A stretch of DNA of 62,614 nucleotides from Candidatus Sabulitectum sp. (GCA_029938555.1 JAOZUR010000009.1:1-62614); one strand, 5' to 3'. Counted from the first letter of the stretch, positions 1 through 62,614 are shown. Notes: generated from the sequence alone by a model not told the origin. Numbers and translations: made by a program.

Positions 1-79
1 GCTGTTCAATCAGATACCCAAGCATTTCTCTAAGTACATCGCTGTCTGTTTCCTCAAGCTTCTTGCGAAGAAGCTCCAT
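1..79 (-). CDS. Partial CDS (5' end only, runs off the window); possible IS256/mutator-family transposase N-terminus
   Basis: A reverse-strand ATG at 77-79 opens MELLRKKLEETDSDVLREMLGYLIEQ. The D-x-LREM...L-I-E helix resembles the N-terminal segment of IS256-family transposases. Only 26 codons are visible. Confidence 0.3.
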   Translation of the reverse strand, partial: MELLRKKLEETDSDVLREMLGYLIEQ

Positions 80-300
80 TTGTGTAATATTTTTCTCGGC
101 CTATGCATTTTCTCCTTTGAGTTAGGCGTTTCTTTGTGGTTACACCTAAAATGCATTGGTCACTTAATTTTTCCACTATCTTCATACACCACTATCACGG
201 ACTCTACTAAAATCCCAAGACCATTTCATTTGTTGTAAAACTCTTCAAACCGAACCTCTGTGATATTTTTGTGTTATAGGCATATAGATTGGAGGAATCG

Positions 301-1527
301 ATGAATGAGAAAAAGTTGGATAGTGAATTGGTAAAGATGGCACAAGCAGGCGATTTAGCAGTGTTCAGTGAACTTGTTAGACGGTGTAGATCTGAAATAC
401 TGATTGAGCTTACAGGGTTAACAGGCAATATTTATGACGCTGAAGATGTTCTTCAAGAAGCGTTGTTAAGAAGTTTTTTGAAGATTCAATCTTTGAAGGA
501 GCCGTACAATTTTGGTGGATGGCTAAGGTTGATTGCAAGAAACATAGCTAAGAATCGACTTTTAAGAAAACCGAAAATTGTTGAGTTGAAAGAGGATTCA
601 ATTGAAAATTTGCCTGAAGTCGAAACGGACACAAGTGATAGAGTTTTGCAGACAGAACTGGCATTGCGGGCATTGTCGCGTTTATCTCCAAAATTGAGAG
701 AAACTACTCGTCTAACATATCTAACGAGTTATTCACAAAGACAAGTTGCGGAAATGTTGGGTGTTCCATTGGGTACAGTAAAGTCGCGCCTTTGCGAGAG
801 TCGAATAAAAATGAAAAAAGAGGTTTTAAACATGTCAAGAGCAGGAAGAACTGATGCGGTTATCAATACGGTTCCAGCCATAAAAGTAAAAGAATTATCT
901 CATTTGAAAATGTCAGTTTTACCACAAGGGCCAGGGTTGTATTTTGGTACTGTATTAAAAGAAGGTTTAAAAGAGGTTTGCCATTTTTTTGATTATCCTG
1001 GGGGCATTCTTACTCAGACTGTGTTTACACAGGTGGTCAAAAAAGTTGAAATATCAGGTAGAGAATGTTTTGAGGTTCTTGTTGAACACACAGACTGTGA
1101 GCCTGCCACAGCAAATGTTCTTCAGTATTTTACAGTTACAGATAGAGGGTTTGAATGGGTAATGATGACAAATGCAGATGAACTGTTCCCGCAAACTAGA
1201 TTTTTTAAGTTGGGTGAAGAGGTTTTTCCATCCAGTTATTCCAGCGGAGAGAGTGAAGAGTATAGCGCCAGAGTTGTAAATCTTACTATTGGAAGTACAA
1301 ATTATGGGCAGTGTCTTGCTGTTTTCTGGAATTGGCAGACCGGCACACCTGCCGAGAGCTTTTTCACAAAAGCAGGAAGACAGGTATTGCACAGAAGATA
1401 TTCCAGCCCAGATGTATCAAATGCAAAAAGCAGTCTTTACAATAATCTGCCTGAAGATGGAGGGAAAAACTTCAGGGGAATAGAGTATCGTTTGTGGTAC
1501 GACACGGTTCTTATTGAAGATAAGTAG
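301..1527 (+). CDS. ECF-type RNA polymerase sigma-70 family factor with a C-terminal extension of more than 220 aa and unknown function
   Basis: Region 2 reads DAEDVLQEALLRSFLKIQSL...FGGWLRLIARNIAKNRL. The region 4 HTH reads SQRQVAEMLGVPLGTVKSRLCESRIKMKK. GGAGGA lies 4 nt upstream of ATG 301, so the ORF-track start at 289 (TTG) is less likely. The long tail after the sigma domains has no hydrophobic TM segment. Confidence 0.85.
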   Translation: MNEKKLDSELVKMAQAGDLAVFSELVRRCRSEILIELTGLTGNIYDAEDVLQEALLRSFLKIQSLKEPYNFGGWLRLIARNIAKNRLLRKPKIVELKEDSIENLPEVETDTSDRVLQTELALRALSRLSPKLRETTRLTYLTSYSQRQVAEMLGVPLGTVKSRLCESRIKMKKEVLNMSRAGRTDAVINTVPAIKVKELSHLKMSVLPQGPGLYFGTVLKEGLKEVCHFFDYPGGILTQTVFTQVVKKVEISGRECFEVLVEHTDCEPATANVLQYFTVTDRGFEWVMMTNADELFPQTRFFKLGEEVFPSSYSSGESEEYSARVVNLTIGSTNYGQCLAVFWNWQTGTPAESFFTKAGRQVLHRRYSSPDVSNAKSSLYNNLPEDGGKNFRGIEYRLWYDTVLIEDK

Positions 1528-1636
1528 ATTTAACTAAGAATTGCATTGTGTAGTGAATGCAGCATTGTCTAGTTTTGAATCTGTAATGTGCTATAGTTCA
1601 TCATACTATTAATTTACAAAACGAAGGAGAATTCTT

Positions 1637-2554
1637 TTGAATTCAAATGTAGTTACTGTAATTGATTTGATGAAGCATTATGGAGAAGTAAAAGCTGTTG
1701 ATGGAATAACCTTTTCAGTAAAAAAAGGCGAAATATTTGGTATTGTGGGCCCTAATGGTGCAGGTAAAACCACAACTATTGAGTGCTTGGCTGGCATGAG
1801 GAAGTATGATTCAGGGTCAGTGAATGTTCTTGATCTAAACCCTGTAACAGATTCTAAATTACTGAAAGAGAGAATTGGTTTACAACAGCAAGAGTCAGAA
1901 ATACCTGACAGACTTAAAATAAGCGAGGCAATGTTGCTTTTCTCTTCCTTTTATCACAAGGTTTTGGATTGGACAGACCTTTTGAAGCAGCTAAATCTAT
2001 GGGAAAAAAGAGATGCTTATTTCTCTTCATTATCCGGTGGGCAGAAGAAACGATTGTTTATAGCAATGGCACTTATTGGTGACCCAGAAGTGGTATTTCT
2101 GGATGAATTGACTTCCGGCCTTGATCCACAAGCTAGAAGATCTATCTGGGAACTGGTTAAGAACCTTCAAGAGCAGGGGCGAACCATTGTGCTTTCTACC
2201 CATTACATGGATGAGGCCGAAAAACTATGTGATAGAATAGCAATAATTGATTCTGGGAAACTGGTAGCACTTGATTCACCTTCAAATCTTATTTCCATGT
2301 ATGGTGGGTTTACCAGGGTTTCTTTTAGTGTTAAGGGAAAATTCCCGGCAGATTTTTTTGCAAGGATTCCAGGGGTTGAATCAACCAAAGATGCAGATGA
2401 TAAATGTATCATTGAAGTAAGCAAAAAGTCTGCTATCGTGGAAATTGTCAAAGCGTTGGACGGCCTTAATCAAGGTCTTGATTCCTTTCAAATACAAGCA
2501 GCAACACTAGAGGATGTGTTTCTTAATATTACTGGAATAGAGGTGAGAGATTAA
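1637..2554 (+). CDS. ABC transporter ATP-binding protein (ABC-2/DrrA-like exporter type)
   Basis: Walker A GPNGAGKTT, signature LSGGQKKRL, Walker B VVFLDELTSGLD, H-loop STHYMDEA. TTG start with an AAGGAG RBS 7 nt upstream. Confidence 0.9.
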   Translation: MNSNVVTVIDLMKHYGEVKAVDGITFSVKKGEIFGIVGPNGAGKTTTIECLAGMRKYDSGSVNVLDLNPVTDSKLLKERIGLQQQESEIPDRLKISEAMLLFSSFYHKVLDWTDLLKQLNLWEKRDAYFSSLSGGQKKRLFIAMALIGDPEVVFLDELTSGLDPQARRSIWELVKNLQEQGRTIVLSTHYMDEAEKLCDRIAIIDSGKLVALDSPSNLISMYGGFTRVSFSVKGKFPADFFARIPGVESTKDADDKCIIEVSKKSAIVEIVKALDGLNQGLDSFQIQAATLEDVFLNITGIEVRD

Positions 2555-3297
2555 TGAAAAATGCAATAGCTGCAATAGCAAAATCAGAGTTTATTTTGTT
2601 TATTCGAGAACCATCTGCTTTCTTTTTTACCTTAATGTTTCCTTTGCTGATGATGCTTTTGTTCAGCAGCATCTGGGGCAATGACCCGTTCCCTGAAATG
2701 GATTTTGGGTATGTGGATTTTTCAGTCTCTGCATTTATGGGAATGGTTATGGCAACAGCTTTTCTAATGTCACTCACAGCAAATATGGCAGCATACAGGG
2801 AAAAAGGAATTCTTAAGAGATTCAGAGCAACCCCTGTTTCGCCTTCAGCAATTCTTACCGGGCAGTTATTGGCTGTTTTTGCCATAACCCTTGCAGGTGT
2901 ATTTCTTCTGCTTGTTGCGGGATTTGTATTTTTTAATCTTCGATTTTATGGTAATATTTTTGAGTACATTTTTGCTTTTTTGTTATCAGCTGCAAGTATT
3001 GCTGCTTTAGGTTTCATTCCTGCCAGCCTTGCGCCCACTGCAAGAAGCGGTGCAGTTATTGCGAATATTTTGTATTTCCCAATGTTATTTCTCTCTGGAG
3101 CTGCCCTGCCCAGGTCAATGTTACCTGATTTCATGCAGAAAGTTTCACTGTTGTTTCCTCTTACTCATGCTATCAAGCTGATGCAGGAAGTGTGGTTAGG
3201 TGGAAGTTTATGGGAACATCCTGATCATATAGCCGTTCTTTCTGGATTCATTCTTGCTGGTTTGTTTGTATCTGTTAAGTATTTCAAATGGGAATGA
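2554..3297 (+). CDS. ABC-2 type transporter permease
   Basis: Its start overlaps the ATPase stop (TAATG). The 247-aa protein is polytopic and hydrophobic, with about 6 TM segments, which is typical of ABC-2 permeases. Confidence 0.8.
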   Translation: MKNAIAAIAKSEFILFIREPSAFFFTLMFPLLMMLLFSSIWGNDPFPEMDFGYVDFSVSAFMGMVMATAFLMSLTANMAAYREKGILKRFRATPVSPSAILTGQLLAVFAITLAGVFLLLVAGFVFFNLRFYGNIFEYIFAFLLSAASIAALGFIPASLAPTARSGAVIANILYFPMLFLSGAALPRSMLPDFMQKVSLLFPLTHAIKLMQEVWLGGSLWEHPDHIAVLSGFILAGLFVSVKYFKWE

Positions 3298-3413
3298 TTT
3301 AGACTTGTAAAAAAAGCAGTTTCACTTCTTAGATTGAGGTTACTCTGAATCCTTATCTTTAGTATTATTATGGCATCCCGCGTAACAAAAATTTATTTAA
3401 ATCGGAGGGTCTT

Positions 3414-4946
3414 ATGTCTATTGTTTTAACTGGAAAAAGTCTTACTATTGAAAAAGTTGTTGCTGTTGCCCGTAACAATGAAAAAGTTGAGCTTGATGGG
3501 GCAGCTGTTGATAGAATTCTTGTGTGTCGTAAAATGGTTGAAGGAAAACTTGCAGCCGGTGAGACCATGTATGGTATTAATACAGGCATAGGTGAATTCT
3601 CTGAAACCAAGTTAAAAGATGACGAAGTTTTAGCTTTTCAGAAGTATCTTATTTACAATCATTCAGCGGGAATAGGAAAACCTGCTCCTGTTGAACATGT
3701 ACGCGGTGCAATGCTTGGTCGCGCAAATGTTCATTGCAATGGTCACAGTGCTGTGCGTATTGAAATGACAAAAATGCTTGTTGCAATGCTTAACGCTGGT
3801 GTAACACCTGTTGTTTGTGAAAAAGGATCTGTTGGAGCAAGTGGTGATCTTGCCCCAATGAGCATGATTGCACTTGTTGTAATGGGTGAAGGTGAAGCAT
3901 TTTATAAAGGGGAAAGGTATCCTGGAACAGAAGCCTTACATCGGGCTGGGTTGGAACCTCTTGAATTACAGGCAAGAGACGGTCTTGCTTTAATTAATGG
4001 TTCAAATTTACTCACCGCTATTTCGGCTTTAAATATTTATGACATGAACAGGTGGCTTAAGCAGGCAGAGATAACAGCTTCAATGAGTCTTGAAGCTCTT
4101 TATGCAAACCTGACACCATACGAAGATAAAGTTCATACGGTTCGAGGGTTTGCCGGTTCACTACGCAGTGCCCGTGCAATAAGGAAGTGCATAGCAGGTA
4201 GTGATCTTAGCACAGGGAAAACACCTCAAAAAGTGCAGGACGCCTATTCAATGCGATCAACACCTCAGGTTATTGGGGCGGCGCACGATGCTATTGCATA
4301 CGCCAGAAGCCAGGTGGAAATAGAGCTTAATGGTGTAGGCGATAATCCTCTGTTTTTCCCAGAAGAAAATCTTGTATTAACTGGAGCAAACTTCCAGGGT
4401 ACTCCTGTTTCTTTGCCAATGGAAATGGCAGGAACTTCCATCACAATGGTTTCTGTGCTTAGTGAAAGAAGGTTAAACAGATTGCTTAATCCAGCACTTT
4501 CTGTTGGCCTGCCACCATTCCTGGCAGAAAAACCAGGTTTATACAGTGGCCATATGCTTAGTCAGTACACTGCTGGTATGCTTATTGCAGAGCAAAGAAT
4601 CCTTTGTACTCCAGCAGCTGTTGCTTCCATTCCCGCTGCAGCTGATCAGGAAGATTTTGTAAGTATGGGTATGAATACATCGTTGAAGAATTGCCAGATT
4701 CTGGAAAATGCTTACGGCATTCTTGGCATTGAAATGATAGCTGCTGCCCAGGCTCTTGATTTTAGGAGTCACAACTGTGGCGTTGGTGTACAGGTTGCCC
4801 GTGAAGTGATAAGAAAACATGTAAAACATCTTGGTGAAGATAGACCATTGTACCCAGATCACAACAAAATGAGTGAAGTGGTTCAGTCAGGTGAAGTTCT
4901 TGATGCAGTTGAGAAGGTTCTTGGAACTTTAGAGGGAAGTGAATAG
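3414..4946 (+). CDS. MIO-dependent ammonia-lyase/aminomutase family protein (divergent HAL/PAL/TAL paralog)
   Basis: It carries the MIO-forming triad in GSVGASGDLAPMS, plus YGINTGIG, QDAYSMRSTPQV and DQEDFVSMG. The GGAGGG RBS is well placed. It deviates from canonical HAL strings: TGIG instead of TGFG, NH instead of SH before SAGIG, and EDF instead of EDH. Confidence 0.85.
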   Translation: MSIVLTGKSLTIEKVVAVARNNEKVELDGAAVDRILVCRKMVEGKLAAGETMYGINTGIGEFSETKLKDDEVLAFQKYLIYNHSAGIGKPAPVEHVRGAMLGRANVHCNGHSAVRIEMTKMLVAMLNAGVTPVVCEKGSVGASGDLAPMSMIALVVMGEGEAFYKGERYPGTEALHRAGLEPLELQARDGLALINGSNLLTAISALNIYDMNRWLKQAEITASMSLEALYANLTPYEDKVHTVRGFAGSLRSARAIRKCIAGSDLSTGKTPQKVQDAYSMRSTPQVIGAAHDAIAYARSQVEIELNGVGDNPLFFPEENLVLTGANFQGTPVSLPMEMAGTSITMVSVLSERRLNRLLNPALSVGLPPFLAEKPGLYSGHMLSQYTAGMLIAEQRILCTPAAVASIPAAADQEDFVSMGMNTSLKNCQILENAYGILGIEMIAAAQALDFRSHNCGVGVQVAREVIRKHVKHLGEDRPLYPDHNKMSEVVQSGEVLDAVEKVLGTLEGSE

Positions 4947-4948
4947 CC

Positions 4949-7462
4949 ATGAAACTCGCAGTTTCTTATCTACTCTTTTGTTTTTTTATAGCACTTGCAG
5001 TGCCAGAAGGAATTCCTATTCAGTATATGGATAGCCATGGGAGACAACCAATATCATCAAGACTGTTGGTGGAAGCAGATAGAGACAATTACTCTAAAAG
5101 CATTATTTCTGCTGCTTTACCTGTAGGTTCTGGTATGGATAGTGATAAAGTTGTTCTTCTTGTGGAGCAGGAAATATACAGCGGTATTTCAGCATCACTT
5201 TCTGTTTTTCAAAGTGATCTTGAAGCAGATGGTTATACTGTTATTGTATGGCAGATAGACGGTGGAACTGCAACTGACATTAGATCTGATTTGCAGGCAG
5301 AATACATAGCTGGAAATCTCGCAGGTGCCATTGCAATAGGTGATATCCCCACTGGATGGATGGACAATGGTTATGGAGAATATCCAATTGATATGTATCT
5401 GATGGATATGAACGGTACTTGGAACGATCCTGACGGTGATGGTCTGTTTGAATCTTACAGTAATGCTGCCCCAGAAATATGGGTTGGACGACTTACACCT
5501 ACTTTTCTAACATATGGTTCTTCAGTTGATCTTCTTAATGGCTATTTTGCAAAAAATCATGGATACAGACAAGGAACTCTTTCCTTGCCTGATCGTGCTT
5601 TAGCATACGAAGAAGCTTTTACGGGCCTAACAGGCGCTCTTGATAATTTGTATGACGACGTAGTTCGTAAAGATGATGGTCTTGGAACCAATGCTGATGA
5701 TTTTAAGGCAGAATTGTTAAATGGATATGAGTGGGTTCATCTTATTTCTCACTCAAGCCCGTGGGGTAGCAGTTTTCATACTGGAGCCCCTCCAACTGGG
5801 GCTGGAACACTTGATTTCTTCGAGGTTCCACCGCTTGATCCACATGCATTTTTTTATGTGTGTAACTGTTGCAGTAATGGAAGATGGACCGAGATTGATA
5901 ATCTTGCAAACAGTTACATCTGGACCGATTCTTATGGGTTGGTGGCTCTTGCTCAGACAAAAGTTGATTACACGAATAATTTCTCTGAATACTACGGCGA
6001 ACTTGTGGCAGGATCAAACCTTGGTGATGCTTTTAAAGTTTGGTTAGGCAGCAATATGTCCAATGAAGATGGTGCTGTTTTGTTTGGTGATCCAACTCTT
6101 AGGCCTAGAACAGGTAATGCTGGTTTAACAGGCATATCAGGTTCTTCGGGTGTGTTGTCTGTTGATGGATGGCTTGATTATCCCATTACCGATGGTCTGC
6201 ATTCTCAGGGTAAAGTTGATGTGTATGCGGATCCGGCATCAGGTTTGGTTTTTGCAGTTTCTGGTTCTTCTGATCCTGTTCGTGCAAACATTATTGCCAC
6301 TTGCACTGATGGTGATTCATGGTCAATCCCTGTTTCTGTATGTGACCATGAGTACTGGGACTGGTTCCCTACTGTAGGTGGAGATGGTATGGGTAATGTG
6401 TGGACCGCCTGGCAATCCATGCAGGATAATCATGAAGGTTATGACATTTACCTCTCTCTTTGGAATGGAACCTCATGGGGGCCTGCTGAAACGCTCACCA
6501 CTGGAGATCCATTTGATGTGGAGCCTTCCATGTCTGGCGGAAATGGTCATACCTGGCTTATCTGGCAAAAATGGGAAAATGGTGACCCTAATATTGTGGG
6601 AAGAATGTGGACAGGTACTCAGTGGACCACCGAGGAAACCATTGCCGGTTCTTCCACAGCTGAACGATCTCCCGAAATTGCCTGGAATGGATCTGGTTAT
6701 GGTGTGGTGTATCATCGGAAATCAGTTGATGGATGGGTTATTGGTTTTATGGATGCACCAGATAGCGGGGCTTTCAGTGCTGAAACCGTTATATCCTCTA
6801 TTACGGAGGAAAGCAGATATCCAAGCGTAACAGGAACTTCTGACGGGTTTGCTGCTGTTTGGCAGGCGGAGAGTGGAAAAATAATGTTTTCACAATCAGC
6901 TGGAGGGATTTGGGGCGCCCCTGAGATGGTATCTCAGGGTGATTTTGGTGTAAGACCTTCAGTTGTTACCAATAATTCAGGAAATTTGATTGTGTCTTGG
7001 ACTGCTGGTATGAATGCAATTCGTTACAACGAATGGAACGGTTCAAGCTGGAGTGGTGTTTACACAGCAGCCACAGCCAGTGCCATTGATGATGGAAAAA
7101 TTGCCTGTAGTTATTCTGGGGAACTCTGGCTTGTTTATGGAGCCAGGGGTGATGACCTTCAATGGGATCTTCGTGCTTCAACCCCAGATCCAACCGGTGT
7201 TGAAGGAAGTGAAGAAAGTGTAATTCTTTCTGTGATTAATACCGGTTCAAATCCTGTTCAATCTTTGGCTGTTTTTGCAATAGTAACACCAGGTGAATCT
7301 ATTCTCACGATTCATGATATGACAGGTAGAATAATTCACAGTGATACTGTAGAAACAGGGAATTACACCTGGAATTGTAACGAGATTTCATCGGGTATTT
7401 ATATGGTTCGGGTGAGTAACGGAAATATGGTCAACGATCTGAAGCTGGTTCTGATTAAGTAA
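4949..7462 (+). CDS. Secreted peptidase C25 (gingipain-like, clan CD) family protein with a W-rich beta-propeller-like repeat region and a T9SS C-terminal sorting domain
   Basis: There is an N-terminal signal-like segment (LLFCFFIALAV). The C25-like layout includes IAIGDIPTG...EIWVGRLTP and candidate catalytic His/Cys in VHLISHSSPWG and FFYVCNCCSNG. A repeated W-x-x-W blade pattern follows. The C-terminus ...ILTIHDMTGRIIH...SGIYMVRVSNGNMVNDLKLVLIK is typical of a Por/T9SS CTD. Confidence 0.7.
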   Translation: MKLAVSYLLFCFFIALAVPEGIPIQYMDSHGRQPISSRLLVEADRDNYSKSIISAALPVGSGMDSDKVVLLVEQEIYSGISASLSVFQSDLEADGYTVIVWQIDGGTATDIRSDLQAEYIAGNLAGAIAIGDIPTGWMDNGYGEYPIDMYLMDMNGTWNDPDGDGLFESYSNAAPEIWVGRLTPTFLTYGSSVDLLNGYFAKNHGYRQGTLSLPDRALAYEEAFTGLTGALDNLYDDVVRKDDGLGTNADDFKAELLNGYEWVHLISHSSPWGSSFHTGAPPTGAGTLDFFEVPPLDPHAFFYVCNCCSNGRWTEIDNLANSYIWTDSYGLVALAQTKVDYTNNFSEYYGELVAGSNLGDAFKVWLGSNMSNEDGAVLFGDPTLRPRTGNAGLTGISGSSGVLSVDGWLDYPITDGLHSQGKVDVYADPASGLVFAVSGSSDPVRANIIATCTDGDSWSIPVSVCDHEYWDWFPTVGGDGMGNVWTAWQSMQDNHEGYDIYLSLWNGTSWGPAETLTTGDPFDVEPSMSGGNGHTWLIWQKWENGDPNIVGRMWTGTQWTTEETIAGSSTAERSPEIAWNGSGYGVVYHRKSVDGWVIGFMDAPDSGAFSAETVISSITEESRYPSVTGTSDGFAAVWQAESGKIMFSQSAGGIWGAPEMVSQGDFGVRPSVVTNNSGNLIVSWTAGMNAIRYNEWNGSSWSGVYTAATASAIDDGKIACSYSGELWLVYGARGDDLQWDLRASTPDPTGVEGSEESVILSVINTGSNPVQSLAVFAIVTPGESILTIHDMTGRIIHSDTVETGNYTWNCNEISSGIYMVRVSNGNMVNDLKLVLIK

Positions 7463-7471
7463 ACAGATTGC

Positions 7472-7504
7472 AAAACGGGGGAAGTATTTTACTTCCCCCG
7501 TTTT
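7472..7504. terminator. Bidirectional rho-independent terminator between convergent genes
   Basis: A perfect 14-bp stem pairs aaaacgggggaagt with acttcccccgtttt around the 5-nt loop atttt. The A-tract and T-tract serve both strands. Confidence 0.85.
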
Positions 7505-7509
7505 AGAGT

Positions 7510-8097
7510 TTATCGAAAACTTGCTTTAATTTCGCCGAATGTCATTCTTGCAAGACTACTTGAGTAAACTGCTAGGATTTGTGAGCAGTTGGTTGTCATG
7601 TGCTGGGTATCACCGTACCAGATATTATTATACAAAGACCAGGTTTCAACAGGGCCCGCTAGTTCTGAAAAACCACCGGAACCTGGATTTTCATAACCAA
7701 AACAAAGCAGAGTACCACTTTCAAACAAGATTGATTCACTTGTAACATTCACATCAGTATAAACTGCAGGTGTGTGATAAGGATTAGGATCAAGTGGAGT
7801 GAAAGTGCCTTGATATTCTGCTGAATCAGGATCACCAGGAGGGGCAAAATCTGCCACATCTGTCCACACTACCCAATTAGTTGGCCCTGGTCCTGAACAG
7901 GAAAAACCAAGCTCAGTTATAAGTAGGTCAGATCCAGTATTGTTTTCAAGAATGGTGATGTGGTATTCACCCCAATTTACTGAGGTGCCGAACATGTATG
8001 CAGGGGTATCCATAACCCCTTGAGTATTCCATTCAAAATCAGCGGCAATAGCTGGTACCAGTGATAAAAACAGTACAATAACTATCGGTTTAAACAT
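7510..8097 (-). CDS. Hypothetical secreted protein
   Basis: Signal peptide MFKPIVIVLFLSLVPAIAADF. I recognise no family motif. Confidence 0.5.
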   Translation of the reverse strand: MFKPIVIVLFLSLVPAIAADFEWNTQGVMDTPAYMFGTSVNWGEYHITILENNTGSDLLITELGFSCSGPGPTNWVVWTDVADFAPPGDPDSAEYQGTFTPLDPNPYHTPAVYTDVNVTSESILFESGTLLCFGYENPGSGGFSELAGPVETWSLYNNIWYGDTQHMTTNCSQILAVYSSSLARMTFGEIKASFR

Positions 8098-8111
8098 AAC
8101 TGTATCCTTTC

Positions 8112-9341
8112 CTACTTAGTGTCTACCGGAATCTCCCCAGCATTTTTTAGAGCAATTCTTGCTGTAATTGGACCGATTATTTCAAAAATTATGCATGTTG
8201 CAGTTATTGTAGTAACTACTGAAGCAGCAATCGCTTGAGCGCTATCACTTTGTATGCTGGAAAATTCTTGCGCAACCAGAAGAGAAAGTCCTATGGCCAC
8301 ACCAGCCTGAGAAAGAAGACCTAATCCCAGGTTATTTCTTATGGTTTTATCAGCCCCACCAAGGTATGCCCCAAGCCATGCTCCACCAATTTTACCTGAT
8401 GCTCTTCCAATAATGTAAGCGATACCTATTAAACCTAGAGCCGGCAGAGCAGCAAAATTAAGATGTGCACCAGCGAGGAAAAAGAAAAGAATAAACAACA
8501 GAGGCATTAAAGACCTGAGCTGTTCATTTACATTCATTACGGAACTCTGTTTTGATGTGTTTGCAAATACAAAACCAATGCTCATGTTCACAAGAATTAA
8601 GGATAAGTGGAACATGGAAGCTAGCCCTGCACCAATTAGAATAAATCCAAATGTTAGGGCAGGTATGTTACTTCTGGAATCAATCTTGCGTACAAGGTAT
8701 GAGTAGAGAAACCCCAGCACTCCACCTAAAATAATACTGATAACTATTTCAAGTGCAGGTTTAATCATTGAAACTGCCAGACTGCCATGTGCAATACCTG
8801 CTTCAGAGAGAAGTATCTGTTTTGCAATTGCTGCAGTAAAGCCGAACAATAGGATCGCAACACCATCATCAAAACCAGCTACAGCATAAAGAGATGATGA
8901 CAATTTCCCTTTAGCCTTGTACTCTCTGATCACTGCAACTGTTCCTGCTGGCGCAGTGGCCGGTGCAAGTGATCCGAAAATCAAGGCAGTTACTAGATCG
9001 CCAGTTACAAGGTAAACAAGTACTGCTACAAAAATAAGGGCTGAAAAGGATTCCAGCAGTATTATGAGCCCTATTGATTTGCCCAGAGATTTAAGAGTAG
9101 AAAGTTTGAGTTCATTTCCAATACTGAAAGCCACAAAACCAAGAGCAATATCGGTTACAAATCCCAGTTGATGTAAGTGGGTGCTGTTGAAAACTTTTAG
9201 CATAGAAACACCCATAATAGTCCCAAGCAGCATGTAACCGATGATTGATGGAAGACCTATTATTTTTACTAGTCTTCCTGCAAAAAGCCCTAGTGTAACA
9301 GCCAGACCAACCATAAATAGTACAGTAAGATCTAGATTCAT
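8112..9341 (-). CDS. Cation:proton antiporter (CPA/Kef-type Na+/H+ exchanger family), paralog 2 of a tandem pair
   Basis: It is polytopic, with about 12 TM segments, and aligns end to end with the upstream paralog. Shared strings include APAGTVAVI, GFDDG, LSQAGVAIGLS and TTITATCIIFE-IGPI. No fused RCK/KTN domain is present. Confidence 0.8.
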   Translation of the reverse strand: MNLDLTVLFMVGLAVTLGLFAGRLVKIIGLPSIIGYMLLGTIMGVSMLKVFNSTHLHQLGFVTDIALGFVAFSIGNELKLSTLKSLGKSIGLIILLESFSALIFVAVLVYLVTGDLVTALIFGSLAPATAPAGTVAVIREYKAKGKLSSSLYAVAGFDDGVAILLFGFTAAIAKQILLSEAGIAHGSLAVSMIKPALEIVISIILGGVLGFLYSYLVRKIDSRSNIPALTFGFILIGAGLASMFHLSLILVNMSIGFVFANTSKQSSVMNVNEQLRSLMPLLFILFFFLAGAHLNFAALPALGLIGIAYIIGRASGKIGGAWLGAYLGGADKTIRNNLGLGLLSQAGVAIGLSLLVAQEFSSIQSDSAQAIAASVVTTITATCIIFEIIGPITARIALKNAGEIPVDTK

Positions 9342-10552
9342 TTTGGCGGTCCAATCTCACCGGCTTTGGTTAATGCGTATTTCGCACCAATAGGACCAAT
9401 AACTTCAAATATTATACAGGTCGCTGTTATGGTAGTAATGACAATGGTTGCGATAGATGAAGCTTCTGTAGTTCCCAGTTCGGTGAAATCATTCAATACA
9501 AGCATTGAAAGACCAATGGCAACTCCCGCCTGAGATAGAATACCAAACCCAAGGTATTTTTTTATCTTTGGCTCGCTTTTTCCAGCAATTGCACCTAACA
9601 TAGCACCACCCATAAGTCCTGCGGTTCTTGCTAAAACATATACCAGTCCTAGTAAACCAAGAGAGGGAAGAGCATTTACCTTCAGGTGAGCTCCTGCAAG
9701 CAAAAAGAACGGAATAAAAAGAAATGGCATCCAAGTTTTTAGCTGACTGATGAGAGATTTAGTTCGAGCAAAAGGCATGGTGTTTGTTAATACAAAACCA
9801 AGCATCATATTTGTTAGAATAAGAGATAAATGAAGCCACTGAGAAAGACCAATGGATATTGCAATAAAGCCGAAAATAAGCGATGGTGCATCGGTCAGTG
9901 GTTTTAATCGACGACTAAGGATAGTAAAAATAAAACCTAGAATTCCACCGATAAGTAAGCTTAGAAAAATTTCTTTAGTGGGTTGAAATATACCTTGCAT
10001 TATTGACATAGAATTGCCAGGGTCAAGCATGTTACGGGCAGCAGCACTGGCAAAACCGAATATGACTATTGCCAGTCCATCATCGAAACCAACAACCGCA
10101 TACAGCGCTTTAGTCAAGGAGCCTTTTGCTCCGTATTCCTGAATAACAGCAACAGTTCCTGCTGGTGCACTTGCAGGTGCAATAGAACCGAAAATCAGAG
10201 CCATTGGTAAATTTTTTGTTAAAAGCCAAACAGAACCTGTAACAATAATAAAAGCAGCAAAAGATTCTGCTAAAATTATATAAATTATGCCCTTTCCAAG
10301 TTTTTTGAGCCCTTTTATGTTAAGCTCACTTCCAATAGTAAATGCTACAAATCCAAGAGCAACATCAGTTAAAAAGCCAAGGGAATGTATATTATCTTCA
10401 GTTAGAACTCCAAAAACAGATCCACCTAAAACAACACCAAGAAACATGTAACCCACTAGTGATGGAAGATTAATCTTCTTAGCAAGCCTACCCATGTATA
10501 ACGAAAGCACTGTTGCTGCACCAAGCAGGGCAATAAGAGGTATATGTGACAT
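9338..10552 (-). CDS. Cation:proton antiporter (CPA/Kef-type Na+/H+ exchanger family), paralog 1
   Basis: It has the same architecture as 8112-9341 and overlaps it by 4 nt, which suggests translational coupling. Confidence 0.8.
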   Translation of the reverse strand: MSHIPLIALLGAATVLSLYMGRLAKKINLPSLVGYMFLGVVLGGSVFGVLTEDNIHSLGFLTDVALGFVAFTIGSELNIKGLKKLGKGIIYIILAESFAAFIIVTGSVWLLTKNLPMALIFGSIAPASAPAGTVAVIQEYGAKGSLTKALYAVVGFDDGLAIVIFGFASAAARNMLDPGNSMSIMQGIFQPTKEIFLSLLIGGILGFIFTILSRRLKPLTDAPSLIFGFIAISIGLSQWLHLSLILTNMMLGFVLTNTMPFARTKSLISQLKTWMPFLFIPFFLLAGAHLKVNALPSLGLLGLVYVLARTAGLMGGAMLGAIAGKSEPKIKKYLGFGILSQAGVAIGLSMLVLNDFTELGTTEASSIATIVITTITATCIIFEVIGPIGAKYALTKAGEIGPPK

Positions 10553-10562
10553 TGTCGCCCCC

Positions 10563-11384
10563 TTAAAAATCTAGAGAGCCAAAAGCATGATGCAGGTCGG
10601 TGACCGTTACCATCACATCTGTCTGCTTCTGTAAATCACCGCAGACATATTCAATGTTGCGTACGGTCTGATTTAGCAGTGAATCTTTTACAACAGCGAT
10701 AATTATCCTGTTAAATGTGTTTAAATCGCTATTCCAAAATCCGGCAAATATAGGCATGTTTGACATATACTCAGTTGACTCATGTGCTTCAAGAACCATT
10801 GCACCGGTTAAATCTTCAGAAGCGAAAACTTGCAGTATATCATTGAAAAGATCTTCATTTCGTATGAATATGTGCAACATTCTCATGGATGGTCCTAAGG
10901 GAATTTCCGGAGTGATGGGTTTGTCGGTAAGAAGATTTGTAACTATAGAAAATAGTTGATCTGATGAATCTGCTTTTCTAATTTTAGATCTTGTTTCTGG
11001 GTTTCGAAGAAGTCTTGCCATTCCAGATAAAACTTTTAAATGCTCTTTGGGATCTTTATCAGGGCCTATGACAAATGGAAAAATATCAACTTTTTCATTA
11101 TCAGTAGCATTAAAATTTATGCTTTTTTTAGAAGTGACTATGCCAACAACAAAAGATGTTATACCAGGAAGCCTGCAGTGTGGCACAGCCACACCATTAC
11201 CAAGTGCAGTAGAAGCAAGATTTTCTCTTTCTAATAAAGCAGTTTCAAGAGAGATCAGTGAAACATCTTTCAAAACCTGGTTTTGAGAAGCTAGTTTTGC
11301 AATTTCATGGATAATCTGTTTTTCATTTTTCACACTAAGATTAACTTGAATATTGCTTTTTTTCAGTACATCAATAAGAGCCAT
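10563..11384 (-). CDS. PTS EIIA type-2 (PtsN/EIIA-Ntr-like) domain protein fused to a C-terminal domain of about 110 aa (possibly PII-like)
   Basis: The EIIA-2 signature LLERENLASTALGNGVAVPHCRL includes the phospho-acceptor His context, and HLKVLSGMARLL is also present. The C-terminal half (MLHIFIRNEDLFNDILQVFASEDLTGAMVLEAH...IIIAVVKD...VMVTVTDL) has a beta-alpha-beta periodicity. Confidence 0.8.
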   Translation of the reverse strand: MALIDVLKKSNIQVNLSVKNEKQIIHEIAKLASQNQVLKDVSLISLETALLERENLASTALGNGVAVPHCRLPGITSFVVGIVTSKKSINFNATDNEKVDIFPFVIGPDKDPKEHLKVLSGMARLLRNPETRSKIRKADSSDQLFSIVTNLLTDKPITPEIPLGPSMRMLHIFIRNEDLFNDILQVFASEDLTGAMVLEAHESTEYMSNMPIFAGFWNSDLNTFNRIIIAVVKDSLLNQTVRNIEYVCGDLQKQTDVMVTVTDLHHAFGSLDF

Positions 11385-11433
11385 AATTCCTCCAGAATTG
11401 TCAACGCACCCCTTATCAAGGGCGCTAGCCTGT

Positions 11434-12150
11434 CTAGGTTAATCCTACCATAGGTAGAATTTCATCAAGACCAGCTATGGTTGTAACAAGTTCGGGTTCG
11501 GCAAAATCAATTTCTTCTGCTAGCCATGTGTATGGGCGCTTAACATAGAGCGCGTTAACACCGCATCTTATGGCAGGATTTATGTCGGACCTCGGACTGT
11601 TTCCTATCATGCATGCCTGTTCTGCGGTTACTCCAGCAGTGGCAAGAATATCTATCATGGTATCTTTTGTTTTTAATGGAACAACTGTGCAATTTTCGAA
11701 AAAACCTGTTAAACCAGATCTATTGAATTTGCTGATCTGGTGTTCTTTCTCACCCATGGTGTAAACAATCATTCGCTTATCTGCTTGATTTAATTTTGCG
11801 ATTGAATCTAATACTCCAGGCAGAAGTATTAAGGGGTGGTGAATAAGAGAATGAGCTATATGTTCAAGACTAGTAATAGTATATGGTGAAATTGATTGTA
11901 CTTTTTCTTCTAAAATGAGCTTTAGAGTGTTCAAATATGGGTTTGCTCCATAACCGGTAACGGAGAGTCTTTCTATGTCTTTTATGTGAATCTCGGAGCT
12001 TAGTGTTTCAGGGTCAAAACCCAGGCTGTGCATAAGAGAGATAAAATCTTTTTCAGCTCGTCTAAAATACAAACCGCTTTCCCAGAGAGTATCGTCAGCA
12101 TCAAAAATAAACAGTTTAGTTTTTTCCATTTTTTCATTAAAATTTTTCAT
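11434..12150 (-). CDS. HAD superfamily hydrolase
   Basis: Motif I is FIFDADDTLWE and motif IV-like is MIGNSPRSDI. I prefer the ATG at 12150 (MKNFNEKMEKTKLFIFD...) over the ORF-track start at 12288, which would add a non-homologous leader. Confidence 0.75.
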   Translation of the reverse strand: MKNFNEKMEKTKLFIFDADDTLWESGLYFRRAEKDFISLMHSLGFDPETLSSEIHIKDIERLSVTGYGANPYLNTLKLILEEKVQSISPYTITSLEHIAHSLIHHPLILLPGVLDSIAKLNQADKRMIVYTMGEKEHQISKFNRSGLTGFFENCTVVPLKTKDTMIDILATAGVTAEQACMIGNSPRSDINPAIRCGVNALYVKRPYTWLAEEIDFAEPELVTTIAGLDEILPMVGLT

Positions 12151-12522
12151 GCGGTGAATATAACACACTTTAACTCGATTCCGCATGGATCCCCATGGCA
12201 AAGGGTGAGTAAACAAAAAAAAGCATAATTTTCTTTCATATTTAGAATTGATGTTAGAAGAACTATGTAATATGATATCTCCCAACAAATTAACTAGTCT
12301 TTATTCGTGGCGTTAACAAATGTTTTTGTTAGAATTGGTTGGAATTTGTTTAAAATCGTTCTAATAGCTTGATGCATTGTTAGATAAGGTGATTTTAAGT
12401 GGATTTTGAACAGCAGATTACTTTGTAAACTCATAAGATATGAAGTTGCGTAAACATGAAATTCTGAAGTTCATACATTGAAGTAACTACTATACCATAA
12501 ATCTTCCTAAAAATCAATGCTG

Positions 12523-12551
12523 TTGACTCGGTTCATGAAACCAGATATTTT
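12523..12551 (+). promoter_or_regulatory. Candidate sigma-70 promoter for the NitT/TauT-type ABC operon
   Basis: TTGACT (12523-12528), a 17-nt spacer, then TATTTT (12546-12551). This would leave a leader of roughly 100 nt before ATG 12660. Confidence 0.35.
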
Positions 12552-12659
12552 TGCACTGTGGTGGTGGTTCTAGCTCCCCGCTCTTTTGTGGATCGGCACA
12601 AGTGATCAGATGTTCTAGATCTGTTTGCATTCAGAAATAATTTAGAAATGTAGGTAATT

Positions 12660-13859
12660 ATGAGCAAGGTTATTTTTACGCTCTTTATGGTGATCGTTCT
12701 TTCTTTGACAATTAGCTGCGGCGCAGAAGAGGCTGTTCAGGAAACGGATCAGCAGGTTTCTGTAGTTGAAGAAGTAAATAATTCAGAAAATATTCCAATC
12801 AGTGAAGTTGTTCTTTCTACTGACGTTACTCCCTTGAAAATCGGATTTGTTAAACAGGATCATCATTCTGCTGTGTTTGTTGCTGCTTTGCGACATGAAA
12901 TGATGCACGCCCAGTATCCTGTTTATCTTATTCCCTTAGGCGAAAATTTCTATGCACTGATTAAAGATAATCAGCAGGTTGCAGAAATAGAGTTTATTCA
13001 ATCACAGGGGGCTATTAATGTTCCCAATAATATGATTGCTGGTCTGTTTGAATTGGGCTTCGGTGGAGTTGTTCCTTTTGCAGCCAGCATTGACCAGGGA
13101 AATCCAATAAAAATTGTAAGTCCATTACATCAGCGGGGAGACATGTTAGTTGTTTCTTCCTCTAATGAAATTGTTTCAGATTGGGAATCATTTGTAAACT
13201 GGGTTTCTAGTTCTGAAACACCTGTTACCGTAGGATTCAAAAGCCCCAAGGCTGTAGCATTAATTATTTTCCAAAGTTCTCTCACAGAAGCAGGTATTTC
13301 GTATGCAATGGCAGGTGGCGATATTCAAGGAGCCAGTGTTATTCTGTATAATGCACAAGGGCAGCCTAATCTTAATCCTGCTTTGCAGGAAGGTCTGATT
13401 GATGCCTATGTATCAAATAATCCTGCATGCGCCATGGCTGAGTATAATGAGATAGGGAAATGCGTAGCAGAGCTTTCAATGCTTCCTCCTGGTGATTTTG
13501 TAGATCATCCATGTTGCGCTATAGCTGCCACAGAGCAGGTAATTGCAGGAAAACCAGAAGAGGTAAGAATCGCTCTTGAGCTTTTTGCTTATGCAACTGA
13601 GTTTATCAATGAAAACCCTGAAGAGGCTGCTGCTGCCGCGTCGCAGTGGATAGGAACTCCACTTGAAGTTGAGCTAGTATCAATGCCTACAAGCCTTTAC
13701 GATGTGCATGTTACAGATAATTGGACAGATAACATGAATTTAATTCTTCAGCACATGCGAGGTTTAAATGTGTTTACAGGATCATTATTAGAAGCTGATG
13801 ATGTTTCTGAAATAGAGATAATAGCAGACTTTACACTGCTTCCAGAAGAATACAGGTAA
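12660..13859 (+). CDS. ABC transporter substrate-binding lipoprotein (NitT/TauT, NMT1/THI5-like family)
   Basis: Signal peptide with lipobox LTISCG. Its size and operon context, followed by a NitT/TauT-type permease and ATPase, fit this family. Confidence 0.7.
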   Translation: MSKVIFTLFMVIVLSLTISCGAEEAVQETDQQVSVVEEVNNSENIPISEVVLSTDVTPLKIGFVKQDHHSAVFVAALRHEMMHAQYPVYLIPLGENFYALIKDNQQVAEIEFIQSQGAINVPNNMIAGLFELGFGGVVPFAASIDQGNPIKIVSPLHQRGDMLVVSSSNEIVSDWESFVNWVSSSETPVTVGFKSPKAVALIIFQSSLTEAGISYAMAGGDIQGASVILYNAQGQPNLNPALQEGLIDAYVSNNPACAMAEYNEIGKCVAELSMLPPGDFVDHPCCAIAATEQVIAGKPEEVRIALELFAYATEFINENPEEAAAAASQWIGTPLEVELVSMPTSLYDVHVTDNWTDNMNLILQHMRGLNVFTGSLLEADDVSEIEIIADFTLLPEEYR

Positions 13860-13875
13860 AGAAGCAGGAGTTTTT

Positions 13876-14727
13876 GTGACACCAATTTGTTTAAAAGGAT
13901 TCGGGCAGAAGCTTAAGAGGTTTTTGCCCGGTCTTCTGATACCTTTGATCTTGTTAACACTGTGGTCAATTTTTGCCAGTAGTACCATGCTCCCTTCGCC
14001 AATTAAAGTTTTTGGTATTTTAGCTGAACCTTCCAAGGACTTACTTGGTTGTGGTTCATTTTTCTGGAACACATCTGTGAGTTTAATCAGGGTTTCAATT
14101 GGATTGTTTTTTGCGGTTGTTCTTGGCACGCCAATTGGGTTTATGATGGGTGCCAGTAAATCAGTCAAGAAATTTTTGTCTCTTGTAACCGAGCTTGCAA
14201 GGCCTCTTTCGCCAATAGCACTTTTGCCATTATCAATTATTCTTTTTAAGGATACTTCATTTACTGAGCTGTTTGGATTGAGTCATCTGAAGTACAGCAG
14301 ACATATTCTTAATGAACTCCAGATAGGTATGGTATTTATTTTGGCGTGGGGTGGTATTTTTCCGGTGATTCTTGAAACAATGTTCGGCGTACGAAGTGTA
14401 AGAAAGGTATACATAGAAGCAGCTCAAGTACTTGGTGCAAGCAGATTTTTTACATTCAAGCATGTACTATTACCAGCAGCCTTGCCAGATATTTTTACCG
14501 GATACAGAATGGCAGTAGGTAGATGCTGGATGGTGATAATTGCTGCGGAAATGCTTCCGGGAACCAATTCAGGAATTGGTTATCTTTTAAGATATTCTTA
14601 TCAGCTTTCAAGGTTAGATATTATGCTTGCATGTATTCTTCTAATTGCGGTAATTGGTTTTATTTTTTCCAGAGGGCTTGAATTTTTAGGGGAAAAATGG
14701 CTTATTCTTCGGGTGAAAGAAAGATAG
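13876..14727 (+). CDS. ABC transporter permease (NitT/TauT family, binding-protein-dependent type)
   Basis: EAA-loop EAAQVLGASRFFTFKHVLLPAALPDIFTG. GTG start with AGGAG 5 nt upstream. Confidence 0.85.
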   Translation: MTPICLKGFGQKLKRFLPGLLIPLILLTLWSIFASSTMLPSPIKVFGILAEPSKDLLGCGSFFWNTSVSLIRVSIGLFFAVVLGTPIGFMMGASKSVKKFLSLVTELARPLSPIALLPLSIILFKDTSFTELFGLSHLKYSRHILNELQIGMVFILAWGGIFPVILETMFGVRSVRKVYIEAAQVLGASRFFTFKHVLLPAALPDIFTGYRMAVGRCWMVIIAAEMLPGTNSGIGYLLRYSYQLSRLDIMLACILLIAVIGFIFSRGLEFLGEKWLILRVKER

Positions 14728-14728
14728 A

Positions 14729-15475
14729 ATGTCAATCACAATAAGCAAGATTAATAAGGGGTATGTAGATAATTCAGGAAAACTGCTGGAGGTTTTGGGG
14801 TCAATTGATTTATCTGTTGAGGCTGGCGAGTTCCTGTGTTTACTTGGTCCTACAGGATGTGGAAAAACCACACTCCTCAGAATTCTTTCCGGTTTAGAGA
14901 AGGCTGATAGTGGTACATTTTCTCTAGGGTCTGGAAGGTTCAGTTATGTCTTTCAGCAGGGAGCTTTGTTTCCATGGATGAGCATTGAGTCTAATGTAAT
15001 GTTCCCACTGAAGGCTTTAGGTTTAAATGCAAATGAGTGCAGAGATAAAGTAGGTGAAATGCTTAATCTGGTAGGGTTAAGTGAATTTAAAAAAAATTAC
15101 CCACATGAACTTTCAGGTGGGATGCAACAGAGAACTGCTCTTGCCAGGGGACTTGTTACAGACCCAGAACTTCTTCTTCTTGATGAGCCCTTTGCTTCTC
15201 TTGATACGGGAACTGCTTTCAAATTGCAGAGAATGCTTAGGGAATTATGTAATCGATTATCTACTACGGTGATTTATGTGACACACAATATTGAAGAAGC
15301 AGTTTATCTGGGCGATAGGATTGTTGTAATGGGGCACAGGCCGGGTATCATCTACCGTACTGAGAAACTGGAGCTTCCATGGCCAAGAAATCGTTTATCC
15401 AATGATTTTACAGAAGTACTGCTTTCTTTTAGAAAAACTTTTGAAGAGTTGATAAATCCTATTTCATCTTCCTGA
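14729..15475 (+). CDS. ABC transporter ATP-binding protein (NitT/TauT family)
   Basis: Walker A GPTGCGKTT, signature LSGGMQQRTALARGL, Walker B LLLLDEPFASLD, H-loop VTHNIEEA. Confidence 0.9.
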   Translation: MSITISKINKGYVDNSGKLLEVLGSIDLSVEAGEFLCLLGPTGCGKTTLLRILSGLEKADSGTFSLGSGRFSYVFQQGALFPWMSIESNVMFPLKALGLNANECRDKVGEMLNLVGLSEFKKNYPHELSGGMQQRTALARGLVTDPELLLLDEPFASLDTGTAFKLQRMLRELCNRLSTTVIYVTHNIEEAVYLGDRIVVMGHRPGIIYRTEKLELPWPRNRLSNDFTEVLLSFRKTFEELINPISSS

Positions 15476-15596
15476 GCATGAGATAAAGAATCAAAGCGAT
15501 AGTATCAAGTGAAACCAGAGTTGCAAGAGTTTGTCCGTCACCATAGTTATTAATCCCAAAACCAAACCTTAGAATTATGAATACAAGAGTGCCCAA
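15459..15596 (-). CDS. Candidate small ORF (45 aa) encoding a two-helix hydrophobic peptide
   Basis: It falls below the ORF-track size cutoff. The TTG start at 15594-15596 has a perfect AGGAGG 6 nt upstream. It translates as MGTLVFIILRFGFGINNYGDGQTLATLVSLDTIALILYLMLRKMK. Its 3' end overlaps the convergent ABC ATPase gene by 17 nt. Confidence 0.25.
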   Translation of the reverse strand: MGTLVFIILRFGFGINNYGDGQTLATLVSLDTIALILYLMLRKMK

Positions 15597-15711
15597 AATT
15601 ACCCTCCTAAGTAAGTTACCCCAATGAATACCTAAACAATCTTTATGTATGTATATTAACCATTCTTAGAACTTCCTGCAACCGGTATTTGTCGAAAGGT
15701 GTGTGATGTAA

Positions 15712-16809
15712 TTGAATGGTAAAATTGTTCAGAATGGTGACAAAATTACAATATCAGGCAGGTTCTCCGTTCAGGATTTAGCTGAAGTTACTGCTATATT
15801 TGAAAAAACCATTGAAAAAAATATAGTTCTTGATTTTAATAATTGCATAAGTCTTGATGCCTGCATTGCAGTAAGAATCTGGTCTATTGTTGAATCTCGA
15901 AGAAGTGCAGGTGATACAGTAAAATTTCAAGGAACTAATCAAGATATACAAGCTATTTTTGATAGATTTCAGGCAATAGATGATCGACCGGTAGTTCCTG
16001 TAGAGAAGCACACTCTTCTGTATAATTTTGAAGATATAGGTGACAAAGTCCTGGCCACATGGAATACCGTTTATGGTCTAGCTACCTTTGCTGGAAAGGC
16101 TTTTATAGCTTTGTTTACTGGAAAGGTTAGATGGTCTATTATTGCTTATTACATGGAACAGTCAGGAGTAATGGCAATACCCATCGTGATTACTCTTAAC
16201 TGGTTAATGGGAGTTGTTTTAGGTTATCAGGCAGGTTATCAGATGAGTCAGTTTGGCGGTGAGCTTTTCATGCCAGCCTTGCTTGCTTATAGCATCTGTT
16301 GGGAGATAGGACCAATGATGACAGCTGTTCTTGTTGCTGGAAGATCCGGTTCAGCGTTTGCAGCAGAAATTGGAACAATGAAAGTTCGGCAGGAAGTTGA
16401 TGCATTAGAGGTCATGGGCTTTAATATTTATGGATATCTTGTTACCCCTAAAATGGTAGCACTTTTTGTTGTGATGCCTCTGCTTATAACTGCTGCTAAT
16501 TTTGCAGGCATGGCAGGGGGGCTTACAGCTGGTGGTATTTTCTTGAAGATGCCAGCTGTTGTTTATATTGAAGCGGTAGGCAAAGCCTTAATTCCATTCG
16601 ATCTGTACTGGGGGATAGTTAAGGGGTTTTTCTACTCAACTATTATTTCTGTAACAGGTTCCTACATGGGTACCAGGGTTCGTGGTGGACCTGCTTCTGT
16701 TGGAAAAGCCACCACCTCGGCGGTTGTTGTAAGTATCTTTCTGGTTATTTTAGTTGATGCCCTACTTTCCCTTTTGTTTATACACATAAGACCTGGGTTA
16801 TCAATATGA
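15712..16809 (+). CDS. mlaE: MlaE-family ABC permease with an N-terminal STAS (MlaB-like) domain
   Basis: The MlaE core is GPMMTAVLVAGRSGSAFAAEIGTMKVRQEVDALEVMG. The N-terminal ~95 aa (ISGRFSVQDLAEV...VLDFNNCISLDACIAV...VKFQGTNQDIQAIFDRF) are STAS-like. The TTG start is uncertain. Confidence 0.85.
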   Translation: MNGKIVQNGDKITISGRFSVQDLAEVTAIFEKTIEKNIVLDFNNCISLDACIAVRIWSIVESRRSAGDTVKFQGTNQDIQAIFDRFQAIDDRPVVPVEKHTLLYNFEDIGDKVLATWNTVYGLATFAGKAFIALFTGKVRWSIIAYYMEQSGVMAIPIVITLNWLMGVVLGYQAGYQMSQFGGELFMPALLAYSICWEIGPMMTAVLVAGRSGSAFAAEIGTMKVRQEVDALEVMGFNIYGYLVTPKMVALFVVMPLLITAANFAGMAGGLTAGGIFLKMPAVVYIEAVGKALIPFDLYWGIVKGFFYSTIISVTGSYMGTRVRGGPASVGKATTSAVVVSIFLVILVDALLSLLFIHIRPGLSI

Positions 16810-17555
16810 AAGAAAACATAATGCAGCTTGAGTCACTAACAGGTGGATATGATGGTAAAATAGTTCTTAAGGATGTAAATATAGATATACACAAAGGTGA
16901 AATAGTTGTAATTGTAGGGAAAAGTGGTTGTGGTAAATCCACCACCTTGAACTATATGCTTGGGTTGCAGAGGCCTTATTCAGGCAGGGTTTTGTTTGAT
17001 GGTATTGATATATGGAGGGATCAGAAAACTTTGAATGCAGCCCGTAGAAGATGGGGTGTTCTTTTTCAATCAGGAGCTCTATTGGGCAACTACACAGTTG
17101 TTGAAAATGTAATGCTTCCTTTGATGGAATTTACAGATTTAACAAAAGCTGAAATGATGGATGTTGCGTTGAGCAAACTTGAAGTAGTAGGAATGGAACA
17201 TGCCGCTTATGAGAATCCTTTGGAAATTTCCGGAGGAATGCAGAAAAGAGCAGGTTTAGCAAGGGCAATGGTTCTTGACCCAGAAGTATTGTTTTTTGAT
17301 GAACCTTCTGCCGGTCTTGATCCTGTTACATCCGCTGAACTTGATGAAACAATACAAAATGTAAACAGATCTCTTGGTACAACTCTTATTATTGTTACAC
17401 ACGAGTTAGCTAGTATTTTTGCAATTTCAGACAGGGTAATTATGCTTGATCCTGAAGAGTTTGGTGTGATTGCCACTGGTTCTGCAAGGGATCTTGCTGA
17501 TAATTCACAAGACCCCAGAGTAAGAGCCTTTTTCGGAAGAAAGATTGGAGAGTAG
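16806..17555 (+). CDS. mlaF: MlaF-like ABC transporter ATP-binding protein
   Basis: Walker A GKSGCGKST, signature ISGGMQKRAGLARAM, Walker B VLFFDEPSAGLDP. ATGA overlap with the permease gene. Confidence 0.9.
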   Translation: MKENIMQLESLTGGYDGKIVLKDVNIDIHKGEIVVIVGKSGCGKSTTLNYMLGLQRPYSGRVLFDGIDIWRDQKTLNAARRRWGVLFQSGALLGNYTVVENVMLPLMEFTDLTKAEMMDVALSKLEVVGMEHAAYENPLEISGGMQKRAGLARAMVLDPEVLFFDEPSAGLDPVTSAELDETIQNVNRSLGTTLIIVTHELASIFAISDRVIMLDPEEFGVIATGSARDLADNSQDPRVRAFFGRKIGE

Positions 17556-17557
17556 CC

Positions 17558-18439
17558 ATGGCATTACATGCCAATAAATTACGACTTGGAATATTTTTTG
17601 TAGCTATTATGACTCTTTTTATTGGTGCTATTTTCTGGTTGGTTGGTGGTTTTTCCAAAGACCCTAGTACAAATTATGCCTGTTATTATGCTTGGAGCGT
17701 AGGTGGATTAAATGTTGGAAGTTCTGTTAATTATAACGGTGTTCCTGTTGGCTCTGTGGTCTCTATAGGAATTGCACCTGATGGTAGATTGGTTAAAGTA
17801 GTTGTTCAGATTGTAGATGACAAATTTAAGGTGGATGATACAATTGTTGCTTCTCTTTATGTCACAGGCATAACTGGTCTAAAGAATGTTAATCTTGAAA
17901 GTCTTCCAGATTCGGTGAGCAGACAATACGGCCAGCATCAGCTTTCATTTTCGTCGGACTTTCCGGTTATTCCCGTTCGTTCAGGTACAGTACAATCTGT
18001 AACCACTGGTATTACTAGACTTTTTGAGATCATGGAAAGTATTGATGCTAAAGAGTTGAATGATCAGGCTATTCTTGCTCTAACCAGAATAAATACCATT
18101 CTAGAAGATATGGAGTGCGATTCTCTTGGATGCAGAATATCAAATACTATGGATAGAGTTGATAACCTGTTGCTTACTTATAACAATCTGGGGATTGAAC
18201 TAACAAGTGCCGTTGGGGATGTTAAAGGTGATATTCTTCCTTTTATGACAGATCTTCAGTCTTTCATGGATGAGCTTACTGAGTTGAGCGGTACAATTAC
18301 TTATATCGCTGATGATATGGAAAACTCATTCGATGATACCGAGGTAATTCTTCAGGAAATCAGCATTATGCTACCTACAATTAACAGAATGCTTGAAGGA
18401 TTTACTTCAGGTTCTAGTGGAGAGGATGTTTGGAGATGA
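17558..18439 (+). CDS. mlaD: MCE/MlaD-family substrate-binding protein with an extended helical C-terminus
   Basis: An N-terminal TM segment (LGIFFVAIMTLFIGAIFWLVGG) is followed by the MCE core GGLNVGSSVNYNGVPVGSVVSIGIAPDGRLVKVVVQI. A tail of about 150 aa is predicted helical. Confidence 0.8.
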   Translation: MALHANKLRLGIFFVAIMTLFIGAIFWLVGGFSKDPSTNYACYYAWSVGGLNVGSSVNYNGVPVGSVVSIGIAPDGRLVKVVVQIVDDKFKVDDTIVASLYVTGITGLKNVNLESLPDSVSRQYGQHQLSFSSDFPVIPVRSGTVQSVTTGITRLFEIMESIDAKELNDQAILALTRINTILEDMECDSLGCRISNTMDRVDNLLLTYNNLGIELTSAVGDVKGDILPFMTDLQSFMDELTELSGTITYIADDMENSFDDTEVILQEISIMLPTINRMLEGFTSGSSGEDVWR

Positions 18440-19062
18440 AATACGTTTTAATAGCATTCATGATAGCACTTTTTATGTTTTCAGGCTGTATTACTGTGAA
18501 TGTACCCTTGGGCGGGGGAGATTCCCAGCCATCATTTCAATGGCAGTTAAGATGGGACTCTCCTGTTGAGCATGGCAATCTGATATACAGTAATATTTTA
18601 AGAGTGCGAGACCTCGAAGCTTCCGGAAGTTATCAGCTCTCTGGAATGGTTGTTAGGCGTTCTGATGGTAGTATTACAGAAAGTTCATCAAATAGATGGG
18701 TTTCCAGACCAGGCGCAATGCTTGGTGAGCTTTTGTCTAGAGATCTCCAGGTAACAGGAAATTATCCGGCAATATTTAGAACAGCAGTTAGTGTAAATAA
18801 TGTGTTAACGGTAGAGGGTTATGTACGGGAATTTGGGGCGACTCAGGTAGATAGCACAACCTGGATTGCTGTTCTTGATGTTGATGTCACCCTTATGGGG
18901 ATTAGGGGTAACGAAGTTCTTTTGCAGCGTAATTACAGATATGAGAAAGAAATGCCCGAGACTGGTTTTCAAACCCTTGCTGATCAGATGTCATTATTAG
19001 GTCTTCAGTGGTCTGAAGCAGTGATGTCTGACATTGCAGCCATTCTTCAACCGCAAAGATAG
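18436..19062 (+). CDS. ABC-type transport auxiliary lipoprotein (PqiC/DUF330-like)
   Basis: ATGA overlap with the MlaD stop. Lipobox FMFSGC. Position and size match the auxiliary lipoprotein found in MCE operons. Confidence 0.55.
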   Translation: MKYVLIAFMIALFMFSGCITVNVPLGGGDSQPSFQWQLRWDSPVEHGNLIYSNILRVRDLEASGSYQLSGMVVRRSDGSITESSSNRWVSRPGAMLGELLSRDLQVTGNYPAIFRTAVSVNNVLTVEGYVREFGATQVDSTTWIAVLDVDVTLMGIRGNEVLLQRNYRYEKEMPETGFQTLADQMSLLGLQWSEAVMSDIAAILQPQR

Positions 19063-19070
19063 GAGTTAAA

Positions 19071-19988
19071 TTGGGTTTTTTCACAAGAAAAAAAGCAGTA
19101 ACAAAAAAATCTCAGAGCAGAACTGCTCCTCCATACGATAATATGAATAACTTTATTCTGGTTGTTTTAGATAGCTGCCGTTTTGATTCTTTCATGGAGG
19201 CTTCACCGTCTACAATAATGAAACTAGGTGAAGTTGAAGACAGGTACAGTTATGCCACATGGACTGCCCCATCTCACTATAATCTTCTTATGGGACTCAT
19301 GCCTCATACCAGCCCAAAGGGTGTTTTTGCAAGTGAATATTACAAACATGATTTCATAAAGTACAATACAAGACTCGGTGCTTCTGATATAGAGTTTAAA
19401 AGTCTTGTTCCCAGATTATGGCTTCCAGACTTTCTTCAAAGAACCATGGGTTACAGAACTCATGCTATGGTTTCGCTTCCTGTGTTGAACAGCATGACCC
19501 CGGTTAACAGTGGTTTTGATACATTCAGGCTTATGGATAAACACAATGATATGAATGCAATGCTTGATCTTATGAGATTTCCTTCAGATAGACCAAGTTT
19601 TTACATGCTTAATGTAGGGGAAACTCATTATCCTTATGCAAGGCCCACAGAAGCAAAAAATGACTGGCCTCGTATCAGTGGTGTTCACGGGGTTTTTAAA
19701 CATCTTGATGATCATATTATTGATGGATGCATTGACGAAAGCACAACAGGGGCTAAGCAGTTCTTTGATCAAAAAGAAATGGACATGCTTAAAGCCAGAC
19801 AGATTGATACAGTTAAGTACCTTGACTCAGTATTTGAAAGGCTCTTTGATATAGTTCCAGACAATACATGGATAACTGTTACAGCAGACCATGGGGAACT
19901 TTTTGGTGAAGAAGGGTATTTTGGACACGGACCGATAAACTCAGAAAAAGTATTCCAGGTTCCATTCCTGGAAGGAAAAATACGCTAA
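19071..19988 (+). CDS. Alkaline-phosphatase-superfamily (sulfatase-like) hydrolase/transferase, soluble
   Basis: Metal-site strings FILVVLDSCRFDS, TWTAPSHYN and VTADHGELFGEEGYFGHG. TTG start with AGGAG 5 nt upstream. No TM segment. Confidence 0.5.
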   Translation: MGFFTRKKAVTKKSQSRTAPPYDNMNNFILVVLDSCRFDSFMEASPSTIMKLGEVEDRYSYATWTAPSHYNLLMGLMPHTSPKGVFASEYYKHDFIKYNTRLGASDIEFKSLVPRLWLPDFLQRTMGYRTHAMVSLPVLNSMTPVNSGFDTFRLMDKHNDMNAMLDLMRFPSDRPSFYMLNVGETHYPYARPTEAKNDWPRISGVHGVFKHLDDHIIDGCIDESTTGAKQFFDQKEMDMLKARQIDTVKYLDSVFERLFDIVPDNTWITVTADHGELFGEEGYFGHGPINSEKVFQVPFLEGKIR

Positions 19989-19997
19989 AGGAGCGAA

Positions 19998-21854
19998 ATG
20001 TCAGAACAGAAGACTAAACAATTTAAAGCTGAGACTAAGCGAGTTCTTGATCTTGTTATTCACAGCCTTTACTCAAACAAAGATATATTTCTTCGGGAGC
20101 TTGTATCAAATTCTTCAGATGCTATTGATAAACTCAGATACAGCGCCCTTGATGACCCTGATCTGCTTGGGGATGAATTCGCACCGGAAATAGTTATCAG
20201 TGTTGATAAAGAAGATAAAATTCTTAGAATAGTAGATAATGGCATTGGAATGAATGCTGAGGATCTTGAAAACAATTTGGGAACTGTTGCATCTTCAGGC
20301 ACGGTTAAATTCTTGGAAGAAGCCGCTTCCAATGCAGTTAGTCCAGAGTTGATTGGTCAATTCGGTGTTGGTTTTTACTCTGCCTTTATGGTGGCTGATG
20401 TTGTTACTGTTCGCAGTCGCAAGGCCGGGGAAGAAGCCGGTTGGATTTGGGTAAGTGGTGATACTGACGGTTATACAATTGATTCAGCTGAAGATCTTCC
20501 TGTTGGAACATCAATAGAACTGAAAATGAAAGAAGATTCAGAAGAGTATCTTGATACTTGGAAGATTGAATCTCTTGTTAAACATTATTCAGATTTTGTA
20601 AGTAATCCAGTGTTCCTCATCAAGGAGGAAACAGATGAAAATGATAAAACTGAAGAAAAGAAAAGCCAGATAAATACTGGAACTCCAGTATGGCTTCGTT
20701 CTCCTTCAGATGTTGAAGACTCAGAGTACAACAGTTTCTACTCACATTTGACCCATGACCACTCAGAACCGTTGGACAGATTCTGGTACCATGGAGAGGG
20801 AATGACAGAATTTTTCTCTCTGGTTTTCATACCAGCTTCAAGAGGCATGGATATGATGATTCCTGATAGAAGACCAGGCTTAAGTCTGTACGCCCGCAAG
20901 GTGATGATAATGGAAAGGGCTGAAAATATTCTCCCTCCATATCTGCATTTCCTCCGTGGGGTAGTTGAAAGTCCAGATGTATCATTGAATGTTTCCAGAG
21001 AACTCTTGCAGCAGGACAGAGTCTTGAAAACGGTCAACAAGGTTCTCACCAGAAAAATTCTTGATAATTTTAGTGAAATGCTTGAAAAAGACAGAGAAAA
21101 ATACAATAAATTCTTTGCTCTTTATGGTGATTTTATAAAAGAGGGTGTTTACTCAGATCATGAGCGTAAAGAGGAACTGGCTTCACTCCTTCTGTTTAAT
21201 ACTTCCAAGGTGGATGAAGAAAAATCACTTACTGATATTATAGAAAACATTCCTGAAGATGGATCAATCTATTATCTTGGTGGAGCTTCTCTTGGGGAAC
21301 TGAAGCGTTCTCCTCACCTTGAATCTGCAGGTGAAAGTGAAGTAATTCTTTTGCATGGTCCAGTCGACCTTCTTTCTGTTGAGTCTCTTATGGAGTTCAA
21401 AGGCAGAAAATTCGTAAATCTTGCAAGCGAAACCAGCGATAAAGATTTGTCAAAGGAAGACAAAGAGATCAAAGAAAAAGCTGAAAAAGAACACTCTGGT
21501 CTTATTGACTCCATAAAAGAGATTCTAGGAGAAAAAGTATCAGCAGTAAGATTCTCACCAAGGCTCCGTGAAACACCATGTATTCTTGTTGCCGCACAGG
21601 ACGATCCCGGTGAAATGATGAAAATGATGATGCGTGCCATGAATCAGGATGCTCCAGAATCTAAGAAAATTCTTGAACTAAACCCTGCTCACCCAGTGGT
21701 TGCTTCTTTGGAGTTGTTGAACGAGAATTCAGATTCAAAAGAAGAGTTTAGCAATAGAGTTGAAATGCTTCTTGAATTGGCGAAAGTTCTTTCCGGTGCC
21801 AGGCCGGACGATCCAACTAGATTTGGTAAATTTGTAGCTGAATTAATGGGCTAA
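19998..21854 (+). CDS. htpG: Molecular chaperone HtpG (Hsp90)
   Basis: The N-terminal GHKL ATPase strings ETKRVLDLVIHSLYSNKDIFLRELVSNSSDAIDKLRY, DNGIGM and GQFGVGFYSAFMVAD are present. The 618-aa length is typical. Confidence 0.95.
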   Translation: MSEQKTKQFKAETKRVLDLVIHSLYSNKDIFLRELVSNSSDAIDKLRYSALDDPDLLGDEFAPEIVISVDKEDKILRIVDNGIGMNAEDLENNLGTVASSGTVKFLEEAASNAVSPELIGQFGVGFYSAFMVADVVTVRSRKAGEEAGWIWVSGDTDGYTIDSAEDLPVGTSIELKMKEDSEEYLDTWKIESLVKHYSDFVSNPVFLIKEETDENDKTEEKKSQINTGTPVWLRSPSDVEDSEYNSFYSHLTHDHSEPLDRFWYHGEGMTEFFSLVFIPASRGMDMMIPDRRPGLSLYARKVMIMERAENILPPYLHFLRGVVESPDVSLNVSRELLQQDRVLKTVNKVLTRKILDNFSEMLEKDREKYNKFFALYGDFIKEGVYSDHERKEELASLLLFNTSKVDEEKSLTDIIENIPEDGSIYYLGGASLGELKRSPHLESAGESEVILLHGPVDLLSVESLMEFKGRKFVNLASETSDKDLSKEDKEIKEKAEKEHSGLIDSIKEILGEKVSAVRFSPRLRETPCILVAAQDDPGEMMKMMMRAMNQDAPESKKILELNPAHPVVASLELLNENSDSKEEFSNRVEMLLELAKVLSGARPDDPTRFGKFVAELMG

Positions 21855-21872
21855 CCTATTCGGGGAGTGCAA

Positions 21873-22562
21873 ATGCAATATCTTATAATTGTTGTGGTGT
21901 CTGTACTCCCCGGTTTTGGGTGGCTTTGGTATTTTTACAAAGCTGACAAATATGAACCTGAACCGAAAAAACTTGTGCTAAGAACCTTCCTATTGGGGGT
22001 TTTTGTCGCCATAGCCATGGGAACGTCTTTTGAAGGTCTTGCTTTTCCCTGGGGACCGGCAAAATACTCGGCTGTTGTTTGGGCTCCAATTATTGAAGAA
22101 TCGGCAAAGTTTTTAATTGTTTTTTGGACAGTATTTGCAAACAAAAACTTTAATGAGCCGTTTGATGGTATTGTATATGCGGCTTCAGCAGCTCTTGGTT
22201 TTGCAGCCTGTGAAAATGCATTTTATGTATTTTCCAGCTGGCATGGGGGCAGTCCTGTTTTGGGTGTTTATACCCTGCTTGCTCGTTCGGTTTTTAGCGT
22301 TCCAGGTCATGCGCTTTTTTCTGCATTTTTTGGTGCTGCCCTTGGGTATGCAAAGGGTAGAAAAGGGTTAAAACCTGTTTTAGTAGTAATTTTAGGACTT
22401 TTGCTTTCCATGGTGGCACATGGTTTGTTCAATTGGCTGACAATTGAAAATTTCTATGGGGGCCTTGTTTTTATTGTATTTATGGCTGTTTTGTGGCGTT
22501 TTGCTTACAAGATGCTATTAGTTCCAGCTTTGAATGCTTCACCCTTTAAAAAACTTAGATAG
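21873..22562 (+). CDS. PrsW-family intramembrane metalloprotease
   Basis: The polytopic protein carries EESAKF and GHALFSAFFG motifs. ATG 21873 has GGGGAG 5 nt upstream and is preferred over GTG 21867. Confidence 0.75.
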   Translation: MQYLIIVVVSVLPGFGWLWYFYKADKYEPEPKKLVLRTFLLGVFVAIAMGTSFEGLAFPWGPAKYSAVVWAPIIEESAKFLIVFWTVFANKNFNEPFDGIVYAASAALGFAACENAFYVFSSWHGGSPVLGVYTLLARSVFSVPGHALFSAFFGAALGYAKGRKGLKPVLVVILGLLLSMVAHGLFNWLTIENFYGGLVFIVFMAVLWRFAYKMLLVPALNASPFKKLR

Positions 22563-22571
22563 GATTCATTT

Positions 22572-23024
22572 ATGGAAATGGAATTCTCAGTATTTTCTTT
22601 AAACATCTCACCTGAAAAAGGTACAGAAAAAACTCCGATTAATTCAATAAGAGTTATCTCGTCAGGTTTTGAGAATGATGCTCACGCCGGCAACTGGCAT
22701 AGACAAATCAGTTTGCTGGACCACGAAAGCGTGGTAGACTTTGCAGAAAGAAGTGGGCTTCTAATAAAACCAGGTGATTTTGGAGAGAATATTACCACAG
22801 AAGGTATTGATATTACTTTATTGACTCCAGGTTTGATAATTGAAGGTTCAGATGGTTTGCGACTAAAGGTAACACAGGTAGGAAAAGAATGCCATGGTGA
22901 TGATTGCACAATTTATCAAAAGGTTGGTAAGTGCATTATGCCCAAGAGAGGAGTATTCTGCCGAGTGCTTTCTCCTGGACATTTGCACCATGGTGATATA
23001 CTTACCCTTACGGAAACAGAATAA
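22572..23024 (+). CDS. MOSC domain-containing protein
   Basis: The 150-aa protein contains GDFGENITTEGIDI...LRLKVTQVGKECH, typical of small MOSC proteins. Confidence 0.7.
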   Translation: MEMEFSVFSLNISPEKGTEKTPINSIRVISSGFENDAHAGNWHRQISLLDHESVVDFAERSGLLIKPGDFGENITTEGIDITLLTPGLIIEGSDGLRLKVTQVGKECHGDDCTIYQKVGKCIMPKRGVFCRVLSPGHLHHGDILTLTETE

Positions 23025-23050
23025 CACCCTGTAAACTGAAAGAAGGTTCC

Positions 23051-24535
23051 ATGTCGATATTTAACGATTTAAAGGAAGCTGTTACCAGAAACATCGGAAG
23101 GGTGATGGATGCTGGTGCTCAGTACAGCGATGTCCGTTGGTATGAAGATGACAGCTCTGAAATGCTTATGTTGCTTGATGGAAATCTTGAGGGCAACGAT
23201 ACAACAGTGGAAAGCGGACTGGGTGTCCGTGTACTTTATGGTGGCGCTTGGGGTTTTGCTGCAACAAGTCAAATTGTAAATGTAGATACTTGTTTTGATA
23301 GAGCTTTGGCCAACGCAGTATCTGCTTCAAAGCTTGTAAAAGTGAAACTTGATATGGGAACAATGGACGGCCATACCGGTAGTTATACTTCGCCGTTTAA
23401 GATTGACCCTATTGATGTCAGTCTTTCCGAGAAAGTTGATTTTCTCAAAGGTGTAGATGACTCTCTCACAGAAGACTGGATTTTACGAAGAATGCTTAGA
23501 GTTCAACTTCAGAGAATGATAATTCATTTCTGGAGCAGTGAGGGCACATATACTCAGAAAAAACTTATCAACACATTTGCACACATGACAGTTATGGCAC
23601 TTGATTCTGATAGGCAGATGCAGAGACGATCAAAATCTCTTTTTTGTGAGACTGGTGGAACAAGAGGCTGGGAGATGCTCACTAAACCAGCATTATGGAG
23701 TGGTCATGCTGAAAGAGTTAAAAAAGAATTAAAAGAGGTTCTTGTTGCACCTGAACTGGAATACGGTAAACGATCCGTAATTTTGTTACCAGGCCAGGGG
23801 CATCTTCAAGTGCACGAAACAATAGGTCACCCATTGGAGCTTGATAGAATTCTTGGTTACGAGCTTTCTTATGCAGGGGGAAGTTTTGTTAATCTAGATT
23901 CATTCGGAAAATTGAAGTATGGATCTGACAAACTTTCAGTCAGCGCTTATGGATCAATTGTTAACAGTCCTGGAACATTTGGATTTGATGCCGAAGGAAC
24001 ACCGGAACGAGATTATCTGCTGATTGACAAGGGTATTCTTGTGGACTGTCTTACTTCCAGAGCAATGATTAGTGAAGCAAATCAGAGAGCCGGCAGAAAA
24101 GTGTTTACAGAAAGCGGTGGAGCAAGCAGGTCAACAGCTTTTTATCGTGCCCCAATAGATAGAATGACCAATGTGAATATTCTTCCAGGAGATGATGGAA
24201 CTCTTAAAGACATCATTGCAACCACAGAAGATGGTATTATTGTAGATAATCCCACAAGCTGGTCCATTGGATCGAACCGTGAACATTTCCACTTCGGATG
24301 TGAAATTGCATGGGAAGTAAAGAACGGTGAAATTACACGAGTTCTTAGAAATCCTTCCTATCAGGGGCATACAGTAGAGTTCTATAACAATCTTTCTGCA
24401 GTTGGAGATGAATCCAGCTGGGTTGTTGAACAGGTTGAGAATTGTGGAAAGGGAGAGCCAAACCAGGTTATGGAACTTGGTCACGGTCTTCCTGTGATAA
24501 AGTTCGATAATGTCATTTCCGGAGAAAGGAAGTAA
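23051..24535 (+). CDS. tldD: TldD-family metallopeptidase
   Basis: HExxxH motif in VHETIGHPLELDR. Size and pairing with a PmbA-like gene fit TldD. Confidence 0.8.
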   Translation: MSIFNDLKEAVTRNIGRVMDAGAQYSDVRWYEDDSSEMLMLLDGNLEGNDTTVESGLGVRVLYGGAWGFAATSQIVNVDTCFDRALANAVSASKLVKVKLDMGTMDGHTGSYTSPFKIDPIDVSLSEKVDFLKGVDDSLTEDWILRRMLRVQLQRMIIHFWSSEGTYTQKKLINTFAHMTVMALDSDRQMQRRSKSLFCETGGTRGWEMLTKPALWSGHAERVKKELKEVLVAPELEYGKRSVILLPGQGHLQVHETIGHPLELDRILGYELSYAGGSFVNLDSFGKLKYGSDKLSVSAYGSIVNSPGTFGFDAEGTPERDYLLIDKGILVDCLTSRAMISEANQRAGRKVFTESGGASRSTAFYRAPIDRMTNVNILPGDDGTLKDIIATTEDGIIVDNPTSWSIGSNREHFHFGCEIAWEVKNGEITRVLRNPSYQGHTVEFYNNLSAVGDESSWVVEQVENCGKGEPNQVMELGHGLPVIKFDNVISGERK

Positions 24536-24536
24536 C

Positions 24537-25901
24537 ATGATGAATGAAGCAACTAAAACAATGATAACAGAGACCAGAGATTTGGCACGCAAAAATGGTA
24601 TAAAAGCATCTATTCATTTCCATCATGAGAACAGTCATCTTATGCGAATTGGAAACAATTCAGTTAGTTTAAATACAAGCGAAGAATTGACTAGGATTGA
24701 TATTGAAGTTATTGATGGAATGAAAAAAGGCACACATACACATCTAGGGGAAATTTCTTCTGTGGATGAATTGTTCAAGATGGTTCAAATGGTTTCTGTG
24801 AAGGCAGGTAAATCTGCTGCCATGGATTATAAACCAGTTTTAACTGTTATTGAAGGCAATCTGGAAATAGAATCTCAGTACGATGCTGGTTTAGAGAGCC
24901 TAAATCCATCTGTAAAAGAACAGGTCTATAGCGCAATTTTCCGCGATGTAGGTGAGGACTATAACTACTCAGGTTCCTGGTCAAGTGGAAGTACTGAAAC
25001 TTTTTCAGTTACCACTGCTAATGATAATTCTGTTTGGCACAAGTTAACTGATCAGCAGTTCATGTGTGTTCTTAAACATCCTGAAAAAATGTGGGAACTT
25101 GCAAGTTGGCAGACTGGGTGGAAAGCCGATGATGTAAAAGCAGACTTTACTATTGATGAATTCAAGAATATTCTTCCTGTTTATGAAACCACTGAAGGTT
25201 TTGAAGTTGAACCGGGGAAATACAAAGTTGTTCTTGGATCCCAGGCCATTAGTGATCTCATTGGCATGACTGTATGGACAGGTTGTGCAGGGCGCACCTG
25301 GGAGATGAAAATGGGTTGGACCGCAGACAATAAAATTGGAGATGATATTCTTCATCCATCAGTTACAGTGTTTGATGATCCTACTAATGAGAATATCTTT
25401 TCTGAACCCCTTAGTGACTCTGGAATGTTAACAAAAACACTTCCAATGATAGATAAGGGTAAATTTGCTGGTCTTCTTTATGACAGAAATACAGCATCAA
25501 AGTATGATAAAGAAGCAACGGCAAATGCAGGATGCCTTGCCATGCAACCAGGTGATGGTGATCCTGATTTCTTGAAAGCAGTTAAAGACCAGGGAAGAGT
25601 GCTTTACATACCAGCAATTCATTACATGAATATGCCAAATATGAGCAAAGGTATTTTTACAGGTAGTAGCCGTTTCAGTGCTGTTCTTATTGAAGACGGT
25701 AAAATTGTCAGTCCCATATTCTCAAGCAGAATTACTGATCAATTTGCTAATATTTTTGGTAATGTACTTTCAATTTCTTCGGAAACAATAAGCGTTAATA
25801 CATCCAATACTTATGGTAGAAGAGCACCTGGTGCTGTTTCTGTACCAACTTGGATTCTGGTTGATGGTGTAAAGATCACTGACTGCGCCGAAAGTTTCTA
25901 A
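24537..25901 (+). CDS. TldE/PmbA-family protein (partner of TldD)
   Basis: It starts 2 nt after the tldD stop, with GGAGAAAGGAAG upstream. It has the same family size and lacks HExxxH, as expected for PmbA. I prefer ATG 24537 over the ORF-track start at 24510. Confidence 0.6.
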   Translation: MMNEATKTMITETRDLARKNGIKASIHFHHENSHLMRIGNNSVSLNTSEELTRIDIEVIDGMKKGTHTHLGEISSVDELFKMVQMVSVKAGKSAAMDYKPVLTVIEGNLEIESQYDAGLESLNPSVKEQVYSAIFRDVGEDYNYSGSWSSGSTETFSVTTANDNSVWHKLTDQQFMCVLKHPEKMWELASWQTGWKADDVKADFTIDEFKNILPVYETTEGFEVEPGKYKVVLGSQAISDLIGMTVWTGCAGRTWEMKMGWTADNKIGDDILHPSVTVFDDPTNENIFSEPLSDSGMLTKTLPMIDKGKFAGLLYDRNTASKYDKEATANAGCLAMQPGDGDPDFLKAVKDQGRVLYIPAIHYMNMPNMSKGIFTGSSRFSAVLIEDGKIVSPIFSSRITDQFANIFGNVLSISSETISVNTSNTYGRRAPGAVSVPTWILVDGVKITDCAESF

Positions 25902-26884
25902 CTAAGTGAATCAACAATCCCCTTCAGAGTTAACACTTTGGAGGGGTTTGCATCTTCATATTTTGCAAGTTGTTCTAATTCGTATTCATCTGTGGGAATT
26001 CTTCCGATTCTTGCAATAGTATTTGATTCTCTGTGTCTTATCAGAAGATTTTTCCATTCATATTGAGAAGGGAATTCCTTTGCAAGTTTTTCTGTTATCT
26101 TGGCGATAACATCAGCAAATTTGTTTTGATCATCTGGTGGGTCAACTGGGGTAAATCGTATACTGAAACCCATACCAGAAGTTTGCTCACAAGAAGCCAC
26201 TAAAATTGTGCAATCTGTTCTTTTCCAGAGTTTCCAAGGCGCTGATGGCACAAGTACAGGCACTCCAAAATTAGTTATCCAACTACCTCCAGGTCCACCG
26301 TATGCGGTGGATGCATAATGAATAATTCTACCACTTTGCAGTGTTCTGTACATCCATCTGGGGTTCTCATCAGGAAAATGAAGGTTGTTCCATTTTTTCC
26401 CAATGGACAGTCTGCATTTCCGGGCATACTTCGGCATATCAGTGTATCTGCTTGTTATAACATCAACTGGGTAACCCTCCATGCCAAGTATAACATGAAG
26501 ACTTCGTTCGTCACCAAAATGGGGAACAAGAAGTAAAACTCCTTTTTTTGACTCAAGAGCTTCATCAAGAAAATCTCGTCCCGTCCATGAAATGTTAGTT
26601 TCCATATCTTTGTAGATTTTGTTTTTTAGATAGAAGAGAGCAAACAGGTTTCTTTCATGAACTCGCCAATACCCAGCAAGAATTGTTTTTCTCCAAGCCT
26701 CATCACTACTGGGGAAGAAGCGTTTTAAATGATCATTGTATAAGTTGTTTCTACCAGATGATACTTTACCGCGTAAAGCAGAAACAAGATTTGATATTTT
26801 TTCAACGTTTGAACCGGATTTTGCCAGTTTTACAGCAAGACTTATAAAGCGGTAGTACAGTGAAGACAAACCGGAAGCTTTCAT
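25898..26884 (-). CDS. Lysophospholipid/lipid A biosynthesis acyltransferase family protein (LpxL/HtrB-like)
   Basis: LLLVPHFGDERS resembles the HFGNWE catalytic region of LpxL-type acyltransferases. The 3' end overlaps the convergent PmbA-like gene by 4 nt. Confidence 0.45.
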   Translation of the reverse strand: MKASGLSSLYYRFISLAVKLAKSGSNVEKISNLVSALRGKVSSGRNNLYNDHLKRFFPSSDEAWRKTILAGYWRVHERNLFALFYLKNKIYKDMETNISWTGRDFLDEALESKKGVLLLVPHFGDERSLHVILGMEGYPVDVITSRYTDMPKYARKCRLSIGKKWNNLHFPDENPRWMYRTLQSGRIIHYASTAYGGPGGSWITNFGVPVLVPSAPWKLWKRTDCTILVASCEQTSGMGFSIRFTPVDPPDDQNKFADVIAKITEKLAKEFPSQYEWKNLLIRHRESNTIARIGRIPTDEYELEQLAKYEDANPSKVLTLKGIVDSLS

Positions 26885-27087
26885 TTATCAAAATCTCCTT
26901 TTATTAGTACTCTGTTAAGCAATAACTGTTGTGCTCGGCTGACTCGCACAGCTGATAAGCGAGGTTAATATGGAACTCAGGGTATTTGTTCGCCAAATTG
27001 AATCTAGTACTTCAGAGGTCTAATGTCAGTTCTTGTATCTTTATACTTGGATGGTAAATCACACATGAAATTATTCTGATATAGGAA

Positions 27088-28524
27088 TTACTGCTTTATA
27101 TATGTGATTCTTCCAGTCAAACAATTAGAAGTGTTTTCTCCGGTAACTCTTAATAGATAAACAAAACTACTACTGTTTGTGTTACCCAGCTGAATTGTGG
27201 TGTTAGTACTTTGCAGAGTGTGTTTTAAAACTAGTCTACCAGAAAGGTCGAAAAATTCCACAAAGTTGAAGTTACCGTTGTCTGGTATTGTTATTGTAAT
27301 AGACCCAGAGGTTGGGTTTGGGGAAATTTGCAAGAAATTAAGCTCTTGAGGCTGTGAGCCTGATTGCATCTGAAAATCATTTCCATGGTGATACCCCAAA
27401 TCCACAATTAAAGTATCTGGTATGCTGTCTGTTCTTGTCCATGTTTGCTCAAGGTTGTATTCTTCTGAAAATTTTTCTCCTGCATTAACACAAGGACTGT
27501 TGTAACTTTGACCAGCGGCAGTTTGACTTAGATAAAAGTCGGTTACAAATAGCGGATTTTCAGAAATGTTACCTGCTGTTCCTGTTGGGTCCGGTAGATT
27601 CCCGTAGTTGCCGTCTGGGTTGTCCCACACGCAGTTATATTCAAATACGGGGTTGCCGCCATCTTGAATATAAAATGCTGGACCAGCATTGCCAGTGACA
27701 ATGTTGTGGTGAAGTATTGGTGATGAGTTTACTCTGAAATACACTGCGCTTCCAGTGTATAATGCATAGTTATTTACAATGGTGCAGAAAGAAATCTCGG
27801 GATTGGAAAGGGCATAACAGTATATGCCTCCTCCGTCATCATGTGCATAACCGTCCTGGAAGATACAGTTAAGAATAACAGGTGAACTATGGTAACAGAA
27901 TATTGCGCCACCGTCATCCCATGAAACATTTTCGCTGAAAGATGAATGACTAATGGAACCATTTGAAGTGTATAGGTAAATCGCTGCTCCAGCAGAGAGG
28001 CATTCATTATTTTGAAAGCTACAGTTTCTGATAACCGGGTTGCCTTTCCAGCAGTAGATCGCCCCTCCATTGTCTGCTTTACAGTTATTGAATAAGGAAA
28101 ATTTTATCAAAGGGGAGCTGTGTTTTGTATGAATTGCTCCACCGAAGGCATCAATTGAGGCATTGGCTTCCAAAAAAGTGAAACCGGAAATAACCATTGT
28201 TGTGTCAATTGCTTCTGTTCCTGTGCAGTCAATGTCTATGATACTGTCAGAAATATTATCTCCAGATAGGATTACCGACGAAGGGTTTTGTTCATTTCCA
28301 AGAAGTACGATCCCATTATGGTCATGATTTATTCTTATTAAATTTTCACCAGTTCCGTAATGAAAACCAGGCATGATAAGTACAGTATCTCCAGCCACTG
28401 AAGAATCAAGAGCATTCTGAATGCTTTCGCCAGGTAATACTTGCGTGGTGTAGGCTAGTATGGTCACAATTAGGATAATCAATTTATCACCATGATTTTC
28501 CCAGTAATCTCTGCTTGATGCCAA
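27088..28524 (-). CDS. Secreted right-handed beta-helix protein with Pmp-like GGAI/FxxN repeats and a T9SS C-terminal sorting domain (paralog B)
   Basis: Repeats include FLEANASIDAFGGAIH, FNNCKADNGGAIYC, FSENVSWDDGGAIFC and FQDGYAHDDGGGIYC. The CTD reads FVEFFDLSGRLVLKH...YLLRVTGEN...GRITYIKQ. Confidence 0.7.
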   Translation of the reverse strand: MASSRDYWENHGDKLIILIVTILAYTTQVLPGESIQNALDSSVAGDTVLIMPGFHYGTGENLIRINHDHNGIVLLGNEQNPSSVILSGDNISDSIIDIDCTGTEAIDTTMVISGFTFLEANASIDAFGGAIHTKHSSPLIKFSLFNNCKADNGGAIYCWKGNPVIRNCSFQNNECLSAGAAIYLYTSNGSISHSSFSENVSWDDGGAIFCYHSSPVILNCIFQDGYAHDDGGGIYCYALSNPEISFCTIVNNYALYTGSAVYFRVNSSPILHHNIVTGNAGPAFYIQDGGNPVFEYNCVWDNPDGNYGNLPDPTGTAGNISENPLFVTDFYLSQTAAGQSYNSPCVNAGEKFSEEYNLEQTWTRTDSIPDTLIVDLGYHHGNDFQMQSGSQPQELNFLQISPNPTSGSITITIPDNGNFNFVEFFDLSGRLVLKHTLQSTNTTIQLGNTNSSSFVYLLRVTGENTSNCLTGRITYIKQ

Positions 28525-29894
28525 ATTGCTCGAACCAGCATAAGACCCTCTTTGAAAGAGTTATCAATGTTTAACGACCAGTTTCCCCCTTGAGTAACAT
28601 CTGTAGGCTGGAATGAATGAACTAATCGTCCGGAAATATCAAATATTTGTAATGTAACTGGGTAAGAAATCCCGGGAGAAATGGTGACGGTTAGATGGTT
28701 TGTAGCAGGGGATGGAGAAAAAGTAAGAATAGGAAAATTAGTAGATAGCGTTGGTGAAACTCCAGTTTGAGAAGCGTTCAAATGATGAAAGCCCATATCT
28801 GCCACACCAAGGTCTGCCAGACTGTCAGTTCGTGTGCTTAACTGATCAATAACGGTATCATCAGCATCTGCATGTCCTGCATTCAGAGCTGGACTGTTTA
28901 TAGATTGCCCAGCATCTATCTGAGAAATATTAAAATAAGTATCAGCGTATAATGGATCTTCACTGATATTTCCATTTGTTCCAGTTGGATCGTTCATGCC
29001 ATAATAATTTGAAAACCCATTATTCCAGCAGCAGACATTGGCTATGTAAGGGTTGTTGTTGCTGATAACATTAATTCCTGCTTTGCCCAAGTTGGATGTA
29101 ATCACTGAAGACATTATAGACACAGAGTCAATAGTGTGAAGTCTGAAAGCCCCGCCGTCATCAAAAGCTTCATTTGAGTCTATTGTCAGGAATGAAAAAG
29201 TTGAAATGCCCTGTAATACTGTAATTGCTCCACCATCATCGCCTGAATAATTGCCGGTAAAGAGAGAGTTATCTAGGGTAAGGTCACTTTGATAAGCATT
29301 TAACCCGCCTCCATCATCAGAACTGGTATTAGATATAAACTTCACCATAAAACCAGAGAAAACTGATGCATAAAGATCAATTCCTCCCCCTGTGACCAAG
29401 GCTTCATTATTGCTGATGGTGCTGTACTGAACCTGCAAAATTCCACCTTCAGCTCCTATTCCTCCACCGATCAAGGCAGAATTTTCTGTTATAAGGCAGT
29501 TATTAACAATTAGTCTTGATTCACTGGCAGAAATACCACCTCCGTTGAATGCAGTGGTTCCTGTGGCATTTCCTCCTGTAATTACAAGATTTTCTAGAAA
29601 AACATTTTGGTCGTGGGGTCCAACAAGTTGAACTATTGATCTTTCCATGTTCTCACCGCTGAGAACAGCTCTGTTATCTGCTTGTGAGGTGATAGTAACA
29701 CCGGATTGAGAGGGGCCGGCTGTGATTAATGGTTGATTATTGGAATTCGTGTACGTGCCAGGCATAATAAACAGAGTATCACCTTGTGAGAGGGTCATTA
29801 GACTATCTGATAAATCATCGCCAGGGTTTACAAAAATAGTTTTCGCAAAAGCAGGGAAAAACAATATTAGAATAGTTAGTATTGTTATTTTCAT
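28479..29894 (-). CDS. Secreted right-handed beta-helix protein with Pmp-like repeats and a T9SS C-terminal sorting domain (paralog A)
   Basis: Signal peptide MKITILTILILFFPAFA. Repeats GGGISA, GGGIGA, GGGIDL, DDGGGLNA, DDGGAITV and DDGGAFRL. It shares the string NDPTGTNGNISEDPLY with paralog B (PDPTGTAGNISENPLF). The CTD reads LQIFDISGRLVHSF...LMLVRAIW...GKIMVIN. Confidence 0.7.
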   Translation of the reverse strand: MKITILTILILFFPAFAKTIFVNPGDDLSDSLMTLSQGDTLFIMPGTYTNSNNQPLITAGPSQSGVTITSQADNRAVLSGENMERSIVQLVGPHDQNVFLENLVITGGNATGTTAFNGGGISASESRLIVNNCLITENSALIGGGIGAEGGILQVQYSTISNNEALVTGGGIDLYASVFSGFMVKFISNTSSDDGGGLNAYQSDLTLDNSLFTGNYSGDDGGAITVLQGISTFSFLTIDSNEAFDDGGAFRLHTIDSVSIMSSVITSNLGKAGINVISNNNPYIANVCCWNNGFSNYYGMNDPTGTNGNISEDPLYADTYFNISQIDAGQSINSPALNAGHADADDTVIDQLSTRTDSLADLGVADMGFHHLNASQTGVSPTLSTNFPILTFSPSPATNHLTVTISPGISYPVTLQIFDISGRLVHSFQPTDVTQGGNWSLNIDNSFKEGLMLVRAIWHQAEITGKIMVIN

Positions 29895-32047
29895 AGTGAA
29901 TTCAACACGGTTATTTTTTTAGTTTGAAGGAATCCCATATTTCTTACTCCCACAAAATACACCCCTGAGGCAAGGCTTGATGTTTTTAGAGTTATTGTAG
30001 ATTCTCCTGCTGTTAGCTCTGTTACAGTAAGTGGCAAAACAATTCTTCCTGATAAATCATACAAAGAAATTTCTGTTACAACTGAAGCAATTACTAATAA
30101 ATCAATAGATAAATCACCGGCCACAGGTACTGGACCTCTTAGAGAAAAACTAACAGCTCCATAACCAGGCCAATCTGATGCATAGATATCTGGCAAGAAC
30201 GGTGTTCCACCGAAAGAGCCTGCTATCCATGAAGCAGGAAACTGGTTAGGAAGAGAAGTGTTCAGTAGTGCTAAAGTAGAACCATAACCAGCTGCTTGCC
30301 AAGGCCACGGAGATTCAGAAGAGTAATAGATACTGTCAATGGTATTCCCAGTGGGATCAATCAGTTTTATCATATCATCATTGTCAGAAAGATTGAAATT
30401 TAACGATTGAGAGGGATTTGGTAATCTTTCAAACGTGTTAAGAAAAATCAGTGAATCAGAGCTGAATACCAGACATTGGCCAGGATCAATAATTAGCTGA
30501 TCAACTGTTGTGAGATTTGTTCTGTTTGCATCACGAATTGACCAGCCTGCCATGCTGATGGTTTGATTGTCAGTATTAATGATTTCAAACCAGTCTCCCG
30601 GATTAAAAACAGAGTTGCTCAAATAATTGATTTCATTAATAACCAGGTCACCTGTAATTGAATAGTTTTCTTGAGCATATGAAATGATTGGACCATTGTT
30701 AGATCTGTGTTCGACTCCATTTCTTGTTGCATATACCTGTAACCAGAGGTCTGAACCGGTATACAGAGATGGAACTGTATAGAATGTATCTGAAGGAAAT
30801 GTCTCAAATACAACTTCCAAAGGGTTAGCAAACAAGCTATCTGATGAAATAACCAGTCTCCATGAACATGAATTTCCCGCATTCTGCCAAGAAACAAGAA
30901 TATTGTTTTCTAGCTTTTGAAGATTTGCTATCCTAAAAGGAAGAGGCCATTCTTCAATTTGATTTAATACATTGGAGTATCTGGATTCTGGCCAATTATA
31001 TAAGGAGGCTACCATTCCCCAGAAATCATCCATTGAATAATCTCTAAATGGATCCTGCTGAATCAGAGGAGCTATCAATTGTGCAATAGAATCTATTGTA
31101 TTTCCTTGTACAAATCTAAGAAATAATGGGAATTGATAATCAATCTCACTGAAAAGCTCTTCTCTAATTATTTTATTACACCACATTCTCCAGAGAAGTT
31201 TATTTCTTCTGTGTCCAGTATTGGAAGAGTTTCTACTGTAAGGGAATTCGGGACCATATTTTCCCCATGTTCGATCCATATCCCAGGTTATATAACGCCA
31301 CTGACCAGCTTGGCCGGTATCGTCTAGTATCAGGGAATAGTTGTGATAATAGGTGCTACCATGGCCAATAAGAACATTGGTCGCTACACAGGAAATAAGA
31401 TCATCGTAGTGAAATCTTTCCTGCAGTTGTTCATAAAAAAGCTCATCAGGACATAGAGATAACCAGTGAAGCAGTAGCAGAAAATCATCCCAAGGTTGTG
31501 ATTCATGAGTTTTTTTAGAGTATGGGTCAAGATCATTTATTCTGTCCAGGGTAGTGTATCTATCTGAACATTTGTATATCACACCATTATCAGGAAGCTG
31601 CGTTGTCAGTAAAAAGTCTTTATCCACATCTTCAACAGACAGATATGCTCCTTGCGTTTCACCATTAAACACAACTTCTACGAAATGGACTTCTGGTACT
31701 ATCTGACCGGTTTCACTATAGAATAAATACGATAGACATTCACGCATTCGAGTCATATCAAGAAATTCAGCATTTAGATTTAATTCATCTTTGCCAAATA
31801 GAAAAAGACCTTGAGGCAATTCAATTTTTATTGATTTCTTAGGATAACTTCTGCTTGTTGCACCGCGGATTCGAAATTGGCATTGAAATTCAGCACCATT
31901 GTAAGTTAGCTCCACTGGAATATAAATATCTTCATAGTAATTTGCACAGGCAAATTCCCATTGAGTTTGGTCGAATTCTAGATGAAGAACTGGTATTGTA
32001 TCAGGCCAAACAGAGCTGGAGATCAGCGATAGTAGTAATAGAAGCAT
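29891..32047 (-). CDS. CotH kinase-family protein with a lamin-tail domain (LTD) and a T9SS C-terminal sorting domain
   Basis: CotH-like strings are NLNAEFLDMTRMRECLSYLFYSETGQIVPEVHFVEVVFNGETQGAYLSVEDVDKDFL and YHNYSLILDD...WRYITWDMDRTWG. The LTD reads DLVINEINYLS...GDWFEIINT. The CTD reads EISLYDLSGRIVLP...GVYFVGVRN...KKITVLNSL. Confidence 0.75.
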   Translation of the reverse strand: MLLLLLSLISSSVWPDTIPVLHLEFDQTQWEFACANYYEDIYIPVELTYNGAEFQCQFRIRGATSRSYPKKSIKIELPQGLFLFGKDELNLNAEFLDMTRMRECLSYLFYSETGQIVPEVHFVEVVFNGETQGAYLSVEDVDKDFLLTTQLPDNGVIYKCSDRYTTLDRINDLDPYSKKTHESQPWDDFLLLLHWLSLCPDELFYEQLQERFHYDDLISCVATNVLIGHGSTYYHNYSLILDDTGQAGQWRYITWDMDRTWGKYGPEFPYSRNSSNTGHRRNKLLWRMWCNKIIREELFSEIDYQFPLFLRFVQGNTIDSIAQLIAPLIQQDPFRDYSMDDFWGMVASLYNWPESRYSNVLNQIEEWPLPFRIANLQKLENNILVSWQNAGNSCSWRLVISSDSLFANPLEVVFETFPSDTFYTVPSLYTGSDLWLQVYATRNGVEHRSNNGPIISYAQENYSITGDLVINEINYLSNSVFNPGDWFEIINTDNQTISMAGWSIRDANRTNLTTVDQLIIDPGQCLVFSSDSLIFLNTFERLPNPSQSLNFNLSDNDDMIKLIDPTGNTIDSIYYSSESPWPWQAAGYGSTLALLNTSLPNQFPASWIAGSFGGTPFLPDIYASDWPGYGAVSFSLRGPVPVAGDLSIDLLVIASVVTEISLYDLSGRIVLPLTVTELTAGESTITLKTSSLASGVYFVGVRNMGFLQTKKITVLNSL

Positions 32048-32135
32048 ACAGTACCTCTCTCATTTTGTTATACCAAATATATAGTGTTTTCCTGTTTTCT
32101 CATGAATCAATGTATTTGGTTAACTGAAGCTTCAT

Positions 32136-32159
32136 TCGGGGCTGCATACACAGCCCCGA
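32136..32159 (-). terminator. Possible terminator hairpin after tkt
   Basis: A 9-bp GC-rich stem pairs tcggggctg with cagccccga around a 6-nt loop, 10 nt downstream of the tkt stop. No clear U-tract follows. Confidence 0.3.
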
Positions 32160-32168
32160 GCTACAATA

Positions 32169-34085
32169 TTAACTAAGTTTACTTAAAATAGTTTCAGCAA
32201 TCTGTTCAGGTTGAAGACCCTGAAGAGTGTAGAGATCCTTTGCGTCTCCACTCATTCCGTAATGTGTGACACCAATGCGGGTAAGTGCAGGAGTACCACT
32301 TAATTCAGAAAGTTTTATGGCCAGGCCTGCACCAAGACCAGTTTCCGTATCGTGATCTTCCACAGTGATAACTTGTTTGAATTTCATAAGTTCTTTTATA
32401 AATTCATTTGATATTTCAGTTGGACAGCTTACTCCGTATACAGCTGTTGAAACTTCACCGATTCCAAGAATTTCAGCAGCCTGAAGAGCATGTTCACAAG
32501 TTGGGCCCATTGCAAGAATGGCCACATCTTTACCTGCCCTGAACCGATCTACTTTACCGTATTTGAATTCATAGTTTTTATCAAAGAAAACTGATCCATC
32601 TTCTTTGAGTATTACTGGAAGTTTTGACCGCCCCATGGCTATGAAGTAATTACCCTGACTTGTTCCTGCGTGTCGTACAGCTCTGTCGGTCTGATTAGGA
32701 TCTGCTGGAACAATTGTTCTGTAATTTGGAAGGGCACGGAGAAGGCCAACATATTTGATACAATGGTGCGTTTTTCCATCTGGTCCAACATCAAGCCCAC
32801 AGTGAGTTGCAACAACTTTAAGGTTTGTCTGGTTAATATCATTCAGCCTGTGCTGATTGAAAGTTTCATCAATCGCAAACACTCCGAAATCACTCCAGAA
32901 AGACACTTTATCTGCCAGAGTAGAGCAACCAGCCATTGTAGCAGCATGATGCTCCATTATTCCAGTCTGAAAAAAGTGACCTGGATACTTTTTGGCAAAT
33001 TCTGCAGTTTTTACACTTCCAGCAAGATCACAATCAAAAACCAAAGGTAGATTATCAGGATTAGCATCAGCCAAACTTACAAGAGCTTTGCCCCAGGCAC
33101 TTCTGTTATCACCTTTATGTTCTTGAGAATAGGTAATTGGTACCCCTGTATTTTTCAGTAAGTGATATTCAGGTTTCTCACGGCAACTGGCAGGTCTGTT
33201 AGTCAGAAAAACTTTTCTTTCTGCAACAAGCTCTTCCATGTTATTTTCAATGCCGAGCTCAACAAGAGCTTTTTCCAGTTCCTGTATATTCAGGGCCCTA
33301 CCATGGAAATCAGATTTGTTTTCCATGAATGATACTCCCTTGCCCATAACGGTTCTTGCAAGGATCAATCTTGGTTTGTTTTGATTAGCCGGGCGCAAAA
33401 CTTTGTAAAGTGCGTTCAGGTCATGCCCATCTGTTTCGACAACTTCCCATCCGGAGGCCTCGAACTCTGCTTTTAGGTTCACAGGCATTACATCTGCTGT
33501 GTCTCCTGAAATCTGCAGGTGGTTTAGATCAATAATGTATGTGAGATTACTCAGCATGTATTTGTTTGCAAATCTTCGAGCTTCGGAGATCTGGCCCTTC
33601 TGATTCTCGCCATCACCAGCCACTACCCATATATGGTTTTTAATTCCATTACTTCTGTCGGCAATTGCCATACCAATGGCTGCGCTTAGACCCTGTCCAA
33701 GATTGCCACTGGTAAGTTCTATACCTGGAAGATGTCTTTCTATGTGACCTTCAAAATCGCTACCAGCAAGTCTGAATGAAACAATTGCTTCATGAAGATC
33801 AAAAAAGTTTAAAGCTCCAAGAACACTGTAAACACCAGGAGAGGTATGGCCATGGCTCACAATTATTCTATCTCGACCTTTTTTTAGCGGTTCAGAAGGA
33901 TTAACTTTTGCTTGACTCCATAATAAGGCAAATATTTCCAGACTGCTCATGGAGCCGCCTGGGTGGCCACTTGCGGCAAGACTGGTCATTTTGAGAATAT
34001 TTCCTCTTGCCTCATGGCAGAGGCTTTTTAATCTAACCACCTCTGTTGATGAAAGAGATGGAGATATGAAATTAGTTCTTTCCAT
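32169..34085 (-). CDS. tkt: Transketolase
   Basis: GHPGGSMSSLEIFALLW is present, with the TPP-binding region VVAGDGENQKGQISEA...IIDLN. The 638-aa length covers both the N- and C-terminal modules. Confidence 0.9.
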   Translation of the reverse strand: MERTNFISPSLSSTEVVRLKSLCHEARGNILKMTSLAASGHPGGSMSSLEIFALLWSQAKVNPSEPLKKGRDRIIVSHGHTSPGVYSVLGALNFFDLHEAIVSFRLAGSDFEGHIERHLPGIELTSGNLGQGLSAAIGMAIADRSNGIKNHIWVVAGDGENQKGQISEARRFANKYMLSNLTYIIDLNHLQISGDTADVMPVNLKAEFEASGWEVVETDGHDLNALYKVLRPANQNKPRLILARTVMGKGVSFMENKSDFHGRALNIQELEKALVELGIENNMEELVAERKVFLTNRPASCREKPEYHLLKNTGVPITYSQEHKGDNRSAWGKALVSLADANPDNLPLVFDCDLAGSVKTAEFAKKYPGHFFQTGIMEHHAATMAGCSTLADKVSFWSDFGVFAIDETFNQHRLNDINQTNLKVVATHCGLDVGPDGKTHHCIKYVGLLRALPNYRTIVPADPNQTDRAVRHAGTSQGNYFIAMGRSKLPVILKEDGSVFFDKNYEFKYGKVDRFRAGKDVAILAMGPTCEHALQAAEILGIGEVSTAVYGVSCPTEISNEFIKELMKFKQVITVEDHDTETGLGAGLAIKLSELSGTPALTRIGVTHYGMSGDAKDLYTLQGLQPEQIAETILSKLS

Positions 34086-34093
34086 TTTATTTC

Positions 34094-35785
34094 TCAGCCT
34101 TCGTTTTTCAGTGTTGCTATTACTTTGTTATGAACCAAGGATGATAGCTCATCGGTTTTGGCAAGAAGAATATCAGCTTCTTTTGCAACTCGCTCTTTGT
34201 ATTCCAGGTCTTCTATTTCAGAAAGATTGATAAGCACATTATAATATGCTCCAGTTGCACAAGCTTTTGCAGCGGCAGCAGCTACTCCAGCATCGGAAAG
34301 GCTTGTCTGCATCCCTCGTTCAACCAAAGCCAGCGCCATTTCAGCTATTTGCGGAGATTTCGCAAGAATGCTTAACGGAACTTCAATAGCTCCTTTTATT
34401 GCAGTTTGCACATCTCCTTTTGCTCTAATGGTATCCATCCAAATATTGAATGCTCTTGTATCATCATCAATGGCGTTTACAAGAAACTCCTTGATATTCT
34501 GAGCTTCCGGTGCAAGCTGTAGCATTTCATTCCAGCTTGATTTGAATTTTCTGTTCTTTACTGTGAGATTGGCAACCATACTGTCCAGGCCTGCTCCAAC
34601 TGCACCCATTAATGCTGCAGCACTTCCTCCGCCTGGAGCTGGGCTGTCTATAGATAGTTCGTCACAGAACGCTCTGCATGTCATTCCGGAAAGATTTACT
34701 GACTTGTCGGCTATGATGTATTCCACAATTTTTTTATCAGGATCAAATTTTGCTACATCGCTGAGACCCATGGATCTTATGGCAATGTTAACAAGTTCTC
34801 TTTCTGGTGCGCCAACAGATTTTGCCTGTTTCCCAATGCTCAGTAAAGCTCTATTCTGTTTTTCAAGATAGTATTTTCCAGCTTCTACCATGGAGCTTAA
34901 AGGAACAAGCCCTACAACTTCACTTCCTGTTACCATAAGCCCTAGTTTTTCTGCTTCTTCTTTTGTAACATCGAATCCTATATGAAGGGGTGTAACTGCT
35001 ATATCAGTAAGATTCATGGTTACTTGTGCTGTATTGTACTCCTCAATGAACCATCCAAACGCCTTGCAATTTTTTAATCGACCTTCTTGCTTGATCTTTT
35101 TGCCATTTTCGTCTCTGGCAAATTTCCACTGATTTGTTCGTGAGGTTCTGCCGGTATCACGAATGTTCAAAGCTATTTCTTTAGCCATGGAAGTATCAGA
35201 TGTGTTTAGGTTAACATTATAGGCAATAAGGAAATTTCTCGCTCCGATTGTACAGACTCCGGTTTTTGCAGTTGCATCATCCCATACATTGGGACCAAAA
35301 TCAGGTTTCCATTCCGGTTTTCCAAGTTTATTCTGAAGGGCTTCATATTCTCCTTCGCGAATGTTTGGCAGTTTTACCCATTCCGGTTTAGATGCTGCAT
35401 ATTCGTAAAGATATACAGGAATAGCCAGTTCTTCACCTACTTTTTTACCCAGTCTTCTGGCAAGTTCTGCGCATTCTTCCATTGTGATTCCACTCACAGG
35501 AACAAAAGGACATACGTCGGTGGCGCCGTGCCGTGGATGAGAGCCTGTCTGTTTTCTCATGTCGATGAGTTTTCCAGCACTTTCTATAACATTGAACGCA
35601 GCCTGAAGTACTGCTTCAGGTTCTCCGGCAATTGTAATAACGGTCCTGTTTGTTGCAGCCCCAGGATCTACATCAAGTACAGCTGCTCCGCTCACAGAGG
35701 AAGCAGCTTTTACAACTGCGTCAATAACATCCTGGTTACGACCGTCTGAAATATTTGGAACACACTCGACAATGCGCTTTGCCAT
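34094..35785 (-). CDS. Bifunctional glutamate formimidoyltransferase / formimidoyltetrahydrofolate cyclodeaminase (fused FTCD)
   Basis: The N-terminus MAKRIVECVPNISDGRN is the formiminotransferase hallmark. The 563-aa length and an alanine-rich helical C-terminal ~200 aa are consistent with a fused cyclodeaminase domain. Confidence 0.85.
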   Translation of the reverse strand: MAKRIVECVPNISDGRNQDVIDAVVKAASSVSGAAVLDVDPGAATNRTVITIAGEPEAVLQAAFNVIESAGKLIDMRKQTGSHPRHGATDVCPFVPVSGITMEECAELARRLGKKVGEELAIPVYLYEYAASKPEWVKLPNIREGEYEALQNKLGKPEWKPDFGPNVWDDATAKTGVCTIGARNFLIAYNVNLNTSDTSMAKEIALNIRDTGRTSRTNQWKFARDENGKKIKQEGRLKNCKAFGWFIEEYNTAQVTMNLTDIAVTPLHIGFDVTKEEAEKLGLMVTGSEVVGLVPLSSMVEAGKYYLEKQNRALLSIGKQAKSVGAPERELVNIAIRSMGLSDVAKFDPDKKIVEYIIADKSVNLSGMTCRAFCDELSIDSPAPGGGSAAALMGAVGAGLDSMVANLTVKNRKFKSSWNEMLQLAPEAQNIKEFLVNAIDDDTRAFNIWMDTIRAKGDVQTAIKGAIEVPLSILAKSPQIAEMALALVERGMQTSLSDAGVAAAAAKACATGAYYNVLINLSEIEDLEYKERVAKEADILLAKTDELSSLVHNKVIATLKNEG

Positions 35786-35868
35786 TTGATCTCTCCTGTT
35801 TTTGTGAATTTACCTATATTCTAACATCAGTTTTACAATATGTGTAACATAACAGGCGGGAGGCTTAA

Positions 35869-37026
35869 GTGTACCACGGAATAGTGGAAGGTTATTATGG
35901 AAAACCTTTTAGCACCAAGCAGAGAAGAATTCTTCTTAATGAACTATCTTCGTTGGAAGGTTCTGCGTACTTTTACGCTCCTAAAGATGATCCATGGCAT
36001 CGACTTTTATGGAGAGAGCCTTATCCAGACAAAGAATGGCTTTCTTTAAAAAATGATATGATGGCCAGTGGTGGAAAAGTGTCTTTTTTCTTTTCGATTA
36101 GTCCATGGGAATTTAAAGATTCAGAGTGGGATCTGGCAAGGGAAAAGCTTCTTCGAGCAGTTGATTCAGGCGCTTCAGGTCTTTCAATACTTTTTGATGA
36201 TGTACCTGATGAATCAGCAGGAAAATTGGCAGAAAGACAATTGAATTTTGCTAAAAAAGCTCTTGATGGTATTAATCTTCCAGTAATTCTTTGTCCTTCA
36301 GTTTATTGTGGAGAATTTCTTCAAAGGTTTTCCCATGCAGAAGAATATCTTCAAGTTTGGCGTCACATGATTCCAACAGAGTGGAGTTCCTTCTGGACCG
36401 GGCCTATGGTGGTTTCAAAAGATTTTTCAGATATTCAACAGGCTGAAGAACTTTTGGGTGGTAAACCGGTTCTCTGGGATAATATTCTTGCCACTGATTA
36501 CTGTCTTCGCCGTGTATATCTTGCGGGATTAAATGATAGAGTACCTAGTGATTACTCTTGGTTTATAAATCCATCTGAAATTTTCCCAGCTGCTCTTCAT
36601 GGTGTTATGGAGCTGAAAGCAGCAATGGGTTTGAAAAGAAATTGGCCCGATCAACTGGGAGCATCTCATGTTGGATGGCAGCTCATGCAGGAGTTTCATT
36701 ATCTTCCTTGGAATGCTGGGGAAACAGGGTCAGAGATATTGGTTAGGCTTTCCAATGCAATAAATGGTTTTGATGTAAATGAAGCTCTTGTCTGGTTGAA
36801 TCAGGCTGTTGCTGATATGTCTAATTTTATTGAAATAATCCCTAGTATTGAAGGTGGATGGCAGTTACTTCCGGTAGCCCGAGATCTATACCGTTCGTTG
36901 TCAATAATACAACGCTCTCTTAAGACAGATGACCCTGGAGTTTCACTTCATTATTTTATGCACACAAGATTACCATATGAAAATCCCGTTGCAGCTCTTG
37001 CTGGTGGGAAAATTAAAGGAGTTTGA
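35869..37026 (+). CDS. GH84-family beta-N-acetylglucosaminidase (O-GlcNAcase-like), no signal peptide
   Basis: GIVEGYYGKPFS, YFYAPKDDPWHR and the catalytic Asp pair context SILFDDVPD. GTG start with GGGAGG 5 nt upstream. The catalytic domain begins at residue 4. Confidence 0.75.
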   Translation: MYHGIVEGYYGKPFSTKQRRILLNELSSLEGSAYFYAPKDDPWHRLLWREPYPDKEWLSLKNDMMASGGKVSFFFSISPWEFKDSEWDLAREKLLRAVDSGASGLSILFDDVPDESAGKLAERQLNFAKKALDGINLPVILCPSVYCGEFLQRFSHAEEYLQVWRHMIPTEWSSFWTGPMVVSKDFSDIQQAEELLGGKPVLWDNILATDYCLRRVYLAGLNDRVPSDYSWFINPSEIFPAALHGVMELKAAMGLKRNWPDQLGASHVGWQLMQEFHYLPWNAGETGSEILVRLSNAINGFDVNEALVWLNQAVADMSNFIEIIPSIEGGWQLLPVARDLYRSLSIIQRSLKTDDPGVSLHYFMHTRLPYENPVAALAGGKIKGV

Positions 37027-37027
37027 T

Positions 37028-38278
37028 GTGAAGGTTATTCTGGCAGGTTACAATACAGATACTGAAAACAATTCAACAACACCGGAAACTATTTCTGCTG
37101 CGTATGCCAGAATAAGTCGTGACCCAGCTCCAATAACTGAACTTAGAAAGCAATCAGCTTCAGAGCTGGAACAGGCAAGAAAATCAAATAAAACTATTGT
37201 TTATAAATATGGACACGGCTCCATAGCTGAACATGCAGTTTTCAATTTTGATATTTTGGGAATATCAAGACTTGCAGCTGAAGCCATTCAATCATTCCGC
37301 CTTATCAGTTTTACAGAGAAATCACAGAGATACATCCGTATAGGAGAAGACTGGGTTCTACCACAAGAATTGAAACAGTATTCTTCTATACTCAGCGGTT
37401 TGTTTCAGAGTTATGAAGTTATTCTTTCAGCTCTGCTTAAGTCTGGTCTTTCTAAAACAGAGGCCAGGGAAGATGCCAGATATATACTTCCATTGGCAAC
37501 CACTACACAGATGGGCATGACTGTAAATGCAAGAGAGTTAGAGCATATTATCAGAAGAATGAAAGCCCATCCTTTAAAAGAGGTTTGTGACCTCGCTGAA
37601 GCTCTTTATCAGGCAGTTCTTCCCATAACTCCTTCTCTTATGCTTTTTACAGAACCTACAGAGATGGATAGAATTGCACATCTTCAACCAGCCCCTGTAA
37701 TGATAGCAGAAGAGGTGTCATTATTGAGCTGTGATTCGGATATCAGAATTGAAGAAATGCTTACTGAAATATTTGGGACACCCGATTTCAGCAGAATATA
37801 TAATCATCTTGGGATCCATGATGCTCTGCCACGACTCTGGGAGATGTTCAGGGCTGACTTTCGCCTAACAATGTCAGCAACAGCTTACGCCCAGATGAAA
37901 AGACACAGAATGAGTACTCAGTTAATATCTGTTTACGATCCTAAACTTGGGGTAACTGTGCCACCAAACATCAAAAAAGTAGGGTTAGAAGACTTTTTTG
38001 TGGATGAGTGTCTAAAGTCTTCAAACTGTGTTTCTGGCCAAGGTCGTATAGGTGAGTATCTTTTTACAAATGCTCATCGTCGTCAGATTCGACTTTGTAT
38101 TAATGGAAGAGAATTTAATCATTTCATTCGGTTACGAGATGATGACCATGCGCAATGGGACATTAGGAAAATAGCCGCAGACATGATTATCAAAGTCAGG
38201 GAAAAAGCCCCAATGACTGTAAAAATGACCTGCGGCAAATCTCACTGGCAGGAGGTTACCGGAAAGCTTGCTCAATAA
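37028..38278 (+). CDS. thyX: FAD-dependent thymidylate synthase ThyX-like protein, apparent tandem (two-module) form
   Basis: Module 1 has YGHGSIAEHAVFNFDILGISR...SFRLISFTEKSQRY...NARELEHIIRRM. Module 2 has YAQMKRHRMSTQ...NGREFNHFIRLRDDDHAQWDIRKIA. I prefer GTG 37028 with AAGGAG 6 nt upstream over the ORF-track start at 36929, which lies inside the GH84 gene. Confidence 0.7.
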   Translation: MKVILAGYNTDTENNSTTPETISAAYARISRDPAPITELRKQSASELEQARKSNKTIVYKYGHGSIAEHAVFNFDILGISRLAAEAIQSFRLISFTEKSQRYIRIGEDWVLPQELKQYSSILSGLFQSYEVILSALLKSGLSKTEAREDARYILPLATTTQMGMTVNARELEHIIRRMKAHPLKEVCDLAEALYQAVLPITPSLMLFTEPTEMDRIAHLQPAPVMIAEEVSLLSCDSDIRIEEMLTEIFGTPDFSRIYNHLGIHDALPRLWEMFRADFRLTMSATAYAQMKRHRMSTQLISVYDPKLGVTVPPNIKKVGLEDFFVDECLKSSNCVSGQGRIGEYLFTNAHRRQIRLCINGREFNHFIRLRDDDHAQWDIRKIAADMIIKVREKAPMTVKMTCGKSHWQEVTGKLAQ

Positions 38279-41090
38279 ATCGAGGTCGACCTAGTTTGCT
38301 TCCCTGGTATCGAGGGGTAATTCTAAGCAGTATTGTTCCTCTGTCACCCATAATATCAGTTCCATGGTGCCATGTAAAAGTATTACTGTAGGAATGAGGA
38401 TTCAGTCCGATAGCATTTCCTGATACTGTTGCCTGCCTCCAGCTTTCGCCACCGTTTGAACTATAGTCGATAACAAGATCAATTGTTCTATTATCACGAT
38501 CACCTATTTCAAAAGCGATTTCTGTTTCACTTCGTAGATGATTTATCTCTGCAATTGTAGCTCTAAGAATCTCTGGAATATTTGTGTTCTCAAGTGTAAT
38601 AGGACCAATTACTTCAGATCGAACAGAATCTCCGTCTGTAGCAATAAGTCTTATATCCACATCCATTCGAGATACTTCAGGAAGATCCACAGAACTGTTC
38701 CAGTTGAGCATTGTATTGTATCGAGTGTATCCGAAAGGACCTTTACTTACCAATCCTTTTGCAAGTATCCATGTATCATCTATACCATGAAGTCTGTATT
38801 CCAGATTCAAAGTGATATCATCGTTTTCAAAATCAGTGAGGGTGAAATTTATTGGAACTAAACCGCGGAACACATCATAAACCGATGGGGAAGAAATTCT
38901 TGCAGTAGGTTGTAAATTATTATCAAGGTGGAATGGTGCAGATGGTACTGCAATTCCAGAGTTCATATCTGACGGAAGAGCCTGTAATCTTACTTGGTAT
39001 CCATCGTAGCCTGGTAGGTCAGTTGAGGATTCCCAAGTGATCTCAAAATCATATCTGCCAATTCCAGCCTGTTCTGCCTCGATAACAGTTGCAGGAAGCC
39101 ACTGGTAACCACCATCAGTACTGTATTGATATGCAACATCTAGCATATTCTGATCGGGATCACTAAGCCTGACTCCTAATACAACTCTCCCTTGAACTTC
39201 AGAGCTTGGGGCAATGATTTGCGCACTTGGAAGACGGTCAGTATCAATATGCAATCCATCAATGAAATACCAAGCCCCTGGGTCGGCATCGGCGGCTCTT
39301 ATTCTTATTTTTATATCATCAGTATCAACATGACCAATATCATTTACTGCGTTCCAGGTCACAGGCTCGCCATAAAACCACGGTTCTATTTCAATACTGC
39401 TACCGCTTAGGTGCATTGTCTGCCAGGTATTTCCATTATCAATAGAAAACTGAGCCTGGAGCTGAATAGTATCACCTTCGCGATCTTCAACCGCATAACC
39501 CAACTGGAATCTGGAGTCATCAATCTTAACTGGGGAATCCAGAAGAATTTCTGGAGGGCGGTTATTGTCTATATGCAAAATACCTGAAATCCCACTCTCG
39601 CCAGGTCCGAAATCACAATAAGGGGTGATTCGAATAAGACATCTTCGCTCGTCTCTTGAAGGTAAATCTTGCTCAGAGTTCCATGTAATTGATCCAAACC
39701 GTTCTGTGAAATTTCTGGTTTCAGTCCAACTGTAACCTGCATCAGTTGAGTAGCTGACAGAAATACCTGTCCATTCTGGAATATTAACTGTGTAAGAAAT
39801 AGAAATAGGTCCACTGAATTCCCCGGTAAGCTGCTGAACTTCTGCAACTGGCAGAAAATTAGAACCATAACATCCAGAGTTAAACTGGTCACCTTCTGGT
39901 AACGACCAAGTACATTGTGTAGAAGAAGAAGAAGACAATGAATAGACAGAAACACGTCCTCCTGTACCAGTGACAATTAGTTCCATAGTTCCATCACCGT
40001 TCATATCACCAGCTATGGGTGAATAAACAATAGAGGTAGAATTTTGGAAAGGGAATCCATTTACTTTTCGACCATTTGCATCCCATGCGTGAATAGTTCC
40101 GTTACTAGAAGTAGTTATGACAGAAGGTCCATTAATTGTAGGAGCAATTATTGGTTGGAAAGGTCTTGCGTCTATTTTATTAGGCCAGCGCCAGGTACCT
40201 GCTAAAGATCCATCACCATTTAATAGATAAATTGTGCTGTCAATGGATGCCACGGCAATTTGAGGGTTTTGAAGCCCAAAATCTACAAGACCAATTGCAG
40301 TAGTTCCCGAAACAGGACGATCATCCATAAAAAATGGCCAGCCTTCTTGTTCTTCACCAAGCAGACTGTAAAGATGAATTTTTCCATCTTGGCCTGCAAA
40401 AAGAATATCAGATTGCCCATCTCCATTGATATCACCTGAGACAGGTGCAGTGCCTGTTGGAAATCCCATTACTTTTGGCCAACCGGGAATATGTAGGCCG
40501 TCAAACCCTAATATGGTGATTTTACTGTTATTTGTGGCGCAAACAAGCCCATCATCAAATCCGCCTCCAAGGGTAATACGGCTAGGCTGAAATTGTAATT
40601 GAGATTGCAGGTCAACAGGGAATCCTTGAATAGATATGCCTCTTGTATTTAATAGATGAATTTTACCATCGCTGGTGCCATAAGCCATTTCATACAAACC
40701 GTCGTCATTTAAATCAACTGTAGTTATTCCAGTAATTATGTTAGATCTAGTATCTACAGGCCAACCGAAAACCTCATTACCATTAAAATCGATCAAGTGT
40801 AAAAAACCATCTGTATCTGCATAGGCAATCAGCATTTCCCCTGTTGACCCAGGTACTGCTACTGGTCTCCAAACCACTCCAGTGCCCTTTGACACAGGAA
40901 ATCCTTCAAGTGGAATGCCGCCACTGCTCCACGCGCCTAATCCACCGGTCCCCAAGGGTAAAAATAGTATTTGTTCAGATGGACCATTTGAGATCAGCTG
41001 CGCTTCGCCTCGTGGCATTGCTTCTAGATGAAGCTCCCATAAAGGCAAAATACTCAAAAATGTTGACAGCACTAAAGTAAAAACATTCAT
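38256..41090 (-). CDS. Large secreted FG-GAP/VCBS beta-propeller protein with five C-terminal Asp-box-containing modules
   Basis: Signal peptide MNVFTLVLSTFLSILPLW, using the ATG at 41090. FG-GAP-like strings are DLNDDGLYEMAYGTSDGKIHLL, GDINGDGQSDILFAGQDGKIHLY and GDMNGDGTMELIVTGTGGRVSVY. Five modules of about 105 aa each carry S-x-D-x-G-x-x-W (STDAGYSW, SIDNGNTW, STDGGYQW, SSNGGESW and one degenerate copy). Confidence 0.7.
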   Translation of the reverse strand: MNVFTLVLSTFLSILPLWELHLEAMPRGEAQLISNGPSEQILFLPLGTGGLGAWSSGGIPLEGFPVSKGTGVVWRPVAVPGSTGEMLIAYADTDGFLHLIDFNGNEVFGWPVDTRSNIITGITTVDLNDDGLYEMAYGTSDGKIHLLNTRGISIQGFPVDLQSQLQFQPSRITLGGGFDDGLVCATNNSKITILGFDGLHIPGWPKVMGFPTGTAPVSGDINGDGQSDILFAGQDGKIHLYSLLGEEQEGWPFFMDDRPVSGTTAIGLVDFGLQNPQIAVASIDSTIYLLNGDGSLAGTWRWPNKIDARPFQPIIAPTINGPSVITTSSNGTIHAWDANGRKVNGFPFQNSTSIVYSPIAGDMNGDGTMELIVTGTGGRVSVYSLSSSSSTQCTWSLPEGDQFNSGCYGSNFLPVAEVQQLTGEFSGPISISYTVNIPEWTGISVSYSTDAGYSWTETRNFTERFGSITWNSEQDLPSRDERRCLIRITPYCDFGPGESGISGILHIDNNRPPEILLDSPVKIDDSRFQLGYAVEDREGDTIQLQAQFSIDNGNTWQTMHLSGSSIEIEPWFYGEPVTWNAVNDIGHVDTDDIKIRIRAADADPGAWYFIDGLHIDTDRLPSAQIIAPSSEVQGRVVLGVRLSDPDQNMLDVAYQYSTDGGYQWLPATVIEAEQAGIGRYDFEITWESSTDLPGYDGYQVRLQALPSDMNSGIAVPSAPFHLDNNLQPTARISSPSVYDVFRGLVPINFTLTDFENDDITLNLEYRLHGIDDTWILAKGLVSKGPFGYTRYNTMLNWNSSVDLPEVSRMDVDIRLIATDGDSVRSEVIGPITLENTNIPEILRATIAEINHLRSETEIAFEIGDRDNRTIDLVIDYSSNGGESWRQATVSGNAIGLNPHSYSNTFTWHHGTDIMGDRGTILLRITPRYQGSKLGRPRFIEQAFR

Positions 41091-41575
41091 TTGATAAACT
41101 CCCAGTATATAATGAAAAATATTTATAGCTAGAAAATAATTCCATAAACCATTAAGGTCAAGCTTGGGTAATTGTGTTACAACGGCTATGATAAGAAACC
41201 CAGATAAGATAAAATATTTATGAAATGAATGTATACACAAGATAATATTGTTAAGAAAGTGTAAAAACAATAAATATTTAAAAGTTGAGTTTTTGAGGTC
41301 CCGTAGTTCAAGTGCTGATAATTATGATGAGTTATTGATAGGTTTAGCAATAATATTTAAATCATCATGAAATTATGTACATAAATCTACAAATAAGCAA
41401 TTCAAAGTAGAAAAGCATTAAATGCGTCAAAATCAAAAGAAACTGAATATAAATTCATACAAATGGAAAAAGTGTAATTTATTGTATAACTGTGATTTAG
41501 AAAGTTCAACTGAATTTAACAATATAATAGTATGGTACCGTGATTTATTGAAGTTATATTTGCATTTGATACAGC

Positions 41576-41604
41576 TTGACCATGAGACTATGAAGTGTGA
41601 TATT
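41576..41604 (+). promoter_or_regulatory. Candidate sigma-70 promoter of the TPR/ExbBD/TonB-like operon
   Basis: TTGACC (41576-41581), a 17-nt spacer, then GATATT (41599-41604). It lies inside a ~575-bp AT-rich non-coding region. Confidence 0.3.
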
Positions 41605-41666
41605 ACAGATAATAAAAAATTATGTTAGTTTAACTTTCGGACTTTTAGGGATTGAGAGGTTTTTAT

Positions 41667-42647
41667 ATGCGTTTTGTTTTTGTTGCTTTGCTAGCAGCTG
41701 TTTCTAGCGTTTTTGCAGGGTCACTTCCTTATGCTTATGGTGATGTTGTGAATGCACCGGATGCGTATGTTCTTGAGCATACAGAGGTTGAAGTTGGGTT
41801 AGCAGCTAGTGCCTTTTCTTTTGAAGACTCTCTTGGCGTTTCTGACAGTGATGTTAAATTAACTGGATACCTGAACTTAGGTATTTTAAGTTATGGTCAG
41901 CTGGGTGTATCATATCTTGCAGATGGCGGTATTGTGATAAATGCAAAAGTAGCAATACTAAAAGAAGGTATTGCGGTTCCAGCATTCTCGCTAGGCTTGC
42001 AGAATGGAATTGGGCTGAAAAATGTAGACTGTTTCTCGGGTACGGCAGGATCACCAGATTCAACTGGTTCATTTGCAGAAGGTTGGGATGAAGACGGAAT
42101 GTACGGTTACGGTCATTCTCAGAACTGGTCGGTTTATGGAGTTGGGTCTAAAGATATGCGTTATCTTTTAGGCATTCCAGTAACGGTAAATCTAGGCATT
42201 GGAATTGGTCGTTTTGTGGGTACTGTTGATAATGGCGGTGCTTTAGGAATCGGTAGCTCTATTGCTAATGGATTGTTTGGTTCCATGGTTTGGCAGCCAG
42301 GGGAAGACTTTTCTGTAGCGTTTGAAATGGATGGGCGTGATCTTAATCTTGGAATGAATTATGCCGTTGCAAAACACGTAGATCTGCATCTTGCATGGGG
42401 TGAATTAGAGCAGACAGTTTTTGCTTCAGAAAATCAAAACAAACAGGATGTTATGCAGAATTCTAAAGTAACAGTTGCAATTTCTTCACAATTCGGACCA
42501 TTGCTTGGCGCTGGTAGGCTTGAACTTGAAAGAGAGCAACAGCGTATAGAGCGGGCAAGAACTAGACTTGACGAGTTAGAAGCACGGCGTCGTTCTGCTG
42601 AATCAGAGCTGCAGAGGCTTCGTGATCTTCTTGACGAGAACAGGTAG
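41667..42647 (+). CDS. Secreted beta-rich protein (possible outer-membrane beta-barrel) with a C-terminal charged coiled coil
   Basis: Signal peptide MRFVFVALLAAVSSVFA. Alternating Gly/hydrophobic strands include VEVGLAASAFSF, GYLNLGILSYGQLGVSY and FSVAFEMDGRDLNLGMNY. The C-terminus is LELEREQQRIERARTRLDELEARRRSAESELQRLRDLLDENR. I prefer ATG 41667 with a GAGAGG RBS over TTG 41652. Confidence 0.5.
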   Translation: MRFVFVALLAAVSSVFAGSLPYAYGDVVNAPDAYVLEHTEVEVGLAASAFSFEDSLGVSDSDVKLTGYLNLGILSYGQLGVSYLADGGIVINAKVAILKEGIAVPAFSLGLQNGIGLKNVDCFSGTAGSPDSTGSFAEGWDEDGMYGYGHSQNWSVYGVGSKDMRYLLGIPVTVNLGIGIGRFVGTVDNGGALGIGSSIANGLFGSMVWQPGEDFSVAFEMDGRDLNLGMNYAVAKHVDLHLAWGELEQTVFASENQNKQDVMQNSKVTVAISSQFGPLLGAGRLELEREQQRIERARTRLDELEARRRSAESELQRLRDLLDENR

Positions 42648-42655
42648 GCTCAGTT

Positions 42656-45600
42656 ATGCGGATTTGTAAATCATCTAATCTTATCGTATTGCTTCTTCTG
42701 GTTTGTTTTATATCTGTTCACGCCCAAACCCCAGAAATAGAAACTGAGGTCAATGAAGAAATCAGTATAATCCTTAGAAGGGCACAGGAAGAGCTTGGAA
42801 CTTTAGAAACTCAGATAATGAGGGAAGAGGAAAGGCTTGCAAGGATAGAAGCTGAATTGATTCAACTTCGCAGGCAGCGTTCCATTTTATTTAGCGCACA
42901 GTCAGCATTTGAACTTGGCGAAGAACTTTATTCCACAGGTTCTATTGTTTGGGCAAGAGATGCTTTTGTTTCAGTAGTAGAAAATTTTTCAGACTCTGAC
43001 TATTACGATGCTGCACTGTTCAGACTTGAATTGATTTCTTTTGAGTTACAAAATTATGAAAATACAGTTACTTATTTCAATGAACTAAGAGCGGTTTCAC
43101 CTGGTTTTGAATATGCGGACATTTCTGTAATTGTTGGCGGTCTTGCTAAGTATCATATGGGTGAATTTGAAGAATCTCGTACAACACTTCAGCAGATTGC
43201 TGCTTCTAGCGAGCAGTCTTCACTTGCAGCGTATCTTATTGCTGTTACTTATGTTGCTCAGGATAATACACATGCAGCTATAACTGAATTACAAAAAGTA
43301 ATAGATAATGCAAGTAGAAGTGAAACTGGAATTGCTGACCGAGCAAGAATAGCTATTGCCCAGATTTATGTTGATGAAGAAGACCTAGATCGAGCAGTTG
43401 ATGAGTACCGAAGAGTTTCTCCTTTCAGTGCTTATTATGATGTTGCAATGCTCGGCCTTACTTGGACATATATGCGTCAGGAAGAATACCAGGATGCATA
43501 TAATCTTGCAGAAAAAGTTCTAGATGAAATTCCAGGAACCGAGTTGTTCAGTGAATTTGAATTAGCCATGGCAAATTGTGCCCTTGGTGCTCAGGATATT
43601 GATATCGCTATTACTATGTATAGGCAACTTATGTCTGACTATGGGGCAGGTGATAATTTATACGATACTTTCCGATCAGGAGAGGATGTAGAAAATCAAT
43701 ATGATTCTGAACGTGAGCGGCTTGATAGAATACGATTAGGACTTACTGAGTTAAAAGAAGAAGCTTATATGCAGGGCGATATGGAGCTTGTTGCTCTTAT
43801 CGAAGCGGAAGAAGCTTCTCTTCGTTCTCTTTTTGTTGATATTTCTGGATTTGAAGCAACCCTTTCTATGCCGGTGGGTATGGATTCTGAAACTATGCAA
43901 CAGCAGATGAATAATCTCATTTCAGCTTCTCGTGCAAGTTCTGAGCGATTGGCACTTGAAATAGAAAATACTCAGACTGTTGCTGATAATGCAGGTAGTG
44001 AAGCAGACAGGCAAGATCTGTTGCTTCTGGAAGCAGAGGTATCTAGAATTCGTCTTGCACTGCAGGATCTTGCCAGTAAAATGGACTCAGGTATGGCAGC
44101 TGATCATGATTGGATGCAGGAAACTCAGTATGGAATAGCAATAGCGACTTTTATTGAAAGAGAGCTAAAGAGAGATTCTTTAACTTATCTAGGTGCGTAT
44201 TACAATGCCAGAATTGCTGCACTCTATGTCGAGGGAGATACAGTTCGCGCGGAAGCACTTAGTACACTCAGGCGTGAGGAAACTAGTGCCCTTGGACGAA
44301 GGATTGATGAATCTGGTATAGCGTGTGCCACTTATTTCGAAGAATACCTTGCTCATTATCCCGAGAGCAGATTCACTGCTGATATTTATGTAAGACTTGC
44401 TCAGCTTTATTATGAGATAGATAAAAACACTCTGATTGATCTCCGAGAGTTAGCCGGCGGACAAGATTATATTCCTGCAGATTACTCTCGTACTATTAAC
44501 CTTTACCAAAGGGTTTTGAATCAGTATCCCAATAGTGAAGTAGAAGATATAGCGTTGTATTCTTTAGGATATGCTCTTAATGAAATGGGTGATCCTGATG
44601 GCTCAGTTGCCAGCTACAGACGACTTCTTGCTGAATTCCCAAACAGTTTACTGGCTCCGGAAACATACCTAAGAACCGGTGATTTTTACTTCGAAGCTTT
44701 TCAATACGATAGTGCTTATTTCTTTTACAACCAGATTCTTGATTATCCTGAATCCAATTCGACCCACTATCAATTTGGCATCTACAAACTCGGATGGACT
44801 GCCTATTTAATCAATGAGTACGAACACTCGATAGCTCTTTTCGGTTATCTTATACGAGACAGTCAAAGAATGGATGATCTAGGCCTTACGCGTATGACTG
44901 ATATGGTGTCTGAGGCTGTTGAATATCTTGCACATGATTTTATGGAACAAAATATTGGGCCACCTGTTTTATTAGCTACGAATTTTCTTGATGCTTTTGG
45001 GAACGAACAAGTATCTATTGATGTTCTTACTCAGATGGGTGATTCATATATTGAACAGGCTTACTGGCTTGAGTCCATTGAGGCTTATCAGGCTCTGCTT
45101 CAAAGAGATCCTTTTAATCAAATCGCACCGTTTATACAATCTCGAATTGCCGTTGCATACGAAGGTGTGGGCGATTATGCCAGTGCCACCCTTGCTCGCG
45201 AGCAACTCGTTGAGCGCTACGGCGCGCAAAGTGAATGGGCAACCATGTCTGGGGATTCAAGTCTATTTGCAGAAGTTGATTCTATTAGGGCTTCAGCGCT
45301 TGAAACTTCAATTGGGTATTACGGAGGTTTAATAGAAGCAGCTGGTGATGATACGCAACTGGCAGCTCAGAGTTATAGTGTTCTTATAGAAAAAATAGAA
45401 CTATATCTTGACGAGTATAGCGATTCAAGACAAGCATACGACTTACGCTTTCTATTAGGTGATTCTTATTACAATACAGGTAATCTCATGAAAGCTGGTG
45501 ATGTATACCTGCAGGTCGTGTATGACAGCACTTCGGCTCAGAGTAGGGAAAGTGCTGTAGGTAATGCGTTCAGTGCATATGGACAGGCTTATGACCAGGT

Positions 45601-47194
45601 TGGCTCTGACAGTCTTTTCCTCAGGGAGAAAATGCATGAGATAAGTACTTACTACGCAGACAATTTCCCATCAGGTGATTTTGTCGCACAGTTCTTGTTC
45701 AATGATGCTGGAAGTCATTATAATGCAGAGGATTATGCCACGGCAAGAGTTTCATATACTAGAATTTATAATGAATACCCCAGTTCCGAATATACAGCTC
45801 GCTCTGCTCGTTTCCTTGCTTCTGCATACGAAGCTGAGCAACAGTTCTCTGACGCAGAGCTATGGTATGGTCGTGCTGCCGATGTGGCAGCTGTTACAGG
45901 CGAAGAGTTGGATGGTGATATGTTAGCACTTGCTGCCGCAGTTTCTTACATGGATGCAGACGCACTTGCTCAGTCCGAAGACCCAGCTGCTCTAATTATA
46001 GCAGCAGCCAGATTTGAGGAATCAGCAAAAGCACACCCAGGTACTGAAGTGGCTCCAATATCATTCTATGATGCAGGAGAAACGTATGCAAAAGCAGGGG
46101 ATATAACTAATGCTATTAGAGTATTTACAGAACTTGCTAATACTTATCCGGAAACCCCACAGGCTCCTGAGGGTCTCATGCGTGCAGCGTTCCTAGCAAG
46201 AGAATCAGAACACTTTATTTTGGCAGGTGATACATATTTAGAAGCATATACCCGGTTCCCAAGTGCTGAAAATATGCATACTGCTTTATATAGTGCTGCA
46301 GTATCTTATGAAGATGGTGGCGCTGAAGGTTTGGCAATCGGAGTTTATAACAGGATCATTGATGAACAAGCAGCTTCTCCTGAAACCATGGTTACTGCAC
46401 TTCAAAAAACAGGAGATTATCTTTATAACTCTGGTGACTTCTTCGGAGCAAGAGAAAGGTATACAGCGTGTGTTGAAACTTTTGACATGTACCGAGAAGG
46501 TCCAGCCATTAATGCGGCAAAAAGCGCATTTCGTATTGGTGAAATAATTAGAAAATCTTTCGATGCAATGGTAGTAACAATGGATAATGTTGCTGAAAAA
46601 ACTCAGCTCAAAGGTGAGGTTGAATCTTGGTACGGACAATCTTTAGGTTATAATGTAGATGTATGGTTTATGGCATCGTGCGCAAGGGCAGGCGAATTAT
46701 ACGAGGACTATGCAAATTCAGTTTCTAATATGGATCCACCAGCAGGGATGTCTGATGAAGCAATGGATGAATTTTACAATACATTGTATTTCCAGGTTTA
46801 TGAACCAGAGATTCAGAAGGCTATTAACATTTATGTAATGGCGGTGGAAAAAGCTGTTTCTGCCAATGTAAGAAACGAATGGGTAACAGTTTCCGCAGAC
46901 AATCTTGAATTGCTTGCCCCTGGCATGGTTTCTACACTTGGTTTGCCTGGTTATGAAATTGAAGTATTTGTACCCGACCCCATTGTTGAAGCTGGTTCTG
47001 ATGGAACTGTAACTCAGGAAGATTCTGGTGAGCAATCATCACAAGATCCAGTAGTTGATGAGGCTAATACAGTTACAGAAGAGGAGCCCATAGTTGATGA
47101 AACCAATACAGTTACAGAAGAAGAGCCCATAGTTGATGAAACCAATACTGTTACAGAAGAAGATCCTGTAATTCCAGGGGAGGGTGGTCAGTGA
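42656..47194 (+). CDS. Giant (1512 aa) secreted/periplasmic TPR-repeat protein (BamD/CpoB-like TPR units)
   Basis: Signal peptide LIVLLLLVCFISVHA followed by an N-terminal coiled coil. A recurrent [FY]P-x-[ST]-x-...-A-x-[FY] unit appears as YPNSEVEDIALYSLGYA, FPNSLLAPETYLRTGDFY, YPSSEYTARSARFLASAY, YPETPQAPEGLMRAAF and FPSAENMHTALYSAAVSY. The tail is acidic and repetitive. Confidence 0.8.
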   Translation: MRICKSSNLIVLLLLVCFISVHAQTPEIETEVNEEISIILRRAQEELGTLETQIMREEERLARIEAELIQLRRQRSILFSAQSAFELGEELYSTGSIVWARDAFVSVVENFSDSDYYDAALFRLELISFELQNYENTVTYFNELRAVSPGFEYADISVIVGGLAKYHMGEFEESRTTLQQIAASSEQSSLAAYLIAVTYVAQDNTHAAITELQKVIDNASRSETGIADRARIAIAQIYVDEEDLDRAVDEYRRVSPFSAYYDVAMLGLTWTYMRQEEYQDAYNLAEKVLDEIPGTELFSEFELAMANCALGAQDIDIAITMYRQLMSDYGAGDNLYDTFRSGEDVENQYDSERERLDRIRLGLTELKEEAYMQGDMELVALIEAEEASLRSLFVDISGFEATLSMPVGMDSETMQQQMNNLISASRASSERLALEIENTQTVADNAGSEADRQDLLLLEAEVSRIRLALQDLASKMDSGMAADHDWMQETQYGIAIATFIERELKRDSLTYLGAYYNARIAALYVEGDTVRAEALSTLRREETSALGRRIDESGIACATYFEEYLAHYPESRFTADIYVRLAQLYYEIDKNTLIDLRELAGGQDYIPADYSRTINLYQRVLNQYPNSEVEDIALYSLGYALNEMGDPDGSVASYRRLLAEFPNSLLAPETYLRTGDFYFEAFQYDSAYFFYNQILDYPESNSTHYQFGIYKLGWTAYLINEYEHSIALFGYLIRDSQRMDDLGLTRMTDMVSEAVEYLAHDFMEQNIGPPVLLATNFLDAFGNEQVSIDVLTQMGDSYIEQAYWLESIEAYQALLQRDPFNQIAPFIQSRIAVAYEGVGDYASATLAREQLVERYGAQSEWATMSGDSSLFAEVDSIRASALETSIGYYGGLIEAAGDDTQLAAQSYSVLIEKIELYLDEYSDSRQAYDLRFLLGDSYYNTGNLMKAGDVYLQVVYDSTSAQSRESAVGNAFSAYGQAYDQVGSDSLFLREKMHEISTYYADNFPSGDFVAQFLFNDAGSHYNAEDYATARVSYTRIYNEYPSSEYTARSARFLASAYEAEQQFSDAELWYGRAADVAAVTGEELDGDMLALAAAVSYMDADALAQSEDPAALIIAAARFEESAKAHPGTEVAPISFYDAGETYAKAGDITNAIRVFTELANTYPETPQAPEGLMRAAFLARESEHFILAGDTYLEAYTRFPSAENMHTALYSAAVSYEDGGAEGLAIGVYNRIIDEQAASPETMVTALQKTGDYLYNSGDFFGARERYTACVETFDMYREGPAINAAKSAFRIGEIIRKSFDAMVVTMDNVAEKTQLKGEVESWYGQSLGYNVDVWFMASCARAGELYEDYANSVSNMDPPAGMSDEAMDEFYNTLYFQVYEPEIQKAINIYVMAVEKAVSANVRNEWVTVSADNLELLAPGMVSTLGLPGYEIEVFVPDPIVEAGSDGTVTQEDSGEQSSQDPVVDEANTVTEEEPIVDETNTVTEEEPIVDETNTVTEEDPVIPGEGGQ
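47051..47167 (+). repeat. Three tandem 39-bp in-frame repeats at the 3' end of the TPR gene
   Basis: Units at 47051-47089, 47090-47128 and 47129-47167 encode VVDEANTVTEEEP, IVDETNTVTEEEP and IVDETNTVTEEDP. Units 2 and 3 differ at only four nucleotide positions. Confidence 0.95.
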
Positions 47195-47625
47195 AACTAA
47201 TACTAGTCACGACTTTTTTAATTCTACTGAGTACTTCCTCTTTCGGGCAGGGTGCCTCTATGGAGGGTGGTCGGTTGATTCTAGAAGAGATAACAATTCA
47301 AGGTGAGTTGCGAGCTCCTCAGGCTTTGTTTCTTATGCTGAAATCAGTTCCAGATTTAAGTAATGTTTTGTTGGAAAGAAGCTTTCTTGAAGATGTTGTG
47401 AGACCAATTTACCCAGGAGCTTTTGCAACCGAAACTAGTTTTTCTTTAGCGGCAAGGGAATCGAATGCGATGCCCATGTATATTCGCTATGGAACTGTAG
47501 GTATATTAGGAAGCCTTAGCGCTTGGAAATATATAGAAGGAGATGAAAATACTGGAATGACTTTTGCTATAATGGCAGGACTGGATTTAGTAGGTAATTT
47601 GTTGTATGACTTAATAGGTCAATAA
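47191..47625 (+). CDS. Small secreted/membrane-anchored hypothetical protein (144 aa)
   Basis: The GTG start overlaps the TPR gene stop (GTGA). Signal peptide MKLILVTTFLILLSTSSFGQG. C-terminal hydrophobic helix MTFAIMAGLDLVGNLLYDLIG. Confidence 0.5.
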   Translation: MKLILVTTFLILLSTSSFGQGASMEGGRLILEEITIQGELRAPQALFLMLKSVPDLSNVLLERSFLEDVVRPIYPGAFATETSFSLAARESNAMPMYIRYGTVGILGSLSAWKYIEGDENTGMTFAIMAGLDLVGNLLYDLIGQ

Positions 47626-47657
47626 AGTATATCACGGTTTTAGAGAGGAGTCCTTAG

Positions 47658-48524
47658 ATGGCTAAAAAAATGTTTCCTTTAATGCTAGCTCTTTTGATTT
47701 TTGTATTTTCTGGTTCTGTATTTGCACAGGATGCAGCAGATGGAACTGATACCACAACCGTTGCAGAAGGTGATTCGGCAGTTGTTACAGATTCTACTTT
47801 AGTTGATACAGCAGCAGTTGTTGACGATACAGAACTTGAAGACGAGATGGAAGCCACTGAAGAAGAAGCAGAAGAAGAAGTTAAACTCAGTTTCTTTGCA
47901 GCATTTGCTAAATTCTTCCGTGAAGGTGGAGCAGCAATGCCTTTCATTCTCTTCTTCTTTGCAGTTGGTTTGGTAATCTTTGTTGAAAGAATAATTTTCC
48001 TTTTTGGAACAGCAAGTGCAAAACCGGAAGCTTTAATGGCTAAGATCGCCTCTCTTATTCGTAAAGGAAGCATTGAAGGAGCTATTGCAGCCACTAGTGA
48101 AGAAAAATCGCCACTTTCCAAAATTGTCGAGGCTGCTTTAAGAAATTATAAAGGAACTGAGCGTGATATACAAAATGCCGTTGATGAAATGGCTCTTGCT
48201 GAACTTCCTAGAATAAACGCTAGAATTGGTTACCTTGGCATGCTTGCAAACGTTTCTACAATGGTAGGACTGTTGGGAACTATTTTCGGATTGATTGCAG
48301 CTTTCGCTGCGGTTGCAGCTGCCGATCCAGAGCAAAAAGGTGTCCTTCTTGCAAACGGTATTTCCATGGCAATGAATACAACTGCATTTGGTCTAATCGC
48401 CGCAATTCCAATGCTTGTAGCCCATTCAGTTCTAACAGCCAAAGCAGACAGCCTTGTTGATGACATAGATCGCTATAGCGTTATGGTTATGAATATGCTC
48501 GCACAGGCCAGAAGGGAAGCCTAA
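47658..48524 (+). CDS. MotA/TolQ/ExbB-family proton channel with a signal peptide and an acidic N-terminal extension
   Basis: The core reads GYLGMLANVSTMVGLLGTIFGLIAAF...LANGISMAMNTTAFGLIAAIPMLVAHSVL. The N-terminus has signal-like MFPLMLALLIFVFSGSVFA followed by a T/D/E-rich stretch of about 55 aa. Confidence 0.9.
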   Translation: MAKKMFPLMLALLIFVFSGSVFAQDAADGTDTTTVAEGDSAVVTDSTLVDTAAVVDDTELEDEMEATEEEAEEEVKLSFFAAFAKFFREGGAAMPFILFFFAVGLVIFVERIIFLFGTASAKPEALMAKIASLIRKGSIEGAIAATSEEKSPLSKIVEAALRNYKGTERDIQNAVDEMALAELPRINARIGYLGMLANVSTMVGLLGTIFGLIAAFAAVAAADPEQKGVLLANGISMAMNTTAFGLIAAIPMLVAHSVLTAKADSLVDDIDRYSVMVMNMLAQARREA

Positions 48525-49084
48525 TGGCAAAGGCAGCGTCCGGGCGAAGCAGAAAAATAAAACATGATCCGGAAATTGATCTTCTTCCGGTAATGAATTT
48601 ATTCTGTTGTATAATCCCGTTCTTACTGTTCAGTGCTACATTTCTGGAAGTAGTTGTAATTGAAATGGCTTCCACTGAAGGTATTAGTAATAATGGAGCT
48701 GGTGCTACGGCTAACCTTATGCGTTCAGAGGAAGACAGATTGCAGCCTAAAATAATCATAACAGAGCAGGAAATGTTTATTGGTACAGTAGGTGGAACTA
48801 TTCATGTAGGTTATGCTTTTGATTTAGATATGGATGGAGAAACTGTAGTTACTTTTCCTTGGGATTCTCTGTCAATTAAATTAACAGAAGCTCATGATTT
48901 TTTGTCTGAAACTTACCCGCAAATCGATTTTCATAAAATTACTGTTTTAACCGTTGAAGAAACGCGTTATGATAATATTATTAGCGCAATTGATATTGCG
49001 ATTGCCACAGGTTTTGATCAACCAGGACTTCAAGTTGCACCAACTGCTTTAGTGAATTCTGCCATGGCTGGAGGTGGTAACTGA
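48524..49084 (+). CDS. ExbD/TolR-family protein, divergent paralog with Asn at the conserved TM Asp position
   Basis: TAATG overlap with the channel gene. The TM segment EIDLLPVMNLFCCIIPFLLF aligns on the conserved Pro with E. coli ExbD INVTPFIDVMLVLLIIFM, which puts N where D25 sits. The periplasmic domain is longer. Confidence 0.7.
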   Translation: MAKAASGRSRKIKHDPEIDLLPVMNLFCCIIPFLLFSATFLEVVVIEMASTEGISNNGAGATANLMRSEEDRLQPKIIITEQEMFIGTVGGTIHVGYAFDLDMDGETVVTFPWDSLSIKLTEAHDFLSETYPQIDFHKITVLTVEETRYDNIISAIDIAIATGFDQPGLQVAPTALVNSAMAGGGN

Positions 49085-49626
49085 TGGGAGCACCCTCTAA
49101 ACGACATGTTCCGGTGATACTTGGTTCCGGAAAATCTATGGCTGTTTCGCGAGGTGGAGACAAAAAAGTAACACTAAATCTAACATCTATGATTGATATG
49201 TTTACAATTTTGCTCGTTTTTCTTTTGAAAAGCTACTCTGCTGATGGTCAGATGGTAACTGTTAGCGATCAGCTCGTTTTGCCTAAGGCAGAGATTGAGC
49301 AGAAGGTTGAACTTAAGTTGGAAATACAAGTCAATAATTCTGTAATTATTGTTGATGGAGACCCTGTGGTGACTGTAACTCCAGAACTTCTTAGTTCTGG
49401 AAACTCGATTCCCGTTCTTGTTACTAGACTTCGTGATCATTTGGAATACTCCAGACAATCTAGAGGTACACTTACTGAGGATGACATGAAAGTCAATATC
49501 CAGGGAGATGTGGGTATGCCGGCAATTCTTCTGCAACGCGTGATGGCAAGTTGCTCAGAAGCTGGTTATTCCGGGCAAAACCTGGCTGTGATTAAGCTCG
49601 TCCCCAGCGAAGGTGGTGAAAACTGA
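49084..49626 (+). CDS. ExbD/TolR-family protein (canonical TM Asp present)
   Basis: TGATG overlap with the preceding gene. LNLTSMIDMFTILLVFLL matches the ExbD/TolR TM signature, including the Asp. Confidence 0.85.
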   Translation: MGAPSKRHVPVILGSGKSMAVSRGGDKKVTLNLTSMIDMFTILLVFLLKSYSADGQMVTVSDQLVLPKAEIEQKVELKLEIQVNNSVIIVDGDPVVTVTPELLSSGNSIPVLVTRLRDHLEYSRQSRGTLTEDDMKVNIQGDVGMPAILLQRVMASCSEAGYSGQNLAVIKLVPSEGGEN

Positions 49627-51479
49627 TGGCAGACAATAAGAAAAAGATACTTGCAATTGCAGCCATGCGAGATGGTAAAGTTGTTACAAAATTGCTTCCT
49701 GGAGATAAAGCAATCACTATAGGAGCAGGATACAATAATAATATCTCGGTTGAAGCTCCTGGAATGCCTGATTCTATTGTACTGATAAAGCAAGTTCCAG
49801 ATTCTGATACTTGGGATTTGACTTTAACAGATACAATGGATGCACAAATTACTTCTAGCAATGGCTCGAAGATGCAATTCAGCGATCTTAAAGGGCTGGG
49901 AATATTCAATACAGATGAAGATGGTAATTTTGTATTGAAGGTAAATTATGGAGACCAGGGTGTTGTTAATGCAGGACCATTTGTTGTTCATTTCGGTTTT
50001 ATTGACCCTCCCAAAGTCGCAGCCAAAAAAACAGCTCCTAAAAAGAAAGTTGTTAAAAAGGTAGAAGAAGCTGTTGTTGTTCCTGATAAAAGAATGCTAA
50101 AGTTAAGTATTGAAGACTCGTCAGGTAGAAGAGATATTTTCCCTAATGCAGGCATTATGACAATTGGGCAGGCAGAGTACAATACTATCTCTGTCAAGAA
50201 CAATAAATTGCCCAGAATACATACACTTCTTGAACCATCAGATAATAATAAATATATTCTCAGGCTTGTCCCTGAAATCAAAGGTGGGGTCGAGGTTAAA
50301 GGTAGTGTAATTCCTTTTTCAACCCTAATTGAACGAAACCTTTTAAAGCAGGAAAAACCGGGGGATCCTTTTATTTGGATTTTTGACAGAAATGTTTCTG
50401 GTGTTTTTACTTTAGCAAATACTGAAGTATTCTTTAGCTTTGCAGAGCCTCCAGCCGAATTTTTTAAACCAAAACCTAAGCCAGTTGTAAAAAAAGTAAA
50501 ACTCAAACCTTCTGTTTACAATTGGAAAAGTTTTGCAGCAAGGCCGCATGAGTTACTTTCATTTAACTCTGAAAATTCGGAAAACGCACGATTTAAAATG
50601 TTTTTAGGAATTGGTCTAGCTGCTGCTCTTTTGATGGGTGCGGTTACCGATAGATTAATTGTGGTTGTTAAGGAATCAAAAACGCAGATGCTTAGAAATG
50701 CACCAAGCGCTAGAGCTGTTCAACTTGCAGAAACTCCTCCTGCTTCCGAAGCAGGAATGGGAGAGGAAATTGTAAGTGATGTGCCTGTAGCCGAAATTGC
50801 AAATACCGGTGGAGCCACATCTGGTGCTTCTGAAGCTCCTGCCGGCGGTGGAGCTGCAGAAGGAGCAAGCGCAGCGAATGATGTATTAAGTAGCATTGGT
50901 TTTGCTGCTTATGGTACAGGTTCTGCAGGTGGTGGTGCAGGTTTTATTGGTGATCTACAAAGTGCTGCTTCATCTGGAACAGGACTGGCCTCGGGGCAAA
51001 GCGGAGAAGCTTTGATTGCTGGTGCCGGCTCTGGTGGCTCTGGCGGTATTGGTGGCCTTGCCGGTGCCGGTGGTGGAGTTGCTGCTTCAGCAGGTACAGT
51101 TAGTGCTAGTGATATGCAGGCTGTACATCAGGCTGCTCAGGTCACATTCACTCCAAGTGCTCCTCAAGAGGCTCTTGATCTTGCAGGAAGAGATATGAGT
51201 TCCATTAGACGCAAAATTAATCAGATCAAAATGCGCGTGCAATCTGCTTATGAAGGTCTACTTAGGAATGATCCAGGTGCAAGTGGAACTATTACAATTA
51301 GTTTCTCTATCACACCAAGTGGTTCAGTTACAGGTGTTTCAGTCAGTTGCCCAGGGTCTTTAGCTGGGTTGCAGGGTTCAGTAACTGCTGCTGTCAATTC
51401 ATTGAATTTTGGTTCTGCTCCTCAGCAGACCAGTAACATACCGGTATCAGTTCCGTTTAACTTGGTACCGCCTCAGTAG
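49626..51479 (+). CDS. TonB-C / AgmX-PglI-like C-terminal domain protein with two N-terminal FHA-like modules, one TM helix and a Gly/Ala/Ser-rich spacer
   Basis: TGATG overlap with the preceding gene. The duplicated modules end in VVHFGFIDPP+KVAAKKTAPKKKVVKKV and VFFSFAEPP+AEFFKPKPKPVVKKVKLKP. The TM helix is FKMFLGIGLAAALLMGAVTDRLIVV. The C-terminus is VQSAYEGLLRNDPGASGTITISFSITPSGSVTGVSV...VNSLNFG...VSVPFNL. Confidence 0.7.
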   Translation: MADNKKKILAIAAMRDGKVVTKLLPGDKAITIGAGYNNNISVEAPGMPDSIVLIKQVPDSDTWDLTLTDTMDAQITSSNGSKMQFSDLKGLGIFNTDEDGNFVLKVNYGDQGVVNAGPFVVHFGFIDPPKVAAKKTAPKKKVVKKVEEAVVVPDKRMLKLSIEDSSGRRDIFPNAGIMTIGQAEYNTISVKNNKLPRIHTLLEPSDNNKYILRLVPEIKGGVEVKGSVIPFSTLIERNLLKQEKPGDPFIWIFDRNVSGVFTLANTEVFFSFAEPPAEFFKPKPKPVVKKVKLKPSVYNWKSFAARPHELLSFNSENSENARFKMFLGIGLAAALLMGAVTDRLIVVVKESKTQMLRNAPSARAVQLAETPPASEAGMGEEIVSDVPVAEIANTGGATSGASEAPAGGGAAEGASAANDVLSSIGFAAYGTGSAGGGAGFIGDLQSAASSGTGLASGQSGEALIAGAGSGGSGGIGGLAGAGGGVAASAGTVSASDMQAVHQAAQVTFTPSAPQEALDLAGRDMSSIRRKINQIKMRVQSAYEGLLRNDPGASGTITISFSITPSGSVTGVSVSCPGSLAGLQGSVTAAVNSLNFGSAPQQTSNIPVSVPFNLVPPQ

Positions 51480-51493
51480 TAAAGAATAACTTG

Positions 51494-51514
51494 CAGGGAA
51501 GTTTTACTTCCCTG
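51494..51514 (+). terminator. Hairpin immediately downstream of the operon
   Basis: A 9-bp stem pairs cagggaagt with acttccctg around a 3-nt loop, 15 nt after the stop codon. Confidence 0.5.
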
Positions 51515-51525
51515 TGGTAATCTAT

Positions 51526-51560
51526 AAAAAAGAGCCGCAGGACATCCTGCGGCTCTTTTT
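51526..51560. terminator. Bidirectional rho-independent terminator (operon end / groEL end)
   Basis: An 11-bp stem pairs agagccgcagg with cctgcggctct around the loop acat. It is flanked by A5 on the 5' side and T5 on the 3' side. Confidence 0.85.
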
Positions 51561-51578
51561 ATAACTATTGAACTGGAA

Positions 51579-53213
51579 CTAGTACATTCCGCCCATTCCA
51601 CCCATACCGCCATCACCAGCTGGCATGGCTTTTTCAGGCTCTGGAATCTCTACGATAATTGCTTCTGTCGTAAGAAGAAGCCCAGCAATTGAACTAGCAT
51701 TCTGAAGTGCACTTCTAGTCACTTTTGTTGGGTCTACAATTCCTGCTTCAAACATATCAACATATTCATTAGTTGCTACATTAAGTCCCATTGAGCTTTC
51801 CATACCACGAACTTTCTCTACGACTATAGCGCCTTCAAGTCCAGCATTGAAAACAAGCTGACGCAGAGGTGCAGAAAGTGAACGAAGAATAATGCTTGCT
51901 CCAACTTTTTCGTCACCCTGAAGCTCAAGAGCCTCTATAGCTTTTTCACAGCGAATAAGAGCAGTACCACCACCTGGTACTATTCCTTCTTCAACAGCAG
52001 CACGGGTTGCATGAAGAGCATCTTCAACTCTTGCTTTCTTTTCTTTCATTTCGGTTTCAGTTGCAGCACCTACGTTGATCCTGGCAACTCCACCTGCGAG
52101 TTTGGCAAGTCTTTCCTGAAGTTTTTCGCGATCGTAATCACTTGTAGTATCTTCAATCTGACGACGAATCTGAGTAACACGGCCTTTAATATCGTCTGTA
52201 CTTCCGCCACCCTCGATAATAGTAGTATTGTCTTTATCGATTTTTACAATGCCGCAAGTTCCTAGATCATCAATGGTAACGCTTTCAAGTTTGATTCCAA
52301 GGTCTTCAGTTACAGAGCGGCCACCTGTAAGAATGGCGATGTCTTCAAGCATTGCTTTGCGACGATCTCCATATCCAGGAGCTTTTACAGCAGCAATCTG
52401 AAGCATACCACGAACTTTATTTACAACAAGCGTTGCAAGAGCTTCACCTTCGATGTCTTCAGCAATAATAAGAAGTGGGCGACCCTGCTGGGCTACCTTT
52501 TCAAGTACTGGAAGAAGATCTTTTACATTGCTGATTTTTTTCTCGTAGATGAGAATAAATGGCTTTTCAAGAACAACTTGCATTGTTTCAGGATCAGTCA
52601 CGAAGTAAGGACTAAGATAACCACGGTCGAACTGCATGCCCTCAACAACATCAAGAGTTGTCTCCATGGATTTGGCTTCTTCAACGCTGATTGTGCCGTC
52701 TTTGCCAACTTTTTCCATTGCATCACCAATGATTAATCCGATTTCAGGGTCATTGTTTGCACTGATGGTAGCAACCTGCTGGATCTCTTCTTTTCCACGA
52801 ACTTCTTTGCTAATTGTTTTAAGGTCTGTGATAACTGCTGTTACAGCAGCATCGATTCCTCGTTTAAGTGCCATAGGGCTTGCACCAGCTGTGACATTTC
52901 TGAGGCCTTCACGATAAATGGATTCTGCAAGAAGGGTTGCTGTTGTGGTTCCGTCACCGGCAACATCACTTGTTTTACTGGCAACTTCGCGAATAAGCTG
53001 TGCACCAATATTTTCGAACTTATCTGGAAGTTCAATTTCCTTGGCAACAGTAACGCCATCTTTGGTTATTGTTGGGCTGCCCCATTTTTTCTCAATGAGA
53101 ACATTACGGCCCTTTGGGCCCAGTGTAATTTTTACAGCTCTTGAAAGCTGCTCTACACCGGAAAGAATGGCGTGTCTGGCATCCTGATTAAATTTAAGTT
53201 CTTTGCCTGGCAT
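51579..53213 (-). CDS. groL: Chaperonin GroEL
   Basis: [18 protein letters not shown]..., [12 protein letters not shown], and the C-terminal [10 protein letters not shown] repeat. Confidence 0.97.
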
Positions 53214-53225
53214 TATAATTTCTCC

Positions 53226-53525
53226 TTAATTTTCTATTACAGCGAGAATATCATCTTCGCGGATGATTACTAGGTCTTCGCCGTTGACTTTAACCTCTGT
53301 ACCAGAGTATTTACCTATAAGAATCATATCTCCTACTTTAACCACTGGAGCTACGAATTCACCGGAATCATTACGCCTTCCCTGGCCTACAGCAACAACG
53401 GTTCCTTCAAGTGGTTTTTCTTTTGCAGTATCAGGGATAACTATTCCACCCATAACAACTTCTTTTGCCTCTTCACGACGAACAATAATTCTGTCGAATA
53501 GCGGTCTTACTTTCAATTCAGCCAC
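53226..53525 (-). CDS. groS: Co-chaperonin GroES
   Basis: [19 protein letters not shown]...[24 protein letters not shown] start with an AAAGGAG RBS. Confidence 0.95.
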
Positions 53526-53623
53526 GTGTTTCTCCTTTCAAAGAGAATTGTTTAGTAAACGTTGAACTTTTGTTAAAAGCAATATCTGTGCCAATTGAAT
53601 TTTACAAGGCTAAAAAAGATGCA

Positions 53624-53654
53624 ATATGTTGCAGCGTAAAGACAAATGTTCAAG
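53624..53654 (-). promoter_or_regulatory. Candidate heat-shock (sigma-32-like) promoter upstream of groES
   Basis: The minus strand reads CTCCTTGAAC, 16 nt, then CAACATAT, which resembles CTTGAA-N-CCCCATNT. The small palindrome TGCAA-CATA-TTGCA overlaps the -10 element. A sigma-70-like TTGTAA-17-TATTGC lies closer to the gene. Confidence 0.25.
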
Positions 53655-53797
53655 GAGTATTTCTTAGGACAAGTGAGGTAATTTGCATAATTAGATGTGT
53701 GTGCCAGTTTGACGCATAAGTAAAGTCGTGTATGGATTCTCAGTTTAATATATTCCAGCATCATGATTATTTTGAATACATAAACTGGGAGGTGGCA

Positions 53798-55294
53798 ATG
53801 TCCACGAAAATAATAATTGGTATCAACGGATCAAATCTGTCTCAGGTAAGGCATATTATTAATGGTGCCTCGTATGAGTTGAGCACGGAAGCAGTTAGCG
53901 CCATAAAAACAGCTAGATGTAAAATTGAGAAGCTTCTAAATTCAGGAAAACCAATCTATGGAGTTAACACAGGATTTGGCAGACTTGCTAGTACAGTAGT
54001 TAGTAGTGATGAATTGGGACTACTTCAACGGAATCTTTTGTTAAGTCACGCATGTAGTACAGGTAGATTGTTTAGTCCTCAAATCGTTCGAATTATGATT
54101 TTCTTGCGGGTGGTATCCCTTGCTAGAGGACGTAGTGGAATCAGGCTAGAAACTGTTAATGCTTTGGTAAAACTTGGAAATAGTTCTTTTATGCCAGCGG
54201 TTCCTTCCCAAGGATCTCTTGGAGCCTCCGGTGATCTTGCTCCTTTATCACACATGTGTTTACCGATTTTAGGTGAGGGAGAGTGTATTGATCAGTATGG
54301 GCAAAGCTTTACAGGGGCAGAGGTTCTTAAGAAAATAGGAATCACAGCAGTAGAGCTAGAAGCAAAAGAAGGATTGGCACTTATTAATGGTACGCAGGCA
54401 ATGACAGCACTTTTGTGTTCCGCAGTACTGGATTCTCAGCGATTAATGGATGCAGCAGATGCAACAGCAGCCATAACTCTAGAGGCATTGCTTGGTACTG
54501 ACGCTGCACTTGACCCTGAGCTTATCGGTCTACGTCCGCATCCAGGAGCTTTAGAGTCAGCTGTATTTATTGGAAAACATTTACAGGATTCAGAAATTCT
54601 TCATAGTCATCCTTCGTGTGGAAAGGTTCAAGATGCATATTCACTAAGGTGCACACCTCAGGTTCATGGAGCATCAAGGGACGCCTTGAAGTACATAAAA
54701 ACTACTTTGGAAAGGGAATTGCAGGCTGTTACAGATAATCCTCTTCTTATGGAAGATGGCCGTGCTGTCAGTGGTGGAAATTTTCATGGGCAACCATTGG
54801 CCCTTGCTGCCGATCATTTAAAAATAACAGTTGCAGAACTGGCAAATATTTCTGAAAGAAGAACCGAGCGACTTCTTAATCCAGATCTTAGTGGTCTTCC
54901 TGCATTTCTTTCTCCAGCACCTGGTACTAATTCAGGATTGATGATAGCTCAGTATACTTCTGCTTCATTAGTAAGTGAGAACAAAGTTCTTGCACATCCG
55001 GCAAGTGTAGATAGCATTTCCGTTAGCGGTTGCCAGGAAGATCATGTTAGCATGGGTACAACAGCAGCAAGGCAAGCCATGGAAATTGTTCGCAATAGCT
55101 GTCATGTTCTGGCAACAGAGCTTGTTTCTGCTGTGCAAGCACATAGATTATTAAATAGAGGTAAAATGGGAATAGGTACCCAAAGAACATTTAACACTGT
55201 AGCTTCGGTTTTCCCACCTTTAGACAAAGACAGACAGTTTGTTGGAGATATTGAAGCAGTTGCCTGCTTGATCAGAGAAGGAAACATCTGTTAA
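53798..55294 (+). CDS. hutH: Histidine ammonia-lyase
   Basis: Canonical strings YGVNTGFG, NLLLSHACSTG (Ser-His selectivity pair), GSLGASGDLAPLSH, QDAYSLRCTPQVHG and CQEDHVSMG. I prefer ATG 53798 with GGGAGG 6 nt upstream over the ORF-track start at 53732. Confidence 0.9.
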   Translation: MSTKIIIGINGSNLSQVRHIINGASYELSTEAVSAIKTARCKIEKLLNSGKPIYGVNTGFGRLASTVVSSDELGLLQRNLLLSHACSTGRLFSPQIVRIMIFLRVVSLARGRSGIRLETVNALVKLGNSSFMPAVPSQGSLGASGDLAPLSHMCLPILGEGECIDQYGQSFTGAEVLKKIGITAVELEAKEGLALINGTQAMTALLCSAVLDSQRLMDAADATAAITLEALLGTDAALDPELIGLRPHPGALESAVFIGKHLQDSEILHSHPSCGKVQDAYSLRCTPQVHGASRDALKYIKTTLERELQAVTDNPLLMEDGRAVSGGNFHGQPLALAADHLKITVAELANISERRTERLLNPDLSGLPAFLSPAPGTNSGLMIAQYTSASLVSENKVLAHPASVDSISVSGCQEDHVSMGTTAARQAMEIVRNSCHVLATELVSAVQAHRLLNRGKMGIGTQRTFNTVASVFPPLDKDRQFVGDIEAVACLIREGNIC

Positions 55295-55318
55295 GACACA
55301 AAAGAATGAATAGTTCAA

Positions 55319-55726
55319 TCAGTAAAGCCCTGGATCCCTTGCAGGTGAAGGGGCAGCGCCTATTCCTTCTTCGCCAAAGCCCATTTCTTCCAGTTCCTGT
55401 TCAATTTTTTCAGGATCCTCGCCGTTTTCAAGTCTTCCAAGTGCATGTTCCAGTTCAGGTCCCAGATCCTCACCCATTTCATCTGCCATTTTACGAACAG
55501 CTCTTGCCATTGACTTGGGATCATTCTCGTTAATGTCTGCCATATCAGATGCCATATCTTCGTCAGAAGTGGATTTTGAAGAAGTGGTTGAAAACTGACT
55601 CATGATTCGTTCAAGATCACTAGTATTACACTTAGGGCAGGAAAGGTCCTGAGATTTTCTGTTACCTCTCATAAGAAACTGATATATTGTATCACATGTT
55701 GTGCAGTAGTACTCATAAATTGGCAT
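55319..55726 (-). CDS. FmdB-family zinc-ribbon protein with an acidic C-terminal tail
   Basis: MPIYEYYCTTCDTIYQFL...LSCPKCNTSDLERI is a CxxC...CxxC ribbon with the typical MPIYEY start. I prefer ATG 55726 over the ORF-track start at 55768. Confidence 0.75.
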   Translation of the reverse strand: MPIYEYYCTTCDTIYQFLMRGNRKSQDLSCPKCNTSDLERIMSQFSTTSSKSTSDEDMASDMADINENDPKSMARAVRKMADEMGEDLGPELEHALGRLENGEDPEKIEQELEEMGFGEEGIGAAPSPARDPGLY

Positions 55727-56591
55727 TTGTGCCTCCTGTGTTAATAAAACGGCTAAAAACACCACCACCCATGGGAATTGCTGTGGCTCTTGATACCACA
55801 GGACATTTCACAACAAATGAATGAAAAATCCTTGTATCATCCAATCCCCATAATCCTTCAAAATTTCCCTGGCCTTTAGCTAAAATTACATCAGCAGATT
55901 CAAATACTTCCTTTGCTTTACCATATAACATATCTGGAATAACTGCAGGAATATCAATGCCAGAGGAAATTAACTCGGCTACCTTATTTAATCCCGCCAT
56001 TTCGGCATCTTCAATCAGAGCATCATTCATTACAGGTAAATCTCTTGTCATGTAGTATTTTTTTCCTTGAAAGGATGTTAAATCAAGAAACAGTCTGTCC
56101 ATTACAGTTTCTCCTGCATTATCTCCAATTACAAGAAGGGTGTTTGCTTTTTTTAGAGAATTCAGAAAAATTATTCGTTCATCCAGAGCAAGAGGAGCTG
56201 AAAGAGTTTTTAGTAATTCGTCAGCTTGGGGCAGGGGATTGCCCTGTCCCACATCAATAAGATTACACCATGTGGCTGCGGTTAGAGCAGGTAATTCAGG
56301 GGAGTCAGTAGCTAAAAAAAGGTTTCTAAGTACCAAGTAGTGGTTTAGCATCTGTTTAGTAAAATAAATTTTTTCATTTAAAAAAATATCATTACCATTA
56401 AGTGATATTTTCCGGAGTAATTTCCAAGATTCTGAACCTGCCAGTGGAGGGGTACATCCCAATTTAAGGTATTTTTCCACCAAAGATATGAAGGTGTTAA
56501 ACTCGTTATCTGATAGTCCTGCTTTTTTAACAAAATCTTTAAAGCCTCGCCTGAAACAGCTGAAGCACTCAATGTCGGGGCTAAGAGCCAA
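55713..56591 (-). CDS. DUF89 (ARMT1-like damage-control phosphatase) family protein
   Basis: Family motifs IGDNAGETVMD and AKGQGNFEG. It overlaps pdxT by 11 nt and the zinc-ribbon gene by 14 nt. Confidence 0.7.
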   Translation of the reverse strand: MALSPDIECFSCFRRGFKDFVKKAGLSDNEFNTFISLVEKYLKLGCTPPLAGSESWKLLRKISLNGNDIFLNEKIYFTKQMLNHYLVLRNLFLATDSPELPALTAATWCNLIDVGQGNPLPQADELLKTLSAPLALDERIIFLNSLKKANTLLVIGDNAGETVMDRLFLDLTSFQGKKYYMTRDLPVMNDALIEDAEMAGLNKVAELISSGIDIPAVIPDMLYGKAKEVFESADVILAKGQGNFEGLWGLDDTRIFHSFVVKCPVVSRATAIPMGGGVFSRFINTGGTNANL

Positions 56592-57171
56592 GAATTGCTT
56601 TTTCTATAAACATTTTGTGAATTCTTGTATCATCAGTTAGTTCTGGATGAAAACTACTTAACCAGATGTTTCCACATCGTAAGAAAACAACACCTTCCTG
56701 GACAGAACACAATATTTCAGTGGATTCTGAAAGTGGGTGCAGTAGTGGGGCTCGAATAAAAATACCAGGAAATGGTTCTTTTAAACCTTTGATAATTAGA
56801 TCTTCTTGAAAACTTGCTAGTTGCCTGCCAAAACTATTTCTTTCAGCTCTTACAGGAGCTAGATCAAGACTGGGCTGATTAACAATATGTTCTTTTTCAG
56901 AGATTTCATGTGATAAAAGAATTGAACCGGCACAGGTTCCCCATATAGGAAGACCTGTGCCGGAAAGATTTTGAATTGGAGTAACTAGATCCCATCTTAT
57001 CAATAGTTTAATTAATGCTGTTGATTCTCCGCCGGGGATAACAAGGGCATTGATATCATTAAGATGCTCCGGTCGGCGTACTTCTACTGTTTTGCAATCA
57101 ATAGAATTAAGCATGTTTATATGCTCAGAGACGCCTCCTTGAAGAGCAAGTACTCCAACATAAGGTTTCAA
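56581..57171 (-). CDS. pdxT: Pyridoxal 5'-phosphate synthase glutaminase subunit PdxT
   Basis: VGVLALQGGVSEH and PGGESTA, with the catalytic Cys in WGTCAGSILL and SFHPELT. TTG start 3 nt after the pdxS stop. Confidence 0.9.
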   Translation of the reverse strand: MKPYVGVLALQGGVSEHINMLNSIDCKTVEVRRPEHLNDINALVIPGGESTALIKLLIRWDLVTPIQNLSGTGLPIWGTCAGSILLSHEISEKEHIVNQPSLDLAPVRAERNSFGRQLASFQEDLIIKGLKEPFPGIFIRAPLLHPLSESTEILCSVQEGVVFLRCGNIWLSSFHPELTDDTRIHKMFIEKAILGS

Positions 57172-57174
57172 TTT

Positions 57175-58068
57175 TTACCAGCCTCTGTTTGCCATTTTTT
57201 CATTTAGTGGAATGTCAGAGATGTTTATGCCAACCATTGCTTCACCTAATCCCGCACTAACTCTGGCAATAACTTCAGCTTTGTCAAATTGACTGACTGC
57301 TTCCACAATTGCTTTTGCTCTTATTGCTGGATTACCGCTTTTGAAAATGCCACTACCAACAAAAACACCATCAAGACCAAGTTGCATCATAAGAGCAGCA
57401 TCGGCAGGTGTGGCGATTCCGCCAGCTGCAAAGTTAACCACAGGAAGTTTGCCATTTTCATGTACATATTTTACAAGTTCGTATGGCGCACCCATTACTT
57501 TAGAAATAGACATGAGTTCCTCAAAAGGTGTTGCTTGAAGTCTTCTAATTTCACCAAGAACAGATCGAGCATGGCGAACCGCCTCAACAACATTTCCTGT
57601 GCCTGCTTCGCCTTTTGTACGAATCATTGCAGCGCCTTCTGCTATTCTTCTTAAAGCTTCCTCTAGCACAGTAGCACCACAAACAAATGGTACTTTGTAG
57701 TTCCACTTATTCACATGATTTGCTTCATCAGCAGGAGTCAGAACCTCTGATTCATCAATGAAGTCAACTTCCAGTGCTTGAAGCACCTGAGCTTCTACAA
57801 AATGACCAATACGGCATTTAGCCATTACTGGAATAGTAACTGCTGCTTGAATACCCTTGATCATGTCAGGGTCAGACATTCTTGCAACGCCACCTTGTGC
57901 TCTGATATCTGCTGGAACTCTTTCCAGCGCCATGACTGCAACTGCTCCTGCTTCTTCAGCAATTATTGCCTGTTCAGCATTAACAACATCCATAATCACG
58001 CCACCCTTAAGCATTTGAGCGTGACCTGTTTTTACATTCCAAGTGCCATCATCGCGAATAAAACTCAT
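57175..58068 (-). CDS. pdxS: Pyridoxal 5'-phosphate synthase lyase subunit PdxS
   Basis: [38 protein letters not shown] and FVCGA. I prefer ATG 58068 with a GAGGT RBS over the ORF-track start at 58131. Confidence 0.95.
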
Positions 58069-58072
58069 AAGA

Positions 58073-58489
58073 TTACCTCGTGGATTGAACGGACTCAAGA
58101 AATTCTTCGCCACATGTTTCCCATCTGGCAAAAGTAGTTAATAGATTATTCTCGGAACTGGAAAAACTTGACGAACCAATAGCCATTTGAAAGATGATAA
58201 TACAATCAGCAGAAGACTTTAAATAGTTGGACCAGCACGAGTCTACCTGCGCAGGAAGAGTCTCAACATTGCACAGTTTTGCATTTTGAAATGCTTTTTC
58301 TGCCCGTAGAACAGCAGTTCCAGCAGTAAATAGACCTGTGGCGTCGGTTCTTTGGCCTTCTGAGATGTTTACCCATGCATCCATCAACCCAGCTATTTCT
58401 CGGTCAAGCGTACTGAAATCTTCAGTGCTCAGTCGTTGTGAAAAAGCAAGGGAAAGACAGATAAAAATCACTAGTATTAAATTTTTCAT
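58073..58489 (-). CDS. Hypothetical secreted protein
   Basis: Signal peptide [17 protein letters not shown]. It ends 4 nt before the pdxS start. I recognise no family motif. Confidence 0.45.
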
Positions 58490-58509
58490 ACAGATAATAT
58501 ACTATAGAA

Positions 58510-58968
58510 TTGCCAGCACAGGAAGGCGTTTACACTAAGTCTTTTGTGTGGTATTATGTGGGGTATCAAAAAATACTTTTTCATGATGGAGGATTCTTGA
58601 AGTCTACTTTTCTTCTTTTATTTGTTGTCAATCTAGTGGCAACAGGCACTGTTGTAGATGATTGTTTAAGTAGAGGGTTACCAGTCAATTCAGCCATACT
58701 ATCGGAAGATTTGTTTACTGTGGAAATGAATGGAAGCCTTGCTGAAGGTGATTCTTTACTGAAACACTATGGCGGTGTATTTTTCTTATTAGCAGACAGC
58801 ATATCCACTGGATGGTCCGTTGTAGGGCTTCAGGTTAACATTTCTGATGCTTCTTTAATTCTTTTTAAAGAGGATGTTTTCAATGCTGTTGAACGAATGC
58901 AACAGGGTCTTTCCGATGAAGTTCTTGCAGGGTGGATTCTTGAGCATACTTGGGTTACAAGCGATTAA
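58510..58968 (+). CDS. Hypothetical protein (start uncertain)
   Basis: This open frame has an internal hydrophobic segment STFLLLFVVNLVATG. Its stop lies inside the first copy of the 167-bp repeat. No family motif. Confidence 0.3.
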   Translation: MPAQEGVYTKSFVWYYVGYQKILFHDGGFLKSTFLLLFVVNLVATGTVVDDCLSRGLPVNSAILSEDLFTVEMNGSLAEGDSLLKHYGGVFFLLADSISTGWSVVGLQVNISDASLILFKEDVFNAVERMQQGLSDEVLAGWILEHTWVTSD

Positions 58969-59128
58969 TTTTATAATCCACCTTTTCCAAAGAGCACAAC
59001 TGGGATTGTTTTCATAAGTAGACGAAAGTCCAGCGAGTGCGAAGAATCGATTGTGTAAAGAAAATCAAGGAATTGAGACGCATCAAAAGGAAGTCTGCTT
59101 CTACCAAAAACCTGCCAGATTCCTGTTA
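58962..59128. repeat. Direct repeat copy A (167 bp, identical to 59264-59430)
   Basis: I compared the two copies base by base. They are identical from gattaattttataatcc... to ...cagattcctgtta, at an offset of 302 bp. Confidence 0.95.
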
Positions 59129-59263
59129 TACCCAGTTTAGCAACAAATCTTCTTCTTTGTAAACTGTTGCCATATCACACTTTAAAACATTAATTAGCTG
59201 TAGGGTTTTGCAATGTAAGTTTTTCGTATTATTTTTTCTAATGAGAATCATACTTGAGACGAG
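58962..59263 (-). pseudogene. Remnant of the 3' end of a polyprenyl glycosylphosphotransferase (sugar transferase) gene
   Basis: The first 167 bp are identical to the 3' end of the intact gene at 59273-60712. The next ~135 bp are still alignable but diverged (e.g. LQRRRFVAKLGIT versus WQRRRFLVKPGLT). An internal deletion breaks the frame, giving an in-frame TGA. Confidence 0.8.
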
Positions 59264-59430
59264 GGATTAATTTTATAATCCACCTTTTCCAAAGAGCACA
59301 ACTGGGATTGTTTTCATAAGTAGACGAAAGTCCAGCGAGTGCGAAGAATCGATTGTGTAAAGAAAATCAAGGAATTGAGACGCATCAAAAGGAAGTCTGC
59401 TTCTACCAAAAACCTGCCAGATTCCTGTTA
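59264..59430. repeat. Direct repeat copy B (inside the 3' end of the intact sugar transferase gene)
   Basis: Identical to 58962-59128. Confidence 0.95.
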
Positions 59431-60712
59431 GACCTGGTTTAACAAGAAATCTTCTTCTTTGCCAACCGCTGTAGTGCTCAAGCTCGTATACAATACATGG
59501 TCTCGGGCCAACTATTGCCATGTCTCCTTTTAAAACATTAACTAACTGTGGCAGTTCGTCAATAGAAGTCTTTCTAATAATTCTTCCAATGTTAGTTACT
59601 CTTGATGTTTGATCTAGTTTGAAAGTTTTAGTGTCTCCATTTGCTGTTTTACCGTTGGCGTAGTCTTTGAAGTATTTTTTGTGATCTTCTTTGTTTGTTG
59701 TACCTTCTTTCATTGATCTAAATTTTAGAAAGCCAAAAGATTTTTGATTTAATCCTACCCGTTGTTGCCGAAACAGAATGCTACCTTTACTTGAAAGGCT
59801 TACAGCGATTGCTGTGGCCAGAAAAATAGGAGAAAGCAGAATTATGCAAAAGAGAGCGAAACAAAAATCTGTAATTTTTCTTAACGAAATCTCTATTGGT
59901 CTTTTTCCTTTTTTTAAGAAAGTAAGGGCACCATAATCACTTAAGCTGAACCACGGGTCAAAATACCCAAGATCAAGAATACCTGGAGCGTAAATAACAA
60001 AAGGAATGCCTGCATCATTTAGTTTTATGCAACATTCAGCTATACAGTTATAATCATGCCTCTGATCGAAAAGGATAACCGTTCCACTACAGCTTTTGAT
60101 TTTCATTTCATTAATCACTGAAACTACAATTTCTTCCGGGTCGGTAGAAAGAGTAACTGGCCACTGAATAACTCTTTGGCCTGCAGAATAGATCACAGAG
60201 CTATGAAATAATGAAGTTATGTTTCTACTTCTGGCTGGGTTTCCAGCAATAAGAAGATTAGATCTTGAACTTCGTTTTCCGCTATACAGAGACTTGAAGA
60301 AGTTTGGAAGATAGATAAGTTTTATCAGTGAAGTCAGCAGGAGCCAAATGAACATATTAAATACTATCACAAAGCGACTATCAATGAAAAGAAGTCTTGT
60401 TTCTTTAAATAAGAAAACCATAAGCATGAAAGAACCAGTGACAATAAAGGTCATTCTGACAATTCTATAAAGCAACATGGATCTGTTCAATGTAGTTCTA
60501 ACTGAGTAAAGGTTTTCCATAACAGAAATCACATAATAACCCAACATAAAAAACAATGCTGTGCCTAGAAATTCAGTTGTGTGAACTCCGGAAAAATCAC
60601 GGAATCTAATTAGAATTGCCAAAGCAAGAGAGCAGACAACGGTGAAAGCATCTGCTATCACCGCTGCCATATAATATCTTGAGTTCAGAGAAAGCGTTCT
60701 AGATGTGGGCAC
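59273..60712 (-). CDS. Polyprenyl (undecaprenyl)-phosphate glycosylphosphotransferase, WbaP/WcaJ-like initiating sugar transferase
   Basis: The N-terminal half is polytopic. The C-terminal bacterial sugar transferase domain reads FRQQRVGLNQKSFGFLKFRSM...DELPQLVNVLKGDMAIVGPRP. Confidence 0.85.
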   Translation of the reverse strand: MPTSRTLSLNSRYYMAAVIADAFTVVCSLALAILIRFRDFSGVHTTEFLGTALFFMLGYYVISVMENLYSVRTTLNRSMLLYRIVRMTFIVTGSFMLMVFLFKETRLLFIDSRFVIVFNMFIWLLLTSLIKLIYLPNFFKSLYSGKRSSRSNLLIAGNPARSRNITSLFHSSVIYSAGQRVIQWPVTLSTDPEEIVVSVINEMKIKSCSGTVILFDQRHDYNCIAECCIKLNDAGIPFVIYAPGILDLGYFDPWFSLSDYGALTFLKKGKRPIEISLRKITDFCFALFCIILLSPIFLATAIAVSLSSKGSILFRQQRVGLNQKSFGFLKFRSMKEGTTNKEDHKKYFKDYANGKTANGDTKTFKLDQTSRVTNIGRIIRKTSIDELPQLVNVLKGDMAIVGPRPCIVYELEHYSGWQRRRFLVKPGLTGIWQVFGRSRLPFDASQFLDFLYTIDSSHSLDFRLLMKTIPVVLFGKGGL

Positions 60713-60714
60713 TT

Positions 60715-61863
60715 CTAGCCTTTCTGGTAAAATTCTTTTATGCCATCTGCAACTTCTATCTGCTGTGCTTCTGTAAGCTCAGGGAACATTGGTAAAGTCA
60801 TGTTTTCATAAGCATTTTTTTCGCAGACAGGGAAGTCGCCTTTGGAGTATCCAAGGTAACTATAAGCCTTTTGGGTATGGAGTGGTTCTGGGTAGTGAAG
60901 CCCAGCGCCGATCTGTTTTTCTGCCAGGAAATCTCTTAGCTTATCTCTTACTGGGGTATGTAGAGCATAAAGGTGGAATACATGTCTTGTATCTTCGGCA
61001 ACCACTGGAAGATCTACAGGAAGACCAGCCAGCAGGGAGTTGTATCTTGAAGCGGCAGCTATTCTGTTGTTGTTCCATTCGTGGATGTATTTTGTTTTAA
61101 TTCCAAGAACGGCACCCTGAAAAGCACTCATTCTATAGTTATGACCTATGAAGTTGTAGTAGTATTTTTCTTGTGAACCATGATCGCGCAAGGTTCTCAT
61201 TCTGGCTGCTATCTCATCATTGTCTGTGGTTATAGCACCACCTTCGCCGTATGCTCCCATGTTTTTTCCAGGGTAGAAGCTGAAACTGGCAACATCTCCG
61301 AAACTACCAGTTTTCTGTCCGAATCTAGAGCCGTCGTGTGACTGTGCAGCATCTTCATAAAGAAACAGCCCGTACTTGTCGGCCACTTCCTGAAGAGCTT
61401 TGTAATCTGCTGGTTGCCCATAAAGATCTACTCCGACTATGCCTTTTATAACAGCGCCTGTTTTGGGATCCACAGGTTTGCCTGTTGAAGAACAGCTAGC
61501 AAGAAATTCTTCTGTTTTTTCTGGGCAAAGGTTCCATGTGATTGGATCAGCGTCTACAAATACAGGTACATGCCCAGCGAGAACTATTCCTTCTGCTGTT
61601 GCTGTGAATGTATTAGGAGGTGTAATTAGACCGCTTCCAGCTGGAAGGTCTGTGGCCCAGATCATTCCGTGAACAGCAGCAGTTCCACTGGACAGTGCAA
61701 CACAATGTTTTACACCACAGAGACTGGCAAATTTTTCTTCGAAGTTTTTTACTTTTGGTCCAAGGACATAATAACAGGTTTCTAGTACATCGTCTATTTC
61801 TGGTTTAACTTCGTCTTTGATTTGAAGGTACTGAGCCTTCAGGTCAAGAAATGGTACTGCCAT
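60715..61863 (-). CDS. DegT/DnrJ/EryC1/StrS-family PLP-dependent sugar aminotransferase
   Basis: The start is typical (VPFLDLKAQY). The PLP-lysine context is SFSFYPGKNMGAYGEGGAI. Confidence 0.9.
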   Translation of the reverse strand: MAVPFLDLKAQYLQIKDEVKPEIDDVLETCYYVLGPKVKNFEEKFASLCGVKHCVALSSGTAAVHGMIWATDLPAGSGLITPPNTFTATAEGIVLAGHVPVFVDADPITWNLCPEKTEEFLASCSSTGKPVDPKTGAVIKGIVGVDLYGQPADYKALQEVADKYGLFLYEDAAQSHDGSRFGQKTGSFGDVASFSFYPGKNMGAYGEGGAITTDNDEIAARMRTLRDHGSQEKYYYNFIGHNYRMSAFQGAVLGIKTKYIHEWNNNRIAAASRYNSLLAGLPVDLPVVAEDTRHVFHLYALHTPVRDKLRDFLAEKQIGAGLHYPEPLHTQKAYSYLGYSKGDFPVCEKNAYENMTLPMFPELTEAQQIEVADGIKEFYQKG

Positions 61864-61945
61864 TGTTGTATACCTTTCATTAATTGGTAGTCATTAAATT
61901 CTGCATAAAATAGTTCCACCGATAATATAGTATTTATTGCACTTA

Positions 61946-62359
61946 TCAAACAGAGATTAAAACACCAGCTACAATGGCCATGAATACCCCAATGATGTTT
62001 AAGGTTGAAAGATTTTCCTTTAAAAAGAAAACACCAAAAACAACTGCGAATACAGGATAAAGAGCGGTAAGAGCCGTTGATGTGCTTATGGGTCCACATG
62101 ATACAGCTTTCTGGAATAAAATAAGAGCTAGGCCACCTAGTACGCCTGCCATACCAGCAACCAAGAATCCTGAAAGGCTAACTGTTTTTAGATTTTCACC
62201 AAGAGCAAAAAACAGAACTGTCACAGTTATAACTGAAAAAAGGGTATAAATAAAGATAGAAGGCCAGTGCCCCATTTTAGTTGATGCTATTTTTACCAGT
62301 ACCGCCCATACACCCCATAGAACAGTTGCTCCAAGGCTATACATTATGTGTTTTTGCAT
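61946..62359 (-). CDS. Small EamA/DMT-family membrane protein (single EamA domain, 4-5 TM)
   Basis: The 137-aa protein is hydrophobic throughout, with an EamA-like layout. It sits next to a sugar aminotransferase, like the ArnE/ArnF-type flippase subunits; that comparison is inference. Confidence 0.6.
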   Translation of the reverse strand: MQKHIMYSLGATVLWGVWAVLVKIASTKMGHWPSIFIYTLFSVITVTVLFFALGENLKTVSLSGFLVAGMAGVLGGLALILFQKAVSCGPISTSTALTALYPVFAVVFGVFFLKENLSTLNIIGVFMAIVAGVLISV

Positions 62360-62614
62360 ACTTCTCCTATTTGAAATTTAAAGGAAAATATAATACCTTC
62401 CTGCAAACAGTTATTACTTCATCTGCATCTGTAGCAAAAAATCAAAACTGAGTGGTTTAGATTACTTTTTGAGTGAGATGATTTAGTAATCCACGGTCTT
62501 CTAAGGTGTTGATTTTTACCTGTATAAGTGGTATTATTAAAAGCTCTAAATTAGGTTAATAATTTAGAATAATATGCTATTGGGGGACAATGCAAATACT
62601 GGATAATATCAATT

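What the first reader, a model, noticed from the sequence alone, without database searches (positions are those of the whole stretch)
41091..51560. Seven-gene envelope-spanning proton-motive-force motor operon resembling the Agl-Glt/Nfs core rather than Tol-Pal or a plain Ton system
Seen directly:
- A ~575-bp AT-rich gene-free region precedes seven co-directional genes (41667-51479).
- The gene junctions are gaps of 8 and 32 nt plus four start/stop overlaps: GTGA at 47191, TAATG at 48524, and TGATG at 49084 and 49626.
- Two hairpin terminators close the unit.

Products in order:
1. A signal-peptide beta-strand-rich protein ending in a charged coiled coil.
2. A 1512-aa signal-peptide protein made of BamD/CpoB-type TPR units with an N-terminal coiled coil.
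3. A 144-aa signal-peptide protein with a C-terminal hydrophobic helix.
4. A MotA/TolQ/ExbB channel.
5. An ExbD/TolR paralog.
6. A second ExbD/TolR paralog.
7. A 617-aa protein with FHA-like modules, one TM helix and a TonB-C/AgmX-PglI-like C-terminal domain.

No TolB propeller, Pal/OmpA-like lipoprotein or TonB-dependent receptor is adjacent, which argues against Tol-Pal or a simple Ton cluster. From memory of the Myxococcus literature, this parts list matches the conserved core of the Agl-Glt gliding and Nfs spore-coat machines. That core combines a TolQ/TolR-like motor (AglR, AglQ, AglS), large periplasmic TPR proteins (GltD/GltE), a small GltF-like protein and the FHA-TonB-like GltG/PglI. 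It has been reported to occur outside myxobacteria, including Fibrobacteres, with unknown function there. In a T9SS-bearing organism this could be an uncharacterised PMF-powered surface-transport or envelope-remodelling machine.
Basis: partly seen in the sequence, partly recalled or inferred. Interest (0 to 1): 0.75.

Follow-up and report, generated by a model that had tools for sequence, protein, structure and literature searches.

The report
Glt-type envelope motor operon, Fermentibacterota
This seven-gene operon is the Fermentibacterota version of the proton-driven, envelope-spanning "Agl-Glt core" machine best known from Myxococcus gliding; it is conserved across this non-motile candidate phylum and many related phyla, and what it does there is still unknown.

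Summary
Seven co-directional, tightly coupled genes (41667-51479) follow a 576-bp, 26% GC spacer and end at two strong hairpins.

Profiles built from the Fermentibacterota proteins hit, gene for gene and in the same order, the Glt-like clusters of Myxococcota. These include the Myxococcus MXAN_1919-1923 type. The same order appears in about 70 further loci from Fibrobacterota, KSB1, Calditrichota, Gemmatimonadota and others.

- g1 is a roughly 12-stranded outer-membrane barrel with a C-terminal helix. It is not part of the published core.
- g2 is a fusion of GltC-like and GltD-like TPR proteins.
- g3 carries the GltF motif.
- g4 is an AglR-type channel, 42-45% identical to the Glt-cluster channels against about 34% over 92 residues to TolQ.
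- g5 and g6 are one-to-one orthologues of the two cluster TolR paralogues. g5 has Asn in place of the proton-carrying Asp; g6 keeps the Asp.
- g7 has two FHA folds, a transmembrane helix, a linker and an AgmX/PglI-type TonB-like domain, as in GltG.

GltE is absent. This is a new variant of a known kind. Its output is unknown, and I could not check the whole genome for Tol-Pal or Ton systems.

The parts
41091..41666 (.). AT-rich divergent intergenic region, presumed promoter region for the operon and for the divergent FG-GAP gene
   Evidence: 576 bp at 26% GC against 41.5% for the operon. Several sigma-70-like hexamer pairs lie here but are not enriched over shuffles. No promoter was demonstrated.
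41667..42647 (+). g1: signal-peptide outer-membrane beta-barrel (about 12 strands) ending in a conserved 40-residue charged helix, which I infer to be periplasmic
   Evidence: AF2 model with pLDDT 72 and pTM 0.65: 12 strands plus helix 282-324. Foldseek hits are all outer-membrane barrels; the best TM-scores are to the 12-stranded FapF, COG4313, KdgM and NanC. Conserved in all Fermentibacterota loci. Homologues sit next to the cluster in the L146 lineage (E = 5e-57) and in Gemmatimonadota L175 (E = 3e-35), where Pfam YjbH scores 27 bits. KSB1 and Calditrichota ORFs in the same position are only weakly related (hhalign probability 60%).
42656..47194 (+). g2: 1512-aa secreted TPR scaffold. It has an N-terminal coiled coil, a GltC-like segment (about residues 80-350) and a GltD-like body (about 516-1425), ending in a variable acidic tail
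   Evidence: TPR_6, YbgF and BamD hits. The profile aligns along the whole GltD-like proteins of Myxococcota (E = 1e-76 to 1e-107) and of KSB1/Calditrichota (to 1e-111). Its N-terminal part aligns to the preceding GltC-like gene. In the L146 lineage and in KSB1/Calditrichota the two parts are separate genes. The signal peptidase I site is conserved and no lipobox Cys is conserved.
47191..47625 (+). g3: 144-aa secreted GltF-family protein with an added C-terminal hydrophobic helical segment
   Evidence: The g3 profile hits 82-120-aa signal-peptide ORFs at the GltF position in about 45 Myxococcota loci (best E = 1e-8), sharing the motif (K/R)(V/L)I.LE.IT(I/V).G.(I/L)..PQA. The reciprocal Myxococcota profile hits only g3 among 321 window ORFs (E = 2e-8). 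No Pfam or NCBIfam hit.
47658..48524 (+). g4: AglR-type MotA/TolQ/ExbB proton channel with a signal peptide and an acidic N-terminal extension
   Evidence: PF01618, E = 3e-25. 42-45% identity over about 202 aa to Glt-cluster channels, against 34% over 92 aa to E. coli TolQ and 40% over 68 aa to ExbB. PDB TolQ E about 5e-11 and ExbB 5e-9. The equivalents of TolQ T145 and T178 are kept.
48524..49084 (+). g5: first TolR/ExbD paralogue (Q position). The transmembrane Asp is replaced by Asn
   Evidence: PF02472, E = 6.5e-6. It matches only the first ExbD-like gene in 35 of 38 Myxococcota clusters. PVMNLF is invariant in Fermentibacterota. Asn occupies this site in 67 of 71 loci from other phyla.
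49084..49626 (+). g6: second TolR/ExbD paralogue (S position). It keeps the transmembrane Asp that aligns with TolR D23
   Evidence: PF02472, E = 2.7e-12. One-to-one match to the second paralogue. The MIDMF motif aligns with TolR D23 and ExbD D25.
49626..51479 (+). g7: GltG-type transducer. It has two cytoplasmic FHA-fold domains (8-126 and 157-273), a TM helix (317-340), a Gly-rich linker with invariant motifs, and an AgmX/PglI-type TonB/TolA-like C-terminal domain (505-614)
   Evidence: AF2 model. Foldseek top hits are FHA domains at probability 1.0, with TolA-C (1tol) and H. pylori TonB-CTD (6sly) for the C-terminus. NF033768 scores 43 bits against a cutoff of 40, and Pfam TonB_C 30.2 against 24.6. 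Its profile retrieves Myxococcota GltG-like proteins that score 88-208 bits on the GltG model.
51493..51560 (.). Two stem-loops (51493-51515 and 51527-51560) between convergent g7 and groEL. They are likely a bidirectional terminator
   Evidence: MFE -42.8 kcal/mol, z = -9.4, with 0 of 200 shuffles as stable. Sequence.
38256..41090 (-). Conserved divergent neighbour and possible partner or cargo (not shown to be part of the unit): a secreted or anchored protein of about 944 aa with an FG-GAP beta-propeller and five Asp-box beta-sandwich repeats
   Evidence: FG-GAP_3 and beta-propeller hits. Present at this position in all Fermentibacterota loci (39-74% identity). A similar propeller protein lies 1-1.6 kb downstream of the GltG-like gene in 5 Myxococcota loci (E = 1e-24 to 1e-41).

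Best explanation
The operon encodes the Fermentibacterota form of the Agl-Glt 'core complex', a proton-motive-force-driven machine of the Tol/Ton/Agl class that spans the cell envelope.

Shown by computation:
- Every gene except g1 has a positional orthologue in Glt-like clusters of Myxococcota and of many FCB-group phyla.
- g4 is an AglR-type channel that keeps the channel threonines.
- g5 and g6 are two anciently diverged TolR-like subunits. Only g6 keeps the protonatable transmembrane Asp.
- g7 has the GltG architecture: FHA, FHA, TM helix, linker and AgmX/PglI-type TonB-like domain.
- g2 is a fused GltC/GltD scaffold.
- g3 is a GltF-family protein.
- g1 is an outer-membrane barrel with a C-terminal helix.

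Inferred by analogy with TolQRA, ExbBD-TonB and the published AlphaFold model of Agl-Glt:
- Five g4 subunits surround a g5-g6 heterodimer.
- Proton flow through the single g6 Asp drives conformational work or rotation.
- That work passes to the g7 TM helix, which is held by its membrane-proximal FHA domain.
- The conserved g7 linker and C-terminal domain dock on the g2 scaffold under the outer membrane, with g3 acting as a clamp.
- g2 is tethered to the g1 barrel through pairing of the g1 C-terminal helix with the g2 N-terminal coiled coil.

The output is mechanical work on an outer-membrane platform. The cluster is universal in a phylum described as non-motile and sits among housekeeping genes. 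I therefore think its role is more likely envelope maintenance or transport of a surface polymer or protein than gliding. The conserved neighbouring FG-GAP protein is a candidate partner. The output itself is not shown.
For: Operon structure and terminators.

Phylum-wide synteny: about 58 species-level genomes, with all roughly 45 loci that have enough flank being complete.

Matches of Fermentibacterota profiles to Myxococcota loci:
- g2 to the GltD-like protein, E to 1e-107, along its whole length.
- g4 to the channel, E to 1e-62.
- g5 and g6 each only to the first and second ExbD-like gene respectively, in 35 of 38 loci.
- g7 to the GltG-like protein, E to 1e-25.
- g3 to the GltF-position ORFs.

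Link to the literature: locus L133 of Myxococcus sp. Y35 has gene sizes of 809, 1112, 91 and 447 aa. These match three of the four corresponding MXAN_1923-1919 gene sizes exactly and the fourth within one residue (809, 1111, 91 and 447), which Luciano et al. list as Glt homologues.

g7 fold and family.

Asp-to-Asn asymmetry of the ExbD pair across phyla. Channel threonines kept. Closer to Glt-cluster channels than to TolQ or ExbB.

The same cluster in Fibrobacterota, KSB1, Calditrichota, Gemmatimonadota and others.

g1 barrel model and its homologues next to the cluster in other lineages.

Published structural model of GltG, GltD, GltF, GltC and AglR5QS: PMC11761067.
Against: - No function is known for any non-myxobacterial core complex, so the output is conjecture.
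- GltE and the myxobacterial outer-membrane and cytoplasmic parts (GltA/B/H/K, CglB, GltI/J) were not found in the cluster.
- g7 scores only 54 bits on the GltG equivalog model, whose cutoff is 650.
- The GltC-like assignment of the g2 N-terminus rests on TPR-to-TPR similarity, which is easily inflated.
- The stator placement used only E. coli and PDB TolQ/ExbB as outgroups, not a sampled phylogeny.
- Stoichiometry and all contacts (g1-g2 coiled coil, g7-g2, g3 clamp) are inferred. I could not run multimer modelling.
- I could not check whether these genomes also carry Tol-Pal or a separate Ton system. A published genome description of Ca. Sabulitectum silens simply calls a 'tonB/exbBD' system active.
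Confidence: 0.8

Rival explanations
1. It is the functional replacement for Tol-Pal in this phylum. On this reading it is a housekeeping proton-driven system that tethers and constricts the outer membrane during division and maintains envelope integrity. g1 would play the Pal/TolB-side anchor and g2 the CpoB-like TPR role. This concerns the biological role and is compatible with Glt-core ancestry.
For: Universal conservation across the phylum, next to groESL and other housekeeping genes. The organisms are described as non-motile or non-flagellated. The g2 repeats score on the YbgF/CpoB model (TIGR02795, 153 bits over 6 stretches). g4 is nearer to TolQ than to ExbB among solved and curated models. 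No canonical Tol-Pal genes lie in the window.
Against: No TolB or Pal counterpart is present. The TIGR tolQ score of 70 is far below its cutoff of 221. YbgF-type hits are generic TPR_6 repeats. Absence of canonical Tol-Pal elsewhere in these genomes was not tested. Several phyla with the same cluster, such as gammaproteobacteria, also have Tol-Pal; that point is from general knowledge.
Confidence: 0.2
2. It is a gliding or surface-translocation motor of the Myxococcus type. The machine would move an outer-membrane-linked adhesin, for example the conserved neighbouring FG-GAP/Asp-box protein, along the cell surface.
For: Homology to the Agl-Glt and Nfs machines. g7 has the long, FHA-bearing form otherwise seen in myxobacterial GltG. 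An FG-GAP propeller protein is a conserved neighbour here and in 5 Myxococcota loci.
Against: Luciano et al. argue that the core alone is insufficient for motility and occurs in non-gliding bacteria. GltA/B/H/K, CglB, GltI/J and the AglZ/MglA-type parts were not seen. Fermentibacteria are inferred to be non-motile. The FG-GAP link is positional only and rare among Myxococcota (5 of 80 loci).
Confidence: 0.1
3. It is an ordinary Ton system (ExbB, ExbD, ExbD, TonB plus accessory TPR proteins) that energises TonB-dependent outer-membrane receptors. Genome annotations and one paper treat it this way.
For: Pfam TonB_C passes its cutoff for g7 (30.2 against 24.6), and MotA_ExbB and ExbD hits are present. 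Source annotations read 'TonB family protein' and 'biopolymer transport protein ExbB'. Saad et al. describe an active tonB/exbBD system in Ca. Sabulitectum silens.
Against: Gene-for-gene collinearity with Glt-like clusters, including GltD-like and GltF-like genes. g7 has two FHA domains and an AgmX/PglI-type domain, and TIGR01352 tonB_Cterm is below its cutoff (23.4 against 27.1). The exbB equivalog scores 49 against a cutoff of 206. g4 is 42-45% identical to Glt-cluster channels, against 40% over only 68 residues to ExbB. No TonB-dependent receptor lies in the window or in the flanks of about 60 relatives.
Confidence: 0.05

Closest known systems
Agl-Glt 'core complex' (Group B genes gltC, gltD, gltE, gltG, aglR, aglQ, aglS clustered in one locus; Luciano et al. 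2011, PLoS Genet, PMC3169522), including Fibrobacter succinogenes Fisuc_1892-1897 and the Myxococcus paralogous cluster MXAN_1919-1923
   Same: The gene order matches: TPR (C), giant TPR (D), small protein, channel (R), two TolR-like genes (Q, S), TonB-like transducer (G). Profiles match for D, R, Q, S, G and the small protein. The function outside Myxococcota is unknown in both cases.
   Different: The C-like and D-like genes are fused into one 1512-aa protein. No GltE is present. An outer-membrane barrel with a C-terminal helix (g1) leads the operon. g7 is the long form with two FHA folds (617 aa), whereas the GltG homologues listed for F. succinogenes, Methylibium and Cellvibrio are 308-371 aa. 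g3 has an extra hydrophobic C-terminus. The cluster is universal in an uncultured FCB-group phylum in which, as far as I could find, it had not been reported.
Myxococcus xanthus Agl-Glt gliding machine and the Agl-Nfs spore-coat machine
   Same: An AglR5-AglQ-AglS-type stator. GltG with FHA domains, a TM helix near residue 330, a disordered linker and a TonB-like C-terminal domain. GltD as the central periplasmic TPR pillar. GltF as a small bridging protein (PMC11761067, compared).
   Different: The myxobacterial-specific modules were not found in the cluster: the outer-membrane proteins GltA/B/H/K, the adhesins CglB/CglD, cytoplasmic GltI/GltJ and the AglZ/MglA/MreB platform. g7 reaches only 54 bits on the GltG equivalog model (cutoff 650). 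The organisms are inferred to be non-motile and non-sporulating.
Tol-Pal system (TolQ-TolR-TolA-TolB-Pal-CpoB)
   Same: A stator of the 5:2 class with conserved channel threonines and a TolR-type Asp. A TolA-like transducer with a TM helix, a long linker and a TolA/TonB-fold C-terminal domain. A YbgF/CpoB-type TPR partner.
   Different: No TolB or Pal. Two different TolR paralogues, one lacking the Asp. FHA domains on the transducer. A giant scaffold of about 1500 aa instead of the 263-aa CpoB. The tolQ equivalog score is far below its cutoff (70 against 221).
ExbB-ExbD-TonB (Ton) system
   Same: MotA_ExbB, ExbD and TonB_C Pfam domains. A long ExbB-like N-terminal signal peptide and extension.
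   Different: No TonB-dependent receptor nearby. The C-terminal domain is of the AgmX/PglI type. Equivalog scores for ExbB and TonB are below their cutoffs. Homology is stronger and covers the full length with Glt-cluster proteins.

Membership tests
Agl-Glt core complex (Luciano 2011, Group B cluster) | An AglR-type MotA/TolQ/ExbB channel encoded in the cluster, closer to Glt-cluster channels than to TolQ or ExbB | tested here: met
   42-45% identity over about 202 aa and 140-159 bits to 38 Myxococcota cluster channels, against 56 bits for TolQ and 49 for ExbB. All 38 prefer g4 reciprocally. PDB TolQ and ExbB match only over about 90 residues. Outgroup sampling is thin.
Agl-Glt core complex (Luciano 2011, Group B cluster) | Two distinct TolR/ExbD paralogues (Q and S) following the channel gene | tested here: met
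   The g5 and g6 profiles each match only the first or the second paralogue in 35 of 38 Myxococcota loci. They share the asymmetry of Asn in the first and Asp in the second. Mapping to the names AglQ and AglS of M. xanthus itself was not tested, because those sequences were not in hand.
Agl-Glt core complex (Luciano 2011, Group B cluster) | A GltG-type transducer: single TM helix, long linker and an AgmX/PglI-type TonB-like C-terminal domain | tested here: met
   NF033768 at 43 bits against a cutoff of 40. AF2 and Foldseek architecture. The profile retrieves Myxococcota GltG-like proteins.
Agl-Glt core complex (Luciano 2011, Group B cluster) | A GltD-type giant periplasmic TPR protein | tested here: met
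   g2 profile positions 516-1425 align to residues 62-1095 of the GltD-like ORFs, with E = 1e-76 to 1e-111.
Agl-Glt core complex (Luciano 2011, Group B cluster) | A GltC-type TPR protein | tested here: inconclusive
   g2 positions of about 80-350 match the GltC-like gene that precedes GltD-like (E to 1e-19 in Myxococcota and 1e-26 in KSB1). The two parts are separate genes in the L146 lineage. TPR-to-TPR similarity is not specific.
Agl-Glt core complex (Luciano 2011, Group B cluster) | A GltE-type TPR protein | tested here: not met
   There is no separate TPR gene between g2 and g3, and no part of g2 matches the Myxococcota E-position ORFs. Fibrobacter succinogenes also has no GltE listed.
Agl-Glt core complex (Luciano 2011, Group B cluster) | All components clustered and collinear in one locus | tested here: met
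   The same order is seen in Myxococcota loci and in about 70 loci from 8 or more phylum-level labels.
GltF family (MXAN_4868-like small periplasmic proteins) | A small signal-peptide protein with the conserved N-terminal motif, encoded between the TPR genes and the stator or GltG genes | tested here: met
   Profile hits at the syntenic position in about 45 Myxococcota loci. The reciprocal hit is unique in the window (E = 2e-8). Direct comparison with M. xanthus GltF itself was not done; the link is through the MXAN_1920-type paralogue listed by Luciano.
M. xanthus GltG (NCBIfam equivalog NF033760) | Whole-protein score at or above the curated cutoff | tested here: not met
   54 bits against a cutoff of 650. 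g7 is GltG-like in architecture but is not an equivalog.
Complete Myxococcus gliding (Agl-Glt) or Nfs machine | The outer-membrane module GltA/B/H/K plus an adhesin, and the cytoplasmic platform GltI/GltJ/AglZ/MglA | not tested
   None is encoded in the operon or the window according to Pfam. No reference sequences or whole genome were available for a real search.
Tol-Pal system | TolB and Pal encoded with TolQRA, and TolQ/TolR equivalog-level similarity | tested here: not met
   No PD40/TolB or OmpA/Pal domain in the window. TIGR02796 tolQ scores 70 against a cutoff of 221.
Ton system | ExbB, ExbD and TonB at equivalog or subfamily level, with a functional link to TonB-dependent receptors | tested here: not met
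   TIGR02797 exbB scores 49 against 206, and TIGR01352 tonB_Cterm 23.4 against 27.1. No receptor is in the window. Only the broad Pfam TonB_C domain passes. The genome-wide receptor inventory could not be tested with these tools.

The most novel reading that the evidence does not exclude
The Glt-type core is not a myxobacterial invention passed sideways to a few bacteria. On this reading it is an ancient, vertically inherited housekeeping machine of the FCB superphylum, found in Fermentibacterota, KSB1, Calditrichota, Gemmatimonadota and Fibrobacterota. Its native form would include a YjbH-like outer-membrane barrel tethered by a coiled coil to the GltC/D scaffold. It would use a single-Asp heterodimeric stator to power export or organisation of a surface polymer or protein, or to substitute for Tol-Pal. 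Gliding and spore-coat assembly in Myxococcus would then be later elaborations of this function.
Probability: 0.25. Interest if true: 0.75.

Novelty: new variant of a known kind. Interest (0 to 1): 0.5.

Why it matters
What the Agl-Glt core complex does in bacteria that do not glide has been an open question since 2011.

This locus shows that the core is universal in a whole candidate phylum of anaerobic fermenters inferred to be non-motile. Related clusters turn out to be common across FCB-group phyla. Three further points follow from the comparison:
- GltF-like proteins belong to the widespread set, rather than being restricted to Myxococcales and Bdellovibrio.
- The stator axle is a conserved heterodimer with one protonatable Asp.
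- A dedicated outer-membrane barrel accompanies the cluster in several lineages.

Together these argue for an ancestral envelope function. They also point to cultured organisms where that function could be tested, such as Fibrobacter, Gemmatimonas and Calditrichota.

In practical terms, these genes should not be annotated as a Ton uptake system in Fermentibacteria genome reconstructions.

Tried and rejected
- **Protein searches with g7, g4 and g1.** They returned only Fermentibacterota in the listed hits, so they gave no cross-phylum information.
- **The search for related loci with a six-sequence Myxococcota alignment.** It failed because no stretch was conserved enough. A three-sequence alignment worked.
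- **The ~925-aa proteins with three FHA-like domains (P0254, P0267, P0291).** They have no relatives in the species-representative genomes. The context of P0267 shows only G-R-Q-S without TPR genes.
- **Search for a second Ton or Tol system through short proteins carrying the g7 C-terminal domain (P0245, P0249).** The contexts were unrelated: FGE-sulfatase neighbours and short contigs.
- **Supplement of the Hyd24-12 genome paper.** It is not held, so I obtained no published Tol/Ton inventory.
- **hhalign of g1 against the N-terminal beta-rich domain of Fibrobacterota GltC-like proteins.** Negative, with probability below 2%. The idea that this domain is a fused g1 homologue is not supported by sequence.
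- **CglD 'integrin-like' adhesin paper.** I checked it for a link to the FG-GAP neighbour and found no FG-GAP or propeller there.
- **PDB sequence search with g7.** It gave only marginal hits, so fold comparison was needed.
- **A lipoprotein reading of g2.** Rejected: the Cys in the signal peptide is not conserved, while an A-x-A|Q signal peptidase I site is.
- **Naming g5 as AglQ and g6 as AglS.** I considered this and did not adopt it. From memory, the classic motor-dead allele is AglQ D28N, which would not fit an Asn-bearing Q-position paralogue.

Full report
**1. Observation**

The junctions are gaps of 8 and 32 nt and overlaps of GTGA, TAATG, TGATG and TGATG.

The spacer 41091-41666 is 576 bp at 26% GC, against 41.5% for the operon. 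It separates g1 from a divergently transcribed gene.

Two stem-loops follow the g7 stop codon, at 51493-51515 and 51527-51560. Together they fold at -42.8 kcal/mol, z = -9.4 against shuffles. They sit between convergent g7 and groEL. The simple terminator scan missed them.

Domain scans confirm the product descriptions:
- g2 has TPR_6, YbgF and BamD-type repeats.
- g4 is MotA_ExbB, E = 3e-25.
- g5 and g6 are ExbD.
- g7 has TonB_C and the NCBIfam AgmX/PglI C-terminal domain, at 43 bits against a cutoff of 40.

g1 and g3 have no library match above threshold.

Pfam scans of nearly all other large ORFs in the window show housekeeping genes, an Mla system and several type IX secretion cargo proteins. 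They show no TolB, Pal/OmpA or TonB-dependent receptor.

**2. Organism and conservation**

The closest relatives of g7, g4 and g1 are all from Candidatus Fermentibacterota (Sabulitectum, Fermentibacter, Aegiribacteria), down to about 48% identity.

A scan of one genome per species found g7 orthologues in 60 loci from about 58 genomes, all Fermentibacterota. tblastn of the window proteins against these loci shows the same order and spacing wherever enough flank exists, which is about 45 loci. The divergent FG-GAP gene is included, and groEL is usually next.

Genes 1-3 are therefore co-conserved with genes 4-7.

**3. What g7 is**

An AlphaFold model built from 22 orthologues gives five elements:
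- two beta-sandwich domains, residues 8-126 and 157-273, at pLDDT 80-88;
- a TM helix, residues 317-340;
- a low-confidence linker;
- a C-terminal alpha/beta domain, residues 505-614.

Foldseek against the PDB ranks FHA domains first, at probability 1.0. It finds TolA-C (1tol) and H. pylori TonB-CTD (6sly) for the C-terminus.

This is the architecture published for M. xanthus GltG: an N-terminal FHA, a central FHA, a TM helix at 330-348, a disordered segment at 371-494 and a TonB-like C-terminal domain (PMC11761067).

The linker is not featureless. It carries invariant motifs such as IGFAAYGTG and GGSGG. In the published model the equivalent GltG segment wraps a groove of GltD.

**4. Homology to Glt-like clusters**

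An exhaustive profile search with g7 found 905 proteins at E of 1e-3 or better. Beyond the phylum these are mainly 430-500-aa proteins. They score 88-208 bits on the NCBIfam GltG model, over the central FHA, TM helix and C-terminal domain, and 59-112 bits on the AgmX/PglI domain.

Their genes lie in 80 loci, all Myxococcota. Profiles built from the Fermentibacterota orthologues were searched against all ORFs of these loci, with these results:
- **g2.** Its profile aligns over nearly the full length of an ORF of about 1110-1250 aa, with E = 1e-76 to 1e-107.
- **g2 N-terminus.** It matches the preceding TPR ORF of about 780 aa.
- **g3.** It hits a small signal-peptide ORF at the GltF position.
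- **g4.** It hits a 216-233-aa channel, with E to 1e-62.
- **g5 and g6.** Each hits only the first and only the second ExbD-like gene respectively, in 35 of 38 loci.
- **g7.** It hits the GltG-like gene.

Locus L133 (Myxococcus sp. Y35) has gene sizes of 809, 1112, 91 and 447 aa. These match three of the four corresponding MXAN_1923-1919 gene sizes exactly and the fourth within one residue (809, 1111, 91 and 447). Luciano et al. list that cluster among the Glt homologues. This ties my loci to the published family.

A Myxococcota GltF-like profile hits only g3 among 321 window ORFs, at E = 2e-8. The shared motif is plain by eye.

**5. The stator**

g4 is 42-45% identical over about 202 residues to the cluster channels. 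By contrast it is 34% identical over 92 residues to E. coli TolQ and 40% over 68 residues to ExbB. All 38 Myxococcota channels prefer g4 reciprocally. Solved TolQ and ExbB structures match only over about 90 residues. g4 keeps the equivalents of TolQ T145 and T178.

g6 keeps the transmembrane Asp that aligns with TolR D23 and ExbD D25. g5 has Asn there in every Fermentibacterota sequence. The first-position paralogue has Asn in most Myxococcota loci and in 67 of 71 loci from other phyla.

The Asp count for the second paralogue in the other phyla is not independent evidence. The search pattern that retrieved those loci required it.

I infer a 5:1:1 stator with a single protonatable residue. I did not map g5 and g6 to the names AglQ and AglS.

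**6. Distribution and the ancestral layout**

A scan with the S-type ExbD motif matched at least 599 places, of which 496 were confirmed. The 80 loci kept come from Fibrobacterota, KSB1, Calditrichota, Gemmatimonadota, 'Cytophagia', Deferribacteres-labelled and Desulfobacterota MAGs, Alcanivorax and Agitococcus.

Nearly all of them show the order C-like, D-like, channel, Q, S, G, often with a GltF-like small gene.

The best g2 matches outside the phylum are in KSB1 and Calditrichota. There a C-like gene of 450-476 aa precedes a D-like gene of 953-991 aa (E to 1e-111).

A divergent lineage, L146/L149-L151, is labelled Desulfuromonas or Desulfuromonadaceae but has 40.6% GC and a GroEL 69% identical to the window's. 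It has the whole cluster, including g1 and g3 homologues, with g2 as two ORFs. The Fermentibacterota g2 is therefore a C-D fusion.

GltG homologues elsewhere are mostly 315-480 aa. The form with two FHA domains is shared only with the L146 lineage.

**7. g1**

The AF2 model (pLDDT 72, pTM 0.65) has 12 strands and a C-terminal helix at 282-324. Foldseek hits are all outer-membrane barrels, best by TM-score to the 12-stranded FapF, COG4313, KdgM and NanC. With an even number of strands the helix should be periplasmic; this is an inference.

Homologues lie next to the cluster in two other lineages:
- The L146 lineage, at E = 5e-57.
- Gemmatimonadota L175, at E = 3e-35. That protein also passes the Pfam YjbH threshold.

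In KSB1 and Calditrichota, ORFs of the same length and position, also with a charged C-terminal helix, are only weakly related: hmmsearch E = 0.013 and hhalign probability 60%.

The g1 helix and the conserved N-terminal coiled coil of g2 are both heptad-patterned and highly charged. I propose that they pair, but I did not test this.

**8. Mechanism and role**

By analogy with TolQRA, ExbBD-TonB and the published Agl-Glt model, I infer the following chain:
- Proton flow through g4(5)-g5-g6 drives g7.
- g7 acts on the g2 scaffold held under the outer membrane by g1.
- g3 bridges the g7 C-terminal domain and the scaffold.

The output is unknown. Three facts bear on it. The cluster is conserved across the whole phylum. 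Fermentibacteria are inferred to be non-flagellated or non-motile. The neighbouring genes are housekeeping genes. These incline me toward an envelope-maintenance or surface-transport role rather than gliding.

A published description of Ca. Sabulitectum silens mentions an active 'tonB/exbBD' system. It probably refers to this operon, although I could not confirm that.

**9. Limits**

- No whole-genome inventory of Tol-Pal, Ton or receptor genes.
- No sampled stator phylogeny.
- No multimer models.
- No direct comparison with M. xanthus AglRQS or GltA-K sequences.
- The GltC-like call rests on TPR similarity.

**10. Verdict**

This is a new variant of a known but functionally unexplained family. 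Interest is moderate.

Noticed in passing
window 38256-41090 (-); also L094, L108, L120, L126 and L130 at about 12400-18500: The divergently transcribed neighbour encodes a protein of about 944 aa with an FG-GAP beta-propeller and five Asp-box (SxDxGxxW) beta-sandwich repeats. It is conserved at this position in all Fermentibacterota loci. A similar propeller protein lies just downstream of the GltG-like gene in 5 of 80 Myxococcota loci. It may be a partner or cargo of the machine.
   Followed up: partly
L147 8001-9938 (protein P0248): A 645-aa protein fuses a TIR domain, a TM helix, TPRs, a segment resembling the C-terminal domain of g2 and a clearly related copy of the g7 C-terminal domain. 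It sits in an island of TIR-domain genes and Mu/IS21 transposases. The fusion hints that the g2 C-terminus and the g7 C-terminal domain work together, and that these parts are reused in what may be a defence context.
   Followed up: partly
protein P0243 (Logan contig of 3987 bp; no locus fetched): A 758-aa protein fuses a Ser/Thr kinase, a TM helix, a g5-like periplasmic domain and the g7 linker plus C-terminal domain. This is curious because g7 carries FHA folds, which classically bind phosphothreonine.
   Followed up: no
L146 and L149-L151 (LKUE01000281.1 and two other MAGs): Three MAGs labelled Desulfuromonas sp. SDB or Desulfuromonadaceae carry a divergent but complete copy of the cluster, with g1 and g3 homologues. 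L146 has 40.6% GC and a GroEL 69% identical to the window's. The taxonomic label looks doubtful. In L146 the g2 equivalent is split into ORFs of 548 and 976 aa by an in-frame stop followed directly by an ATG.
   Followed up: partly
L153, L155, L156, L159, L160, L164, L187, L193, L211 and L220, at about 2100-4700: In Fibrobacterota the GltC-like protein (about 800-830 aa) starts with a beta-rich domain of about 400 residues (GGYDAPYFQADF...NPALLYRVNQ) ahead of the TPRs. It looks like a fused membrane-barrel domain. It shows no sequence similarity to g1.
   Followed up: partly
window about 47040-47190 (g2 C-terminus); Aegiribacteria-type loci such as L037, L041 and L052: g2 ends in three tandem copies of an acidic 13-residue unit (TVTEEEPIVDETN). 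The tail varies between genera, but Aegiribacteria-type orthologues all end in GGGCFLWPF. That looks like a sorting or anchoring signal.
   Followed up: no
window 4949-7462 (+) and 27088-32047 (-): Four proteins carry the type IX secretion C-terminal sorting domain: a C25-like peptidase, a CotH kinase with a lamin-tail domain, a beta-helix protein and one protein of unknown function.
   Followed up: no
window 15712-19062 (+): An Mla-type lipid-transport operon (MlaE, an ABC ATPase, MlaD and an auxiliary lipoprotein). This is consistent with a diderm envelope.
   Followed up: no
window 3414-4946 (+) and 53732-55294 (+): Two paralogous aromatic amino-acid/histidine ammonia-lyase genes lie in one 62-kb window. 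One sits beside a formiminotransferase-cyclodeaminase gene (34094-35785), which suggests histidine degradation.
   Followed up: no
L148 10001-14928 (protein P0267): A 925-aa GltG-like protein with three FHA-like modules and an internal multi-TM block is followed directly by the channel and two ExbD-like genes. No TPR genes are nearby. It has no relatives in the species-representative genomes.
   Followed up: partly
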